From an uncultured Candidatus Sumerlaeota bacterium (GTDB lineage: Bacteria; CAYMEV01): a stretch of DNA of 64,000 nt. Both the position numbers and the translations under genes were made by a program. Below, in pieces: positions 1 to 64,000 of the stretch. Where the stretch lies: positions 1 to 64,000 of the forward strand of contig CAYMEV010000015.1 in NCBI GenBank assembly GCA_964389675.1. Direction: 5' to 3'. Positions within the stretch are counted from its first letter, which is position 1. Each line of letters begins with the position of its first letter. A model generated the notes under the pieces. The model was given only the letters and a program-made list of their open reading frames with translations, was not told the origin of the DNA and searched no databases.

Positions 1-690
1 ATCTATTCAATGGTTTTTTCAGTATTCTTAAGGCAGGATTCACCGCATATACAGCCATATGCTGTTTTTCTTTTCAGCGGTCTTTTGCCCTGGATCTGGT
101 TTACAACATCCATTCTCGAATCAACGGGTTCCTTATTTGAAGGCGGTAACCTTGTCAAGAAGGTAATTTTCCCGACTGAGATACTGCCAATTGTAAAGAT
201 ACTGTCAAACCTTGTTAATTTTCTGTTCAGCCTGATCATGCTTATCCCGTTCAATATATACTACTTTGCTGTTAAAACACCCGAAAACCCTCTTTACAAC
301 CCGATATCGGCAAATCTTCTTTTCCTTCCTTTAATCATAATAATTCACATGGCTCTCATGACCGGGATTTCATTAATGCTGTCATCTCTTAATGTTCATT
401 TCAGGGATATACAGCAGCTGATCGGCAACTTTTTAACATTCTGGTTTTTCCTCACCCCTATTATCTACCCTAAAGAAATCCTGATAGAGAATAGCAGTCT
501 GCTTTTTCGCCTGCAGTATAAATTGAATCCCCTTGCACATATTAACAGTGCATATCAGAGCATATTCTTTTATGGCAGGATGCCTGACCCCGTAGCTATG
601 CTTAGAATGGCAGTGTTTTCCATAATATTATTCTATATCGGCTACTGGGTATTTGATAGAATGCGGGATTCATTCTCTGAGGTCGTATAG
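1..690 (+). CDS. wzm: ABC-2 polysaccharide exporter permease (Wzm/RfbA-like), 5'-truncated by the window edge
   Basis: Frame is open from position 1. Multiple TM segments and family motifs GLLPWIWF, NLVKKVIFP, FRDIQQL, FFLTPIIYP, LNPL. Immediately followed by a Wzt ATPase. Confidence 0.9.
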   Translation: MYSMVFSVFLRQDSPHIQPYAVFLFSGLLPWIWFTTSILESTGSLFEGGNLVKKVIFPTEILPIVKILSNLVNFLFSLIMLIPFNIYYFAVKTPENPLYNPISANLLFLPLIIIIHMALMTGISLMLSSLNVHFRDIQQLIGNFLTFWFFLTPIIYPKEILIENSSLLFRLQYKLNPLAHINSAYQSIFFYGRMPDPVAMLRMAVFSIILFYIGYWVFDRMRDSFSEVV

Positions 691-692
691 TT

Positions 693-2033
693 ATGAAAGA
701 AACATATCCAGTTATCATTAATGATATTACAAAGGTCTACAGAAAATGGGACAGGGCTAAAAAATTCCTGACTATCAAAAGTGCCTTATTAAAAGGGGAG
801 CTCTTTAACACCCTTATGGACAGCAATTCAAAAGTATTCTATGCACTCAAAAATATCAGCTATAAGGTCAAAAAGGGTATCACACTTGGTATAATCGGTA
901 AAAACGGATCAGGAAAAAGTACACTTCTTAAAATAATAGCCGGCATAACAAAGCCCGCAGAGGGATATGTAAAAACAAATGGAAAGGTAACTGCACTCCT
1001 GGAACTGGGGGCTGGATTCCACCCGGAAATATCAGGTAGAGAGAATATTTTTATAAATGGAATTATGCTGGGCCTCACCAAAAGGGAATTAAATGAAAAA
1101 TTTGATGATATTGTCGAGTTCAGCGAACTTGAAGATTTTATTGATGCTCCTGTTAAGACCTACAGCTCCGGAATGTATATGAGGCTGGCCTTTAGCGTCG
1201 CAATCAATGTAAATCCGGATATACTGCTAATAGATGAGGTCCTCGCAGTTGGTGATAAATCTTTTACAAACAAGTGCCTCGAACGCATAAAACAGCTGAA
1301 GCAGCTTGGAAAGACAATAATATTCGTCTCTCACAGCCTTCAGACCATTGAAATGCTCTGCGATGAGGTCATCTGGCTTGATAAAGGCAAGCTTATAAAT
1401 GCAGGAAAGCCAAGAGAAACAATTGAAGAATACCTTTTGAAAATGGCTGAGGATGAAGAAAAAAAGATAAATGTAATACAGAGCAAAACAAGCAGCAAGG
1501 TTGATAAGCATAATCATCTCAAGGTCTATGAAGAATCTCATCAGGATACAGATAAAAAATATCTTGTTGAAATAATATCAGAACCTGATGATACTAATCC
1601 CTTTCCGAGAAAAAGATGGGGTTCCAGGGAAGCAGAAATTCGCAGCGTAGAGATTTTTGACAATAAAAAACGCATAAGATGGGTACTGAAGACCGGTGAA
1701 GATATACTAATCAGAATCCATTATAAAGCCAGCAAACTGATCAAAAACCCTGTTATTGGCATTGGAATCTACAGGATTGATGATTTATGCATATTTGCAA
1801 CAAATACATTTCTGGACAAATTTGAGATTGACCATATAGAAGGAGAGGGATTTATCGATATACCTATATCCCATCTGAATCTGCTCCCAAACATATACTT
1901 TCTTGATGTAGCAATTCACACATTAGAAGGCTTCCCATATGATTACCATTACAGGCTGATAAGATTCAAGGTGTATTCAGATCTCAATGATCTTGGCATA
2001 TGCAGGCTAAGCCACAAATGGGAGATACAGTAA
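693..2033 (+). CDS. wzt: Polysaccharide ABC exporter ATP-binding subunit with C-terminal Wzt carbohydrate-binding domain
   Basis: Walker A GKNGSGKST, LLELGAGFHPE, signature YSSGMYMRLAFS, Walker B LLIDEVLAVGD, and a beta-rich C-terminal domain (RWGSREAEI...). Confidence 0.92.
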   Translation: MKETYPVIINDITKVYRKWDRAKKFLTIKSALLKGELFNTLMDSNSKVFYALKNISYKVKKGITLGIIGKNGSGKSTLLKIIAGITKPAEGYVKTNGKVTALLELGAGFHPEISGRENIFINGIMLGLTKRELNEKFDDIVEFSELEDFIDAPVKTYSSGMYMRLAFSVAINVNPDILLIDEVLAVGDKSFTNKCLERIKQLKQLGKTIIFVSHSLQTIEMLCDEVIWLDKGKLINAGKPRETIEEYLLKMAEDEEKKINVIQSKTSSKVDKHNHLKVYEESHQDTDKKYLVEIISEPDDTNPFPRKRWGSREAEIRSVEIFDNKKRIRWVLKTGEDILIRIHYKASKLIKNPVIGIGIYRIDDLCIFATNTFLDKFEIDHIEGEGFIDIPISHLNLLPNIYFLDVAIHTLEGFPYDYHYRLIRFKVYSDLNDLGICRLSHKWEIQ

Positions 2034-2034
2034 T

Positions 2035-2970
2035 ATGGAAGAATCCTATAATATAGGATTGTACAGCTCCTATTTCAGTTCTGACAAAGAATCGGGAACA
2101 TATAGCCAGAAAAGCCTTATAAAGGCAATAAACCGCCTTGGCCACTCATATACCATAATGGTTCCCTCCAAATTCGTATTTAATGTTTCAAATAAAAACA
2201 CAAGGGTATTTTATGATTCCCGGGACCTGGATATAGACGGGCTCATAATAAGGGGCACACATGGCGCCAAGGTTCCGACATCCCTCCTGGTGAACTGCAT
2301 GTGGTACCAGAACATCCCTACCATTGATAAAAGACAGGCATTTTCCGGTCAGTACATGACAAAATTCGGTGCGCTTTTGAGAAGGTACTCAGAATTAAGA
2401 GAATATGTTCCGGATACATTTCTGATATACAGCAGGGAAAGCGCTTACAGCCTTATAAAATCTCATTCCATTTGTGCACCTCTTATCAGAAAACCGATCC
2501 ATGGAACAAGGGGCGTAGGGGTAAAAGTGCTGACTAAAAATGACATTATCAAGGAATACATTGATAATTACGATTTCCATGAGCCTCTCCTTCTTCAGAA
2601 ATATATAGAAAATGCCCGGGAATTTAGATCCATTGTGGTAAATAATAAATGCCTTGGCGTAGTAAGGAAGATTCCAAATAAAGATGGAATTGGCAATTAT
2701 TCTCAGGGTGCTGAATTCATCGAGCCCGATTCGGCAACAGATTCCATCATCAGGGGAATATCTCTTGAAGTAGCAGGCAGATGCCCCTATGATGTACTTG
2801 GCATAGACATACTTATCCGTCCTGAAAATGACCTGTATATAATTGAAGCTAACAGAAATCCGCAGTACAGGGGTTTTGAAACGGTCTATCCCAATATAGA
2901 CGTTGCCAGCCATATTGTGTCGCTTTTAGCAGAACGGATAAAAAAAGCCAGGGACAGGAAAAAGAGATAA
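2035..2970 (+). CDS. RimK/LysX-family ATP-grasp amino acid ligase
   Basis: Motifs PLIRKPIHGTRGVGV, LLQKYI, EFRSIVV, NYSQGA, GIDIL, IIEANRNPQYRG. Starts 1 nt after the wzt stop. Confidence 0.8.
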   Translation: MEESYNIGLYSSYFSSDKESGTYSQKSLIKAINRLGHSYTIMVPSKFVFNVSNKNTRVFYDSRDLDIDGLIIRGTHGAKVPTSLLVNCMWYQNIPTIDKRQAFSGQYMTKFGALLRRYSELREYVPDTFLIYSRESAYSLIKSHSICAPLIRKPIHGTRGVGVKVLTKNDIIKEYIDNYDFHEPLLLQKYIENAREFRSIVVNNKCLGVVRKIPNKDGIGNYSQGAEFIEPDSATDSIIRGISLEVAGRCPYDVLGIDILIRPENDLYIIEANRNPQYRGFETVYPNIDVASHIVSLLAERIKKARDRKKR

Positions 2971-2971
2971 G

Positions 2972-5317
2972 CTAACCGCCTGTTTTACTCTTGCTGCTGA
3001 ATTCAGCGGCAGCATTCTTAATAAAGCCCCTTTCATCCTCCATCATCTTTTTTATAATGTCTTCTGCCGGGGGTTCTTTATTATCAAAAAGAATCTCCAG
3101 TATCAGATTAATAATGAAGCCGCGGTCTTCCCTTTCCAACAATTTCTGGCTCTTTCCCCATAAAACATCTTCAATAAATTCAAAGGACTCTTTGCTTGAT
3201 ATTCCATGGAGAGACGTCATTATAGATTCCAGCAGTTTTTTATTCCTGCCTGAAAACAGCTGATCTCCTCTAAGATAATCTTTTATTGGCTTCAGAAAGT
3301 TCAGGAGCTCATTTGCCTGAAGGCTGTTAAGTATCTGCAGTTTCATTTTGTCATCAAGATCCAGAAATTTTTCACTCAGGGCTTTTATTGCAGATTCAGA
3401 CCTTATTTTAAGAAGAGCCTTTACGGCTTCTTTGGATATTCTCCGGTCATCATGGACAAGGAATTTCTTTATCAGAAAAATAGTTGACTCAAACCCAGTC
3501 TCTCCGAGTATAAAGATTATATTGCGATATACATGCCATGGATAGTCTTTTTCAAGCTCCTGTATAATCGAGTCTACTACAGCCTCCTCTGCTCTGGAAA
3601 GATAGCGGGCAGCCTTTTTGCCTGCTTTTTTATCTATGGGATTCTTAATAAATTTCATCACCGGGTTTATGAATTCATCCGGATATGATTCCATTAGCTT
3701 GACCTCCGGGCTGTCAGGAGTGGATACTCCTTCCATATAATCCTTTACTGCAGAATCATAGTATGGTTGCTTGTCTATTCTGTTATATATGCTGTAAGCA
3801 AAATATACCTGCTCTTTCTCTCTGGATGAACCCTCATTTTCAATCTGGTTTTTCAATGAGAAAAGAAGCATGCCTGCAATGTCAAAATATCCGCATTTAT
3901 AAAGAAGGCCGATGTTCTGTTCCAGAACAAATATCAGGCCGGCATACCAGACTGAAAGCTCTGTTTCGCTTTCTGCCTGACTTAGCATGCTTTTAACAAT
4001 ATCACTTATTGTATTTTTTTCTGCTTCTGGGTCCGAGATCAGGTTGTTTAATTCTTCAGAATAATATTTCAAAAACTCATCATAGGGCATCCGATCATTG
4101 TAGATGCTTTTCCTTATTTCGTCAAAAACCCTGGTATGGTCGCTTTTATCCAAAACCCTGAATAACTGTCCAATGCTCCTTATTTTTGGAAACTCATCTA
4201 TCTTGGGAAAATTAGCCCTGATATCATTCAGAATCATTTCGTCAATCTTAAGCTTATGCTGACCTGATTGTTCAGCTTCTTCTGCCAGGGAGCCGCTTAA
4301 GCTCTTTTCATTCTTTGGTGAAAGGGAGTGGATATAACTTTGCAGTTTCTGCAGAAATTCTTTGACTCTCTTCCTGTAAAGATCTTTTTTATCCGGATGA
4401 AGCTTTTCAGTCTGCAGGTTGAACTGAGGTTCAAGCCTTTCTATTTCATCTACAAAAGCGCCTAAGGTCCTGTCATCAAGATATAAGATCAATTTATCAG
4501 CATCAATAGTGGGTTTCTTCTGAGTTGCGACCCGTGTCATCAGAAAGCTGGTGCTAAGATCAGGCGATATGTTCTTAAGCATGGAGAAAAGCCCTACAAG
4601 ATATTCCTCCTTATCCTCGGGAATAAGGTTTGCCAGCTTATTAAGGGCTGTTGTCATATTTCTGTTCTTCTGAACGTGGGACATTTCATAATTGTTTGAT
4701 ATCAATGAATTCAATACCCTGCCAACACTCTCAGGATCTCCGTAAAATCTGTTCAGATCCAGCCCCTGATCAATTTTATCTAAAACCCGCCCTTTATCAG
4801 GTTTTATCAGCCTGTTTTTTATTATATCAGCTATATCTACCTCAGCTTCATCCAGAGCTTCCTTGTCCTTTCTTGCCATTGCTATGTATATTGTCTCATC
4901 AACCTTTATTTTATTTATTCCCCTCCTGGCCATTATTTCCTGCAATGAAGATTTTTCGGTGAGGGCTTTTGATTTTATCTCATTAATGATCTTGAAAAAA
5001 GCTACTAATTCATTTTTTTCCACACCCTTGTAAACAGTGATTGATTTCAGGTCAAGAAGCTCAAAGAGTGATTGGATTGAAATGATTATAGGGTTTTTAT
5101 TTTGTTTATCATCCATAATTTTGTCATTTACAATTATCTTCCCTTCGGCTCTTGATATATTAAAAACATCTTCTTCTGCTTTAGACTCAAAATATCCTGA
5201 CAAGCGGTTTGTTAATGCATCCAGTGTCCTTGTTACAAGCTTATTCTCAGCAGGGTAAAGCCTCAGGGTGGTAATGCAGGAATTCAGTTCCTTCAGAATA
5301 CCTATAGATACTTCCAA
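2972..5317 (-). CDS. Large helical protein with C-terminal HEAT/PBS-lyase-like repeats
   Basis: 781-aa ORF with TTG start and AGGAGA RBS. HEAT-like segments (WHVYRNIIFILGETG, DRRISKEAVKALLKI). Confidence 0.65.
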   Translation of the reverse strand: MEVSIGILKELNSCITTLRLYPAENKLVTRTLDALTNRLSGYFESKAEEDVFNISRAEGKIIVNDKIMDDKQNKNPIIISIQSLFELLDLKSITVYKGVEKNELVAFFKIINEIKSKALTEKSSLQEIMARRGINKIKVDETIYIAMARKDKEALDEAEVDIADIIKNRLIKPDKGRVLDKIDQGLDLNRFYGDPESVGRVLNSLISNNYEMSHVQKNRNMTTALNKLANLIPEDKEEYLVGLFSMLKNISPDLSTSFLMTRVATQKKPTIDADKLILYLDDRTLGAFVDEIERLEPQFNLQTEKLHPDKKDLYRKRVKEFLQKLQSYIHSLSPKNEKSLSGSLAEEAEQSGQHKLKIDEMILNDIRANFPKIDEFPKIRSIGQLFRVLDKSDHTRVFDEIRKSIYNDRMPYDEFLKYYSEELNNLISDPEAEKNTISDIVKSMLSQAESETELSVWYAGLIFVLEQNIGLLYKCGYFDIAGMLLFSLKNQIENEGSSREKEQVYFAYSIYNRIDKQPYYDSAVKDYMEGVSTPDSPEVKLMESYPDEFINPVMKFIKNPIDKKAGKKAARYLSRAEEAVVDSIIQELEKDYPWHVYRNIIFILGETGFESTIFLIKKFLVHDDRRISKEAVKALLKIRSESAIKALSEKFLDLDDKMKLQILNSLQANELLNFLKPIKDYLRGDQLFSGRNKKLLESIMTSLHGISSKESFEFIEDVLWGKSQKLLEREDRGFIINLILEILFDNKEPPAEDIIKKMMEDERGFIKNAAAEFSSKSKTGG

Positions 5318-5482
5318 CCAGAATCTCCTTAGAATAATTTATTTCATAGGCTTTATACTATCATAAATCAGTTTCTAATTAAAATAATTTTTAAACACAA
5401 ACTAAAAACCTTTCGTATATATAATAGAAAGATAAAGGAAAAGTACGCTTTCTAATATATGTTTAATTTTCAGGAGGATTTT

Positions 5483-7246
5483 ATGCATAGAACATCAAAG
5501 TTAATGTCGATTTTATTGATCTTGGCCATTTTTAGCCTCGTCCAGCTTTCATGTAAAAAAGGGACTGTATCGCAGGATATAAATAATTGCATACCTGAAA
5601 ATACAATTTCTTATATAAAGATTAACAAAATATACCAGTATAAGACTCAGCTTCTGGGAAACGAGGAAGATTTCAACAAAATAGCAGAAGAGCTTTTAAA
5701 TCTCATTGTAAAGAGCCTGGATAAGCATAATCCTGAAACAAAATATCATAATATGGCGGTTGATTTCTTTTCATTTTTCAACGATGACCTGCTTATAAAA
5801 ATATTGAAGGAACAGGCTGTAATAGGAATGGTAAGCGATGAGAAATCTGTTCCTTCTCCTTTTGTACTGATTTCATATTCCAGGGAAAATACGGATTCTT
5901 TTGATGCTTTTTACGATAATCTGGAAGACCTGTTTGAAAAGTACAGCTCGGAATCAATTGAAGATGAGCACAAAAACATTAATTACCGGACTTTTATTAT
6001 GGAAATTGATCAGGAACTCCAGGATCCATCAAAAAATATATTTGAAAAAATCCATATGGCCAGTATTGAGAACATGATTATGCTCTCAGCCCATAAAGAT
6101 GGGTTCAAGAATCTTATTGAGCTTTTATCGGGTCAGTCAGATGATAATATATATAAAAACCCATCCTATCAATCCCACATGAAAAAAGGCATATTTTATG
6201 ATGATTCCCCTTTGGAATACTACTACAGTATAAGCAATGTATTGAAAAATGAGTCATCCCTGGCCTTAAATAATGAAAAGGCTAAAGCTTATGAGGCTTT
6301 TTTCAGGGGTATTACATCCATTGTTGACAGCATATCTGTAAGCCTGGATAAAAATACCGGAGATTTACAGCTAAAGTCATTTATTTTGCTGAATGAACAG
6401 ATTAAGGATAAAAAATTACTTTCCCTTTTTAAGATAAAGCCTAAAAAATTCAATTTTTTGCAGTATGTACCCAAAGAAAGCCTCTTTATCGGGGGATATC
6501 AAATATGTAATGCAGCGGATGTATATGATTATATTGCAAACGATTCACCTCTTCCTCCAGAGATAAAGGAAAATATTACCCGGTACTCTGAGAATATTGA
6601 CCCAAAAACTGAATTGATTCTAAAGGATGATATAATTGATTTATTAGGGCAGGAGATGGGGTTTGCCCTGCTGAATTATGGCAATTTCGGCTTCCTCGGC
6701 ACGGAAGCGGTATTGTACCTGCAGCATAACAGCATGGAAAAAACCGGAAAACTGCTTGATAAATTTGAAAAAATTGCATCCGAGCATCAGCCTTTTAAAA
6801 ACTATAATGAAACCTATAATGATTATGAATTTACTGTATATCCGCTTGGTATTCTATCTCCTTCACTGCTTCTTACGGATGATTTTTTGATAATTGCCTC
6901 GACCAGGATAGCAGTCAAAAAGGTAATAGATACGATCAATGACAAAAATCTGAATATGTTTAAGGACCCTGTTTATTCGGAAAACATAAGGGAGATGAGG
7001 ATAGATGATAAAGCCAATATTATCTATATCTCAAAGAATGATGAAATTCTGGACAATTTCCTTTCGACATTAAAAACCATTGAAAGTTTTTCTGAAAAGG
7101 CTGAAAACCATATTCCTTCACAAAAATCAATGTTTGAACTATCCAGCAGTATAATTAACTATCTTAATGTTTTTAAATCCTCTGCCCTTAAAGGTTATCT
7201 TACAGATGATGGATATATGATAGAAGCAGTCCAGAAAAAGAAATAG
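5483..7246 (+). CDS. Putative lipoprotein, DUF3352-like
   Basis: AGGAGG RBS before ATG 5483; lipobox-like VQLS-C. Two repeated modules (CIPENT / YVPKES, LGQEMGFAL, DDFLIIASTRIAVKKVID). Confidence 0.6.
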   Translation: MHRTSKLMSILLILAIFSLVQLSCKKGTVSQDINNCIPENTISYIKINKIYQYKTQLLGNEEDFNKIAEELLNLIVKSLDKHNPETKYHNMAVDFFSFFNDDLLIKILKEQAVIGMVSDEKSVPSPFVLISYSRENTDSFDAFYDNLEDLFEKYSSESIEDEHKNINYRTFIMEIDQELQDPSKNIFEKIHMASIENMIMLSAHKDGFKNLIELLSGQSDDNIYKNPSYQSHMKKGIFYDDSPLEYYYSISNVLKNESSLALNNEKAKAYEAFFRGITSIVDSISVSLDKNTGDLQLKSFILLNEQIKDKKLLSLFKIKPKKFNFLQYVPKESLFIGGYQICNAADVYDYIANDSPLPPEIKENITRYSENIDPKTELILKDDIIDLLGQEMGFALLNYGNFGFLGTEAVLYLQHNSMEKTGKLLDKFEKIASEHQPFKNYNETYNDYEFTVYPLGILSPSLLLTDDFLIIASTRIAVKKVIDTINDKNLNMFKDPVYSENIREMRIDDKANIIYISKNDEILDNFLSTLKTIESFSEKAENHIPSQKSMFELSSSIINYLNVFKSSALKGYLTDDGYMIEAVQKKK

Positions 7247-7248
7247 GT

Positions 7249-7911
7249 TTACTTTAATTCTTCCTCTAATTCTTCTTTTAAAGCCCTGAGTCTGTCCATC
7301 ACACGTTCAACAATGGCCTTTGCAGTTTCCTTATCGTCTTTCATGCAATACAAATCTTCCAGTTCAACAGGGGGCCCTATATTTATATAGACCTTCCTGA
7401 ACAGCCTGGGCAAAATAGAACCCTTTGGAAGTATATTCTGTGTACCTCTTATATATAATGGGATGACACATGTTTTACCAAGGTAGATGATTTTCCCGAC
7501 TGCCTTTTTTGCTTTTCCAAGCTTTATAACAGGCTGCCTGGTCCCTTCGGGATGTATCAGGACAAGATTGTTCCTGGAATTGGCGGCAATCTGCTCAAGG
7601 ATCTTCATATCAGCATATCCCCTGCTGACAGGAAATGCATTTAGCAGTCTTATCAGGTTGCCAAGCAGAGGGTTTTTGAAGAGTTCCTCCTTTGCAGGGA
7701 AAAAAACTGCCTTAGGAAAAAATATATGGCCTATGGCAAAAGAGTCCATGGCTGATATATGATTTGCACAGATCAATGCATATGAATGCTTTTTATAGTC
7801 ACTGTACCCCTTTATAATAAGCCTGTTAAAAATCCTGAAAAAGATAAAGCATAGCATTGCTGCCGGAGAATATATGAATATGTGTATCAGATTTCGGAAG
7901 AACAGTCTCAT
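7249..7911 (-). CDS. plsC: 1-acyl-sn-glycerol-3-phosphate acyltransferase (PlsC family)
   Basis: NHISAMD (HX4D), PAKEELF, FPVSRG and HPEGTR motifs. Confidence 0.85.
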   Translation of the reverse strand: MRLFFRNLIHIFIYSPAAMLCFIFFRIFNRLIIKGYSDYKKHSYALICANHISAMDSFAIGHIFFPKAVFFPAKEELFKNPLLGNLIRLLNAFPVSRGYADMKILEQIAANSRNNLVLIHPEGTRQPVIKLGKAKKAVGKIIYLGKTCVIPLYIRGTQNILPKGSILPRLFRKVYINIGPPVELEDLYCMKDDKETAKAIVERVMDRLRALKEELEEELK

Positions 7912-7944
7912 TTTACAATTACTGGTCTGGCATATAAATTGGAA

Positions 7945-9399
7945 TTATCTCTTCAACTGTGTCTTGATGATATTTAATATTGCCTGCTCCATCTCAGTGC
8001 CTATAGTATTTTTTACTGCAAAAAGCTGAGAATATAGAAGTTCATTCAGGCTGTCAGTCAGTATCTGCCTTCTTTGCCCTTTTGGTATGGCTGTGAGGTT
8101 TTCAAGTATCTGGTTTGCATCCAGAGTCCCGTCTTCTTCTATAGCATTGACATCCTTAAATACAGCATCTTGATCAAGCCCTTTGAAAAATGTACCCAGA
8201 ACAACGCTTGCTCCCTCTCCGATAGCAAATTTAACCGATTCATAGATTGTTGAGAATATATTATTGTACTGGTTTATTATATCAGTATACTCCATTAAAT
8301 CCTCATCCTTAATCTCCCGCGGTTCAGGAACAGCTGATGGTTCAGTTTTCTCTTCTGCAACGGGCTCTTTCTTCGGGGTCTTTTCAGGTTCCGGTTTGTG
8401 TCTCATCTTCTCGGTTTCTGATTTAAGATATTCCTTTTTCCTGATGCTATTGGTCGAGAGAAGGCCGTAAAGAATATGAACCGCCTCGAACTTATCAATA
8501 CCTGATGCTTCAACTATATCAGCAATGGTCTTTTCTCCGTCAACTATGTCCAGAACTACCAGTTCATCAGGTTCCAGATTGATATCTTTTCTGTTACTTG
8601 CCTTTTCGAATACAATATCCATGGAATCTATCTCTTTTCTGATGCGTGACCATTCATCGATCCTTCTAGCACCCTCCATTACCAGGTTTGTAAGGGAAAT
8701 AGGGATGAATATATCTGTATTTGCAGGAGGGTCTTCGTCAATAAAGCTAAAACTTCCCTTTTTCTCCATAAAAAGGTCATATATACTTTCTTCAAGCTGA
8801 TACCTGATTACCTGCATCAATACATCTGTAGAAATTTCTCTGTTTTCCAGGATAACAGTATTGATGTCCTTATTCTCCTCCTCTGCCTGCTTCTGTATTT
8901 TGTCTACAAGCATTCTGGATATCTTCTTTCTCTTTTTAAACATCTCAAGAAGATGCTCTTCAGGTTTGGTGCTGAGCGCTATATAAATCTCACCGCTGAC
9001 CATGAAAAATACCTTTTTGGCCTTTTCAAGCTCCAGGAAAAGCACTCCTGTTTTCTTTGCAGCATTGAGGAACATCAGTATATCCGATATTCCCACAGTA
9101 GCTATATCACCTTTGAACTGGATCTTTGATTTCTCTTCTGCAGATATATGGACTGCTGACACCATCATTTCAAGAAATTTGCCTATTTTTTCCCTTAGTT
9201 CAATATCCTTTTCACTTAATTCATCAGTTTCTTTCCTTTTTTCTTCCATCTTTAACAGAATAAAGTATCCGTCAGCAACTGAAAGCTTATACTTTTCGCC
9301 CGGGTTAATCAGCCTGTCCTGCATAATTTCCTCAGGTATCATCACCCTTCCTTCATTATCAACTTCAACAATGAAGCTTTTTGTTTCTACCTTCTTCAT
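7945..9399 (-). CDS. DUF4388 (PATAN-like) domain protein with N-terminal AbrB/SpoVT-like domain
   Basis: N-terminal VEVDNEGRVMIP (AbrB-like). DUF4388 signature FKGDIATVGISDILMFLNAAKKTGVL, GSFSFID, LVMEGARRIDEW. ATGA overlap with mglA. Confidence 0.75.
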   Translation of the reverse strand: MKKVETKSFIVEVDNEGRVMIPEEIMQDRLINPGEKYKLSVADGYFILLKMEEKRKETDELSEKDIELREKIGKFLEMMVSAVHISAEEKSKIQFKGDIATVGISDILMFLNAAKKTGVLFLELEKAKKVFFMVSGEIYIALSTKPEEHLLEMFKKRKKISRMLVDKIQKQAEEENKDINTVILENREISTDVLMQVIRYQLEESIYDLFMEKKGSFSFIDEDPPANTDIFIPISLTNLVMEGARRIDEWSRIRKEIDSMDIVFEKASNRKDINLEPDELVVLDIVDGEKTIADIVEASGIDKFEAVHILYGLLSTNSIRKKEYLKSETEKMRHKPEPEKTPKKEPVAEEKTEPSAVPEPREIKDEDLMEYTDIINQYNNIFSTIYESVKFAIGEGASVVLGTFFKGLDQDAVFKDVNAIEEDGTLDANQILENLTAIPKGQRRQILTDSLNELLYSQLFAVKNTIGTEMEQAILNIIKTQLKR

Positions 9400-10514
9400 T
9401 CGTCTTCAGTCACAACCTTTATATTTAGTGTAATTTCAAAGGTAATATCTTTTATCCTTGTTCCCTTGGGAATGGTAATTGGAGCTGAAATTACCTTCTT
9501 TATAACATCCTCCTGTATACTTTCTTCATCAATTTTAACTGCATTATTCTGAATTGGATGTTCCGTTTGATTTTCTTCCAGCTTTGGCGCCGGGCCAGAT
9601 ATCGAGGATGCTTTCCTTAAAGAATTTATTTCTTCTTCAACATCAAATTCCTCTTCAATCATATCTTTTCCCTGGTCGCCATAATCTTCCTGTTCTTTCT
9701 CCTGCTGATCCGGATAAGCAGTCTGCTCCCCGGACGCTTGCAAGTGATCTGTTTCCCGGGATTCGAGTTCCTTTTCCGAATTTTCTTCAGGGTTTTCAGT
9801 TTGTTTCTCCTGTATCTCAGGTTTTGACTTCAGTACATTTTCAGTAACCGGCTTATCTATCTTAACGAAACTGCCCGATCTTTGCTCAACAGCAGCAACA
9901 GTCTGTCCTGAAGGGGTTTTCTTGGACCTGTATTTCTTGGATAAAACCTCCAGAGTGAGCTTAGAAATCATTTTCAATGTCTCAAGGACTCCATCCCCGG
10001 ATGTTGCGCAGGCAGCAAGAAATGGCCTGTTTAAGCTGTTAATCCTTTTATTGAGTTCTTCGATTGAAACAATATCATTTAGATCTCTCTTATTATACTG
10101 CATTACCAGGGGAATACTTTCAATATCAATCCCCTCATCATGAAGGTTGTCCTTCAGGTTTTCAAAACTCTCAATATTGGCCGGCATCATCCTTCTCTGA
10201 GAATCTGCAACAAAAACAACCGAATCTGCTCCCTTTAATACCAGCTTCCTCGTGCTATTGTAAAAGACCTGTCCAGGAACCGTATACAACTGGAACCTTG
10301 TCCTCAGGCCGCCTATCTGCCCTAAATCCAGGGGCAGAAAATCAAAAAAAAGTGTCCTGTCTGATTTAGTTGCAAGTGATATCATTTTCCCCTTGGTTTT
10401 AGTCGGAACCTTTTTATAAATATACTGCAAATTAGTCGTTTTACCGCATAATCCTGGACCGTAGTATACAATTTTTGCAGTTATTTCCTTTGCCCCGTAA
10501 TTGAAAAGAACCAT
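9396..10514 (-). CDS. mglA: MglA-family small GTPase with long acidic C-terminal extension
   Basis: KIVYYGPGLCGKTTNL, DRTLFFDFLP, YTVPGQVFY and QYNKRDL match the myxobacterial MglA G-motifs. Confidence 0.9.
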   Translation of the reverse strand: MVLFNYGAKEITAKIVYYGPGLCGKTTNLQYIYKKVPTKTKGKMISLATKSDRTLFFDFLPLDLGQIGGLRTRFQLYTVPGQVFYNSTRKLVLKGADSVVFVADSQRRMMPANIESFENLKDNLHDEGIDIESIPLVMQYNKRDLNDIVSIEELNKRINSLNRPFLAACATSGDGVLETLKMISKLTLEVLSKKYRSKKTPSGQTVAAVEQRSGSFVKIDKPVTENVLKSKPEIQEKQTENPEENSEKELESRETDHLQASGEQTAYPDQQEKEQEDYGDQGKDMIEEEFDVEEEINSLRKASSISGPAPKLEENQTEHPIQNNAVKIDEESIQEDVIKKVISAPITIPKGTRIKDITFEITLNIKVVTEDE

Positions 10515-10592
10515 TGAGAAACCCTTTCAAACTCAAAAAAAACTAATAATGTGATACTAATAACATTTTATTTGATTTTAGTCAAATGATAT

Positions 10593-11912
10593 TTATTTTT
10601 TTTTGGCCCTTTCTTTAAAGATGAGGTCTATATAGACACCATCAAGGTTATATTCACTTCTAAGCCGGCTTATAATATACCTTTCAAAATTTGTTTTTAC
10701 CTGCTTTGGGAAATTCGTCCATAATATGAATCTATGCGGTTTTATTCCGACATTTGCTGAATAATATACCTTGACATTACCTTTGGGAACAGTGCTTCCA
10801 TGCGATTGAGAGGACATAAGGGTGCCTAGAAATGCATTCAGCCTTGCTGTAGCTATCCTTTTGGAACTTGTTTCGTTAATTATGTCTATCTTATTAAAAA
10901 TATGTGTTATTCTGCTTTTATTTTTTGCAGAAAAGCTTATCACAGGGAATTTTCCCCAGTTTGAAACCCTTTCATATAAATCGTCCTGAAATCTCTTAAA
11001 GGTCATGGTATCTTTTTCAATCAGGTCCCATTTATTCAGTCCGAGCATAAGGTTTTTCCGCTTTTTTTCAACAATGTTTATTATCTTATGGTCCTGATTT
11101 GTAAAACCCTCACTGCTGTCAATCATGATCATGACTATATCACTGTTTTCTATGCTGCTTATTGTCGAACTGTTGAACAAGCCCTCTATGCCATCCTTGA
11201 CACGGCTTTTTTTTCTCAGTCCTGATGTATCTATGAATATATAAGGTTTCCTGTAATAATATACCATTGTATCTACTGAATCTCTTGTGGTTCCGGGTAT
11301 TTCACTGACAATCAGTCTTTCTTTGTTAAGCAATGCATTAATATAGGTGCTTTTGCCCACATTAGGCTTTCCTACTATACATATTTTAGGTATGTCTTTT
11401 ATGGGAATACTGTTATAAATGCTCTTTGGAATATAGGCAGCTATCTCCTTTTCCAGCTTTCCTATATTGATATTGTGAATAGCTGATATGGTTATGAAAG
11501 CGGTTATTCCACTTCTGAAAAAGTCATACAGCTGTTCTTCCCTGTGTTTATTATCAACCTTATTGATAATAACTATATAATCTTTCCCACTTTTTCTGAC
11601 CATCTCCAGTATTTCGATATCCAGTGGCAAAAGTTCATTTACATCGAGTAGAAAGAGAATCAGGTCTGATTCTTCAAAGGCATATAATGCCTGCTTGGTT
11701 ATCATACTCTGAATTGAATCCTTTTTTGAGAATATTATCCCTCCGGTATCAATAAGCTCTAAATGACTATCTTCAATTGCAATTATTTTTGATTTTCTGT
11801 CTCTTGTTATCCCATACTCCTCGTGTACGACAGCTGCCTTGCTTTTTGACAGCCTGTTAAAAAGGGTTGATTTGCCGACATTTGGCCTGCCAATAATCGA
11901 TACTGTAAACAA
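10593..11912 (-). CDS. der: Ribosome biogenesis GTPase Der (EngA)
   Basis: Two G domains (GRPNVGKS/DTGG/NKVD and GKPNVGKS/DTSG/NKWD) plus a KH-like C-terminus. TTG start. Confidence 0.95.
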   Translation of the reverse strand: MFTVSIIGRPNVGKSTLFNRLSKSKAAVVHEEYGITRDRKSKIIAIEDSHLELIDTGGIIFSKKDSIQSMITKQALYAFEESDLILFLLDVNELLPLDIEILEMVRKSGKDYIVIINKVDNKHREEQLYDFFRSGITAFITISAIHNINIGKLEKEIAAYIPKSIYNSIPIKDIPKICIVGKPNVGKSTYINALLNKERLIVSEIPGTTRDSVDTMVYYYRKPYIFIDTSGLRKKSRVKDGIEGLFNSSTISSIENSDIVMIMIDSSEGFTNQDHKIINIVEKKRKNLMLGLNKWDLIEKDTMTFKRFQDDLYERVSNWGKFPVISFSAKNKSRITHIFNKIDIINETSSKRIATARLNAFLGTLMSSQSHGSTVPKGNVKVYYSANVGIKPHRFILWTNFPKQVKTNFERYIISRLRSEYNLDGVYIDLIFKERAKKK

Positions 11913-11913
11913 A

Positions 11914-13263
11914 CTAGGTTCTCCTTAACCGTTTTTTAAGAATGGTCATTAATGATCCTGCATCGCTTCCTGTAAATCTTATTTTATTATTGAAATCTTC
12001 TATATCATATTTAGAGAAGTTATCAATAGTAATATTTTCATTGTTAAGGATTATATCAGGTATAAGGACCTGCTCTGCCTTGCTTTCCAGTATGAATTCA
12101 CGCATATCACTGTAGGTCAGCAGGCCTGCGACATTAACGCTTTCCCCGAAGAACAGATTATCAACAGCTTTAATTTCTACAGAATCATCAAAAATTCTGT
12201 TCCATTTGCTTATTAATCTTTTCAAAACGGGATAAAACCCAAGCCCCGTAAGAATACACAGTTTTCCTCTTTTTCTGTCTGCTTTTAATCTGCTGTTTAA
12301 GGAATAAAGCCTGTTATTGAACTCATCTGTAAATATTCTTACCAGGCCCACTCCGTTGGATATCTGGCTGAAGTCCTCATAATAGTCAGCCCCCGGGATA
12401 TTTCCCCCGGTCTTTAGAAAAAACTCATCTGACATAAACACAAACCTTGTACCGATTTTTTTAAGCAGAAATCTATTCCATTTCTTTATCTGCCTTTGGA
12501 TATTTCTAATTTCCTGGTCACTGAATGCCCGGATAGGGTATAGATTATCCCTGTATTTTGTAAGGCCGACAGGTACAACAGCCAGGGATTTGAGATACGG
12601 ATACATCCCATACAGCTCCTCAATACTTTTATCAAGTAATTTTTTATCATTGACATCAGGTACAAGCACAATCTGTCCATGGAATATGATCTTTCTCTTC
12701 TTCAGCATTTTTAATTTCTCAATTACAGGTATTTTCTCCTTTCTGCCAAGGATATGTTCCCTGCATTTTTGATCAGTTGAATGGATTGAAATATAAATGG
12801 GGTATGTCTTAAATCTGTATATATATCCGATTGTTTCTTCATCCAGGTCGGATGCAGTTATATAGGCACCGAAAAGAAATGACTGCCTTATATCCTCATC
12901 TTTTATGTAAAGTGTGCTTCTGTAACCCTTCGGCATCTGGTCTACGAAACAGAATATGCATTTATTCCTGCACCTGTTTACCCGGATATTGAAATAGATT
13001 CCTGAAGGTGCGTATTTATCCTTATTTATTATCTTTTTAATCTTAAGGCCATTCCTTAAGATTATAAGCTCAAGCCTTTTTACCTGTTCATAAAAAGCAA
13101 AATCAAGATCGTAATATACCTTTCTTCCATTGCAGAAGAGTATTATATCTCCAATTTCTATTCCGGATTTTTGAGCTTCAGAACCGGGCTCAAGGCCGGA
13201 TACGACCAGTCTGTTATTCAGCATGCTAAAAAAATGGGGCTTAAGCCCCATTTTTTTATTCAA
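11914..13263 (-). CDS. PDZ-containing radical-SAM-like FeS protein (DUF512 family)
   Basis: N-terminal PDZ-like segment, CRNKCIFCFVDQMPKGYRSTLYIKDED, VVPVGLTKYR, NGVGL. Confidence 0.88.
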   Translation of the reverse strand: MNKKMGLKPHFFSMLNNRLVVSGLEPGSEAQKSGIEIGDIILFCNGRKVYYDLDFAFYEQVKRLELIILRNGLKIKKIINKDKYAPSGIYFNIRVNRCRNKCIFCFVDQMPKGYRSTLYIKDEDIRQSFLFGAYITASDLDEETIGYIYRFKTYPIYISIHSTDQKCREHILGRKEKIPVIEKLKMLKKRKIIFHGQIVLVPDVNDKKLLDKSIEELYGMYPYLKSLAVVPVGLTKYRDNLYPIRAFSDQEIRNIQRQIKKWNRFLLKKIGTRFVFMSDEFFLKTGGNIPGADYYEDFSQISNGVGLVRIFTDEFNNRLYSLNSRLKADRKRGKLCILTGLGFYPVLKRLISKWNRIFDDSVEIKAVDNLFFGESVNVAGLLTYSDMREFILESKAEQVLIPDIILNNENITIDNFSKYDIEDFNNKIRFTGSDAGSLMTILKKRLRRT

Positions 13264-14134
13264 CTATATCTTTCTGCCTGAATGGACCACCTGATATGAC
13301 TTCACAAACAGCCATATTATCCATAACATTTATTACACGGATCTTTCCTACATCCTCTTTAACTGATCCGAGGCTCTGGCCTGTTTCAGGATCAATAATC
13401 TCCTCTACATTCCTTTTTACTGTAAATGTATCACCAACCTTAACACCCTTGCTGGTACCCGCATTAATATAAATCTGGTTATTTGACACCTTTGCAATCA
13501 TGTGGGAGGCTGATTGAATCGCCCCTGAACCAGACTGGCTGAACCTGTCTGATTTAATTATCTTTTCTGCAATATCATCAATAGCTCCCTCAAGTATATC
13601 TTCTGCCAGTCCCCTGTCAAAATCAACTCCTCCTCCGGCTCCCATGACATAAACCTTTGAGAAGGTTTTATCTGAACTTGCTTCATCTGTAAATACTATC
13701 TCTCCGGTAGTTGTATTGAATGCTCTGACATGCAGGGTTGTTTCAGCAATGGTCTTCTTCGCAGAACCAACAATAAAGGATACATTCTTATTTTCCATTG
13801 AGAATTTTGTTATTGTACCAGTGATAAGATAGTCAACACCCAGAAGCTTTCCAATTCTTGCAGCGCTTTCAGGGGTAACATTGCCGGAAACACCCAGGTT
13901 CTGCTCCTTAAGCACTTCATTGAGCCTGTCTCTCTCCATCACAGAGAATTTACCGCTTTTTACAAGCTGGGTAACAAGCATATTTGGGGCTACATCATCA
14001 AGGTGGCCTACCCACCAGCCCGATCTGTTGTCAAATGTAATTACTGCAACTCTTGGTTTTGCAAATGACAAAACAGAGGCAGAGATAAGCAAAAACAGGA
14101 AAATAAACATTGCTTTTTTTGAAAATGCTGTCAT
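13256..14134 (-). CDS. CsgG/HfaB-family secreted protein with C-terminal FlgT-like beta domain
   Basis: Signal peptide, PRVAVITF, FSVMERDRLNEVLKEQNL, IGKLLGVDYLITGTIT. C-terminal IYINAG...GVKVGD...IIDPETG. Confidence 0.8.
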   Translation of the reverse strand: MTAFSKKAMFIFLFLLISASVLSFAKPRVAVITFDNRSGWWVGHLDDVAPNMLVTQLVKSGKFSVMERDRLNEVLKEQNLGVSGNVTPESAARIGKLLGVDYLITGTITKFSMENKNVSFIVGSAKKTIAETTLHVRAFNTTTGEIVFTDEASSDKTFSKVYVMGAGGGVDFDRGLAEDILEGAIDDIAEKIIKSDRFSQSGSGAIQSASHMIAKVSNNQIYINAGTSKGVKVGDTFTVKRNVEEIIDPETGQSLGSVKEDVGKIRVINVMDNMAVCEVISGGPFRQKDIVE

Positions 14135-14291
14135 TTAAATAACTCCTTTTTATTTTTTCTAATTCGGTTTACATAATCGTTCATAATGCATAATTTGTTG
14201 CTATTAAACCATTAAATTTTTATGCCTTTTAATATATAATATATTTAATTTATAATTTGTCAAAATAGATATTATGAGTAGAATATGACTC

Positions 14292-16172
14292 ATGGAAAAC
14301 ACTGGATCAGCCTCCATAAATGATAAGATTCTTGACAGCTGCCTTGCTTTTAACCTGATAAAGGACCGGGACCATTTCAGCTCAGACAGTGAATTTTTCG
14401 AAAAGATCATGTCTCATTACAATCGCATTTACCAGTCTACAGGTCTTCATTTCATAATATTCACCATCAGTAACAGCTTTGATACCTCTATACAGGTCTC
14501 TTCTGAAAACTGCAATATTGACATAATGAGAAAAACATTTCTGAACATTAATCCTGCTAAAATAAAAGAACTCTTCTATTCTGATCTAAACACCCTATCT
14601 TATCCCCTTGACAACAACAGGACATTCCTCATTGCAAAGCTTTTTTCAGACAGTCAGGAATGCATTTATATGGGGATATACAGTTCAGAACCCAGGGATA
14701 TCACAAGCTTTGAATTTTCCGGGATATCTGAGTCCCTTTCTATTGTAAAAAACAAGCTGTATACTCATAAGGAGATTCTGCATATAAGGAACGAGAATAA
14801 GAATCTCAGGTTCTCAGTAAACCTCCTGAAGGTGACAAATCAGATAAACGAATTTCTTATCAACTCAATGGATGAAGAAGATATATATTCAATACTTTTA
14901 CTGGGAATAACTGCAGGCCAGGGACTTGGTTTCAACAGGTGTTTCATTTTTAAGCTTAATAATCAGAAGGATGCTCTGGTCGGTGAAAGGGCAATTGGCC
15001 CTCTTGACCCTTTTGAGGCCCATACAACATGGGAAAGGGTTGAAAAGCAGTATGCAAGCTTCAGGGAAATCCTTGCCAGCTTCAGAAGTACCGATATTGT
15101 CGAGATACGTTCGAACAAGCTTATCAAAAGGATATCTATACCTGTAAAGAATGATATCTATAACCCGTTTCTTGATATATTTCATTATTCCCAGCCCATG
15201 TTTATACAGTTTATTGATCCTTTTTACCGTTTTGCCAAAGATTTTTTTGATCTTACAGGTATTAGTTCATTCGTGGCCTATCCCATTAAATCCACTCAGG
15301 AAGAAATAGGGATTATAATAGCTGATAATAAATTTACCAACAAATTTCCCTCAAATGACGAACTGCAGCTTCTTCAGACAATAATACTTCAGGCTTCAGC
15401 AATAATCCAGAATGTCAGACTCTATGACCAGCTTTCTCAGAAGATGGAATCAATAAAATCAGCTCAGAAAGAGATCAATGAAAACAGAGAAAAACTGCAT
15501 AAAGCAGAAAAATACTCCATTGCAGGTGAAATATTGGAAAAGATCGCCCATACTATAAAAAATCCGCTTGTTACTATAGGTGGGTTTTCAAGAAGCCTTC
15601 AAAAGCCCAATATTTCACCCCAGAAGAGAAAGAAATATGCCGAGATACTCCTTAAGGAGGTTCAAAGAATTGAGAAGATACTGGAAGATGTTCTCAATTT
15701 TTCAAAGGAAACAGCTCCAGTGCTGAACCTGGAGGATATAAACTCTATCATAAGGGAGTCGCTGAATATACTTGCTGATGAGATAAACCATGAGAACGCA
15801 ATGATATCATTAGAATTAAACAATCTTCTTCCAAAAATACCTGTAGACAAAAGCCAGATAACACAGGTACTTATTAATATTATAAGGAATGCCTTTTATG
15901 CTGCAAAAAAAATGGGGAAAATCCCTGAGATCAATGTTGAAAGTCTAAAGTCCGGGGATTTTGTCGTAATCTCCATTGCTGACAATGGTATTGGGATACC
16001 GGAGGAGGATATCGACAAGCTGTTCAATGCATTTTTCTCAACAAAAGAGATAGGGACAGGCCTTGGCTTAACAATCAGCGGTCAGATCATAAAAAATCAC
16101 AAGGGGCATCTGACTGTAAAAAGCGAGCCGAATAAGGGTTCAACCTTTAATATACACCTTCCTATTGAATAA
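14292..16172 (+). CDS. GAF-domain sensor histidine kinase (NtrB-like HisKA/HATPase)
   Basis: GAF (GLGFNR...IGIIIADN), H-box IAHTIKNPL, N-box QVLINIIRNA, G1 DNGIGI, F/G2 FFSTKEIGTGLGL. Confidence 0.9.
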   Translation: MENTGSASINDKILDSCLAFNLIKDRDHFSSDSEFFEKIMSHYNRIYQSTGLHFIIFTISNSFDTSIQVSSENCNIDIMRKTFLNINPAKIKELFYSDLNTLSYPLDNNRTFLIAKLFSDSQECIYMGIYSSEPRDITSFEFSGISESLSIVKNKLYTHKEILHIRNENKNLRFSVNLLKVTNQINEFLINSMDEEDIYSILLLGITAGQGLGFNRCFIFKLNNQKDALVGERAIGPLDPFEAHTTWERVEKQYASFREILASFRSTDIVEIRSNKLIKRISIPVKNDIYNPFLDIFHYSQPMFIQFIDPFYRFAKDFFDLTGISSFVAYPIKSTQEEIGIIIADNKFTNKFPSNDELQLLQTIILQASAIIQNVRLYDQLSQKMESIKSAQKEINENREKLHKAEKYSIAGEILEKIAHTIKNPLVTIGGFSRSLQKPNISPQKRKKYAEILLKEVQRIEKILEDVLNFSKETAPVLNLEDINSIIRESLNILADEINHENAMISLELNNLLPKIPVDKSQITQVLINIIRNAFYAAKKMGKIPEINVESLKSGDFVVISIADNGIGIPEEDIDKLFNAFFSTKEIGTGLGLTISGQIIKNHKGHLTVKSEPNKGSTFNIHLPIE

Positions 16173-16194
16173 TTGAGTCTTTGGGAATATGGTA

Positions 16195-17376
16195 TCAAAC
16201 AGACGATGAGCTTAATACTTCCTCCAAAGTGACCAGGCCATTCAGGGCTTTCTTAATTCCATCCTGAAGCAGCTGCACCATTCCGCCCTTTCTTGCTGCA
16301 TTTCTTATATCCGCTTCAGATGCCCGTTTTATAATCATTTCCCTTATAGAATCATTTACCATCATTAATTCAAAAATACCTATTCTCCCCTTTGTACCCT
16401 TATAATTACAGTATTCACAGCCTCTTCCCCTGAAGAAAGAAATCTCACTGGCATTAAACTGAATTCCAAATTTCTCAAGATAATCAGAAGATACTGAATA
16501 TTCCTCCTTGCACCTGTCACAGATCTTCCTTATAAGCCTTTGAGCTAATACACCAATAACAGAAGCAGAGATAAGAAAAGGTTCAACACCCATATCCATC
16601 AGCCTTGTTATGGTCGCAGGGGCATTGTTTGTATGCAGGGTCGAGAACACCAGATGCCCGGTAAGTGCTCCCTGGATTGCTATATTAACTGTTTCAAGAT
16701 CCCTCATTTCACCTACCATTATAATATCGGGGTCCTGCCTTAGAATTGACCTTAAGCCGGCTGAGAAAGAAAAGCCTGCTTTTGGATTAATCTGCCCCTG
16801 GTCAATACCCTCAAGCTGGTATTCAACAGGATCCTCCAGAGTGACAATATTTTTTTCCACATCCTTTATCGCATTCAATGATGAATATAATGTCGACGTT
16901 TTCCCGCTTCCTGTTGGCCCGGTCACCAGGACCATGCCATTTGGCCTGTAGATGATCTGGTTCCATTTTTCAAGCATATCAGGATCAAAACCGAGGTCAG
17001 AAAGCTCGATCTTCATCTGGGATTCATCCAGAAGCCGGATAACGATCTTTTCACCTTTTACAGTCGGGAAAGATGATACCCTGAAGTCTATATTCCTTCC
17101 CATAACCTTGACCCGGAACCTGCCGTCCTGCGGAATCCTTTTTTCAGCAATATCCATTTTGGAGAGAATCTTCAGCCTTGAGATAATTGCAGGTTCAATA
17201 GATTTAGGCAGTCTGTCCTTTTCAACGAGCTTACCATCTATCCTCATCCTCAACCATAAATAATCATCCTTCGGTCCGAAGTGTATATCTGAAGCCTGCT
17301 CCTGTATGGCCATGGACATTATCTGTTCAACAATTTTCGGTGCATTTGCCTGATTTTCATATATATTATTATCCAT
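16195..17376 (-). CDS. GspE/PilB-family secretion/pilus ATPase lacking the N-terminal domain
   Basis: ASDIH, MDIAEKRIPQDG, Walker A GPTGSGKT, LEDPVE, LRQDPDIIMVGEMRD, GHLVFSTLHTN and tetracysteine CDRC/CEYC. Only 393 aa. Confidence 0.92.
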   Translation of the reverse strand: MDNNIYENQANAPKIVEQIMSMAIQEQASDIHFGPKDDYLWLRMRIDGKLVEKDRLPKSIEPAIISRLKILSKMDIAEKRIPQDGRFRVKVMGRNIDFRVSSFPTVKGEKIVIRLLDESQMKIELSDLGFDPDMLEKWNQIIYRPNGMVLVTGPTGSGKTSTLYSSLNAIKDVEKNIVTLEDPVEYQLEGIDQGQINPKAGFSFSAGLRSILRQDPDIIMVGEMRDLETVNIAIQGALTGHLVFSTLHTNNAPATITRLMDMGVEPFLISASVIGVLAQRLIRKICDRCKEEYSVSSDYLEKFGIQFNASEISFFRGRGCEYCNYKGTKGRIGIFELMMVNDSIREMIIKRASEADIRNAARKGGMVQLLQDGIKKALNGLVTLEEVLSSSSV

Positions 17377-17379
17377 CCG

Positions 17380-18309
17380 CTAATTACCTTCTGAATTTAT
17401 TTCTTCCAGAAACCTCTTTGCAATCTTATTCTTTGGATCAGATTCAAGAACCTTACTGAACTCTCTTTCTGCTTCCTCATGCTTTCCAATTTCTTTGTAG
17501 CTCATAGCAAGATGCAGTCTTGACAGCACAAATTCCTTATTCACTGACAGGCAGCCTAAAAATGAATCTATAGCGCTCTGATAATCTTTAAGCTCCATGT
17601 AGCATACCCCCAATATATGCATAACATCAGCATATTTTGGTTTATACTGAAGATATTTCTGAAGCTCCGGGACTGCCTCTTTATATCTCTGTTTATTAAA
17701 GAGTTCTATTCCAAGCCTCAAATAAAGGCTGGTATAGTCATCCTTATTCTGCATTATATCCCTCAGCATCTGGAAAATCTGCTCCTTATTTCTTTCTCCA
17801 AGCCTTTTTTTCAGGCCTGCTACCAGTTCTTCTTCTTTTCCCTCAGCAAGTCTCCCGAGCCTTTCGGTCTCTTTTTCGGCTTCATCATACTGTTCCTCTG
17901 TCACATAAAGCCTTATAAGATTCAATATAGCATCCTTATAATTTGGATTTATATCAAGTGCTTTCATAAGATGCTCTTTGGCGGAATACAGGTCTTTAAG
18001 CGAAATTTTCAAGCTGGCTATGGAGTTATGTATATCAGGAAAAGCAGGTGCAATTTCATTAATACTGGAATATATATCTAATGCTTCTGTAAGATTACCA
18101 TTCTGCTCCAGCTTCTTTGCATGCCTTATACCTGATTTGGAGAAAATAGAGAGGGCAAGTTTATAGGACAGGCTGTCCATTTTGCTCTGCTTAGCCACAA
18201 TATCCCTTAACATATTATATGCTTCCTCAAATTCTCCAAGCTGAAGCTTTAATGCTGCAATATCAATTTTTTGATCTTCAGAAAAATTTAAGAGCCTTTT
18301 AAAAAACAC
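17380..18309 (-). CDS. TPR repeat protein
   Basis: GTG start with AAGGAG RBS. Multiple 34-aa TPRs (PAFPDIHN, PNYKDA, PKYADVMHILG). Confidence 0.85.
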   Translation of the reverse strand: MFFKRLLNFSEDQKIDIAALKLQLGEFEEAYNMLRDIVAKQSKMDSLSYKLALSIFSKSGIRHAKKLEQNGNLTEALDIYSSINEIAPAFPDIHNSIASLKISLKDLYSAKEHLMKALDINPNYKDAILNLIRLYVTEEQYDEAEKETERLGRLAEGKEEELVAGLKKRLGERNKEQIFQMLRDIMQNKDDYTSLYLRLGIELFNKQRYKEAVPELQKYLQYKPKYADVMHILGVCYMELKDYQSAIDSFLGCLSVNKEFVLSRLHLAMSYKEIGKHEEAEREFSKVLESDPKNKIAKRFLEEINSEGN

Positions 18310-18332
18310 TATAGAGCTCCTTTCTCAAGTAT

Positions 18333-21305
18333 TTAATCCAGATATTCAAAATCTATTTTTTCTACCGGCTTCTTTTGATATGAGATAGGTTTCAGCAGCG
18401 GATCGATTTCAATGAAAATGGTTGTATTATCATCATCAATCTTAAATTTTCTTTCAAGGTTAATATCATCATATGATACTATGAATGAAAAGGCCATTTT
18501 TGGCAGAATAAAGCTTGCATATCCGTTATAATTGGTAAATTTTGTGATATTCAGTTCCCTTACCATTACCTCGGCCCCCTCCAGATACTGGTTTTTTCTG
18601 GTTACATAAACCTCCACATAGAGCTCTTTTGAAAAATCCAGCAGTATTTCGCTTATCTCATTCTTTTTAATATTTACCGGTTCTTTCATTCTAAAATCAC
18701 CAATTTCCCTTTCCTCATCCATGACTTCATCATATCTGGTAAGCATGCCGCGGAACAGGGCCTGGTAATCTCCGACAACAAGGCGCGTAAAAAGGACCTC
18801 CCCCATGTCAAGGGTTGCTATTCTCTTAGTGGGGCTTAATGTAACATTCATGGGAATTCTACGATTAGCGGGGAAAATTATCTTTATTCTCAATGCCCCG
18901 TAACCCCTCTTTATTGCCTTATATTTCAGGTAACCATATACTCCTCCGCTAAAAAAGGCTGCCACAGCAAAGATTATTCCAGCATAAAGCAGTATAACAC
19001 TTTTCTGGTAGGCTACTGCGATCGGAACAGCAAATTTCTCTGGAGATTGCATTCCCCGCCTGTAAAAGTGTATATTTGAAAGAATATTTCCCTGCTTGTA
19101 TGCCTCTGAATCATCCTGAGGAGTATTTGTCAAATCTATAAAAATTATCCCGTCGGATTTTAAGTGGGATATAAATTTATTCAAGGAATTATATGATACA
19201 AAGGATGCAGAATATATATCAACATTGCTGTTATTGATATATTTAACCGTATTTTCAATAGATTTGATCCTCAGTCTGGCTGAAATTATCTCTATAAGGA
19301 AACTCTGAAGGGATTTCTTATCGTACTTTTTGCCTCTCAGATCAAGGACAGCAGTATTTAGTGCCCCCTTTTCCGGCATTGCTATAACAAGGCTGTATTC
19401 ATCACCATGCTGCAGCTGCAGATCATCGAACAGCCCGCTAATGGCCAGATAGGTCTTAACCCCCGGATTATCAATCTTGATATTTCTATTTAGCATGAAG
19501 GCTTTCTTAAGATACTTGATTCCGGATTCGTACTGGCACCTATCAAAGGCCATTATACCCCTGATATAGAAATATTCATAATTATCATTCATCTTGTCTT
19601 CAATGCTTTTAAGTATCTTTATCGCTTTTTCATAGTCCTTCTGGTAATAGAAGATCTTTGCCTCCGAAAAAATAAATTCAGGATTCTCCGGCTCAATTTC
19701 CAGACCTTTACGAACAGCACCCATTGCGCTTTTTAATCTATTTTGCAGCAGGTAGATTGAAACCATGTTAATTAACATATCAGGTTCGTAAAATTCCATT
19801 TCCTCTGCTTTTTGATAATGATCTATTGCCTGGTCATAATCTGCAAGGCTGTAATATAGATTGCCCATCTCATAATAATATAAAGGGTCATCTTTATTTA
19901 TTTCGTGTACTTTTCTGTAATACTCCTTTGCTTTTTCAAACTCATTCCTCCTTTTATAAAGGTTGCCTAGAGTAATATAGATATTGTTAAGCCTTTCATC
20001 GCCTGCATCACTGTACACTTCAGCCAGCTTTCCGTACACATTCACGTTTTCAGGATCATATTTGACTATTGTGTTATAAAAATATGCCGCATTGCTGTAG
20101 TCCTTTTTGCACACATATATGTCACCGAGAAGCTCCAGGCTGGTAATGCTGTTTTTTTCTTTCGAGATTATCCCGCTAAGGATGTTGATAGCCTTATCAT
20201 AATCCTTTTTGAGATAGTATATAAATGCAATCCTGTTTTGAATTTCAGCATTATCCCCGCTTAATGAAAGAAGTGCCCTCAGCTTTGACAATGCATTATC
20301 ATAATCACCCTGCTTTGTATATGCATCCGATATACATGACAATGCTTCATTATTTTCAGGCTGAATAGATAATATCCTGTCAAGAACCTGTATGGAGGTA
20401 CTGGTTTCATTAAGCTTGAGATAGCTTTTCCCCAGCCTGAGAAGAATATCAACATTACGGTCATTATCCTCTAATATGCTTTTATATATATTTATGGCGC
20501 TTTCATAATTATCAGCCTCAAAATATAGATCACCCTCTTTAAGATTAAACTCTTTAACATCACCAAAAACACTTTTGCCGTCCTGTATCACCTGCAGAGC
20601 CTTTGTAAAGTCCCCATGTATCATATAAAGGTCTATAAGCTTCATGTAGTTATCTTTGTTCAGCCTGGAAAATTTTATAGAATCAGTATAGAATCTTTCC
20701 AGGTTCCTGAATACATTCCTGTAAAGCGACATAAGCAAAGAAAAGCTGCCGTCAGCAAGGACTCCTTTTGCCAGTGTGTCAAATAATTGGAGGTTTTCAA
20801 CGCTTTTCATCATTTCAAGAGCATCTCCATAATATATAAGAGCATTAAGTGATTCTGTAGATACCTTTATATGGTTTGAATACTGCTCTCTTGTAGGTTT
20901 CAGTTTTAAAGCCTCGATTACTATCTGAAGAAAATCTTTCTGAACCTCATAAAAAACATTGCTTTTCTTTTCAAGGCTTGCCTTGCTTCTCAGGTTACCG
21001 TGTATAATTTCTATATATGCTGTAAATTCCCCATCGCTTTCAGCCAGGCTTATGGTAATATTGATGTCAAAATCTTCATCCATAACACTCTGGAAATAGG
21101 GAAGCTTGAGAAGGCTGGTTTTGAAAATCTCAAACACCGCCTTATCGATATTTTTATACCTTTGTGTAGATATGCTTGATTCATCAAGCTTAAAATATAC
21201 ATTATAATAGCCTTTACCAGATTCACCACCTGCCATGTCAGCTGGCATGAACAGCATTAGAAAAACTGAAATGAACAGAATAAAAGCTTTATTAGCAAAA
21301 GGCAT
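18333..21305 (-). CDS. Signal-peptide TPR protein with a late TM helix and C-terminal tandem beta-sandwich domains
   Basis: N-terminal hydrophobic signal, about 11 TPRs, TM segment VILLYAGIIFAVAAFFSGGVYGYL followed by KYKAIKR, then a beta-rich C-terminus of about 190 aa. Confidence 0.8.
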   Translation of the reverse strand: MPFANKAFILFISVFLMLFMPADMAGGESGKGYYNVYFKLDESSISTQRYKNIDKAVFEIFKTSLLKLPYFQSVMDEDFDINITISLAESDGEFTAYIEIIHGNLRSKASLEKKSNVFYEVQKDFLQIVIEALKLKPTREQYSNHIKVSTESLNALIYYGDALEMMKSVENLQLFDTLAKGVLADGSFSLLMSLYRNVFRNLERFYTDSIKFSRLNKDNYMKLIDLYMIHGDFTKALQVIQDGKSVFGDVKEFNLKEGDLYFEADNYESAINIYKSILEDNDRNVDILLRLGKSYLKLNETSTSIQVLDRILSIQPENNEALSCISDAYTKQGDYDNALSKLRALLSLSGDNAEIQNRIAFIYYLKKDYDKAINILSGIISKEKNSITSLELLGDIYVCKKDYSNAAYFYNTIVKYDPENVNVYGKLAEVYSDAGDERLNNIYITLGNLYKRRNEFEKAKEYYRKVHEINKDDPLYYYEMGNLYYSLADYDQAIDHYQKAEEMEFYEPDMLINMVSIYLLQNRLKSAMGAVRKGLEIEPENPEFIFSEAKIFYYQKDYEKAIKILKSIEDKMNDNYEYFYIRGIMAFDRCQYESGIKYLKKAFMLNRNIKIDNPGVKTYLAISGLFDDLQLQHGDEYSLVIAMPEKGALNTAVLDLRGKKYDKKSLQSFLIEIISARLRIKSIENTVKYINNSNVDIYSASFVSYNSLNKFISHLKSDGIIFIDLTNTPQDDSEAYKQGNILSNIHFYRRGMQSPEKFAVPIAVAYQKSVILLYAGIIFAVAAFFSGGVYGYLKYKAIKRGYGALRIKIIFPANRRIPMNVTLSPTKRIATLDMGEVLFTRLVVGDYQALFRGMLTRYDEVMDEEREIGDFRMKEPVNIKKNEISEILLDFSKELYVEVYVTRKNQYLEGAEVMVRELNITKFTNYNGYASFILPKMAFSFIVSYDDINLERKFKIDDDNTTIFIEIDPLLKPISYQKKPVEKIDFEYLD

Positions 21306-21340
21306 TTTTCACCCGTACCATTTAAAGAAATTACCTGTAT

Positions 21341-21370
21341 ATTCTAATCTAAAAACCTGATAGATGTCAA
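21341..21370 (-). promoter_or_regulatory. Sigma70-type promoter for the TPR-TPR-PilB operon
   Basis: Minus strand TTGACA-N18-TAGAAT, 35 nt upstream of the 21305 start. Confidence 0.55.
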
Positions 21371-21466
21371 TATTCTAATCATTATACAGTGTTTTTAACA
21401 ATTATTTTTCAATTTATTGAATTATAATTAGATGATCGGATAATGCAAAAATAAAATAGCCTGCTT

Positions 21467-21500
21467 AAAAAGAAACCGGCAGGAGATTTTCTCCTGCCGG
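21467..21500 (-). terminator. Rho-independent terminator downstream of the perR-rbr-dfx-ferritin operon
   Basis: Perfect 11-bp stem CCGGCAGGAGA/TCTCCTGCCGG (21476-21500) followed on the minus strand by TTTCTTTTT. Confidence 0.88.
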
Positions 21501-21644
21501 GAGATATTATTTTTCTGCTGACTTATGGCTTTCTCCAGTATTCTTGCTTTACAGGATGTTCTGCCATCTTAAATATGGGTATTCTATTTCCTAAAAAAGC
21601 ATCTTTCAGCTAAAAGCTGGCATTAGAACCTGTTAGGATCTCTG

Positions 21645-22130
21645 CTATTGCCTTTTCGCAAGATGAGAATCAATCATAAACATGCCATTAGGGCTCTTCT
21701 GAACCATCTTCATCTTCTGAACGATTTCATCAACAGATGCTTCTTCTTCTACCTGCTCATCTACAAACCACTGCAGAAAACTGAAAGTAGCATGGTCTTT
21801 TGCCTTTATGCTTGCATCAACTATAGTGTTTATCATATTGGTGACCTTTTTTTCATGCTCATATGCTTCTTCAAATATTGAGATCACTGACTTCCATTCT
21901 GTTTTAGGGGCTTCAATTGCTGTAAGAACCACTCTTTCACCACGATCATAAATATAATCATAGATCTTTTTTGCATGGGAAAGCTCTTCCTGGTACTGGA
22001 TCTCCATCCAGCTTGCGCACCCGTCATAATTCTGATCTCTCAGATATGAAGCCATTGAAAGGTATAGATATGCTGAATAAATTTCTGCATTTATCTGCTT
22101 ATTTAATAGTTCAAGTATTTTTTTGTCCAT
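21645..22130 (-). CDS. ftnA: Non-heme ferritin
   Basis: LNKQINAEIYSAYLYLSMA, EELSHA, EHEKKVT, FLQWFVDEQVEEE. True start likely ATG 22130, just after the dfx stop. Confidence 0.93.
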   Translation of the reverse strand: MDKKILELLNKQINAEIYSAYLYLSMASYLRDQNYDGCASWMEIQYQEELSHAKKIYDYIYDRGERVVLTAIEAPKTEWKSVISIFEEAYEHEKKVTNMINTIVDASIKAKDHATFSFLQWFVDEQVEEEASVDEIVQKMKMVQKSPNGMFMIDSHLAKRQ

Positions 22131-22132
22131 AT

Positions 22133-22507
22133 CTATGCCTTCCATAATCCATGTACATTACAGTATTCTCTTGCAGTAATCTGGTCTGCGTCGATATTGA
22201 AAACTGCTTCAGGCTTCACCCCGGGTTTTAGAAAAACCCTGTAGGCCCTGTTGTCTGCAATAACCTGAATCCATTCGATATAATGCTTCTCCTCCATTGG
22301 GTGGTCAACACTTCCGACCTTTACCCTGAAGCCTCCTTCAATCTTTTCGATAACGGGTACATGCTTCTCTTTCGCCGCATCTACAGTATTTTCATTATAC
22401 AGTTTCATCGGCTGGCCGCAGCATATAAGTTCTCCTTTGCCTTCATGCAGCATTTCGACAATATTGCCGCATATTTCACATTTGTAGATCTGCATTTTCT
22501 TAGTCAT
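22133..22507 (-). CDS. dfx: Desulfoferrodoxin (2Fe superoxide reductase)
   Basis: YKCEICGN...LICCGQPM (center I); [17 protein letters not shown] and EYCNVHGLW (center II). Confidence 0.95.
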
Positions 22508-22525
22508 AATAATTTCCTCCTTTTA

Positions 22526-23101
22526 TTACCAGTTTTCTCCTAGTATTTCAAAATATGCAATTGGATGGGCACATGCAGGACATAATTCTGGAGCCTTTTT
22601 CCCCTTATGTATATACCCGCAGTTCAAGCATCTCCAGGTTATCTCCTCTTCTTTTTCAAAAACAGCACCCCTTTCCAGGTTTTCCTTCAGCTTCCGAAAC
22701 CTTCTTTCATGCTGTCTCTCTGCTATTGAAACAGCATCAAATAATCTTGCAATGGCCGGAAATCCCTCATCCAGCGCTGTTTTTGCAAATGACGGATAAA
22801 GCACGCTGTATTCATGATGTTCACCATCTGCAGCCTGTTTAAGATTATTAATGGTTTCTGATATTGTTCCCGCAGGAAAAGATGCGGTTATTTCCGTTTC
22901 ACCTCCCTCAAGAAAGCTGAAAAAGCGCTTTGCATGCTCTTTTTCCTGGTTGGCTGTCTCTTCAAATATCATGGATATCTGCACATAACCTTCTTTCCTG
23001 GCTTTGGATGCAAAATAGGAGTATCTGTTTCTCGCCTGTGATTCTCCTGCAAATGATATTAGCAGATTTTTCTCTGTTTTTGTCCCTTTTATTTCGGCCA
23101 T
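22526..23101 (-). CDS. rbr: Rubrerythrin
   Basis: GTKTEKNL, FAGESQARNRY, EKEHA, ERQHE, and C-terminal WRCLNCGY...CPACAHP. Confidence 0.95.
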   Translation of the reverse strand: MAEIKGTKTEKNLLISFAGESQARNRYSYFASKARKEGYVQISMIFEETANQEKEHAKRFFSFLEGGETEITASFPAGTISETINNLKQAADGEHHEYSVLYPSFAKTALDEGFPAIARLFDAVSIAERQHERRFRKLKENLERGAVFEKEEEITWRCLNCGYIHKGKKAPELCPACAHPIAYFEILGENW

Positions 23102-23112
23102 TCATTCCTCCT

Positions 23113-23505
23113 TTATGATTTATTCAATATCCTGTAGCATTTCATGCAAATGCCTGTATATTCAATATTGCATTGAATCTCTTTAAACCCTGTTGTCTCT
23201 GTTATCCGCCTGAGAAGAGGATTCGCTGTATCACACGGTATATCCTGCAGGTGGTCACAATATATACACCTGATATGGTAATGCTTTTCTGTATTTCCAT
23301 CATATCTCCTCTGGGAATATCCAAAATCGAGCTTTTTTATGAGCCCCTTTCTTTCCAGGAAGTTCAGATTTCTATATACGGTTCCCAGACTAATATGAGG
23401 AAGGTCAACCCTTAGTTTCTCAAAGATTTCAATAGCTGTAGGATGATCAGATGAATTTCTAAGTATGTCCAGAATATAATCCCTGTTTATGCTCTTTCTA
23501 TCCAT
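23113..23505 (-). CDS. Fur-family transcriptional repressor (PerR-like)
   Basis: HPTA, ISLGTVYRNL, HYHIRCIYC and CMKC motifs. First gene of the rbr-dfx-ferritin operon. Confidence 0.9.
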   Translation of the reverse strand: MDRKSINRDYILDILRNSSDHPTAIEIFEKLRVDLPHISLGTVYRNLNFLERKGLIKKLDFGYSQRRYDGNTEKHYHIRCIYCDHLQDIPCDTANPLLRRITETTGFKEIQCNIEYTGICMKCYRILNKS

Positions 23506-23522
23506 TTTACCCTCAACAAACT

Positions 23523-23541
23523 AATAATGATTCCCATTATT
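23523..23541. promoter_or_regulatory. Fur/PerR-type operator
   Basis: 19-bp inverted repeat AATAATG-N5-CATTATT. The minus strand reads AATAATGGGAATCATTATT, 15/19 to the classical Fur box GATAATGATAATCATTATC. Confidence 0.75.
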
Positions 23542-23564
23542 GATTAAAATTCCATCAATGTCAA
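23536..23564 (-). promoter_or_regulatory. Sigma70-type promoter of the perR operon
   Basis: Minus strand TTGACA-N17-AATAAT; the -10 overlaps the Fur-type box. Confidence 0.6.
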
Positions 23565-23587
23565 CAAAAATATTAGCTGAACCAATA

Positions 23588-26500
23588 CTACGGTTCATCT
23601 CTTTTTAGGTCATACTCATCCAGATAATATGAAATTTCCGCAGCTTTATTTATTTTTGAAAGAATTCCTATGAGCTTTTCAGCAGTATGCAGGGTTACTT
23701 TATGCTTTTTGCCGAATTTAAGTTCATTAATCCGTAAAGCCTCCTTCAAACAGGACAGGGCTTTTTGATTTTCTTCCATCTCTTCATAGGCTGAGGCAAG
23801 ATTGGAAAGCGATATGGCGATATTTGGATGGTCTTTGCCTAAGGCAGCTGATAATGTCTTGAAGGCCTTTTTATAGAATTTAACTGCATTGAGAAACTCC
23901 CTCTTTCCGAAATATGCATCGCCAATACTGTCGTATGATTCACCAATTGAGTGGTGATTACCATCAAAAAGCCTTCTCCTTATCTCCAGCGCTTTCTGAA
24001 AGGAGTCGACAGCCCTGTCATAATCCCCTTTGCTGTTGAAAATATATCCGATTGAATTAAGGCAGTAAGATACTCTCAGGTTATTATTACCAAAAAATGA
24101 GATATATATCTTTAATGCTCTGTTGTAGTACCATAATGCCTTTTCATATTGATCCTTTTCAAAATGGATAAGCCCTATATTCATATAAGAATCTGCAGTC
24201 TGTTCATGGTCTTCACCGTATATTTCCCTTCTCATGCTTAAGGACTTATTATAATATCTCAAAGCCTTATCATAGTTCTTTGTCTTATAGTAAAGCACTC
24301 CAATATTATTTAATGCTTTTGCAATATTTAGATTAAACCTTTTATAAAAGGTCCTCTGAATTCTCAGGACTTTCTTGAAATATCTCAGTGAATCATCATA
24401 CCTGCCCTTATGAAGCAGGACTGTAGCAATATTAATATAATAACTGCACAGCTCTATATTGTTCCTGCCTGAATGCCTTCTTTTAATCTCAAATGCTCTG
24501 CTGTAATAATCCAGAGCTGTTTCAAACTCTCCGCACAGGAAATATACATTACCAAGACAGTTTAACGGGGCAGTAACCTCAAGAGAGTCCTCTCCGTGTA
24601 TATTCTCAAAAATTGCCAGGGATTGGTCAAAATAGTTCTTTGCACGGGAATAATCTCCTTTTGCAAAGAAAACATCGCCTAAAAACATCAGGATTCTTGG
24701 TTTTTGCCCTTCTGTATTGCCTGGGCTTTTTTGTTTCTGCTCAATACTCATTGCTTCATCGAGATAAGAGAACACCTTTGAGTATTGACCGGCCTGCAGG
24801 TATACATAGGCTTTATCCACAATCAGCTTGACATATCTGCTGTTATAGATTCCACTGTTTCTTTTTATTATGCTGATTGCCTTATCATAGCAGTCTAAGG
24901 ATGCTGTAAATCTGCTTTCGTCAAAGAATACCCCACCCATAATTTCTAAAACTTTTGAGGTCTCTTCGCTCTCTGCCCCATGGTACTCATTTGAAAGTGA
25001 CAATGCCCTGTTCAGGCGGTTTAGCACTATATCTGCATCCTTTGATCTGTTCTTAATAAAATTTGCGCTCCTGATCAGATAGAATACAGCTTTTCCAGCA
25101 TCCGATGCGCAGTCATAATGATAGGCTATCTCATCTGCATACCTGTCGAGATTATTGCTGAATATTCTCTCAAACCGTGAAGCGACATATTTATGATATT
25201 CTCTGCTATTTTTCATATTATTAATTATTATATCCCTGATAATTGTATTAGCAATGCGATACATGATCTTCAGTTCATGAATCTCTGAAACCCGCTCTGA
25301 ACTGATTAATTCATATTTTTCCAGCTCAAAAATCATCTTTCCGGCATAATCCCTGCTGAATTTGTCAAACAACATGCATATATCATTAAAGGACAGAGGA
25401 ATCCTTATCACTGCAAATATCCCAAGAAAAAAACCGAAGTTGCCCCTTTCCAAAAAATAATTTACTCTATTTATTGTAATATCGCCAATATTCTCCGGCA
25501 GCCTGATCTCCCTCACATCAACATTCTGTCCCCATCCTTCCATTTTTCTGTCAATAATGCCGCTCTTTATTGCAAATTTTATAAATTCGCTGAGAAAAAG
25601 CGGGTTGCCACCTGATATATTAGAAAATTCACTTATATTTGCCTTAATTGACCTCTCAATTCTGTTCTTCCCAAAAACATTATTGAAATATTCCTTAATG
25701 TCCCTTTTATTGAATGGTCTAAGCCCTAATATGGATATTGCATTCATTGACTCAAGCTCACTTATTTTATCTTCTATCAGTGATAAATCCTCATTTCTTG
25801 CACTGGCAAACAGCTTTAAGCTGTTTCTTTGACTCCTCAGGACATATAGTATTTTAATAATAATCTCGAGGCTCTGTTTATCTGCCCATTGCAAATTATT
25901 GATATATATAAGCGCTTTATTATCTAATTGAGAACCAGATTCCAATAAAAGGTTTACAATTGACTGCAGCAGTATTTCATAAGAACTCCGGCTATCCCTG
26001 GCATAATCGTATTCAGATGCAGTGGATGCGCTGTATATGCCCAGTTTCTCAATATATTTCCGGTATTTATCCTCTAATGCAGGACTGATAAACTGAATCA
26101 GCTGCATAATGATCTGGTTAACTGTATAGAAAGGGCTTTTTACATCCTTAGAGCAGTCTGATTCAAAAAAATATATATTTTCCAGCATGCAATATTTCTT
26201 TATTTCTTTATATACCATGCTCTTTCCCATTCCCTGGTTTGAAACCAGAAGAAAAATACTGCTCTTTCCTTCATCTGAGTGAATCCTTTCCCTTATTATG
26301 CCGAGCTCCTTTTTTCTGTCTGTAAAGCTAACTCCTAAAACATATGCATCCTTTGTTTCATCTGTCTCAAGACTATAAGAAAAACCCAGTTTTTCATTTA
26401 TATCGGAAATTATGTGCATGCAGGATTTATACCTTCGGTCAGGATCATAAGCAGTCATTTTTGAAACAATACTGCATAACTCTTCAGGAATGATCTCTTT

Positions 26501-27268
26501 CAGTGCCCGTTTTTGGATTTTTATGAACTGAGCGTGATCGGAGAGAATGTCAAGGATCTGGCTGATACTGGCTGTTTCTGAATAAATAGTCCTTTTTGTA
26601 AGCATCTCCAGAAATACTATTCCCAGAGAATAGATGTCAATTCTATAATCCCCTGATTTTAGTAAAACTTCAGGTGCAATATACGATATTGAGCCCTTCA
26701 CTTTGCTGTGATCCACAGCTCCAATGTCTGATATGCCAAAATCCATGAACTTTGCCCTTCCATTGCATATAATAATATTTGAAGGCTTTATATCCCTGTA
26801 AATAATATCCCTGCTGTGAATAAACTCCAGACCCCTTAAAAGTTCGACAATAATATCTAAAGATTTATTGCTGTCCATCTTATCCTGCTTCGAGATGATG
26901 CTTTTCAGGCTGCTGCCGCTGAGGTACTCCATGGTTATATAATAGCAGGCATTTTCTTTATCATAGCCAAAGAGGTAGACATCTACCAGGTTTGGGTGCT
27001 TAAGCTTTGTCATGATCTCAAATTCCTTCTTAAACACCCTCAGCACATCTCTGTTGTTTATTATTTCAGGCCTTATGGTTTTCAGCGCTATTACAGCATT
27101 GCCTTTCAGGTTATCAAGTGCCTTGTAAACGACACCCATACCTCCTTCACCGACAATGCTCTGAATAATATATCTTTTGTTTATTACTGAATTTTCATTA
27201 TAGTATCTTCTTCTCTTTGGTTCCATCTGCTTCAATTCCTCGGCCAATGCAGGCATTTCCTGTTTCAA
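23588..27268 (-). CDS. Ser/Thr kinase - AAA/STAND-like NTPase - TPR protein
   Basis: Kinase GEGGMGVV, ALK, YRDIKPSN, DFG, APE. P-loop NQGMGKS and INNLQWAD. C-terminal 42-aa kinesin-light-chain-like TPRs. Exact start uncertain. Confidence 0.88.
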   Translation of the reverse strand: MKQEMPALAEELKQMEPKRRRYYNENSVINKRYIIQSIVGEGGMGVVYKALDNLKGNAVIALKTIRPEIINNRDVLRVFKKEFEIMTKLKHPNLVDVYLFGYDKENACYYITMEYLSGSSLKSIISKQDKMDSNKSLDIIVELLRGLEFIHSRDIIYRDIKPSNIIICNGRAKFMDFGISDIGAVDHSKVKGSISYIAPEVLLKSGDYRIDIYSLGIVFLEMLTKRTIYSETASISQILDILSDHAQFIKIQKRALKEIIPEELCSIVSKMTAYDPDRRYKSCMHIISDINEKLGFSYSLETDETKDAYVLGVSFTDRKKELGIIRERIHSDEGKSSIFLLVSNQGMGKSMVYKEIKKYCMLENIYFFESDCSKDVKSPFYTVNQIIMQLIQFISPALEDKYRKYIEKLGIYSASTASEYDYARDSRSSYEILLQSIVNLLLESGSQLDNKALIYINNLQWADKQSLEIIIKILYVLRSQRNSLKLFASARNEDLSLIEDKISELESMNAISILGLRPFNKRDIKEYFNNVFGKNRIERSIKANISEFSNISGGNPLFLSEFIKFAIKSGIIDRKMEGWGQNVDVREIRLPENIGDITINRVNYFLERGNFGFFLGIFAVIRIPLSFNDICMLFDKFSRDYAGKMIFELEKYELISSERVSEIHELKIMYRIANTIIRDIIINNMKNSREYHKYVASRFERIFSNNLDRYADEIAYHYDCASDAGKAVFYLIRSANFIKNRSKDADIVLNRLNRALSLSNEYHGAESEETSKVLEIMGGVFFDESRFTASLDCYDKAISIIKRNSGIYNSRYVKLIVDKAYVYLQAGQYSKVFSYLDEAMSIEQKQKSPGNTEGQKPRILMFLGDVFFAKGDYSRAKNYFDQSLAIFENIHGEDSLEVTAPLNCLGNVYFLCGEFETALDYYSRAFEIKRRHSGRNNIELCSYYINIATVLLHKGRYDDSLRYFKKVLRIQRTFYKRFNLNIAKALNNIGVLYYKTKNYDKALRYYNKSLSMRREIYGEDHEQTADSYMNIGLIHFEKDQYEKALWYYNRALKIYISFFGNNNLRVSYCLNSIGYIFNSKGDYDRAVDSFQKALEIRRRLFDGNHHSIGESYDSIGDAYFGKREFLNAVKFYKKAFKTLSAALGKDHPNIAISLSNLASAYEEMEENQKALSCLKEALRINELKFGKKHKVTLHTAEKLIGILSKINKAAEISYYLDEYDLKRDEP

Positions 27269-27441
27269 TTGGGGACATTCATACTGTAATCAAGTGATGA
27301 ATTTATAACTTGAAAAGGAATAAGCAGAATATTGAAATTTAAAATTTCAGTAATAAGAAAAATAAATATAAAGGTTTGCAATATCCGCTTTCCCTTTTAT
27401 TTTGTGAAAAGCCGCTGGATATCTATATTCAAAAAAATAGT

Positions 27442-28077
27442 CTAGTTTATAAAATGTATATTAACAGCTTTGATATCCCAAAGAGGCTCAAGCCTTTCAA
27501 CAATCTCCTCCTTCAGGTTCGCGGCAAACTGGTGATTATCCGGCATATTCAGGCTTATATCAATAATGCCTTCATTAAATAAAATATCTGAGACCAGGTC
27601 TCCAGAAAGCACATCCTTGCCTGTTATCGGATTTATTACTCTCTTAAGCCTTTCCCTGATTACTCCTGCATCGGTTGGCAGCCTGTCCTTTATCAGGCCA
27701 TGCTGCATCTCGTAGTTTTCAATAGCTGTTCTGAGCGCTTCCGTGGACAGAACAGCACAATGAACCTTTACCGGAGGCAGACCGCCCAGATTCTTCAGTA
27801 TATCTTCCCATGATATCTTTTTGGCTTCATCGAGTGTTTTATTCTTGGCAAGCTCTGTTACCACCGAAGAGGCGGCAATATTTGATGCACAGCCAAATGA
27901 TCTGAACTTGATATCCTTTATTATAAGAGTATCCTTATCAACCTTGATATAAAGCTTTATCATGTCACCGCATGCTGGAGACCCTTCAGTTGCAGTAGCA
28001 TCAGCATCCTTGATCTCACCAACATTTTTAGGGTTGAGAAAATTTTCAATAGTCTTCTTTGAATAAGGTAAACTCAT
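27442..28077 (-). CDS. IscU/NifU-N Fe-S scaffold fused to a C-terminal DUF59-like domain
   Basis: NPKNVG, PACGD, FGCAS and KVHC (three scaffold Cys). C-terminal RLKRVINPITGKDV...LVSDI resembles FeS_assembly_P. Confidence 0.85.
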   Translation of the reverse strand: MSLPYSKKTIENFLNPKNVGEIKDADATATEGSPACGDMIKLYIKVDKDTLIIKDIKFRSFGCASNIAASSVVTELAKNKTLDEAKKISWEDILKNLGGLPPVKVHCAVLSTEALRTAIENYEMQHGLIKDRLPTDAGVIRERLKRVINPITGKDVLSGDLVSDILFNEGIIDISLNMPDNHQFAANLKEEIVERLEPLWDIKAVNIHFIN

Positions 28078-28089
28078 CTTATTATACTC

Positions 28090-29268
28090 CTATTCCTTGT
28101 TATACAGCGGGCTTAATCTTCGCAGGTTCTCCACAATGCCCTTAAGTGACTCAAATGTATAATCTATATCCACTTTTTTCAGGTATTTGCTTGTAGAGAA
28201 CCTTACGGAACTATGGGCTCTCTGATGGCTGAATCCCATCGCCATAAGGATATGGCTTGCCTGAAGGTTCCTGGAGAAACAGGCAGATCCTGTAATAGCA
28301 GATATGCCTAACAGGTCGAGATGAAGGACAATAGATTCTCCTTCGATAAACCCAAATGAAATATTCAGGTTATTCGGCAATCTTCTCCTGAAATCATCAG
28401 AGCCATTAAGATTCACGTTTTCAATCCCGGATATAATTCTTTCATATAGATAATCACGTATTGATTCTGCAATTTCTATATCACCTCTGCTCAGTATTTC
28501 CACAGCTTTCCCAAAACCTGCAATACCCGGGACATTCTCAGTCCCTGCCCTGAGATTGTTTTCACTAAAGCCTCCATGGAGGATCTTTTTAATCTGAATG
28601 CCTTTCTTTAAAAAAAGTGCACCAACCCCCTTTGGGCCGTAAATTTTATGTGCAGTCATACTCAGCAGGTCTATTCCCGATTTTTTGACATCAATAGGTA
28701 CCTGCCCGAAGGAAACTGATGCATCTGTATGAAAATACGATCCTGCATTATGTGCAATTCCTGATATTGCTGATAAGTCCTGTATTGTACCCATCTCGTG
28801 ATTTCCATGGATTATGCTTACAAGCAGGGTATTGTCATCTACAATAGTCCCAAGATGCTCCATATCTACAAAGCCCTGCTCGTCGACTCTGCAGAATTCC
28901 AGCTCAAATCCGTTTTCCCGGAGCATCTGTGCTGTGTGCATTACAGAAAAATGCTCTATGGGCGATATTACTAGCTTCTTCCGTTTGCCATCTTTATTCA
29001 GCTGGAAAAGGCCCTGCAATGCAAGATTATTTGATTCAGTACCCCCCGATGTAAATACAATCTCCCCAGGTTCTGCATTAATCATCCCGGCAACCTGCTG
29101 GCGTGCAACCTCAACTGCATCTCTTGCCCTGATTCCCATACTGTGCGAGAACTGCGAGGATGCAATGGCATAATTATCTTCAAAGAAGCCCCTTATAAAA
29201 TCTGCAGTCCTTTCATCAACCTTTGTGGTAGCATTATTGTCAAGGTATACATTCCGCTTCTCAGCCAT
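28090..29268 (-). CDS. iscS: Cysteine desulfurase (IscS/NifS type)
   Basis: YLDNNATT, FTSGGTESNN, TAHKIYGPKG (PLP Lys), RAGTEN, GSAC (catalytic Cys). Confidence 0.93.
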   Translation of the reverse strand: MAEKRNVYLDNNATTKVDERTADFIRGFFEDNYAIASSQFSHSMGIRARDAVEVARQQVAGMINAEPGEIVFTSGGTESNNLALQGLFQLNKDGKRKKLVISPIEHFSVMHTAQMLRENGFELEFCRVDEQGFVDMEHLGTIVDDNTLLVSIIHGNHEMGTIQDLSAISGIAHNAGSYFHTDASVSFGQVPIDVKKSGIDLLSMTAHKIYGPKGVGALFLKKGIQIKKILHGGFSENNLRAGTENVPGIAGFGKAVEILSRGDIEIAESIRDYLYERIISGIENVNLNGSDDFRRRLPNNLNISFGFIEGESIVLHLDLLGISAITGSACFSRNLQASHILMAMGFSHQRAHSSVRFSTSKYLKKVDIDYTFESLKGIVENLRRLSPLYNKE

Positions 29269-29306
29269 ATTTAAGACCCCTGATATTTTGATTTTACCAT
29301 TAATAT

Positions 29307-29735
29307 CTATAAATTCAAATATTTAATATGCTCTTTATATATACATTTATCCATGACAAAAAGGATATTTTCCCTTTCTGAAAGCCTTTTCATGCCTTCA
29401 CTTAGAACACCCTCAGGAAGCCAGACTGCTTTGGGTTTCACACTGATAACATCCTCTGTGAACTGCATGATTTTGCTGCTGTTTAAAAAAAGCAGTACCA
29501 TATCGATCTTATCAGGAATTTTGGAAAGGCTGTCATAGGTTTTTTGTCCCAGTATCTCGCCGGAATATTCTGGATAAACAGGATAAAGCCTGTAACCCTT
29601 CTTAATAAGGTACCTTCCGATCCTGTTTGAAGTTTTCTCCTTTTTAGGAGATAATCCCACAAATGCGATCGTTTTGACCAAATCAAAGATTTTTTTAATG
29701 GTTTCCTGTTCCTGGTGCAAATTAATATCCTCCAT
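29307..29735 (-). CDS. CoA-binding protein (YccU-like)
   Basis: TIAFVGLSPK, GYRLYPV, EILG, AVWLPEG and VMDKCI motifs. Confidence 0.8.
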   Translation of the reverse strand: MEDINLHQEQETIKKIFDLVKTIAFVGLSPKKEKTSNRIGRYLIKKGYRLYPVYPEYSGEILGQKTYDSLSKIPDKIDMVLLFLNSSKIMQFTEDVISVKPKAVWLPEGVLSEGMKRLSERENILFVMDKCIYKEHIKYLNL

Positions 29736-29762
29736 TATATTTTCATAAGCTAGACCTATTTA

Positions 29763-32236
29763 TTATAATACTTTGGATGCTTTTTCAACTAAATTTAATT
29801 CTTCAGCATTAGTACTGAAACTTGGTTTATACCTTTTAAGCAGAAGGGACAGGCTGACAACGGTAAATGAGCTCATTGCCATTGCAAAACCTGCGTATTC
29901 AGGCCGGAAAATTGTATTGGTAAAGGGATAAAGCAGTCCGAAAGCAACCGGAATCAGGAGCATATTATATAAAAAGGCCCAGAATATATTTTTTCTTATC
30001 CTGTCCATTATCTTCCTGCTAAGCTCAAACACAACCGGAACATAAAGCAGATTATTCTTTGCAAGGACTATATCGCCTGTTTCAATAGCAATATCTGTCC
30101 CGTTTCCAACGGCTATACCCAGGTCCGCCACTGCCAAAGCAGGTGCGTCATTTATCCCGTCACCAATAAATGCAACCTTATGGCCTTTTCTCTGCAGATC
30201 TTTTAAAAATTCCGCCTTCTGGCCCGGAAGCATATCAGAAACAAAGCTTTTAATCCCGGCTTTCCTGCATATTGCCTCTGCTGTGGCTTTATTATCGCCT
30301 GTAAGCATGTGAATACTTATTTTATTGCCTGATAATATTTTTACTGCCGGCCCGGCTGTTTTTCTCAATCTATCACTCACAGTCAGTATTCCTGCAGGTT
30401 TGCCTTCAACAGACGCCAGTATAATGGTATTTGAATCCCCTTCAATATCATCTATGCTTTTTGATATATCTTCAGGGATTTTGCCGGTCATTTTCTCTAT
30501 ATATTCTCTTTTTCCTATATATATCTCTTTGCCGTCAACCAGCCCATAGACACCCATTCCATCTACCGTTTCGAACCTTGAAGGGACTTCTCCCTTGATG
30601 CCGTATTCCCCTGCCTTTTCCACAATAGCATCAGCGATTGGGTGCTGAGATTCTCCCTCAACGCTTGCAAGATAAAATAAAAGTTCCTTGATCCCGATGC
30701 TGAAGTTAATAATGTTTCTGACAACAGGCTTTCCGACAGTTATTGTCCCTGTCTTATCAAATACAGCAGTATCAATCTTCTCTGCAATCTCAAGTGCATT
30801 GCCATTCTTAATAAGGATGCCGAGCTCTGCTCCCTTTCCGATACCGACTGTTACTGCTGTTGGGGTTGCAAGTCCAAGGGCGCATGGACAGGCCACCACC
30901 AGTATTGCAATCATTGAGTTTATTGCCAGCAAGAGGTTATTCCCGGATACCGGACTGTCAGGAACAATGAAATACCATACCAGAAATGCACTGACAGCAA
31001 TAGCAAGGATTACTGGAATAAAATAGGAAACTACTGTATCGGCAAGCTTTTGTATAGGCGGCTTTGAGCCCTGTGCCTCCTCAACAAGCCTTATTATCTG
31101 GTTGAGCATAGTCTCTTTGCCAACTTTCTTTGCGGAAAACCTTATTGTACTGCTGATATTAATGGAGCCGCTTATTACAGAATCTCCCTTGCTTTTTTTT
31201 ACTGGATTTGACTCACCTGTTATAGTTGATTCGTCAGCATATGAAACCCCGCTGATAACCTCGCCGTCCACCGGAATCCTGTCTCCTGGCTTTATTATGA
31301 CAATATCATCTACCATGATTTCGTCAATTGGGACATAGACAGATCCATTCTCTCTTTGGACAAGAGCATTCTTAGGCACCAGGCCTATAAGCTTCCTCAG
31401 TGCCTGGGATGTTTTCCCCTTTGCTTTTTCTTCAAGGTACCTTCCAAGTGATAAAAATGCAGCCAGCATGATAACTGTATCATAGAATATGAAATCATCC
31501 GGTGGCAGCACACCAAATGTAGCCAGAAGGCTTGATAATAATGCAACAGAGATCCCGAGAGAATACATTACATCCATATTAAGGGACCTGCTCCTCAATG
31601 AAATGAATGCTGCCTTTATAATAGGAAAACCAACCAGAAAGAATGCAGGCATAGTAATAGCAAGCATTATATAATAGATATGATTATGGAACAGATGCAC
31701 CCGGTTTAATTGATGCACTAAGATGAGGGCAATGCTGGCTATAAACCCAATAACCGTCGAATTAAGGAGTTTTTTTTTACTTTTTCCCGCCCTTCTGAAG
31801 CTTCATCATAGTCAAATACCCCGTTAAATCTATATCCCAGATTTTCAATGGTTTGTCTTATGATTTCCCTGGTTACCCTTGTATCGTCATAGTCAATATC
31901 TGCCTTCTGAAGTGAAAGGTCGATTGACACATTGTAAATTCCATCCAGTTTCATCAGGGAATCATTGATCTTCTCTGCACAGCTCACGCAGTTCATATTC
32001 CCTATCCCGACAGAAATATGGCTGAATTCCAGGTCATAACCTGTATTCCTGACAGCATCATATACAGAGCCTGGACTGAAACTGCTGTCAATCTTTATAA
32101 TTGCTGTACTGTTTGCAAGATTAACATCCGCCTGCAGAACACCTCTGGTCTTTTTCAGGGCTTTCTCCACATTCAGGGCACATGAAGCACAATGCATGCC
32201 TTTTATTTTATATTTAATTGTCTCCTGCTTATCCAT
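29763..32236 (-). CDS. copA: Cu(I)-exporting P1B-type ATPase, interrupted by a -1 frameshift at the A9 run 31770-31778
   Basis: Upstream ORF has two HMA domains (GMHCASC, NMNCVSC). Downstream ORF has TGES, CPC, DKTGT, HP, GDGINDAP, YN and MAMSS. The downstream frame is open back through the A9 run and supplies TM1 (KLLNSTVIGFIASIALILV). Confidence 0.9.
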
Positions 32237-32255
32237 TCTTTTTCCCACCTGTAAA

Positions 32256-32816
32256 TTATTCTGCTTTAAGCCTGCCTGTTGATAATATTTCTTCTGCAGG
32301 CAGCCTGTCCGGTCTTTTCAGTTCCGTTTCCCTGTTTTTTTCAGATAAATTCCCCAATTCATCTATCTCATGCCTGCCTACTATTACAAGAGCAATGACT
32401 GTCTCCTTTTCAGGGATCTGCAGTATTTTCTTTACTCTTGATTCGTCATAACCGGCAATAGGATGAGCAACAAGCCCCAGCTCAGTCGCCTGCAAAATCA
32501 GAAAGCCGGCAGAAATCCCGGAATCAAACAGATAATAATCCCTGCCCTTGATCCTGCAATCCATGTCAATATTTGAATAAACTGCTATAATCATAGATGA
32601 ATTAAAAACCCACTCATTTCCTTTTGACATAGCGCTATAAAGCTCCTTTAGAAGGTCCTTTTCATATGCGAAAACGTACCTCCATGGCTGCTTGTTAAAA
32701 CAGCTTGGTGCAAGCTGTGCAGCCCTTATAAGCTTCTGGATGATCCTGTCGCTTATCTCAATACCTTTAATGGCCCTGTAGGCCCGCCTTTTTTCAATGG
32801 CTTCCTTAACATCCAT
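32256..32816 (-). CDS. Nitroreductase family protein
   Basis: AIEKRRAYR, AAQLAPSCFNKQPWR and LQATELGLVAHPIAG motifs. Confidence 0.9.
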   Translation of the reverse strand: MDVKEAIEKRRAYRAIKGIEISDRIIQKLIRAAQLAPSCFNKQPWRYVFAYEKDLLKELYSAMSKGNEWVFNSSMIIAVYSNIDMDCRIKGRDYYLFDSGISAGFLILQATELGLVAHPIAGYDESRVKKILQIPEKETVIALVIVGRHEIDELGNLSEKNRETELKRPDRLPAEEILSTGRLKAE

Positions 32817-32899
32817 CCTTTCTCCCCCTTAAGATTTATTCCTTTTTGCTCTGCTTACCATATTAATATATACCAAAAGGATCATGAAATTGTTTAATG

Positions 32900-32924
32900 A
32901 GAGCTCCCTTATTTAGAGAGCTCT
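32900..32924 (-). terminator. Possible hairpin downstream of rubredoxin
   Basis: AGAGCTC...GAGCTCT inverted repeat 15 nt past the rubredoxin stop; no strong U-tract. Confidence 0.35.
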
Positions 32925-32938
32925 TCTAATTCCTTTTC

Positions 32939-33097
32939 TTAAACAGGTTCAAACTGATCCTTGCCTGCACCGCATACCGGACAGACCCAATCATCAGGCA
33001 GGTCTTCAAATGATGTGCCGGCAGGTATGCCGGATTCTTTGTCCCCTGCTTCAGGATCATAGATATAGCCGCAAAGCATGCATTCATACTTTTTCAT
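32939..33097 (-). CDS. rub: Rubredoxin (52 aa; absent from the ORF track)
   Basis: My translation: [61 protein letters not shown] upstream. Confidence 0.96.
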
Positions 33098-33187
33098 ATT
33101 TCCCTCCTTTTTCTGTTTCTATCAGTATATATACGCAAAAAACAAATAAATGATAAAAATAATTAATACCCTGCTGTGATTCTCCGC

Positions 33188-34336
33188 TCAGACCACAATC
33201 CTCGGAAGGGAGCTGTTTAACAATGTGACTATCTCATAATTAATGCTGTTTGCAAAACCTGCCAGGCTTTCTACACTGATGGATTTTCCTTCTTCAAAGC
33301 CTATCAATGTAACCGTATCATACGGACGAATATCGGGGATATCGGTAATATCGATCATGCATAAGTTCATGCAGACTCTTCCTATCACCTTTGCAAACCT
33401 GTTATTCACAATCACGGAAGCCCTGTTGCCAAAAGCTCTCAGATACCCGTCTGCATACCCCACTGGCAGAACACCTATTCTTGTCCTCCTTGTTGTAATA
33501 TAGCTGCATCCGTATCCCACAGGAGAATTCTCACCAATATCCTTTATCTGTACTATTTTTGTTTTAAGCGATAAGACAGGCTTAAGACTATCATCCCCAT
33601 CATGCCTTTCCCTGTATGAAATAAGTGTTTCCCTGCTTGGCCAGAGCCCATAAAGCCCTATACCTGAACGAACCATTGTAAACTGTGTTGAATCGAAAAG
33701 TAATGCAGCTGCTGTACAGGCACTGTGGATATAGTCAGGAGTAAAACCGCGGAATTTAACCCTGTTAACAGCTGATTCAAAAATGTACAGCTGCCTGTAA
33801 GCAAAACTGTGGTCAAGAGTGTCTTCAATATTGGCAAAATGCATGGATAAGCCGGACAACTCAATATTATGGCTTTTTTTTATCAGATCAAGGAAATTTT
33901 CAAGATCCTCTGGCATAATTCCCTGTCTGGATGTACCGGTATCAATTTTTAAATGAATCACTGCTTTGGTATTCATTCTTTTTGCTGTATTATCAAGGGC
34001 AGTTATTGTATTTCTGTCATAAACCGTTAAATGCAGCCTGTTGAGCAGGGCATATTCCATGTCTCCCGGCAATACCGGCCCCAGAAGCAATATTGGGATC
34101 ATGTCCAGCCCACTTTCAATAAGCTCTTTCGCTTCCCTGATTTCATGAACAGCAAAAAGGTCTGAATATTCGGCAATAATTCCTGCTGTTTCAATGAGGC
34201 CATGTCCATACGCATTGGACTTCACAACAGAACAGAACCTGACTCCCTCTTTCAGATGGCTCTTCAGGAAAAGGATATTGTGAATCAGGTTATCTTTTGA
34301 CAGCTCTATCCATTTATGGTATTGATTATTTAACAT
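33188..34336 (-). CDS. alr: Alanine racemase
   Basis: VVKSNAYGHG (PLP Lys), HLKIDTG, HFA, GIGLYG, VGYADGY, GRVCMN, INYE. Start reassigned to ATG 34336. Confidence 0.93.
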   Translation of the reverse strand: MLNNQYHKWIELSKDNLIHNILFLKSHLKEGVRFCSVVKSNAYGHGLIETAGIIAEYSDLFAVHEIREAKELIESGLDMIPILLLGPVLPGDMEYALLNRLHLTVYDRNTITALDNTAKRMNTKAVIHLKIDTGTSRQGIMPEDLENFLDLIKKSHNIELSGLSMHFANIEDTLDHSFAYRQLYIFESAVNRVKFRGFTPDYIHSACTAAALLFDSTQFTMVRSGIGLYGLWPSRETLISYRERHDGDDSLKPVLSLKTKIVQIKDIGENSPVGYGCSYITTRRTRIGVLPVGYADGYLRAFGNRASVIVNNRFAKVIGRVCMNLCMIDITDIPDIRPYDTVTLIGFEEGKSISVESLAGFANSINYEIVTLLNSSLPRIVV

Positions 34337-34413
34337 CTGGTTGGCTAATGATTTTACACTTATATTATAAATCAAATCAAGAAAAATAAGACTTCGTTTC
34401 CCTAAGGCGCTAT

Positions 34414-35448
34414 ATGATCTCAGATACAACCTTTGGCAGTATATTACGATCCACAGCCAAAAATTGTGGATTTGACCTTGCAGGTGTAACAAAACCCTTT
34501 GTTTCTGCATATGTGGATAAGCTTCGCGAATATGTGTCATCCGGAAAATATGAGGATATGATGTGGCTTGCTGATACTATGGAGAAAAGAATAGATATCA
34601 GAAAATCCTTCAGTGGTACGAGATCAATAATAAGCCTGGGGGCCTGTTACAGGAAGGGGAAAAGGCTCTGTGACAACAGGGCTTTTGCCTATATAAGCTG
34701 CTATGCAAGGATAAATGATTATCACAGGGTATTAAAAGATTCTGCAAAAAAATTCATAAAAATAATATCAGAGATTATGGACAGGGATATCAAATATCGC
34801 ATATTTGTTGATTCAGCACCCATACTTGAAAAGGAGATCGCCCAGAAAGCCGGATTAGGCTTTATCGGGAAGAACACTCTCCTTATCAATCCGTATTTAG
34901 GTTCCTTTATATTTCTTGCTGAAATATTAACTGATATTGATATTGAGTATGAAAACGAATATGTTCCTGCAAACTGCGGAGACTGCACCAGATGCATTGA
35001 GGCATGCCCTACAGGAGCGCTTAGTGAGCACAGGCTTGATCCTTCAAGATGTATTTCTTATCTTACAATTGAAAATAAGAAGATTATCCCTGATAATATA
35101 AAGAAAAAAATGGGAAATATGATATTCGGGTGTGATTTATGCCAGACCGTGTGCCCGTACAATAAAAGAGAGGAGTATCCTGGCAGTCTATTTAAGGCAG
35201 GCCATTTACACCAGGTTGACAGGGATAAACTGCAGGAGCTCCTGATGATGGATGAATCACATTTTTACAAAAGGTTCAGTGATTATCCTATATACAGGGC
35301 CGGCTTTCATGGATTTAGAAGGAACCTTTTAATATGCATGGGAAACTCAGGGATTTCAGCTTTAAAGCCCCTTATCCAGCCGTTTTTAAGCGACCAGAAT
35401 TATGTAATAAAGGATGCTGCAGCTTACGCACTGAACGAGCTGGGCTGA
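34414..35448 (+). CDS. queG: Epoxyqueuosine reductase
   Basis: ISCYARINDYH, FVDSAPILEK, AGLGFIGKN, CGDCTRCIEACPTGA, CISYLTIE, FGCDLCQTVCPYN. Confidence 0.93.
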   Translation: MISDTTFGSILRSTAKNCGFDLAGVTKPFVSAYVDKLREYVSSGKYEDMMWLADTMEKRIDIRKSFSGTRSIISLGACYRKGKRLCDNRAFAYISCYARINDYHRVLKDSAKKFIKIISEIMDRDIKYRIFVDSAPILEKEIAQKAGLGFIGKNTLLINPYLGSFIFLAEILTDIDIEYENEYVPANCGDCTRCIEACPTGALSEHRLDPSRCISYLTIENKKIIPDNIKKKMGNMIFGCDLCQTVCPYNKREEYPGSLFKAGHLHQVDRDKLQELLMMDESHFYKRFSDYPIYRAGFHGFRRNLLICMGNSGISALKPLIQPFLSDQNYVIKDAAAYALNELG

Positions 35449-35472
35449 AAAACATGCCTGGTATATGGAAAA

Positions 35473-35547
35473 CGGGGCCGACGAGGCTCGAACTCGCGAC
35501 CTCCGGCGTGACAGGCCGGCATTCTAACCAAACTGAACTACGACCCC
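35473..35547 (-). tRNA. tRNA-Asp (GTC), CCA not encoded
   Basis: GGGGTCGTAGTTCAGTTTGGTTAGAATGCCGGCCTGTCACGCCGGAGGTCGCGAGTTCGAGCCTCGTCGGCCCCG folds as a cloverleaf. Confidence 0.96.
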
Positions 35548-35549
35548 GA

Positions 35550-35623
35550 TGGGCGGTATAGGGCTCGAACCTACGACCCTCGGCTTGTAAGGCCGATGCT
35601 CTAGCCAACTGAGCTAACCGCCC
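35550..35623 (-). tRNA. tRNA-Val (TAC), CCA not encoded
   Basis: GGGCGGTTAGCTCAGTTGGCTAGAGCATCGGCCTTACAAGCCGAGGGTCGTAGGTTCGAGCCCTATACCGCCCA folds as a cloverleaf. Confidence 0.96.
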
Positions 35624-35635
35624 GTGTAAAAAGTG

Positions 35636-35663
35636 AGAATATTAATTTTAGCAAATATGTCAA
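35636..35663 (-). promoter_or_regulatory. Sigma70-type promoter for the tRNA-Val/tRNA-Asp pair
   Basis: Minus strand TTGACA-N16-TATTCT, 12 nt upstream of tRNA-Val. Confidence 0.6.
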
Positions 35664-35832
35664 TAAAAATAATTCCTTATTTATTTATTTTCTTTGCATG
35701 AATATTCTGCTAATATTTTACTGCATTTTTAGCCTTATTGATATTATCATGATGAATTATATCATTGAAAATAATAAAAATTGCAATATGATTCACTAAT
35801 TTGAAATAAACAATATAAATGGGAGGTGCATT

Positions 35833-37200
35833 TTGTCTCAGATATCAGAACTAAAATCTTTCTGCAAAAAAGAAAATATAGAAATGATTGATCTAAAAGC
35901 CATTGACCTTAAAGGTAAACTGCATCACATTACCTTTCCTGCAGATGAACTTACTGATAATCTGCTAATTGACGGCATCGGATTTGATGGGTCCAGCTAT
36001 GGTTTTGCAAAGGTTCAGATGTCGGATATGATCCTGATTCCGGACATCATAACTGCTGTGATCGACCCCTTCAGAAAGGTGAATACTCTATCAATATTTG
36101 CCAATATCCATATTACCGATAATGACAGGTCACGATTTCCTCAAGATCCGAGGTTCATTTCAAGAAAAGCTGAAGAATGCCTTAAATCTCTTGGGATTGC
36201 TGATGAAGCTTTGTTTAACTTCGAATTTGAATTTTTTCTTTTTAATGATATCTCAATCTCGACATCAACATTTGATACCCATATCAAGATCGAACCTGGA
36301 GAAAAAATGCATTTTAATGCATACCATATTTCCAATCCTGATGACCTTTACTGCGAATTCAGGGATAAGACGACACAAATGCTGTTATCATACGGAATAC
36401 CGATAAGGTACCATCATCATGAAGTTGGAGGCTTTGGACAGCAGGAAATTGAAACCACGCTTCGGCCTTTACACAAAAGTGCAGAAAATGCGATTCTGGC
36501 AAGATATATTATGCAGAACATAGCCTATGAAAACCAGATCGTAATTACCTTCATGCCTAAACCGCTGTATAATCATCCTGGAAGTGGGCTGCACAGCCAT
36601 ATGATGCTTAAAAAAAACAAAAAGAACATATTCTATAAGAAGGGGGCATATGCAAATCTCAGTCAGACTGCCTTCAATTTTATAGGCGGTGTACTGGCTC
36701 ATTCAAGCAGCTTATGCGCTTTCACAAATCCAAGTACCAACTCGTTCAAACGCCTGGTTCCCGGCTTTGAAGCTCCTGTAACAAAAACATTTGGCAGAAG
36801 CAACAGGTCTTCAGCAATCAGGATACCGGCCTATATAAGTGAGCCTGGACAGGTAAGGTTTGAATACCGGCCCCCTGATTTCACCTGTAATCCCTATCTT
36901 TCTCTGTCTGCAATACTCATGGCGGGTATAGATGGCATAGTCAATAAGATCGACCCCGGGAAGGCCGGATTCGGACCATTTGATACCAACCTCTATGATT
37001 CAGACAGGCATGAAATAAAATTTCTGCCTCAGCATCTTGACCAGGCACTCAAAGAGCTAAAAACTGACCATGCTTACCTTTCAAGAAATGATGTGTTCCC
37101 TGAAAGCTTTATAGATCAGTATATAAAGGTTTTGAAAAAGGATTGCGATGATATAAGCAATTATCCGAATCCTAAGGAATTTGAGCTCTACTTCAGCTGA
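35833..37200 (+). CDS. glnA: Glutamine synthetase type I
   Basis: GIGFDGSS, EFEFF, HHHEV, QQEI, TFMPKP, GSGLHSH, KRLVPGFEAP, NRSSAIRIP, RFEYRPPD, NPYL. TTG start with GGAGGT RBS. Confidence 0.93.
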   Translation: MSQISELKSFCKKENIEMIDLKAIDLKGKLHHITFPADELTDNLLIDGIGFDGSSYGFAKVQMSDMILIPDIITAVIDPFRKVNTLSIFANIHITDNDRSRFPQDPRFISRKAEECLKSLGIADEALFNFEFEFFLFNDISISTSTFDTHIKIEPGEKMHFNAYHISNPDDLYCEFRDKTTQMLLSYGIPIRYHHHEVGGFGQQEIETTLRPLHKSAENAILARYIMQNIAYENQIVITFMPKPLYNHPGSGLHSHMMLKKNKKNIFYKKGAYANLSQTAFNFIGGVLAHSSSLCAFTNPSTNSFKRLVPGFEAPVTKTFGRSNRSSAIRIPAYISEPGQVRFEYRPPDFTCNPYLSLSAILMAGIDGIVNKIDPGKAGFGPFDTNLYDSDRHEIKFLPQHLDQALKELKTDHAYLSRNDVFPESFIDQYIKVLKKDCDDISNYPNPKEFELYFS

Positions 37201-37204
37201 TAAA

Positions 37205-38680
37205 ATGGAAAAAATAAAACAGGATCTGCTAAAAAAAATAGATGCTGCACCGGTAATCCATATCATTGGAATGACAGGAACAGAGGGCGAATCTGCACTG
37301 AAGTTTCTTGCTGCCAATACAGATAAAAGGCTTATGGCACATGATTTTTCAGGAAGGAACTATCTGTGGCACTCATATAGAAAAGCAAGGGAGTTCTTCT
37401 CAAGGTCATCAACTGACCGGGATTTTCAGGAACTTATGGATATAAGGGCTGAATTGAAGCTTGACCAGGATTATCTGAGCGGCATTAATAAGGAGGATAT
37501 TATCCTTCTGCCTCAGGACTGGGACAGATACCCTGCAAATAAAGAAGCGGTTAAATCCCATAGCGATAAAGGCGGGACTTCATTTTTGATATTCGACCTT
37601 TATTACCTTTTTTTCAAAGGGACAATAATAGGAGTAACCGGAACCAAAGGGAAAACTACCTCTTGCCACCTTGCCTGCAATCTCTTAAAAAACTGGGGGA
37701 AGAAAGCATATATATCAGGAAATGACAGGTATTCAAGGCAGGCACTGCCAGTCATCACAAGCTATGCCAAAGAATCATATCTCATACTTGAAACATCAAA
37801 CAGGCATCTGAAACATACTTTTTTCAGGCCGCACATTGCAATGCTTACAAATATAGATGCAGACCACCTGGAAGAGCATGACTCGGATATGGAAAAATAT
37901 GCCTTTACCAAGCTGAATATTTTTGGAGAAAGATCCTGTGCAATTCTTCCTTTGGAAATATACCAGAGATACAGAGACTGGATACCCTCCCGTCCCATTA
38001 TATTATTCAGCACCAAAGCAAAGGACGATGAGATGCCTGCGCCTGATATCCCTCATATTCTCATAAAAGATGATAAGGCTATCGCCAGGGAGAATGATAA
38101 ATTATGCACACTGCTGGACATTTCAAAAATCGAATCAAAAACACACACAGCAAACATTCTCCTGATATCAGGGCTTGCCTACATGCTTAAAATACCCTCC
38201 CCTATACTTCTTAATACTATAAATTCCAGGCTTGAAATCAGGAGCAGGCTGGAATATATAGGAAACAAATCAAAAATCCAGTTCATTGACGATCTTTCTG
38301 CAACCACGCCATTTGCTGCAGTTCATGCAATTGAATCAATAAAAGATAATATAATCCTTATATGCGGGGGAGATACAAAGGGGAATGATTACAATATTCT
38401 GGTTGAAAAACTCAATTCAAAAAAGGTCAAAAGGATATACCTCCTGCATGGCCCTGATTTAGAAAAATCTCTTATTTATGAGCTAAAAGACAGAATAAGG
38501 GATTTATCCAAACTGGTCATTTTCGACAGTTTTAAAGATGCCTTTTTTTCTGCATACTCAAGTGCAGAGAAGGGAGATACAATACTGCTAAGCCCTGCTT
38601 CTGCCTATTTTTACTCAAATTTTATCAGATCAGCAAAAAATAGCATGAGAGTTTTGTTTAAAATGCTGAAAACCAGATAA
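37205..38680 (+). CDS. Divergent MurD-like Mur ligase
   Basis: GVTGTKGKTT, ILETS, TNIDADHL...Y...K, RLE, IDDLSATT, LICGGDTKG and LLSPA motifs, with several substitutions relative to canonical MurD. Confidence 0.8.
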   Translation: MEKIKQDLLKKIDAAPVIHIIGMTGTEGESALKFLAANTDKRLMAHDFSGRNYLWHSYRKAREFFSRSSTDRDFQELMDIRAELKLDQDYLSGINKEDIILLPQDWDRYPANKEAVKSHSDKGGTSFLIFDLYYLFFKGTIIGVTGTKGKTTSCHLACNLLKNWGKKAYISGNDRYSRQALPVITSYAKESYLILETSNRHLKHTFFRPHIAMLTNIDADHLEEHDSDMEKYAFTKLNIFGERSCAILPLEIYQRYRDWIPSRPIILFSTKAKDDEMPAPDIPHILIKDDKAIARENDKLCTLLDISKIESKTHTANILLISGLAYMLKIPSPILLNTINSRLEIRSRLEYIGNKSKIQFIDDLSATTPFAAVHAIESIKDNIILICGGDTKGNDYNILVEKLNSKKVKRIYLLHGPDLEKSLIYELKDRIRDLSKLVIFDSFKDAFFSAYSSAEKGDTILLSPASAYFYSNFIRSAKNSMRVLFKMLKTR

Positions 38681-38695
38681 AAGGACTATTTTATA

Positions 38696-39775
38696 ATGAA
38701 GGATGGAATTTGGAGTTTCGATCATGTGTTCAGCCTGGATATTCCGGAAAAGCAGAGGATTACTCTTGGTGAATGCAATAATACAGTATTAGGATTCAGA
38801 CATAATGATCATAAGAGGCTTTTTGTACTAAGGGAGGATGAAAATCCTTCAGGTTCTCACAAAGACAGATATATGGCCTATACTCTGTCATACCTTCAGA
38901 AAGATAACTCTTCAGGTTATGTAATAAGCACATCAGGAAATGCTGGAATATCTCTGGCAAGGTACTCACAGCATATTGGAAAACCCTCAATAATCTGCCT
39001 GAAGCCTGACTCATCTGATGAGATTATTGAAAGGATACTGTACTATAAAGGCCATCCTGTCCTTACCGACAAACCTATAAACTTTGCAAAAATAATAAAC
39101 AGGACGCTCGGTTATCTCGATATAAGAGCAGGCCTTAATCCATTGTCAGACGAGGGTTACCGTTCAATTTCCGCTGAGATTTTTCAAAAAGGATGCCCTG
39201 TTGATTCTATCTTTGTCTTTTCAACATCGTTTTCAACTGCTTTGGGTATCCTGGAAGGATATAAATACCTCAATAAGCTTTTTGGAGTTCAGATACCAAG
39301 GGTATTTGCCGTTCTTTCAGGTGATTTTCATCCCTTTCCGGATATAATATCGATAACCAGGATCAATGATTTCCTCAATAAAATTGTCTGCAAGGACAAT
39401 ATCCGTTTTACGGCAATAGGCTGCAATTCTGAGACTCTTTGGAATGATAAAATACGCATCGGCGGGTTCTGCAAGCCTGAAAGGTTCAAAGAGGCTTGCT
39501 CCAAGCTTTCCGAATTCAACGGGGAGCTGATATATGTCAACAGAATGGATAATCCTGAGATCAGGTCTTTCTTTGATTATTACAGTATCAATACATCCTA
39601 CCAGAGTACATGCGCATTGTACAGCGCCTATCTTCTACAAAAGCTCAGGATCGTATATGCCCCGATTGTCATTCAATCAGGATTTCCTTCTTCAGCCGCC
39701 AGTTCAGGAAGGTACAGCAAATATATAATAAATTCCCTCAAAGATCTGATGAGTTACATGGATAAAATGCGATGA
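38696..39775 (+). CDS. PLP-dependent fold-type II enzyme (threonine synthase/cysteine synthase-like)
   Basis: ITLGE, LREDENPSGSHKDR (PLP Lys), ISTSGNAGISLA, GYRSISAEI. Confidence 0.8.
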   Translation: MKDGIWSFDHVFSLDIPEKQRITLGECNNTVLGFRHNDHKRLFVLREDENPSGSHKDRYMAYTLSYLQKDNSSGYVISTSGNAGISLARYSQHIGKPSIICLKPDSSDEIIERILYYKGHPVLTDKPINFAKIINRTLGYLDIRAGLNPLSDEGYRSISAEIFQKGCPVDSIFVFSTSFSTALGILEGYKYLNKLFGVQIPRVFAVLSGDFHPFPDIISITRINDFLNKIVCKDNIRFTAIGCNSETLWNDKIRIGGFCKPERFKEACSKLSEFNGELIYVNRMDNPEIRSFFDYYSINTSYQSTCALYSAYLLQKLRIVYAPIVIQSGFPSSAASSGRYSKYIINSLKDLMSYMDKMR

Positions 39776-41085
39776 ATAATTGTAAACACCGGATATATGA
39801 CCACAATAGCAGCCTTATCAGGAATACTGTTTCCAAAATTCTTGACAGATACCCGGTAAAAAAACCCGTCTATATTATAGATAAAGATGATCATAAGCTA
39901 TATATCTCTGAACAGATTTTCCCCGGTTTATCCCTGATATACAGCAACTGTTCAGGCCACAACTCATCCAAGGAAATTCTCAGGAATTTAAAAGGCTATG
40001 AAAAAGGATCTTCTGTTATCTTCTTCAAGCCGACATTTGAACTTATTGATTTAGCCGGGAAAATGGGCCTTGTACCTCTCCAAAATGACTACAGCAATAA
40101 TCTTCGAATTGAGAACAAGATATTTATATATAAGAATGCACCTGTTTTATCAAAAGGCCTGTTTCCACCCTCTCTCATCTCAGAAATCTCAAATGTTGAT
40201 TTTCAGGAGTCTGCGCAAATTTTTGGCATCCCATTTTTTGTTCAGTTCAGCTCAGGATATAGCGGTAAAACTACCTTCAAGATAGGTAATCCTGAAGAAT
40301 TGACAAGGCTTAAATCAATTTATAAAAACCTGCAGGCAAAGATATCCAGAGCAGTTCCTGGAGAAACATATACCCTTAACGGCTTTTTTCACAGGCATAA
40401 GTTCATTTATTCTGACCCTTTTATTCAGATATCAGGAAAAGGGGATTTAAATCCAAATACCTGCGGGAGTGCGGGCAATATATTCAGATATCTCGATCTG
40501 GACAGGGCTATCTTTTCATCTTTTATGGATATGGCCGGAAAGCTGCTTGAAGCAAACAATTTCCAGGGATTCTTCGGAATTGATTTTATAAATGATAAAA
40601 AGCCGTATCTTATTGAAATAAACCCGCGTTTCACAACATCCGCTTCAATCCAGTCCGAACATTCCATACTGAAAGGAAGGATGCCGGAATTTGTTTTTGA
40701 GATCATCCGTCTGATACTCACTTCAAAAGGAGAAGCAGCATTAAAATATGGAATTGATCTGCTTTCTGAAACTGAAGCAGATATGATCTCATACAGCTCG
40801 AAACTGAATATAACACAGCTCATACAGTATAACACCGGCAAAGATGATTACATTGCTGATGGCATGCTTGATACTGGAACATATAAAATCAAAGGCCGTT
40901 TTTTGAGAAAATATAATTCAAACATTCTGATCTCAAAAATAAACAGGGAAGATATAATCCTTTTTGCACCCATACCGGGCAGGAGAATCTCCTATGGAAA
41001 TGAGATAGCCCGCATAATATTTAATTCAGACAGCTTTGGCCTTGATAGAATGATAAATATTCTGAATAACAGATTTTGCCGCTGA
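39772..41085 (+). CDS. ATP-grasp domain protein
   Basis: IENK, PFFVQFSSGYSGKTTF, FQGFFGIDF, YLIEINPRFT. ATGA overlap with the PLP enzyme gene. Confidence 0.78.
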   Translation: MNNCKHRIYDHNSSLIRNTVSKILDRYPVKKPVYIIDKDDHKLYISEQIFPGLSLIYSNCSGHNSSKEILRNLKGYEKGSSVIFFKPTFELIDLAGKMGLVPLQNDYSNNLRIENKIFIYKNAPVLSKGLFPPSLISEISNVDFQESAQIFGIPFFVQFSSGYSGKTTFKIGNPEELTRLKSIYKNLQAKISRAVPGETYTLNGFFHRHKFIYSDPFIQISGKGDLNPNTCGSAGNIFRYLDLDRAIFSSFMDMAGKLLEANNFQGFFGIDFINDKKPYLIEINPRFTTSASIQSEHSILKGRMPEFVFEIIRLILTSKGEAALKYGIDLLSETEADMISYSSKLNITQLIQYNTGKDDYIADGMLDTGTYKIKGRFLRKYNSNILISKINREDIILFAPIPGRRISYGNEIARIIFNSDSFGLDRMINILNNRFCR

Positions 41086-41179
41086 TACCCTATAATCCAT
41101 CAATGTTTTTTTAAACAAAAGCCTGCTGAATTTCGAACTATATAAATGTAAGATGAATTAATTAATGGAGGTATTTACA

Positions 41180-41971
41180 ATGAAAAAGATCATGGTATTA
41201 ACAGCAGTTTTGTTGTGCTTTTCAATGATCTCAGCTGCGGAGAGCGAATTTGTATTTAGAAGGACTCTCACAGAGTTTCCAGTTGAAGAGATCAGATCAA
41301 TATCAGTAATGAATATTAACGGGGGGATAAAACTGGAAGATACATATGAAAAAAGCATCTCAATTACTATTTCATCAAAAGACCCTCTTTTTTCAGAAGT
41401 AAAAGAGGATGATTTCTGGAAAGAGTATTTTTCAGTCTCAATGAAGGATAATATTCTCTGCCTGAGTGTTGAAATGAAAGAACAAAAGGAAAAAGGCTTA
41501 TTCGGGCTCAAAAACAGAGAAAAAACACCCTGCCTTGATATTATTGTACAGATACCTGATAAGGAATTTGATATAGCATTTGAGACAGTCAATGGAGGAA
41601 TAGAACTTATATCATTTAAAGGCAACATTAAGGCAAAGACAGTAAACGGGAACATTAAAACAGAGGACCTTCATGGACAGGTAAGTATAAAAACCGTCAA
41701 TGGAAGCATTAATCTCTATATTGATGAAATCTCGGGTGAATCAAGCATAAGGACCGTTAACGGAAGCATTAATGCCTACTTAAATCCTGAATTGAACCTT
41801 AGTGTCGACACTAAGAACGTTAATGGCCTGATAAAGATCAATAACCTGGAATTTAATGAAACAAAATCAAATAAGAGATGTATAAAGGGGGTACTTAATA
41901 AACCGGATAGCAGTATGGTAATAGTTACAGTAAACGGCAATATTACATTGAATAATATTCTTGACAATTAG
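41180..41971 (+). CDS. Secreted DUF4097 (putative adhesin) beta-strand repeat protein
   Basis: Signal peptide, repeated TVNG(S/N/G)I motifs, GGAGG RBS before ATG 41180. Confidence 0.8.
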   Translation: MKKIMVLTAVLLCFSMISAAESEFVFRRTLTEFPVEEIRSISVMNINGGIKLEDTYEKSISITISSKDPLFSEVKEDDFWKEYFSVSMKDNILCLSVEMKEQKEKGLFGLKNREKTPCLDIIVQIPDKEFDIAFETVNGGIELISFKGNIKAKTVNGNIKTEDLHGQVSIKTVNGSINLYIDEISGESSIRTVNGSINAYLNPELNLSVDTKNVNGLIKINNLEFNETKSNKRCIKGVLNKPDSSMVIVTVNGNITLNNILDN

Positions 41972-42064
41972 AGAAAAAGTAATATATTGGATATTGTAAT
42001 AAGGGAAATTAGGGGCTGTTCAAGGTAGAAAATATTTGGTCTTTTTAAGAATTGTAGAAGATTG

Positions 42065-42184
42065 ACCTAGGGATAGACATGCATCCACTTTATTTTTTTA
42101 TTTTCTTTTCCCAAGAAAAAAGAAAAATTCACCTATATTACCTCATACTCCAATACAAATCCCATTGCATGAATATCCCTAGGT
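42065..42184. repeat. Long-range inverted repeat; candidate CTAG-flanked MITE or structured terminator
   Basis: ACCTAGGGATAGACATGCA (42065-42083) and TGCATGAATATCCCTAGGT (42166-42184) are 17/19 complementary. Confidence 0.55.
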
Positions 42185-42187
42185 TTT

Positions 42188-42835
42188 TTATTTGAATATA
42201 TCCTTTGTTTTACGATACCAGAATACAAAATCAAGATACCTTACATCAATCCCAATGGCCTTTGAAAAACGGACCAGCTTCTGTTCAATCTCAAGATAAG
42301 CTCCTCTGCTGATGCTTTTTGGAAATTCACAAATACACCCTGTATCACATAATCCCTTTAGTATATGCCTGTCAAGGATAGCTATGCCCTGGCCTCTCCC
42401 GATATTTCTAAGAAAATGGCTTGCCTCTTTATAGCCATATCCTACAACATTCTGGACAAGAAATTCTCTTATCTCGATATTGCAATTTTTTAAATTGGTA
42501 ATATATTCAAAATTTTCAGCTGATAAAAAAACAGGACGGTTCCGGATTATATAAGATGCTTTATTATTATAGAACCTGACCCTTTTTAGCAGAGGCTTTA
42601 TCTCAGAAATGCCACCCTCTGAAAGCAGGTTTGCCTTTTTTAGCCCTTCGACAGCCTTATCGGCTTCCCTTGCTTTGGATTGAGGTGTCAACAGGCAGAA
42701 CACAAATTCAGATATGAACCTCTTCTGGTCTTTATAACGACTTATTTTATCCATACTTTCCAAAGTAATGCGCACATCTTCCCTTATTTTCATGTATATG
42801 GTTCTGATCTCTTCAGCAGTGCATATAGTATTCAT
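42188..42835 (-). CDS. ogg: 8-oxoguanine DNA glycosylase/AP lyase (Thermotoga/archaeal Ogg type)
   Basis: EFVFCLLTPQSKA, VRFYNNKASYI, GYGYKEASHFLRNIG, IAILDRHIL, YLEIE, LDFVFW. Confidence 0.9.
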   Translation of the reverse strand: MNTICTAEEIRTIYMKIREDVRITLESMDKISRYKDQKRFISEFVFCLLTPQSKAREADKAVEGLKKANLLSEGGISEIKPLLKRVRFYNNKASYIIRNRPVFLSAENFEYITNLKNCNIEIREFLVQNVVGYGYKEASHFLRNIGRGQGIAILDRHILKGLCDTGCICEFPKSISRGAYLEIEQKLVRFSKAIGIDVRYLDFVFWYRKTKDIFK

Positions 42836-42931
42836 TTTAACCTCCTGGCGGTTATCTTAACCGGTTTATACATTCGTTCTTGATAAATATATCATGAAGT
42901 TTGATTTACCTGAAATTTATAATAAATTTAC

Positions 42932-43104
42932 AATCCTGCAGATGATGTATATACAGGATTAGCAGGCAGCATATCTATTAATAGTCTTGATTTTCTGAGG
43001 TGAAAGCCCTGCAGAAGATTTTTTTTAATCCTGAGGATGATAACAGGAACAGCAGTACCTGAATAACTGTCATAAAAGGGAAATTTAATGTAGGTGCACC
43101 CTGC
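42932..43104. repeat. Two degenerate tandem units of about 80 nt with hairpin potential
   Basis: Units 42932-43012 and 43027-43104 share AATCCTG..GATGAT..ACAGGA..AGCAG...AGGTG..CCCTGC. Confidence 0.4.
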
Positions 43105-43148
43105 TTCAACAATATAGAAACATGAAATTACTAAAGGGCCAGGTTTGC

Positions 43149-43541
43149 TTAAAAGGGCTCTTCCCCTGATTGCAGCCAACCCAGGGCCCTTTTTTCCCAG
43201 TCAGGGTACTGGTTTGCATCAATATATCTTTCATTAGCTCCAATTTGGGTATTCTTGCCGATTTTTACAAACTGAAGTGCTACAATATTGCTGTTTAAGA
43301 TTACAGCAGACCTTTTCATCCCCTTTTTCCTGTACAGCACCTGACCTTTTTCCATAATCTCCTTCGCCTCGACATCAAGCGGCTTCAGATTCCTCATATC
43401 AATAAGCACACTGAATTTTTCAGGTTTATCTTCCTTAAAAATCCTCTCTGATTCCTCAAGCCACTGCATCATCTCTTTTTCCGGTATCTTATCAGCAAAG
43501 AAGAGCCTGTAACCAAATTCTGTTCTGTTTATAGAATACAT
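43149..43541 (-). CDS. Small STAS/SEC14 (SpoIIAA-like) alpha/beta protein
   Basis: 130-aa ORF with FSVLIDMR...RSAVIL...ALGWL pattern. Co-oriented just downstream of the TPR gene. Confidence 0.55.
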   Translation of the reverse strand: MYSINRTEFGYRLFFADKIPEKEMMQWLEESERIFKEDKPEKFSVLIDMRNLKPLDVEAKEIMEKGQVLYRKKGMKRSAVILNSNIVALQFVKIGKNTQIGANERYIDANQYPDWEKRALGWLQSGEEPF

Positions 43542-43561
43542 CTACATCAGTTCTCTAATCC

Positions 43562-44302
43562 TTATTTATTATTATTTTCAGTATTTTCACGAGCCTTAAG
43601 GGAAATACCATATGCTTCCTCTGCATCCTTCAATCTCCCCAGTTTTGAAAGGATATCACCTTTCAGATCGTAGTATTCATTCAGGCCATCTTCTTTATCC
43701 TCGTCTCCTGTAATACCCTTTTCATAAAGGATTATCCCCTTTTCAACAGATTTTAAAGCAGAATCAAATTTCCCGAGCTTTTCCTGGCACATCGCCAGCC
43801 ATAGATAAGCATCTGTATGATCCTCCTTGACCTCAATGGATTTAGCCAGTGCCTCCTCGGCCTTGTCATACATTTCCAGCCTGTAATAAGCCTCACCCTT
43901 ATGTCTCCAGGGACATGACCATTTAGGCATCTCCTGATTGATCATCTCATAGACTTCTATCGCTGCCAGATAGTCATTTTTTTCAAGTAGCATGTTTGCT
44001 ATAAGGAACTTCTGACTGAAATTCATCTCTTTAACATGCTCTTCTGCTTTACTTAGAAGATAGTCCGACTTCAGGCTGTAAATATAGCTTTTCAGCCCGA
44101 GAACATATCCTTTATGGTGATCCTCCTTTATAAGCCTATCCATCTCATTGACTGCATTATCAAAGTTTTCTTCAACTGGTTCTACCCTGTACTTATTTAT
44201 CATTTCTGTAAGTACCTGAAGCCTGGTTTTTTCTGCAGTCTGATCAGCTAAGACAGCCACACAAAAAATGAGAATAATTAAAACAGAAATAAAATTTTTC
44301 AT
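43562..44302 (-). CDS. Secreted TPR protein
   Basis: Signal peptide (VLA-D), AGGAG RBS, 3-4 TPRs. Confidence 0.8.
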   Translation of the reverse strand: MKNFISVLIILIFCVAVLADQTAEKTRLQVLTEMINKYRVEPVEENFDNAVNEMDRLIKEDHHKGYVLGLKSYIYSLKSDYLLSKAEEHVKEMNFSQKFLIANMLLEKNDYLAAIEVYEMINQEMPKWSCPWRHKGEAYYRLEMYDKAEEALAKSIEVKEDHTDAYLWLAMCQEKLGKFDSALKSVEKGIILYEKGITGDEDKEDGLNEYYDLKGDILSKLGRLKDAEEAYGISLKARENTENNNK

Positions 44303-44464
44303 ATTTTACTCTCCTGAATCCTGTTTTCTTTACTATAAATGAATTTATTTGTATTAGCAAATACTTTTCAAAGAATATTGGTAATCCCTCAGGCAAAAGA
44401 ATTTTGCAATATATGGGCAAATATAATATAATCAAACCTCATAATTAAAAAAAGGAGCATATTT

Positions 44465-45304
44465 ATGGGAGGAATCACTTTTTTTGGCACAGAAAACCTG
44501 GACAGGATTTCAGAATTTTATATCGAAAAAATCGGAATGGAACTATGGCTTAATCAGCCTGGATGCAGGATATTAAAATACAAAAACATGCTTTTAGGAT
44601 TCTGCAGCAGCAAGAATACTGAGAAATGCGGTGTGATTACCCTTTTTTGCCATACAAAGGCAGATGTGGACATTTATTATGCCAGATTTGCTGATAAATC
44701 AATTTCAAAACCCTGTATTAACAAGGATTATAATATATATAATTTTTTTGCCCGGGACCCAGATGGAAGGAAGATAGAATTCCAGACCTTCCTTCACCGC
44801 ATTGAGCCTTATATGGATGGATGCCAGCTTCTGAAGACCAGGAGGAGCATCAGGCATTTCTCAAAAGAGCCTGTATCAATGGAGATAATTGAAAAAATAG
44901 CGGAATTATGCAGATATTCACCAACATCGAGGAATACTCAGGGTTATTATTTCCTGATAATTAAAAACCAGGAGAAGATAGATTACCTTGCTTCTTTGCG
45001 AGGTTCCAGCAGTGATCCCATAAGAAGGGCACCAATGGCTGTTGCAGTATGTTCTGACCCGTCAGTCACAAAAAGACCGGAGGATGATGGAATAATCGCC
45101 TCTTACCACTTCATATTAAGTGCAGCTCTGCACGGGCTGGGAACCTGCTGGATCGCTGCCATGAACATCAATGAAGCAAAAGAATGCCTTCAGATACCAG
45201 AAAATCACTATATAGCAACAATCACGCCCCTTGGCTATCCATCTGAAGATCCTGATATGCCTGAAAGAAAGGACAGAAGCAGTTTCTGCAGGGTGATTGA
45301 CTAA
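44465..45304 (+). CDS. VOC/glyoxalase - nitroreductase fusion protein
   Basis: N-half: EFYIEKIG, FFARDPDGRKIEFQ (VOC). C-half: TRRSIRHF, SPTSRNTQ, GLGTCWI, PLGYP (nitroreductase). Confidence 0.85.
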   Translation: MGGITFFGTENLDRISEFYIEKIGMELWLNQPGCRILKYKNMLLGFCSSKNTEKCGVITLFCHTKADVDIYYARFADKSISKPCINKDYNIYNFFARDPDGRKIEFQTFLHRIEPYMDGCQLLKTRRSIRHFSKEPVSMEIIEKIAELCRYSPTSRNTQGYYFLIIKNQEKIDYLASLRGSSSDPIRRAPMAVAVCSDPSVTKRPEDDGIIASYHFILSAALHGLGTCWIAAMNINEAKECLQIPENHYIATITPLGYPSEDPDMPERKDRSSFCRVID

Positions 45305-45343
45305 TGACGCTTAAGAGGCTTTCCTGACTCCTGGCAGAAAAGC

Positions 45344-48300
45344 ATGAAAAACAGCCAGATACTCGGAAGATACAATATTATAAGGCAGATAGGCACTGGA
45401 GGAGTGGGGGAGGTGTTCTATGCCTATGATACTTTTCAGAAAAAGCATGTTGCTATCAAAAAGATCAGGCAGGAACTGTCAGGCTTTATAAAAAATGATA
45501 TTCTGCAGTATGAATTTAAAATCATATCTAAAATAAAGGATCCATACCTAATTTCAGTGTATGATTTTTTCATGCTTCCCTATAATATTGATTCCTTTTT
45601 TACCATGGAATATATAGATGGAACTGTTTATGACCGCCTGATACCATCCATACCGCTAAGAGACCATATCCTTATTGCCCTGAAAGTATCAAGGGCTCTT
45701 AATACACTTCATCAGCAGGGAATACTGCATCTTGATATAAAGTCCTCGAATATCATGGTCAGAGAAAGCAATGGTGAACCTGTCCTGATGGATTTTGGAC
45801 TGTCCCGCGAAAGAGGTAATACTGCGATGTTTTTCATGCAGGGCACATTAAATTATATGGCTCCTGAAATAGCCGAACAGAAAGATATTGATATATATAC
45901 CGATATCTATTCTCTTGGTATTCTTTTTTATAAAATCTTCACAAAAAGATTCCCTTATTCTGTCTCCAGGCATGCTGATATATCAGGTCTCTCTAAAAAC
46001 AGGCAATACAAAGAGCCATTACAGCTAAACAGCAATATTCCGGACCCCCTTAATAACCTTATTCTTGACATGATAGAATATGAACCGCAAAAAAGGCCAA
46101 AAAGCATTGATCCTGTACTGAGGACTCTTATATCTTTAATTGGCAGGAATCAGAATGAAATTATCAAACAGAATACTTCATCATACCTGTTTTACTCACG
46201 CACAATAGGCAGGGAAAAAGAGCTTCAGAAAACCAAAAGTGCCATAACAGACCCTTCTGCGAACCTGCTAAATATTATAAATGTCAGAGGTCAAAGGGGT
46301 ATAGGCAAAAGCCATTTCTTAAAAGATATTAAATTCTTCCTGCAGTCCAGGGGATTTTTTGTAATAAGCACTAATTGCATAAAATCCCTGGAGGGAAGCT
46401 ACTATGTAATAGTTGATCTGCTCATGAAGCTTCGCAATCTCGTTGATTATCTCCTGCTGCCAATGGGTAAAACAGATTTACCATCAGGGCATGAAAAGCC
46501 GTCCAATATCGATGATTCGACTATCTTTGTAAATTCCATACTTGAGACACAGGAAATCCTTGAAAAGAAGGCTCCTTTCAGTTTCAGGGAAGATCTTAAC
46601 CCAAAAAGGCTGCAGGAGCTTTCATTAAAGATAAAAAACGCAGAATTGCAATATAGAGAACCTGCCACAATCAGATCGTCAATGGACATTATATACCCAA
46701 GATCAATAAAAGAGCTGTTCTACAGATCATTTGATATTCTAAGAGAAGCAAGCGAAATTATTAAAATTGCAATAATAATAGAAGATCTTTCCTTTGATAA
46801 AAGCATTCAGTCATTTGCAGGATATTTGAACAGCTACCTTGACAATACGAGAATACCTGATCTCTTAATCCTTATTTCCGATGGTTCAGATAGCCTTCAT
46901 ATATTTAAGCCAGATAATAATACAAAATCACTCACAATTAATCTAAAGGCTTTCGGCGTTGAAGAAACACAACTCTTTGCATCCACCATGCTCGGATATA
47001 AGATAGATCAACGATTTGGGAAGCTCATTTTCCGGTTCACAAAAGGAAATCCTGACCAGATACAGGAATTTTTAAGGTTTCTTTTTAACAAACGCTGCAT
47101 AGCCTGGAACGAATCCAGGTGGGAGATACGCAAAATCCCTGACCTGAAACAATATGACATGAAACACATAGTAGTTGAGAACCTGAAACATCTAAATAAA
47201 AACCAGCTCAATATAGTAGCAATACTGGCAATAGCAGGGATCCCGCTGATGCAGGAGATATTGGAGAAATGTTTCAATAAGGCTGCCGGTCTTATTGAAG
47301 AGCTTGATCTACTTGAGAGACTGAGGATTATAGAAAGCAGGTACCTGATTACTGGACATAAGTCTTATTCACTCTCATTTTATGACTACAGCACTCATTT
47401 AATGAGCATTCTCACAGATTCTGAATATGAAAACCTGATTCAAAATTTAAGCTACAAAATGGTGGATTATTATTTCAAATCAGGCAACTATTCAGAAGTA
47501 ATCTCTCTGCTATGCTACAAATCAGGGTTATTCCCCTGGAGTTATGTATTTTCAAAACACACAGCAGTCAGGCTGATAGATACCTTCTCATACAAAGAAG
47601 CACTCAGGCACCTTAACCTTTCCATTTACAGTCTGACTGCTGCAAAGCATCAGAAGCCTGAAAACCACGACAGAAGGCTCCATAAGCTTTATACCCTATA
47701 TATGTCACTGTTCCACAAAACAAATAACAGGGAAATGGTCTTCGTATACCTGAAGAAATCTCTCAGGCTTGCATACAAAACGAAAAGCAGATACAAGCTG
47801 TGCGATAATCTCATCTTCAGATTCAATTATTATGTCATGAAAAGGGATTATAAGAAAGCATGCATAAGTCAGAAAAAGGCAATACCTGTTTCTATGCATA
47901 TGAACCTGGAGAAATATGTCAAAGTGCTGGGAAACTATGCCATAACCTTTTATTATCTGAAAGATATGGCTAATTATATTAAAGCGATGAAGAAGCTGGA
48001 AAAGCCTCTTATAAAACTGGGCAACAAAAAAATGTCCGGAATATTCTATATAAATATGGGTGTATACTTCAGAACCCAGTATGAGCTTGATAAAGCATAC
48101 AAAAACTATGAAAAGGCATTAGCGATAGCGGAAGAGACAGGGTCGCCCTACCTGTTTTCCCTTTGCTATGGGAACCTGTCAACCTGCTATTTTTATAAAA
48201 AAGATTTTGAAAAAGCTGTTAATTTTCAGAATATATCCCTGGCTTATTCAAAAGCCATATCAGATCTGTCAGGAATGGTATATTCAACAGGCTTGCTGCT

Positions 48301-49246
48301 TATTTATCTCTTTTTTGCAATGATGTATTCCAAAATTGAGGAACAATTTCTCCTGATGATATCAGATATCAGGAAATATAATATTCAGATCGAGATATAC
48401 AGGCTTGCTGAATCCCATGTCCTATATCTTTTGTCGCTATATAATACAATGAATCTGACAGGGTTATTCTCCTGTTCTTCAAAAATCAGGCTATCAGATA
48501 CTGATGATAGAGTGAAGAATACTGTAATATTTAACAGACAGCTTGCATTGCTTTACTATAACCTGTTCATTCTATATTCGCGAAGCAGGACCGCTTCAAG
48601 CCTTGCCGTTCTCAGAAGCAAGATGAACTACCTTGAGCTTAATAATATAACAGGCTCCTTTGAAACTGAAGAATTTAGAAAAATATTCAATATAATTGAG
48701 ATCTTTTGCAGGTATATCGAAAATTTTGATACCCGGGAAGAAAATAAGATCATAAAACTTATCAGGGACCTTAATGCAGATATTCATTATAACCCGATTT
48801 TTATTTTCAATAAAACCATGCTTATTATAAATATTGCTTTCCTTAAACTCATCAGATACCGTAAGGATGCACCAGACAAAAGCATATCCGCCTGCATTGA
48901 TCTGCTTGTTTCAGAATCATTTTATATCTCAAAGCCGCTTGCACTATTTTTCCTTTCCTGCTATAAAATCCAGGCCGGCATTGAGACCGGCAGTAACATA
49001 CACTCTCTTATCTCATCATATAAAGAGCTTAAGCACATGGAGAATAAATACCAGTTTCTGGTTGCTTGCTTGCTTTGCAAAAGAATTTTATCAGTCAGGC
49101 CCTCATATTTTTCTGACGAAGAATCATCCCGTATATCTGAGGATATTAAAAGCATTGAAAACCAGATCATCGTCCAGCTCCCGGAACAGCACAGAACATC
49201 ATTTAATAGAATCTTTACCTCCCAGCAGCAGTCTTTATTTCTTTGA
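45344..49246 (+). CDS. Ser/Thr kinase - AAA/STAND-like NTPase - TPR protein
   Basis: Kinase GTGGVGEV, AIK, HLDIKSSN, DFG, YMAPE. NTPase IGREKE, GQRGIGKS, IIIEDL, TKGNP. TPR-like C-terminus. Confidence 0.85.
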   Translation: MKNSQILGRYNIIRQIGTGGVGEVFYAYDTFQKKHVAIKKIRQELSGFIKNDILQYEFKIISKIKDPYLISVYDFFMLPYNIDSFFTMEYIDGTVYDRLIPSIPLRDHILIALKVSRALNTLHQQGILHLDIKSSNIMVRESNGEPVLMDFGLSRERGNTAMFFMQGTLNYMAPEIAEQKDIDIYTDIYSLGILFYKIFTKRFPYSVSRHADISGLSKNRQYKEPLQLNSNIPDPLNNLILDMIEYEPQKRPKSIDPVLRTLISLIGRNQNEIIKQNTSSYLFYSRTIGREKELQKTKSAITDPSANLLNIINVRGQRGIGKSHFLKDIKFFLQSRGFFVISTNCIKSLEGSYYVIVDLLMKLRNLVDYLLLPMGKTDLPSGHEKPSNIDDSTIFVNSILETQEILEKKAPFSFREDLNPKRLQELSLKIKNAELQYREPATIRSSMDIIYPRSIKELFYRSFDILREASEIIKIAIIIEDLSFDKSIQSFAGYLNSYLDNTRIPDLLILISDGSDSLHIFKPDNNTKSLTINLKAFGVEETQLFASTMLGYKIDQRFGKLIFRFTKGNPDQIQEFLRFLFNKRCIAWNESRWEIRKIPDLKQYDMKHIVVENLKHLNKNQLNIVAILAIAGIPLMQEILEKCFNKAAGLIEELDLLERLRIIESRYLITGHKSYSLSFYDYSTHLMSILTDSEYENLIQNLSYKMVDYYFKSGNYSEVISLLCYKSGLFPWSYVFSKHTAVRLIDTFSYKEALRHLNLSIYSLTAAKHQKPENHDRRLHKLYTLYMSLFHKTNNREMVFVYLKKSLRLAYKTKSRYKLCDNLIFRFNYYVMKRDYKKACISQKKAIPVSMHMNLEKYVKVLGNYAITFYYLKDMANYIKAMKKLEKPLIKLGNKKMSGIFYINMGVYFRTQYELDKAYKNYEKALAIAEETGSPYLFSLCYGNLSTCYFYKKDFEKAVNFQNISLAYSKAISDLSGMVYSTGLLLIYLFFAMMYSKIEEQFLLMISDIRKYNIQIEIYRLAESHVLYLLSLYNTMNLTGLFSCSSKIRLSDTDDRVKNTVIFNRQLALLYYNLFILYSRSRTASSLAVLRSKMNYLELNNITGSFETEEFRKIFNIIEIFCRYIENFDTREENKIIKLIRDLNADIHYNPIFIFNKTMLIINIAFLKLIRYRKDAPDKSISACIDLLVSESFYISKPLALFFLSCYKIQAGIETGSNIHSLISSYKELKHMENKYQFLVACLLCKRILSVRPSYFSDEESSRISEDIKSIENQIIVQLPEQHRTSFNRIFTSQQQSLFL

Positions 49247-49281
49247 CAATATATAAATATTAATTAACAAATTATTGAAAT

Positions 49282-50238
49282 ATGAGCCGAAAAACAGACA
49301 GGTTTTTTGATCTGCCAATATACTTGCTGATCAGGTTCTTCCTGTTTTTGCTTGGAATATCTTCACTCTTCAGGCAGAAACTCCTTCCTGAGATTCTGGT
49401 CCTGGCTTTTAAAAGGCACAGGAAATACAATAGAATAGTCAGAAAAAATATTGAAATGACAAATATTATAAGCGACCCTTCTGAGATCAACCCATTTGTT
49501 GATAAACTTTACAAAAATATTGCAGTAACTGCCCTGGAAACAATAGAATATATGAACAAGCAACCTGAAGATGTTGATATTGATTTTATTTTCGAAGATC
49601 ATGAACTAATGTACAGACTAAAAGAAAAAACATGCATTTATATGACAGCACATATAGGGAATTTTGAGCTTTTTGCAAGCTTCTTCAGAAGATATGGCAT
49701 AAAGAACAATATCATTGCTCGAAAGATGGACAATCCCTACCTGGATAAGATGACCAGGAACAACAGGGAGAAGTACGGAAACAGGGTCATATATCAGGAA
49801 GGTAGCATATACTATATCGGGAATGGTTTTCAGCACAAAGAGAACTGCTTTTTGCTGGCAGATCACAGAGCACCAAGGGAATACGGTGTATGGGTCAATT
49901 TTTTTGGCCTTCCTGCCATAACCCTGACTATTCCTGCATATTTTGCATTGAAAATGGATGTAAGTATTGTCCCAGTTTTCTGTATAAAGGAAAAAAACAG
50001 CTACAGGATCATTGTAATAGAAAATGTGCCTGTTATACGCGAATATTCAAAAAGCTACAATATATGGGCAAATACCCAGAGATACACACAAATAATTGAA
50101 CAGATAATAAGAAGGTACCCTGATCAGTGGCTTTGGAGCTATGAGCGCTGGAGAATTAAACCAACAGAGCAGGAACTTGAAACCTGTAATCAAAATTATT
50201 ATAAGTTCATTCAGGAAGGGCTTTCATATAAACTCTGA
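49282..50238 (+). CDS. Lipid A late acyltransferase (LpxL/HtrB family)
   Basis: TAHIGNFE, DNPYLD, LLADH, VNFFG and YPDQWLWSYERW motifs. Confidence 0.88.
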   Translation: MSRKTDRFFDLPIYLLIRFFLFLLGISSLFRQKLLPEILVLAFKRHRKYNRIVRKNIEMTNIISDPSEINPFVDKLYKNIAVTALETIEYMNKQPEDVDIDFIFEDHELMYRLKEKTCIYMTAHIGNFELFASFFRRYGIKNNIIARKMDNPYLDKMTRNNREKYGNRVIYQEGSIYYIGNGFQHKENCFLLADHRAPREYGVWVNFFGLPAITLTIPAYFALKMDVSIVPVFCIKEKNSYRIIVIENVPVIREYSKSYNIWANTQRYTQIIEQIIRRYPDQWLWSYERWRIKPTEQELETCNQNYYKFIQEGLSYKL

Positions 50239-50385
50239 AATGACCTTGGCCACTTTTCCCCCAAAAGCAGTGATAATTTATAACCGTTTTTTCACATTTC
50301 CTTATTTGCCTTGATTTTTGCCTGTTTTGGAGTGTATTATATGTTTAAAGGGGTTTTATTTTATGGGATAAAGAGGATTGAAACG

Positions 50386-52077
50386 ATGAATTCGAGAATC
50401 CTTGCTGCATTTATAATTCTCCTGCTGCTTGTCAATGCTGATGCAGAAGCATTGAATGATCCTGAATTTATATGGGCGTCAAGTGCGGGGGGAATCTTGA
50501 ACTCCTCAGGCAGAAATGCAGTAATTGATAATTACGGCAATATCTATATAACAGGGTGTTTTGAAGGCATATCATATTTTGGAGGCATTGAACTCGCTTC
50601 AGAGGGAAAATTCGATATCTATATCGCAAAACTTGATAATTCCGGCCAGTTTATATGGGCAAAGAAGGCCGGAGGAGCTGAAAATGACAGGGGTACAGGT
50701 ATTTTTGCTGATTATTACGGAAATATCTTTATAACAGGCTACTATGAAAGTACTGCATCATTTGGCACATTGCAGCTTATATCAGAAGGCTGCAGCGATA
50801 TTTTCATCGCCAGGCTGAATCAGAACGGGGATTTTATCTGGGCAAAAAGCGCAGGAGGACCTCAGGTTGACCATGCTTATGGTATTTCAGCAGACTCCTC
50901 AGGAAATATATTTATTACAGGATATTTTGAAGGAAATGCTGACTTTGGAGATACCTGTCTGGTATCAAGCGGAATGTCAGATATCTTCATTTCAGGTTTG
51001 GACCTCAGCGGCGGCTTTTTATGGAGCAAAAAGGCCGGCGGACTGCTTGATGATTTTGGCATAGGCATTTCATCAGGAAATGACAACTCAATATATATTA
51101 TAGGTCATTTCAGCGGCATTTGCGGTTTTGACGGTACACAGCTCTCTTCAGCCGGAGGGTTTGATATCTTTATGGCAGGGATTGACAAGAACGGGAATTT
51201 TATCTGGTCAGAAAGGGCAGGCGGACCTGGCAATGATTATGGCATTTCAATATCCTCTGATGATGATTCCTATATATGCTCCACAGGTTATTTCTCCGGC
51301 ACTGCTGTTTTTGGAGCAGATACTCTTGTTTCAAATGGTGGTTTTGACATATTCGCAGCAAGGCTTGATCCGGAAGGCAGCTTCATCTGGGCCAGACAAG
51401 CAGGAGGAATAAGCTATGACCGGGGTTATGCCATAGCTTCAAACAGTTCAGGAAGCTCATACATTTCAGGATTTTTCAGAGACACAGCTTCCTTTGGCAA
51501 ATCTATTCTTTCATCATCTGGGAGCAGTGATATTTTCATAGCAAAGATCGATAAGCTGGGAAATTTCCTGTGGGCACAAAAAGCAGGAGGAACTCTGGAT
51601 GAATCAGTATATGGGATCTGTATTGATAATAATGGTAATTCTTTTATTTCGGGCTATTTCTATGGTACAGCCCTGTTCGGTGAATTTGAACTTATATCAC
51701 AGGGCGGGCATGATTCATGCATTGCCAGTCTCACTGACCCGTCTTTTTTCGTCGAGATTGAATCTTTTTCTGCAAATGGTTCAGGAACAGAAGCCACAAT
51801 TGCCTGGGAAACCTGTTTAGAACCGGATGTCCAGGGATTCTGGCTTTACAGGCTTATAGGAAAGAAAGTCAGCCCATTTGTTTCATATGCCCCTGTACTG
51901 CTTAATCAGACAATGATACCCGGACAGGGTACAGCCTCTGGAGGATATTCATACAGCATTACAGATCATGTAAAGCCTGGCTCTATTATCTTCTATATCC
52001 TTGAAATAGTATCAGCCAGCGGAGATACACTGGAATATAAGACAAGGCTGCAATGGCAGGAAGTCCTTTCAAGGTAA
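50386..52077 (+). CDS. Secreted SBBP/beta-propeller repeat protein with conserved C-terminal domain
   Basis: Signal peptide from ATG 50386. Seven repeats of about 61 aa (GNIYITGYF...DIFIAKLD..G.FIWAKKAGG). C-terminal domain shared with the next gene. Confidence 0.85.
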   Translation: MNSRILAAFIILLLLVNADAEALNDPEFIWASSAGGILNSSGRNAVIDNYGNIYITGCFEGISYFGGIELASEGKFDIYIAKLDNSGQFIWAKKAGGAENDRGTGIFADYYGNIFITGYYESTASFGTLQLISEGCSDIFIARLNQNGDFIWAKSAGGPQVDHAYGISADSSGNIFITGYFEGNADFGDTCLVSSGMSDIFISGLDLSGGFLWSKKAGGLLDDFGIGISSGNDNSIYIIGHFSGICGFDGTQLSSAGGFDIFMAGIDKNGNFIWSERAGGPGNDYGISISSDDDSYICSTGYFSGTAVFGADTLVSNGGFDIFAARLDPEGSFIWARQAGGISYDRGYAIASNSSGSSYISGFFRDTASFGKSILSSSGSSDIFIAKIDKLGNFLWAQKAGGTLDESVYGICIDNNGNSFISGYFYGTALFGEFELISQGGHDSCIASLTDPSFFVEIESFSANGSGTEATIAWETCLEPDVQGFWLYRLIGKKVSPFVSYAPVLLNQTMIPGQGTASGGYSYSITDHVKPGSIIFYILEIVSASGDTLEYKTRLQWQEVLSR

Positions 52078-52203
52078 TTACCTAATGTATTTTATAATTT
52101 TATTTAAAAATTTAATTTCAAATAGCAGTCTTATTATATTATAATAAAAAATAGAAAACCATAGATTCAATATCAGAAAATTTCCTGATAAGGAGGGTTT
52201 TGT

Positions 52204-53394
52204 ATGAATACTGTTAAAACATTTGCCTTAGTGACAGTGATTGTCTTATTATCTTTTACACTGCTTAAGGCTCAGGATGCGATCATAATAGACCATAACT
52301 GCACTGATTACACTCAAATACCTGAAAGCTGGATACAGGCAGCCAAAAGCAGCCTGAGAATAGGCTATGGCCATACATCTCATGGAAGCCAGCTTGTTAC
52401 TGGAATTGAAGCTTTCAGAGATACCTTTGGTGGCAGCTGGAATTTTCAAATAACATACTGGGGGCTGAATACTGGCATTTTTTTCAATGACTACTGGGCT
52501 GAAGGTGATCTTGGCCATTATGGGGACCTTACCTGGAGAGACAACACCATATATATGCTGAATCTGCCTGATAATGACAGAAATGTTGTAATGTGGTCAT
52601 GGTGCGGAGGCTGTTCTGATAATACTCAAGCAGGAATAAATACATATCTGAATGCAATGAATCAGCTTGAATCAGATTATCCCGATATAACATTTATTTA
52701 TATGACTGGCCATCTTGATGGTACCGGCAATTCAGGAAACCTAAATCAGAGGAATAACCAGATCAGGGCTTATTGCCAGGCCAATAACAAGGTTCTTTTT
52801 GATTTTGCCGATATTGAAAGCTATGACCCGGATGCTCTTACCAACTACATGCCCCTCTACTGCAATGATAACTGTGATTATGACAGCGACGGAAACGGCA
52901 GTCTTGATTCCAACTGGGCCCAGGACTGGATTGCAGATAATCCCGGGGCTGCATTGACTACAATAACTTCAAACTGCGACAGCTGTGCACATAGTCAGGG
53001 CCTGAACTGCGTGAGGAAAGGCGCTGCCCTCTGGTGGATGCTTGCAAGAATTGCCGGATGGGAAGGCCCTGGTTCAACATTTGTCGAGCTTGAAACATTT
53101 TCTGCAAATGGTGCCGGAAATACTGTAAATGTCAACTGGACGACGGTATATGAAGATAATGTTCTGGGTTTCTGGCTTTACCGGCTGGTAGGAAAAAAGA
53201 TAAGCCCTTTTATATCCTATGTCCCTGTGCTGCTTAATTCATCAATAATCCCGGGACAGGGTACACCATCAAGCGGGCATGCATATAATTATACTGATTA
53301 TGTAAAACCTGACAGTAAAATGTTTTACATCCTTCAGGTTGAATCAGTATACGGGCAGATCATTGAATACAGGACAAGGCTGCAGTGGCAGTAG
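52204..53394 (+). CDS. Secreted hypothetical protein with the same C-terminal domain
   Basis: AGGAGG RBS, signal peptide (LKA-Q), alpha/beta domain (YGHTSHGSQ, MWSWCG, LFDFADIESYDPD), shared 104-aa C-terminus. Confidence 0.8.
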   Translation: MNTVKTFALVTVIVLLSFTLLKAQDAIIIDHNCTDYTQIPESWIQAAKSSLRIGYGHTSHGSQLVTGIEAFRDTFGGSWNFQITYWGLNTGIFFNDYWAEGDLGHYGDLTWRDNTIYMLNLPDNDRNVVMWSWCGGCSDNTQAGINTYLNAMNQLESDYPDITFIYMTGHLDGTGNSGNLNQRNNQIRAYCQANNKVLFDFADIESYDPDALTNYMPLYCNDNCDYDSDGNGSLDSNWAQDWIADNPGAALTTITSNCDSCAHSQGLNCVRKGAALWWMLARIAGWEGPGSTFVELETFSANGAGNTVNVNWTTVYEDNVLGFWLYRLVGKKISPFISYVPVLLNSSIIPGQGTPSSGHAYNYTDYVKPDSKMFYILQVESVYGQIIEYRTRLQWQ

Positions 53395-53453
53395 CCCAGG
53401 TAAGTATTCATAATTGCCTTTAAGATGTTCTGATCAAGGAAGTATAAAGAAAG

Positions 53454-53528
53454 TGGCTCCCCCAGCCGGGCTCGAACCAGCAACCCTCCGGTTAACAGCC
53501 GGATGCTCTACCATTGAGCTATGGAGGA
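53454..53528 (-). tRNA. tRNA-Asn (GTT), CCA encoded
   Basis: TCCTCCATAGCTCAATGGTAGAGCATCCGGCTGTTAACCGGAGGGTTGCTGGTTCGAGCCCGGCTGGGGGAGCCA folds as a cloverleaf. Confidence 0.96.
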
Positions 53529-53590
53529 GCAGATAGTAGAAAGTATATCTACACTAAATTGGATTAATAGCAAGAAAAAAATCAAGATTT

Positions 53591-54544
53591 TTATTCAATT
53601 GAACAAAATTTCATGAACCTTGATTCAGGGATATGTTTTCTTTTTACAAAAAGACTCCTTTCAAATCTTCTCAGATTTGAAGCCATCTCAGTTGCCTTTG
53701 AAAATCCCCTGTTATATATTATATCTATCTTCTTGAAATCATACCAGTTCAAATCATCCAGCTGAGGCCTTATCAGGATATCAGCAAGATTAGTATTATC
53801 AAAATGAAATCTTCTGGAAGCAATCTTTTCAATACGTGAGAAAATATCAATTGCATTGTTGAACTTATCAACCTCCTTAAATGCTGATCCTACATCAACT
53901 GCAATTATTCTGTTAAATCCCATCATTACAGCCTGAGCCACAGGCAATTTTGCTGTTGTACCTCCGTCTATAAGCATCCTGCCCTTATACTCAACAGGAG
54001 GCAGGACACCTGCAATAGATGAGCTTCCCTGTACAATAGGGGATAGTTTGCCTCTGGTGAATACAATATCTTTTCCTGTTATCATATCAGTAGCAATTAT
54101 ATATGTCCTCACAGGGAGATCCTCGAGAAAAGTGTCTCCGAAAAAAACATCCAGCAGTTCTTCAAACAGTCCCCTCTCAATAAGCGACTGCCTGATGACG
54201 CCTCTGATAACCCAGGCACTTTTTTTTATGCTGTAATACATATTTCTTACTGTATTTTTAATTCCTGGTTCACCATCTGCCTGCACTTTCTCAAATTCAG
54301 GGAAATCAATGTCCTCAATAACTTCCCTGTATTTGAATAATGCCTTTTGAGCATCCTGGGTCATTGCATAAAGAGACCCGAACAAAGCCCCTGCTGATGT
54401 TCCAAAAACTGCATCAAAGCTTATATGATTCTGCATGAGATATTCAATGACCCCTAGGTGAGCAATACCCCTTGCACCGCCTCCTCCAAGCACCAATGCT
54501 GTCTTTTGCCCGAATGGATTGAATTTATCTAAAATATTTTTCAT
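53591..54544 (-). CDS. Patatin-like phospholipase
   Basis: GGGGARG, GTSAG (catalytic Ser) and DGG motifs. Confidence 0.9.
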   Translation of the reverse strand: MKNILDKFNPFGQKTALVLGGGGARGIAHLGVIEYLMQNHISFDAVFGTSAGALFGSLYAMTQDAQKALFKYREVIEDIDFPEFEKVQADGEPGIKNTVRNMYYSIKKSAWVIRGVIRQSLIERGLFEELLDVFFGDTFLEDLPVRTYIIATDMITGKDIVFTRGKLSPIVQGSSSIAGVLPPVEYKGRMLIDGGTTAKLPVAQAVMMGFNRIIAVDVGSAFKEVDKFNNAIDIFSRIEKIASRRFHFDNTNLADILIRPQLDDLNWYDFKKIDIIYNRGFSKATEMASNLRRFERSLFVKRKHIPESRFMKFCSIE

Positions 54545-54653
54545 TTTCTGGAATAATAATAAAGAGAATATAATTGTAAAGAAATTAGAGTTAATACCTT
54601 ATAAATTGACTTTATCTGGATTTATGATTTTCCTGCTGAATAATCCTTCACAG

Positions 54654-56714
54654 CTAATCCTTTCCGTGTGTGATCTCACCGTCACAAATAGTATAGAGGA
54701 CCTTATACTTTTCATAGCCCTTTTTTATAATATCTTCTATATTATCCGATAAGACAACCACATCAGCCAAAGCTCCCGGTTTAATTTCCCCCCTTGCAGA
54801 TTCCTCGTATGAAGCATATGCAGGCACCCTGCAATATGAAGCGCAAGCCTGTTGTAAGGTTAAAGCCTGGTTTTTTATACCAGGAAGCCATGGTTTTCTG
54901 GTAACAGCATGGTATATTCCCTGTAAGCAATTGCATGGTACTATCGGCCAGTCACTGCCAAATATGAGCGGATTGCATATCTCTTTCAGGCTCTGCCATG
55001 GAAAAGCGTTTTCCCAGTATTTTTCAGGTACCATCTTGTGCCAGAGGGTCACAGGTTCCCTTTCATGCAGTGATTGCATTGAAGCAATAGTTCCGGTCTT
55101 ATAGAATCTTTCAATATCCTCAGCCCTGCACATTTCTATATGTTCGATCCGGTGACGGATCAGATGGCCTCTTCTCTTATCCAGAGCCTTATTTTTAAGT
55201 CTTGCTGCTTCAATGGCATTCAGGACATTTCTGACTGCTCCGTCTCCTATACTGTGGGTGGCAACCTGCAAACCAAGGCTGTCTGCAATTGCGACAGCCA
55301 GGTTAATATTCTGCTGAGAAAAGGCAGGAATACCTTCCAGGGTCTTTTTATCTAAACGAAAGGCAGTGTCTTTCTCAATTACTCCATCCATAAACAGTTT
55401 AACAGAATTCATGCTGATTTTGCTGTCTTTTGGAATATACGAGTTTCGGCTGTCCGAAAGACGCTGTTCAAGCCTTTTAAGATGTGGATGCAGGTGAATA
55501 TTATGCATAATCTGTTTTAGATCATGAGATGCCTGGTGGAGCATTCCTGCAAGAGGGTGAGTAAGGTTGTGCGTATGATGCCTTAACAGCTCGCTGAGGG
55601 TGTTATGGCGAAGTTCAACTGCTGCTTTAAGGCTTTCAATTAAAAAGGAATGAATCTCAGCTATGCTGAAAATTCCCTGACGTGCCTTATGCAGCATATC
55701 ACGAATTGCAGATGCTTCAATTATATCAGTAAGCATATGTTCATCCGGAACTACAGAAAAGGATGAATATACTCTAACAGGCAATTTTTTTGTTTCTTCA
55801 AGCTCAACCAATAATAATATAAGCTCAATATCTTCAGGAGGAAGGTCCAAACCCATCGAGAATACTCCTGTCAAACCTTTGCCTGCTAAATATGAGCAGG
55901 TATTCTGCAAGGCTGAAAGCTTTTGTTCTGAACTTAAAGGGAATTTAGAGCGCAGGACTGACTCAACCGTAAAATATACTGGAGGTTCAAGCAGTTCACC
56001 AGTCGGCAGGCCTTCATTATCCAGCGGCATATTATGTTCAAGGTCAAGCGCATGGATTAATCTGGGAAAAGGAGGCATTACCCGCATGCAATCAGCTTCC
56101 TGCAAGGCTTTACTGTTTGCCCAGCCTGTGTGCAGGTCATGAGCAAATACAAACAGCGGTTTGTCGCTGACAATGCTATCCAGGAATTTTCTTGCATTTT
56201 CAGGCGGTATCAGGGGTGGATCCGTATAGTGCGCACCATATACATATATAACCGGCATTTTATTATTCTGCCTGCTGAAATCCGATATCATAAAGGCTAG
56301 ATCATCCTGATTTTCGGCTTTTTCTGCGTCACAGCCCTGTAAATGTTCCGCTCCTACCATAAGATGGACATGGCAATCGTTAAATCCAGGCAGGACTGAC
56401 ATACCGCCAGCATCCAGGATAATTGAATCCCTGGATAGTATACTGTTTTTCCCTGATGGAGCAACTTCAGCAATGTAATTCGAACTTATGGCAATATCTA
56501 CAAGCTGTCGGTTTATTAAACGCGCATTTCTTATAATAATATCAGGCTCTCCCTTTACTGAATTCATAGCTGCATGGTGCAAAAGGGACCTGGTAAAAGG
56601 TTTTGGCAGCGGTTTTCTTACTATATAGCCTGGGAGGTCAAGTATCTTCCGGCGCACCCTGTGCATTGAGTTACGGACAATTGGACATGCCCTCGAGTGA
56701 TAATACATGAGCAT
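54654..56714 (-). CDS. Amidohydrolase 3 family protein (YtcJ-like)
   Basis: PGFNDCHVH, VKLFMDG, HSIGDGA, HRIEHIE, FGSDWP, GALADVVVL. Confidence 0.88.
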   Translation of the reverse strand: MLMYYHSRACPIVRNSMHRVRRKILDLPGYIVRKPLPKPFTRSLLHHAAMNSVKGEPDIIIRNARLINRQLVDIAISSNYIAEVAPSGKNSILSRDSIILDAGGMSVLPGFNDCHVHLMVGAEHLQGCDAEKAENQDDLAFMISDFSRQNNKMPVIYVYGAHYTDPPLIPPENARKFLDSIVSDKPLFVFAHDLHTGWANSKALQEADCMRVMPPFPRLIHALDLEHNMPLDNEGLPTGELLEPPVYFTVESVLRSKFPLSSEQKLSALQNTCSYLAGKGLTGVFSMGLDLPPEDIELILLLVELEETKKLPVRVYSSFSVVPDEHMLTDIIEASAIRDMLHKARQGIFSIAEIHSFLIESLKAAVELRHNTLSELLRHHTHNLTHPLAGMLHQASHDLKQIMHNIHLHPHLKRLEQRLSDSRNSYIPKDSKISMNSVKLFMDGVIEKDTAFRLDKKTLEGIPAFSQQNINLAVAIADSLGLQVATHSIGDGAVRNVLNAIEAARLKNKALDKRRGHLIRHRIEHIEMCRAEDIERFYKTGTIASMQSLHEREPVTLWHKMVPEKYWENAFPWQSLKEICNPLIFGSDWPIVPCNCLQGIYHAVTRKPWLPGIKNQALTLQQACASYCRVPAYASYEESARGEIKPGALADVVVLSDNIEDIIKKGYEKYKVLYTICDGEITHGKD

Positions 56715-56847
56715 TCCTTTCTTGGTCTATATTTTTGAATTAATAGAAAATGAAGCAAAAAATGAAATCTTGTGCATTTTGACCAGCCTGTTTATTATTC
56801 TTTTCAATATCAATTCAATATAATTTTGCACCAGCCAATCCTTCATA

Positions 56848-59127
56848 TTATAAAAGGATGGCTTCCTGTATCCTCTCTTTTAGATATGTAAGCCTGTCTC
56901 CTCTGCTATCCCTGTTAATCGCAATTGCAACTGCCCTTTTCGAACCTATTATTATAGCGAGTTTCTTCGCCCGGGTTATACCGGTATATATCAGGTTTCT
57001 CCTGAGCATCATATAATGAGAGGTTATAATTGGAAATATTATAACGGGAAATTCAGAACCCTGGCTCTTATGTACTGATATAGCATAGCTGAGAGTCAGC
57101 TCATCCAGCTCATTGAATGAATATTCAACGCTCCGGTTTTCAAACCTTACTGTAAGCACCCTCTCTTCAAAATCAATACCCGTAATAATACCCCCATCTC
57201 CATTAAATACCAGCTTTTCATAATTATTGCTTATCTGCATGACCTTATCATTTACCTTAAATAGCCTGCCAAATCTGGTAACAGATCTGTTTGACGGGTT
57301 GAAGTATGCCTGCAGTACTGTATTGAGGTTATGGGTTCCGCATACTCCGCTGTTCAGCGATGTAAGAACCTGTATATCAGATAAGCTGTTTATCCCTGAT
57401 ATCTTCGGAACATCGTATTTTATTATTTTTATGATAATATCGGGGATATCATGAGTTTTTTCCGTACCATAAGCCATGCTATCTTCACTTATTCTTCCAT
57501 TACCCTGGCTAAGCTTATTATTTTTGTCCTTTCTGTCATCAATGGAATAAAGATAGAGATCATTTCTGTTATCTACCTTATAATCAGGCAGATAGGGAAA
57601 AAGTCCCTGCCTGATCCTGTGGGCGGCAGTAATAATCCTGCTGGATAATATCTGGCGGAAAATCTGATTAAGCTCCGCTGAATAGATCCGTTCAGATTTT
57701 AATATGCTGTAAAGAACATCACCAGGGCCTACAGAAGGCAACTGATCTGCATCGCCTATAAAAATAAGCTTGGTATGGCTATCTACAGCTCTCAGTAGAT
57801 TGTAGAACAGCAGGATATCAACCATTGAAAATTCATCAATTACAATTATATCATAACGCAGCCTGTTGTTCTCGTTCTTGAGGAATCGGTTATTCTGAGG
57901 GCTTGTGCCAAGAATCCTGTGTATTGTTGATGCAGGATAAGATGTTATTTCTGATAGTCTTTTTGCAGCTTTTCCTGTAGGAGAAAGAAGGGCAATTTTT
58001 GCCTTCTTTGCTTTATATATTGTATGTATTGCTTTTACTATCGTTGTTTTTCCCGTTCCTGGCCCACCTGTAACTACTGATATCTTATTATTCAATACAC
58101 CGGCAATAGCTTCTTTCTGATTGTCTGTAAGCTTAATGCTGATCCTCTCCTGAACCCACCTGATTGCCATATCAATGCTTTTTATGGATATGTAAAAACG
58201 GCTTTTCAGAATATTCCTCAACATCCCGGAGGCTTTTATTTCAGCAAAGAAGTATGCAGGCAGGCTGTAGCAGCTCAGGTCTTCCTTCTCGATAGTGTAC
58301 AGCTTTTCTTCATTCAGCATCTTTTTAATGCATTCCCTTATCTTTTCAGGGCCTATATTGAGAAGCTCTTGGGCTTTGCTGATCAATGCCTTATCCTCTG
58401 TCATGGTATTTCCGTTTTCAGCATCGCTAAGGAGAACATAGAGAATCCCTGACATAATCCTTGATACTGAATCCTCTTTTATATTTAATTTCATTGCTAT
58501 TGAATCGGCAGTCTTAAAACCAATTCCCCTTATCTTCTCCGCAAGTATATAAGGATCTCTCTTAAGCTGTTCAATTGAATCAGCGCCAAATACCCTGTAG
58601 ATCTTGAAGGCATAATTCAGATTAATATTGTGCTCTGAGAGAAACATAATAATATCCCTGATTATGGCCTGGGTATTCCAGGATTTAATAAGCTCCTGTA
58701 TCCTTTTTTCTCCAATACCCTTTATTTCTTTGAGTTTCTCAGGATATTTTTCAATTATACTAAATGATTCTTTACCAAACCTGTCAATTATCATTTCTGC
58801 ATAATGTTTCCCGATACCCTTCACCATGCTGCTTGAAAGGTATTTTACCATTCCTTCTTTTGACTGGGGAAATTTCCTTGAAAATGAATCAAAGGAGAAC
58901 TGTATGCCATATTCGCGATTATTGACATATCTGCCTTCAAGATAGACCATTTCCCCTGGATAAGGCTGGAAAATATTCCCGCAGGCTGTTACAGTATTCA
59001 TCCTGTTTTTTTTTCTGACCGATATTTTCAGGACTGAATATCCATTCTCTTCATTATAGAATGTTACGGTCCTGATTTCTCCTCTCAGGCTCTCCTTTTC
59101 ACCTGCAAAATACCTATTTTCCAGCAA
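56848..59127 (-). CDS. recD2: RecD2 ATP-dependent DNA helicase
   Basis: N-terminal OB/HhH (GIGFKTAD), TGGPGTGKT, PTGKAAKR, IDEFSM, GDADQLPSVGPG, SVHKSQGSEF, YTGITRAK. Confidence 0.93.
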   Translation of the reverse strand: MLENRYFAGEKESLRGEIRTVTFYNEENGYSVLKISVRKKNRMNTVTACGNIFQPYPGEMVYLEGRYVNNREYGIQFSFDSFSRKFPQSKEGMVKYLSSSMVKGIGKHYAEMIIDRFGKESFSIIEKYPEKLKEIKGIGEKRIQELIKSWNTQAIIRDIIMFLSEHNINLNYAFKIYRVFGADSIEQLKRDPYILAEKIRGIGFKTADSIAMKLNIKEDSVSRIMSGILYVLLSDAENGNTMTEDKALISKAQELLNIGPEKIRECIKKMLNEEKLYTIEKEDLSCYSLPAYFFAEIKASGMLRNILKSRFYISIKSIDMAIRWVQERISIKLTDNQKEAIAGVLNNKISVVTGGPGTGKTTIVKAIHTIYKAKKAKIALLSPTGKAAKRLSEITSYPASTIHRILGTSPQNNRFLKNENNRLRYDIIVIDEFSMVDILLFYNLLRAVDSHTKLIFIGDADQLPSVGPGDVLYSILKSERIYSAELNQIFRQILSSRIITAAHRIRQGLFPYLPDYKVDNRNDLYLYSIDDRKDKNNKLSQGNGRISEDSMAYGTEKTHDIPDIIIKIIKYDVPKISGINSLSDIQVLTSLNSGVCGTHNLNTVLQAYFNPSNRSVTRFGRLFKVNDKVMQISNNYEKLVFNGDGGIITGIDFEERVLTVRFENRSVEYSFNELDELTLSYAISVHKSQGSEFPVIIFPIITSHYMMLRRNLIYTGITRAKKLAIIIGSKRAVAIAINRDSRGDRLTYLKERIQEAILL

Positions 59128-60118
59128 AATGGATCTCCCTGTCTTTTAGAAAAACTGTTTTAAGATGAGATTTTCCAGCTTCATGCAGATAAAATATTTC
59201 GTATCTTCCACTTTCCAGCCCGAAAATACTATAGGTAAGTATCCTATCTCTTCTAAGCCTGTAAATAGCGTCATTTCCCGTTATTAGTATTTCTTTGTAA
59301 TTATTTTCCCTGTCAGATATTACAATACCATTTTTATTCGTTCTCTTATTATGAGCGGCAATAAGAATGTCAAGGCCATTATAGCATTTTTTGTCAATGG
59401 GCGTGAAATTATAATCGTTGTTCAATATCCTTATTTCCTGAAGTTTTTCCTTTATAGGGAAATCATAATATGATTTGCTATATCTGTTATCCTTTTTAAT
59501 AAAAAGATAATTCGGCGTCACAAAATATAAAGATGCAAGCGGATCCAGCTGTATAAACTGTCCTTTGCCATTATCAAATTCAATCCATCTGTGAAGCACA
59601 ATGCTATGGTTATCAATTACCATTCCCCTGATTATATTATGCCTTATACCGCAGGCATCAAATAATTCACTCAGGACAAATATAATATCAACACAGGTGC
59701 CTTCCTTTTCAGCAAGTATTTCCCTTATGCTGGTGGGTTTCCTTGTCATAAGCCCTGCATTGTATCTGATATTATTCCTTAACCAGAAGACCAGGCATTC
59801 GACTGCCTGGTTCAGGTATACGGACCCATCGGTTATTTTTCGCGCAAGGCTTATTATATATTTATCATCATAATCTCCGGGATTGAAAACAAACCTTCCT
59901 GAAGGTATATTAGAGCTGCTGATACTGGAAGAGACCCTGACAAGGTAGTTGCCGTCAATCTTTACAACTTTCTGTTCATAGCCCACAGATTCATAATCAG
60001 AAAGGATATCATGCTTTGAGTAGATCTCCAGGGTGCCGGAACCCTTGACATATAAAAGGTCTGAAAGGGCTATTAAAGGCATAAAAAGGATTATAAGCAG
60101 TGCAATAAATCTCATCAT
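59114..60118 (-). CDS. Secreted transglutaminase-like domain protein
   Basis: Signal peptide and putative Cys-His-Asp triad (GTCVD, HRWIEF, LDP). Confidence 0.7.
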   Translation of the reverse strand: MMRFIALLIILFMPLIALSDLLYVKGSGTLEIYSKHDILSDYESVGYEQKVVKIDGNYLVRVSSSISSSNIPSGRFVFNPGDYDDKYIISLARKITDGSVYLNQAVECLVFWLRNNIRYNAGLMTRKPTSIREILAEKEGTCVDIIFVLSELFDACGIRHNIIRGMVIDNHSIVLHRWIEFDNGKGQFIQLDPLASLYFVTPNYLFIKKDNRYSKSYYDFPIKEKLQEIRILNNDYNFTPIDKKCYNGLDILIAAHNKRTNKNGIVISDRENNYKEILITGNDAIYRLRRDRILTYSIFGLESGRYEIFYLHEAGKSHLKTVFLKDREIHFAGK

Positions 60119-60130
60119 AAATATAGCTGA

Positions 60131-61522
60131 TCAGCTATAGGTGATCTCTATTTCGTCTGTTGGAGGCTTACTGGATAATTTCGCCTTTATCTTGGTGATA
60201 AATACCTTGGCTATCTTGTTATCCTTATCAATTGTCAAAGCCCGGAAGAAGTATTCCTGAGCCTTTGCAAGCTTTTCCTGCTTGAAATATATTTTGCCCA
60301 GTAAAAGCAGTACCTGGAGATAATTCTGGTTTATACTGCAAGCCTTGGTCAGGCTAAATATTGCTTCTTCGTAATTATTAGTATAGTATTCAATTAAACC
60401 CAGAATATAAAGCATATCCACATAATTAGGCTGAAGCTTAAGCAGCTTTTTGATGGATTCCCGTGCTTTGTCGAGCTTTCCTTCGTAGAAGTATTGTTTC
60501 GAAATATTTGTATAATCGATAAAATATGGAATATCATCAAGGGAATACCTGCAGATCTCCAGCAAAAAAGGATTATATTCAAAAGCTTTTGCTATAAGGT
60601 TCTCAGCTTCACTGCCCCTTTTCAGTTTAATTGCCTCTATTGCAGCATTGAACCGGTTATCATTTATGAAAGGATTAAGCGCTTTTGCCTTTCTGAGAAA
60701 AGGAAGGGCCTGGTTTAGATTATTGGTCCTTATCAAAAGAAGAGCTGTAAAAATATAGGCATCCAGGAATCTGTTATTGTTTTTCAGAGCTGACTGAAAG
60801 TACATATATGCCTTCTTATAGTCCTTTTTAAGGCAGTATAGCCTGCCAACAAAAAAATTTATATCTACATAATCAGGGTGTTTCTCTAAAAGTGACATGG
60901 CTGATGCCAGGACACCTTCGATATTCCCCTTTTTCAGCTCAGCATTCCATTCTGATATCATTATCTCACGGCTTGAAATATGGAAATTAATGATTTCATC
61001 TTCTGGCTCTATTTTTATGAACCGGTTTACCTTATAGGATTGTATCTCAATAATAATACTGTATAATTCCGGTTTGAGCGCAAATATAACTGGTTTTGCA
61101 TTCTTTATGAATTTGGTCATCTGGGTTTTTGGTATTGTCACAGATGCTTTATCGACAGTCTGATTATCAAGACATACCATGAACTCAACTGAGATCTCCG
61201 AACCCAGATTAAATGTTATAATTTTCTCGTCATTTGGTTTTAAGTCAACCTCTATCACCTGGGAAAATTCACCCGAGCTCTTTTCTGTTTCATGGTAAAT
61301 ATCCAGCTCCAGAATATCCCCTTTCAAGACAACTTTGTATTTACCCGGGGAAAGGTGCTTAATAGTTGCATGCGCTTTGTTCTCACCGACAATTCTGGTA
61401 AGGTTGTATCTTTTCCTGATGGGAAGCAGTTCAACATAAAACTGTGTATTTTCTTCTCTCTCAGAATATAATACATTAACCTTCAACTTGCTTTCCTGTG
61501 TAGGGTCGTATTTTACTTTCAT
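60131..61522 (-). CDS. Tandem beta-sandwich + TPR protein
   Basis: Beta-rich N-terminal region of about 185 aa, then TPRs (PDYVDINFFVG, PNYVDMLYILG). No signal peptide. Confidence 0.8.
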   Translation of the reverse strand: MKVKYDPTQESKLKVNVLYSEREENTQFYVELLPIRKRYNLTRIVGENKAHATIKHLSPGKYKVVLKGDILELDIYHETEKSSGEFSQVIEVDLKPNDEKIITFNLGSEISVEFMVCLDNQTVDKASVTIPKTQMTKFIKNAKPVIFALKPELYSIIIEIQSYKVNRFIKIEPEDEIINFHISSREIMISEWNAELKKGNIEGVLASAMSLLEKHPDYVDINFFVGRLYCLKKDYKKAYMYFQSALKNNNRFLDAYIFTALLLIRTNNLNQALPFLRKAKALNPFINDNRFNAAIEAIKLKRGSEAENLIAKAFEYNPFLLEICRYSLDDIPYFIDYTNISKQYFYEGKLDKARESIKKLLKLQPNYVDMLYILGLIEYYTNNYEEAIFSLTKACSINQNYLQVLLLLGKIYFKQEKLAKAQEYFFRALTIDKDNKIAKVFITKIKAKLSSKPPTDEIEITYS

Positions 61523-61567
61523 TTTGTACCCCTTCCTTTGCAGCTGTTTTTTTGAAGGCTATTTCAA

Positions 61568-62458
61568 TCAGCCTACGAATTCAGCTTTATCATCATGGAG
61601 AATATATATCTTCATCAAAAGCGTGTAATCAATATTATTAATAAAGCTCTTTATCTCCTCTATAGTATACCTTTGTGAAAAATGGGTCAACAAAAGAACC
61701 TTTATCTTTTTCTTCCTAAGCTGCAAAAGAAGCTCTTCAAGCGAAGAATGTGAATCAAATCCTCTATCTGAGGAATAGAGAAATGTTGAATCAAATATCC
61801 CTATATCCAAATTATCTGGTGAATGAGCATTGAGAAGATAAGAATCACCTGAATAGAATAACCTGCATCTTAGTTCACTCCTGAACAGCTCATCATGATC
61901 AATGCTTTTTTTTAATTGGATGATATTTTCCCCTGAATATCTTTCTTTGAGCTTAGTATTCCTTTCAAAGAGAGCATAGGAAAAACAGTGATTATCATGT
62001 TTTACGGGATATGCTTTTATAAATGAGTCCCTGCCCAGAAATACTTCAGAGTAGTCATTCACTCCAATAAGCTTCAGGTCATATTGCAGGGGCAGTTCAA
62101 GTGAACTGAAATACTGAATCCATTTTAGAATATAGTCATTTTTTTTCGGGTAAAATATCCTTAAAGGGTTTTTTGTGCCTCCCTTTACAATATTCCTTAA
62201 ATGCAGAAAACCCATTAGCCCTCCAAAATGGTCAGAGTGATGATGCGTAATAAATACCCTGTTTATTCTCAGGACTCGCTCCTTAAGAAAAAGCGAAATC
62301 CCTTCCCCGCAATCAAAAAGTATATTATAGCCTGATATTAAGTAAAAGTTTGAATATAGTGCTTTTGCAAAGAAGGATAAGGATTTGCCAGCTATATTTA
62401 TGTTACCGTATTTTATCAATTTCCAAAAAATTTCTATTTTACTTGATAATAAATTCAA
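61568..62458 (-). CDS. rnz: Ribonuclease Z, Thermotoga (TM)-type
   Basis: FAKALYSN, LFDCGEG, THHHSDH, KLKERY (TM-type arm), YSGDS, DSTFL, HSS, THFSQRY. True start may be somewhat downstream of 62458. Confidence 0.78.
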   Translation of the reverse strand: MNLLSSKIEIFWKLIKYGNINIAGKSLSFFAKALYSNFYLISGYNILFDCGEGISLFLKERVLRINRVFITHHHSDHFGGLMGFLHLRNIVKGGTKNPLRIFYPKKNDYILKWIQYFSSLELPLQYDLKLIGVNDYSEVFLGRDSFIKAYPVKHDNHCFSYALFERNTKLKERYSGENIIQLKKSIDHDELFRSELRCRLFYSGDSYLLNAHSPDNLDIGIFDSTFLYSSDRGFDSHSSLEELLLQLRKKKIKVLLLTHFSQRYTIEEIKSFINNIDYTLLMKIYILHDDKAEFVG

Positions 62459-62538
62459 TTTATTATAATATTAAGCAGATATCAATATTTATTATAAAAC
62501 AACTATTAAATATTGGAATTTAACAGAGGTGTTTTATT

Positions 62539-63855
62539 ATGCATCATATAAACTGCAGTTTTTGCGGAACAAAGCTGAAAATAAAAAAAATACCGGAAGG
62601 TAAAGAATCCCTGAGGCTTAAATGCCCAAAGTGCATGAAAATTTTTACAATCGACCTGTCAACAATTCTTGATAAAAAGCCTCACGAACCGGAAACTGTT
62701 GCAAACAAGCCAAAAACAAACGGTATCTCTGAGGATTATCTTGACGAGTTATTATCCAGCACAAAGAAAGAACCAGCTCCTCAGGCTAAAAAGGAGAAAC
62801 CGATAAGCAATCTTTCAGACCTTGTTCCAGAAGAACCTAAGGATATATTTGCTCATGAAAAGCCTCAGGAGCTTTATTCAGTCATAAAGGCAAATGGCAA
62901 AAGGCTTGGCCCGATGAGCTATGTAGCTTTACTTCAAAAAGTAAAGGATGGTGAAGTAATAGGCATAGATACAATCGAAACACAGTCAGGGCTTAGAAAA
63001 CCTCCAATAAGCTTTATTGAGATAAAGAGGATACTGCAGGAGAAGATCAGAGAACAGAACATGAGAAGCGAAGATTCACTGGGAATTGATATGTCATATG
63101 GCGTAAGAAAGGAAAAGAGGAAGGTAACACTTTATCTTCTGTTAGCTCTTCTGGGGATCATGATCCTGATATATGCCTTAATTACAGTCCCAGGCTATTT
63201 TAAGAGTGAACCCGGCCGGCAGGCAGACAGCATTGAAGAACCTGCCGGATCAGATTCAGAGAAGAGCCTGGCCTCAGTTGAAACCCCAGACAAGGAAGAA
63301 TCCGCAGTTTCGGAAGAAAAAACAGTAAAAATAATTAATTTCTCAGATGAATCAATAAGGAATTATTTCTCTGCCTCAGGAAGCTATTACAGGGATGCCA
63401 CAAATCATTTAAGAAGCCGCAACTACTCTGAAACCCAGAAGGATTTAGACTATATACTGCTCAGCTCAGGCTCAAACCCTACTACAATCCTGCTTAAACT
63501 TCAGGTTTACCTTATGTCAGGTGAGCTTGAAAAGGGATTTGATGATTTCCAGACAATGATAACAGTCCCGGCGCTTCAGGATGATATTTACATCAATCTC
63601 GGGTTCGGCGTCATCAATACAATGCTTGGAAACTTCGATGATGCAAAAACTCACATTGAAAGGACAAGATTTGTAGAACCCAATAACCCTTTTATATTAT
63701 TCTACAGCAGTATACTTGAGTATAGACAGAAGGAATATGACAGGGCCATTCAATATATGCAGGATGCAATTGACAACTCTCCTTCTGATTTTATATTTCT
63801 GAGAGATATGAGAAATATGCTCAGAGAGTTTCAAAAAACCAAGGAAGCTTCCTGA
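62539..63855 (+). CDS. Zinc-ribbon / GYF-like / TM / TPR membrane protein
   Basis: CSFC...CPKC finger, GYF_2-like NGKRLGPMS...VKDGEV, one TM (VTLYLLLALLGIMILIYALITV), C-terminal TPRs. GAGGT RBS. Confidence 0.75.
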   Translation: MHHINCSFCGTKLKIKKIPEGKESLRLKCPKCMKIFTIDLSTILDKKPHEPETVANKPKTNGISEDYLDELLSSTKKEPAPQAKKEKPISNLSDLVPEEPKDIFAHEKPQELYSVIKANGKRLGPMSYVALLQKVKDGEVIGIDTIETQSGLRKPPISFIEIKRILQEKIREQNMRSEDSLGIDMSYGVRKEKRKVTLYLLLALLGIMILIYALITVPGYFKSEPGRQADSIEEPAGSDSEKSLASVETPDKEESAVSEEKTVKIINFSDESIRNYFSASGSYYRDATNHLRSRNYSETQKDLDYILLSSGSNPTTILLKLQVYLMSGELEKGFDDFQTMITVPALQDDIYINLGFGVINTMLGNFDDAKTHIERTRFVEPNNPFILFYSSILEYRQKEYDRAIQYMQDAIDNSPSDFIFLRDMRNMLREFQKTKEAS

Positions 63856-63992
63856 TACAGGAATAGTACCCTCTATTAAACCTCTGTATTAAAACAGCCT
63901 GCCTTTATTTTATTGACCTAAAATTTTAAACTGTTAGATAAATAATAGCTTCACGAAAAGCACTAAATATTTTATTAAGGAGGAAGATTGAA

Positions 63993-64000
63993 ATGCCGAA
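63993..64000 (+). CDS. Probable start of the next CDS (truncated by window edge)
   Basis: AAGGAGG RBS followed by ATG CCG AA. Confidence 0.45.

Follow-up and report, generated by a model that had tools for sequence, protein, structure and literature searches.

Peptidoglycan almost universally carries an essential D-glutamate at position 2 of its stem peptide, and three ways of supplying it have been described, namely glutamate racemase (MurI), D-amino-acid transaminase (Dat), and the MurD2/MurL pair. Small carrier proteins are known from amino-acid biosynthesis: in the LysW/AmCP systems with LysX/ArgX of Thermus, Sulfolobus, Thermococcus, and Streptomyces, the C-terminal Glu of a zinc-ribbon protein takes the amino group of the substrate on its gamma-carboxyl. 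In glutathionylspermidine synthetase/amidase, an ATP-dependent domain that forms an amide is joined in one protein to a CHAP/NlpC-P60-type cysteine amidase, which cuts the same bond. The MurD2/MurL pathway of Xanthomonas operates, according to reviews, in bacteria without MurI and Dat, and MurL is described there as lacking known conserved domains (Feng et al.; PMC8788868, PMC5808125). The locus analyzed here lies in a window of 64,000 nt (the whole stretch of DNA under analysis) from an uncultured Candidatus Sumerlaeota bacterium, where glnA is followed by genes for a MurD-like ligase, a fold-type II PLP enzyme, and an ATP-grasp ligase. We propose that these three, together with a carrier and a peptidase encoded elsewhere in the genome, form a carrier-tethered, ATP-driven route to position-2 D-Glu that replaces glutamate racemase and canonical MurD, a reading toward which we lean with some reserve.

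Gene order and the MurD-like ligase

ORF calling on the window placed four co-oriented genes on the (+) strand between positions 35833 and 41085 (Table 1). The first ATG of the MurD-like frame is at 37205 and gives a 491-aa form, the same as the protein database entry. The genes are separated by 4 nt (37200 to 37205) and then by 15 nt, and the last two overlap by 4 nt, so that the ORF coordinates agree with the arrangement described in the original prediction. Its placing of the locus outside any dcw cluster was also correct: in the source genome (G000; 3.6 Mb, non-CPR, 93.8% complete) this cluster is on contig C16, with rsmH, PBP, MurE, FtsW, MurC, FtsA, and FtsZ, and no murD was found in it.

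Table 1. Genes of the locus in the window and associated genes on contig C10 of the same genome
Feature	Location	Strand	Length	Remarks
glnA	35833-37200	+	455 aa	
MurD-like ligase ORF	37181-38680	+	499 aa	Open from 37181
Fold-type II PLP enzyme	38696-39775	+	359 aa	
ATP-grasp ligase	39772-41085	+	437 aa	
LysW-like zinc-ribbon carrier	Contig C10		50 aa	Ends in Lys; PF21344
NlpC/P60 peptidase	Contig C10		297 aa	Overlaps carrier gene by 20 nt

The product of glnA matches Pfam Gln-synt_C (318 bits) and Gln-synt_N (84.5 bits), aligns with solved glutamine synthetases over its full length (334.6 bits), and falls just under the cut-off of TIGR00653 (427.7 against 429.15 bits). We assign it from its sequence as a genuine type I glutamine synthetase; the second glutamine synthetase of G000 is of type III (contig C20). 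The gene is probably co-transcribed with those downstream. When we collected 80 genome loci with the profile of the ATP-grasp family, glnA adjoined the module in a single one, that of the sister species G001 of the same genus. It is therefore an incidental or genus-specific neighbor, one of the two possibilities named in the original prediction, and stands outside the conserved module and its mechanism, the sharing of an operon being confined to this genus. Between G000 and G001, glnA is 85% identical, while the three downstream genes show only 47-53% identity.

The MurD-like protein matches Pfam Mur_ligase_M (65 bits) and Mur_ligase_C (43.9 bits), with no Pfam match to the MurD N-terminal domain, and scores 175.2 bits against the murD model TIGR01087, below the cut-off of 211.95 and over model positions 98-422 only. 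It is the best match to this model in the whole of G000, the remaining ones being MurC-like, MurE, Mpl-like, and MurF proteins and cyanophycin synthetase. The original prediction had called for a check for a canonical murD elsewhere in the genome; the genome-wide search with the murD model found none, and we rejected the notion of an extra MurD. The window ligase is the only MurD candidate of this 93.8% complete genome, so some role of the MurD kind is to be expected of it.

Aligned with its module-linked relatives and with other MurDs, the protein retains its P-loop (GTKGKTT), DH..H, and the carbamylated Lys of the AK..I motif, in agreement with the claim that the ATP motifs of Mur ligases are preserved. 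In alignments with solved MurD structures, DDLSAT faces the canonical NDSK(A/S)T, ETSNRHL faces ELSSFQL, and SPASAYF--YSNF faces SPAxAS(W/F)..(Y/F)xNF with a gap of two residues. These differences, which the original prediction had singled out, are all real, and most of them proved common to 34 module-linked MurD-like proteins when compared with 85 MurDs that have the usual N-terminal domain, a group that is mostly CPR. The exception is the Lys of NDSK, whose loss is not specific to the module, as it is also missing from the 85 comparison MurDs. Particularly, the pocket loop SPxxAS-F..F-N...R is two residues shorter in the 34 ligases, and its Ser, Asn, and Arg are gone; we take the residues of this loop and of ELSSFQL to be those that contact D-Glu. 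Both the predicted amino-acid pocket and the N-terminal region of the ligase are altered. The MurD-like proteins of four other genomes (G023, G054, G120, and G192) score 218-264 bits, above the murD cut-off, and begin at model positions 75-79; in the last three, this protein is the sole MurD above the cut-off and is encoded beside the carrier.

The PLP enzyme, the ATP-grasp ligase, and the carrier

The PLP enzyme matches Pfam PALP (88.8 bits), 53 family members all share its Schiff-base Lys, K56, and its structure was modeled with a pLDDT of 92.4. The closest folds are short threonine synthases (TM 0.70, 15-16% identity; TM 0.70 with the Thermus threonine synthase 1uim), together with cysteine synthases and dehydratases, and PLP-dependent aspartate racemase and serine racemase/dehydratase are also among the fold matches listed. 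We rejected a plain threonine synthase, as the enzyme scores 30.2 bits against the thrC model TIGR00260 (cut-off 167.1) and G000 has a better ThrC-like gene on contig C6 (106.4 bits); on this point the original prediction held. The ATP-grasp ligase matches Pfam ATP-grasp_3 weakly (32.7 bits), and a sequence search among solved structures yielded no relative at E below 0.1; it belongs to a large uncharacterised family, the profile of which gathers 769 representatives at E<=1e-30. Its model (pLDDT 94.0) is closest to the folds of biotin carboxylase, PurK, PurT, PurD, and L-amino acid ligase (TM 0.52-0.56, 9-16% identity).

The MurD-like/PLP/ATP-grasp triplet was predicted to be a conserved, apparently undescribed unit linked to peptidoglycan, and it does recur across genomes; we found no paper describing it. 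Judged by sequence homology, however, the triplet is part of a widespread conserved module of five parts, two of which had been missed, as the carrier and the NlpC/P60 peptidase of G000 are outside the window on contig C10 (Table 1). Both loci are kept in G001. We found the module in Patescibacteria, Anaerolineales, Dormibacterota, and further lineages, many of the hosts being ultra-small Patescibacteria, and in G023 and G192, which belong to unrelated lineages, the carrier, a D-glutamate-cyclase-like plus NlpC/P60 part, the MurD-like ligase, the PLP enzyme, and the ATP-grasp ligase stand in one row. Of the 80 loci, 52 have a PLP homologue directly upstream of the ATP-grasp gene, 45 have a carrier, 23 have a MurD-like gene that scores at least 300 bits, and 15 have NlpC/P60. 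Many Patescibacteria loci have the carrier, the PLP enzyme, and the ATP-grasp ligase alongside lower-scoring Mur ligases, which suggests that an altered MurD is not always required. Moreover, the parts occur as fusions: among 11 long members of the ATP-grasp family, two are fused with PALP and five with NlpC/P60, and NlpC/P60 is fused to the MurD-like ligase in two Anaerolineales loci.

The C10 carrier scores 39.8 bits against Pfam Zn_ribbon_LysW (PF21344; cut-off 27), and its four Cys are kept in every one of 30 sequences. Although the carrier search used a profile without the tail, the last residue was Lys in all 45 loci with a carrier; the carriers of G000, G001, G054, G120, and G192 end in this residue. 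The N-terminus of the C10 peptidase is not signal-peptide-like, and the enzyme is predicted to be cytoplasmic. We then paired the window ATP-grasp ligase with the C10 carrier in a structure prediction, and the complex scored 0.62, while the best of three controls scored 0.00; this mark was reached by 116 of 157 solved complexes and, among mismatched pairs, by 2 of 215, counts that hold roughly here given that our own alignments were used. The runs share at least 67% of their contacts and the partner pLDDT is at least 77. Within carrier residues 45-50, only residue 45 belongs to the confident interface, and the tail is not confidently placed in the active site. The model supports binding of the ligase to the carrier. 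LysW complexes with ATP-grasp enzymes have solved structures, so the result may partly reflect likeness to them; counter to this concern, the 50 best folds listed for the ligase include no LysX/ArgX entry. In the original prediction, the ATP-grasp enzyme helped to build an amino acid into a stem peptide or small peptide product; the Lys-ended carrier now appears to be its likelier substrate. As the C10 genes are not adjacent to those of the window, the link between them in G000 rests on homology, the sister species, and the binding prediction.

These observations bear on the simplest alternative, a diverged but normal MurD beside unrelated metabolic genes, without joint function. The scores in G023, G054, G120, and G192 would lead annotation pipelines to call these proteins MurD, but distant lineages share the order and adjacency of the genes, the parts are joined in three kinds of fusion, the carrier always ends in Lys, and the binding prediction passed, and we regard such a chance neighborhood as very improbable.

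D-glutamate supply and the proposed route

Canonical Ddl, MurE, and MurF are present in G000, as is an Alr gene, and its MurE is of the DAP type (455.8 bits, cut-off 373). MurI was not found in G000, G001, or G023; Dat was not found in G001 or G023, and in G000 no match was above the cut-off (best 49.2 bits against 277.45). As G000 is only 93.8% complete, the absence of murI or murD from it is not proven. In a sample of 301 genomes, MurI was present in none of the six with a strong ATP-grasp match (at least 280 bits), against 219 of 301 overall; the six are few, representing five genera with two congeners. In the four genomes where the match is weak (137-197 bits), MurI is present and there is no PLP neighbor. 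G000 also has a DapF-like gene just under the cut-off (113.5 bits); in Chlamydia, such an enzyme can double as glutamate racemase. D-Glu could also enter as salvaged tripeptide through an Mpl-like recycling ligase encoded on contig C1, an observation that counts against our best explanation.

In the original prediction, the PLP enzyme made an unusual amino acid for a stem peptide or a small peptide. Such a residue, formed either on the carrier or apart from it, would replace or decorate the position-2 D-Glu or enter a small peptide. Fold-type II enzymes of this kind mostly carry out beta/gamma replacement or elimination, the nearest folds are threonine and cysteine synthases and dehydratases, the ligase has a remodeled amino-acid pocket, and carriers of the known LysW type take part in amino-acid syntheses of several steps. 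Nevertheless, the module has a single modifying enzyme, G000 has no other MurD candidate than the ligase, a canonical DAP-type MurE requires a free gamma-carboxyl on residue 2, and no export, NRPS, or tailoring genes are near the locus among the window ORFs and Pfam matches. The module tracks the absence of MurI, and the D-glutamate-cyclase-like and NlpC/P60 domains that travel with it point to D-Glu, so we consider an unusual residue unlikely and ordinary D-Glu the likelier one. The original prediction is partly supported: the conserved, wall-linked triplet, the distance of the PLP enzyme from a plain threonine synthase, and the incidental place of glnA stand, whereas an extra MurD, the stem-peptide substrate, and the unusual amino acid are not upheld.

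In the carrier-tethered route that we favor, the ATP-grasp ligase would use ATP to join the gamma-carboxyl of L-glutamate to the epsilon-amino group of the last lysine of the carrier, leaving the alpha-amino acid end free. The threonine-synthase-like PLP enzyme would then invert C-alpha of the bound glutamyl group; since a gamma-glutamyl amide has the outline of O-phosphohomoserine without its leaving group, the chemistry would stop at racemisation. The MurD-like ligase would couple the D-glutamyl residue, through its amino group, to UDP-MurNAc-L-Ala, with the residue still tethered or already released, and the peptidase, whose NlpC/P60 family is known to cut gamma-D-glutamyl bonds, would cleave the gamma-D-Glu-Lys link and free the carrier. 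We infer the chemistry, the amino acid loaded, the lysine atom, and the order of steps alike. That UDP-MurNAc-L-Ala is coupled to D-Glu still gamma-bound to the carrier lysine, with NlpC/P60 releasing the nucleotide-dipeptide, is a possible but doubtful variant. If true, a carrier protein would be the site where part of the peptidoglycan precursor is put together, and a PLP enzyme would perform a one-way, ATP-driven inversion of L to D on a protein-bound substrate. Such a fourth route to wall D-Glu would differ in mechanism from the others, and much of the Patescibacteria and several other phyla would find it essential.

Two further readings retain the wall context. The module could be a salvage or recycling unit in which the NlpC/P60 peptidase, the carrier, the ATP-grasp ligase, and the MurD-like ligase recover D-Glu or L-Ala-D-Glu from imported wall fragments, with no new D-Glu made. 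This would suit organisms that scavenge from others; many hosts are ultra-small Patescibacteria, NlpC/P60 enzymes act on wall peptides, and the Mpl-like recycling ligase is present on C1. However, it leaves the PLP enzyme without an obvious role, even though no other part has a tighter link to the ATP-grasp ligase (adjacent in 52 of 80 loci, in some cases fused), G000, at 3.6 Mb, carries DapF-like, Alr, and Ddl genes, and growing cells would still need a net source of D-Glu; we hold it to be improbable. The carrier could also make another wall component, such as the position-3 diamino acid or an amide or extension at the alpha-carboxyl of D-Glu, with the D-Glu for MurD coming from an unrecognised racemase. 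Lysine, ornithine, and arginine are products of LysW systems already known, and the DapF-like gene falls just below the cut-off. But the module sits with MurD, to the point of fusion in two loci, and MurE is not seen in such an association; the LysW-pathway genes for kinase, reductase, aminotransferase, and deacylase are not in the neighborhood, and the anticorrelation with MurI would go unexplained, so this reading seems to us equally improbable.

If the carrier-protein route to D-Glu is correct, it would be a fourth way of supplying wall D-Glu. It would explain how walls are built in many genomes without murI, including most module-bearing Patescibacteria and the present lineage, and LysW-type carriers, known from amino-acid biosynthesis, would gain a part in making the cell wall, with the chemistry of the tail inverted (Lys for Glu). 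The parts of the module are possible narrow-spectrum targets, and the annotations "MurD," "threonine synthase," and "biotin carboxylase-like" of its genes are misleading.

Comparison with described systems

The module resembles the LysW/AmCP systems in its zinc-ribbon carrier of about 50 residues with an acidic C-terminal tail, which matches Zn_ribbon_LysW above the cut-off, in the predicted partnership of this carrier with an ATP-grasp ligase, and, as proposed here, in the modification of a tethered amino acid followed by release by a hydrolase. Unlike those carriers, the one described here has a C-terminal Lys in 45 of 45 loci and would therefore offer an amine rather than a carboxyl, and its ligase has a fold like that of biotin carboxylase, PurK, and L-amino acid ligase rather than that of the RimK-type LysX/ArgX. 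No LysZ/Y/J-type kinase, reductase, or aminotransferase gene adjoins either G000 locus, and the partners are instead a MurD, a PLP enzyme, and NlpC/P60, in a cell-wall context. The fusions of some ATP-grasp family members with NlpC/P60 recall glutathionylspermidine synthetase/amidase, which differs in its substrates and role; in G000, the corresponding proteins are separate and encoded on different contigs.

Compared with the route through MurI (or Dat) and MurD, the genomes G000, G001, and G023 have no MurI or Dat that we could find, and the ligase differs from canonical MurD in its divergent N-terminal region, its shorter pocket loop, and its position outside the dcw cluster. As in the MurD2/MurL pathway, a variant MurD would work beside an ATP-dependent device that leads to position-2 D-Glu, one way from L to D at the cost of ATP. 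MurL, as reviewed, epimerises the nucleotide-dipeptide without carrier or PLP and releases AMP, and the taxa named there (Gamma- and Alphaproteobacteria and rare actinobacteria) do not overlap with those of the module (PMC8788868, PMC5808125). PF14336 is absent from G000 and G001. In contrast to MurD2/MurL, the present module combines its MurD-like ligase with a PLP enzyme, an ATP-grasp ligase, a carrier, and a peptidase.

The window cluster and the wall-synthesis genes of the genome

The row of four genes that the original prediction had singled out in the window was confirmed: glnA and the genes for a MurD-like ligase, a fold-type II PLP enzyme and an ATP-grasp protein are co-oriented, with junctions of, in order, 4 nt, 15 nt and a 4-nt overlap. 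Further upstream of glnA lie the genes for Alr and QueG, and downstream of the cluster are those for a DUF4097 protein and Ogg. The promoter and terminator scan did not rise above shuffled sequence (17 vs 19.0 and 5 vs 4.9) and is uninformative on the limits of an operon; two promoter-like sites with a 10/12 score were seen at 35738-35792, before glnA, but shuffled sequence has sites of this kind at no lower frequency. The alanine racemase (450 aa) has an N-terminal extension of about 80 residues, its Pfam match beginning at residue 82, and its ORF overlaps the start of queG (34414), which is on the other strand.

Features of the window cluster, its surroundings and related loci (C, contigs of the Candidatus Sumerlaeota genome G000; L, examined loci)
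Feature	Location	Strand	Remark
Alanine racemase ORF	window 33188-34540	-	
tRNA-Asp (GTC) and tRNA-Val (TAC)	window 35472-35623	-	occupy most of the 385-nt queG-glnA gap
glnA ORF	window 35833-37200	+	type I glutamine synthetase; TIGR00653 427.7 bits, cut-off 429.15
MurD-like Mur ligase ORF	window 37181-38680, first ATG 37205	+	TIGR01087 175.2 bits, cut-off 211.95
Fold-type II PLP enzyme ORF	window 38696-39775	+	PALP 88.8 bits
ATP-grasp protein ORF	window 39772-41085	+	ATP-grasp_3 32.7 bits
ORF of 1300 aa	window 45344-49246	+	downstream of the cluster
LysW-like carrier, 50 residues	C10 80863-81015	-	only carrier match in G000
Carrier and NlpC/P60 pair	C10 79989-81015 (L117, the C10 locus, 5989-7015)	-	between EF-G gene and metallophosphoesterase
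MurC-like and MurE	C16		other Mur-family genes
MurF	C11		other Mur-family gene
Mpl-like ligase	C1 558-1928		345.2 bits, cut-off 388.7
Cyanophycin synthetase	C25 14791-17466		950.2 bits
MurD-like protein with C-terminal DUF559 (endonuclease-like) domain	L057 (Peribacteria label) 458-2509		

Against Pfam and NCBIfam, the best named models for the PLP enzyme were threonine synthases at 30-60 bits, far below their cut-offs, and the ATP-grasp protein reached 44 bits with "PRK06524 biotin carboxylase" (cut-off 684). The TIGR01087 match of the MurD-like ligase is restricted to model positions 98-422, and no match to the MurD N-terminal domain was found in the same libraries. The motif differences claimed for this ligase are visible in alignments with solved MurDs, and 34 module-linked relatives have them in common when compared with 85 MurDs in which the usual N-terminal domain is present; the exception is the lysine of NDSK, which is also absent from the comparison group.

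The G000 assembly, of which the window is contig C15, comprises 3.57 Mb and is 93.8% complete. A canonical murD was sought elsewhere in it and none was found: no other gene of the assembly matches the murD model as well as the window ligase, and murD is absent from the dcw cluster on C16 (rsmH, PBP, MurE, FtsW, MurC, FtsA, FtsZ). Glutamate racemase was likewise not found in this 93.8% complete assembly, and no D-amino-acid transaminase scored above the cut-off (best match 49.2 bits vs 277.45). Ddl is canonical, MurE is of the DAP type and above its cut-off, and a DapF-like gene reaches 113.5 bits (cut-off 114.65). The Mpl-like gene suggests that wall tripeptide may be recycled. The "divergent MurD" thus does not supplement another MurD; in a genome where no D-Glu source is recognised, it alone is a candidate for the position-2 step of the stem peptide.

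Conservation of the gene set and its relation to MurI

In GTDB, G000 has one congener (G001), and every other genome offered as a relative is related at the level of "same domain", so the lineage seems to lack close named relatives; DNA of the cluster also occurs in marine-sediment metagenome runs, and among the data sets listed for the window none is RNA. G001 retains the whole neighbourhood of the cluster, and in G023, a genome of an unrelated lineage, the MurD-like, PLP and ATP-grasp genes stand in the same order as in the window. Neither MurI nor another MurD was found in G001 or G023. In G023 the MurD-like gene is preceded by a gene for a protein joining PF14336, a D-glutamate-cyclase-like domain, to NlpC/P60; PF14336 is the former DUF4392 of mammalian D-glutamate cyclase, according to PMC5339696. 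We searched for PF14336 in G000 and G001 and did not find it, the fusion partner being specific to the G023/G192 type.

A word-based homologue search for the ATP-grasp protein returned 8 proteins only and an exhaustive profile search was needed, which, over 1.84 billion proteins, retrieved 769 representatives at E<=1e-30; the family is therefore large, and it is uncharacterised. Among its long members (n=11), five carry an NlpC/P60 domain and two are PALP-ATP-grasp fusions. Scanning one genome per species yielded 80 loci, many of which end at contig borders, so that the counts are lower bounds: the ATP-grasp gene is immediately preceded by a PLP gene in at least 52, at least 23 have a MurD-like gene that reaches 300 bits with the module-type profile, both together occur in at least 19, and NlpC/P60 is found in at least 15. 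The record labels cover many Patescibacteria classes as well as Anaerolineales, Dormibacterota and Planctomycetota, and a few name DPANN archaea or Gammaproteobacteria. In two Anaerolineales loci NlpC/P60 is fused to the MurD-like protein (900 and 889 aa). The interpretation in the original prediction is thus supported in part, as its expectation that the triplet of MurD-like, PLP and ATP-grasp genes is conserved was borne out far beyond the lineage (in G023 and among the 80 loci), but the MurD-like protein is not an additional ligase. In a FastTree phylogeny of the ATP-grasp proteins, the pair that includes the window protein sits on a long branch and is joined weakly (support 80-84) to Anaerolineales, G023/G192 and Dormibacterota. 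Members of the family also occur in three DPANN-labelled records (L070, L047 and L100); L070 (Micrarchaeaceae label) encodes a MurD-like ligase, a carrier, a PLP enzyme and an ATP-grasp protein; in the tree it falls with Dormibacteria, and it looks like a mis-binned bacterial contig.

We rejected glnA as a member of the module, as it adjoins it in only 1 of the 80 loci, and that locus is the contig of G001 itself. Besides G001, the adjacency was seen in one metagenome contig whose identities are identical to those of G001, which indicates the same organism. Between G000 and G001, glutamine synthetase is 85% identical, against 53% for the ligase, 53% for the PLP enzyme and 47% for the ATP-grasp protein; judged by its sequence, glnA behaves as a housekeeping glutamine synthetase. 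A second glutamine synthetase of G000, of type III, is encoded on C20.

In a sample of 301 genomes across bacterial families, the ATP-grasp protein had a match at E<=1e-10 in 10. Strong matches (280 bits or more) were found in G000, G001, G023, G054, G120 and G192, and none of these six genomes has a MurI match, although the positives are few (n=6), two of them are congeners, and for G120 and G192 absence means that they are not among the 219 MurI-matching genomes listed. MurI is present in each of the remaining four (G015, G040, G082 and G208; 137-197 bits), whose ATP-grasp genes have no PLP neighbour; these weak matches are paralogues. Members of the family without a PLP neighbour were also seen in loci L093, L097, L101 and others, with labels that include Planctomycetota and Saccharibacteria.

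The carrier protein and its predicted partner

The profile used to find carriers was built without the last 12 alignment columns, so that a lysine end was not part of the search. Over the 80 loci it identified 45 small ORFs in 45 loci, and one further carrier (L090) within a longer stop-to-stop frame. The last residue is lysine in all 45, mostly in the endings EEEK or IEEK, and in 41 of them (L040, L045, L049, L053 and 37 others) the carrier gene and its neighbours lie on opposite strands. Such opposite-strand carrier genes are inserted between those for the MurD-like protein and the PLP enzyme, sometimes with only a few bases from the PLP start to the carrier start; co-oriented carriers were seen in the other four loci (L039, L042, L062 and L064) and in those of G192 and G120. 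The carrier gene adjoins that of the MurD-like protein in G054 and G120, and in G192 the row is complete.

A carrier gene within the window was looked for and rejected: the genes are spaced too closely to accommodate one, the two tRNA genes take up the gap from queG to glnA, and the only match in G000 is on C10. This C10 carrier scores 39.8 bits with Pfam Zn_ribbon_LysW (cut-off 27) and ends in Glu-Pro-Glu-Lys. Its gene is overlapped by 20 nt by that of a 297-residue NlpC/P60 protein, whose N-terminus, judged by eye, does not resemble a signal peptide and whose first ~180 residues have no Pfam or NCBIfam match. smpB and an N-acetylmuramoyl-L-alanine amidase gene are nearby. The carrier and NlpC/P60 pair is also present in G001. 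Together with the window triplet, the C10 pair gives G000 all five parts of the module (MurD-like ligase, PLP enzyme, ATP-grasp ligase, lysine-ended carrier and NlpC/P60 peptidase) over two loci; the module is found here in a 3.6 Mb genome, in a split layout and with glnA as a neighbour.

The model of the PLP enzyme (pLDDT 92.4) is nearest to short threonine synthases (TM 0.70, 15-16% identity), and its fold list also includes entries for PLP aspartate racemase and serine racemase/dehydratase; racemisation is compatible with the predicted fold but not proven by it. The folds most like the ATP-grasp model (pLDDT 94.0) are those of biotin carboxylase, PurK, PurT, PurD and an L-amino acid ligase (TM 0.52-0.56), with neither LysX nor ArgX among the best 50 folds listed. 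When the window ATP-grasp protein and the C10 carrier, encoded on different contigs, were predicted as a complex, the score was 0.62, against 0.00 for the best of three controls; of 157 solved complexes, 116 attain this mark, as do 2 of 215 mismatched pairs, counts that are approximate as our own alignments were used. Contact agreement between runs was at least 67% and partner pLDDT at least 77. The prediction supports, but does not show, binding of the C10 carrier by the window ATP-grasp protein, with a confident interface between the zinc-ribbon body and ATP-grasp residues 88-90, 108-118, 159-162 and 183-188, which adjoin invariant columns. The carrier tail has no confident placement.

A possible carrier-bound route to D-glutamate

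The analysis establishes a conserved gene set with fusions between its parts, carriers that end in lysine, the lack of murI and murD, and a contact predicted between the ATP-grasp protein and the carrier; from these we infer the following chemistry. The ATP-grasp protein would link L-Glu to the terminal lysine of the carrier, gamma-carboxyl to epsilon-amine, which would leave the alpha-amino group free, as a PLP enzyme needs. The PLP enzyme would next invert C-alpha of the carrier-bound Glu, and NlpC/P60 would release the product; the NlpC/P60 family cuts gamma-D-glutamyl bonds. Either order of ligation and release is possible: the MurD-like protein has a shortened pocket loop and in Anaerolineales is fused to NlpC/P60, two features that fit ligation on the carrier, but those loci of Patescibacteria in which the carrier set occurs with Mur ligases of lower score fit release first.

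We found no paper on the module in the literature covered, which leaves out subscription journals, and the mentions in the accessible part of the GapMind 2026 preprint are unrelated to it. Two described systems come nearest to it. The LysW/AmCP carriers have the same fold as the carrier of the module and are likewise paired with an ATP-grasp enzyme, but the tail chemistry is opposite and the enzymes are different. The MurD2/MurL pathway, as described in PMC8788868 and PMC5808125 and studied with the D-Glu auxotroph E. coli WM335, occupies the same niche, murI-less bacteria, by a different mechanism. By its proposed mechanism, the module would combine two known kinds of system, carrier-protein amino-acid chemistry and the supply of D-Glu for MurD.
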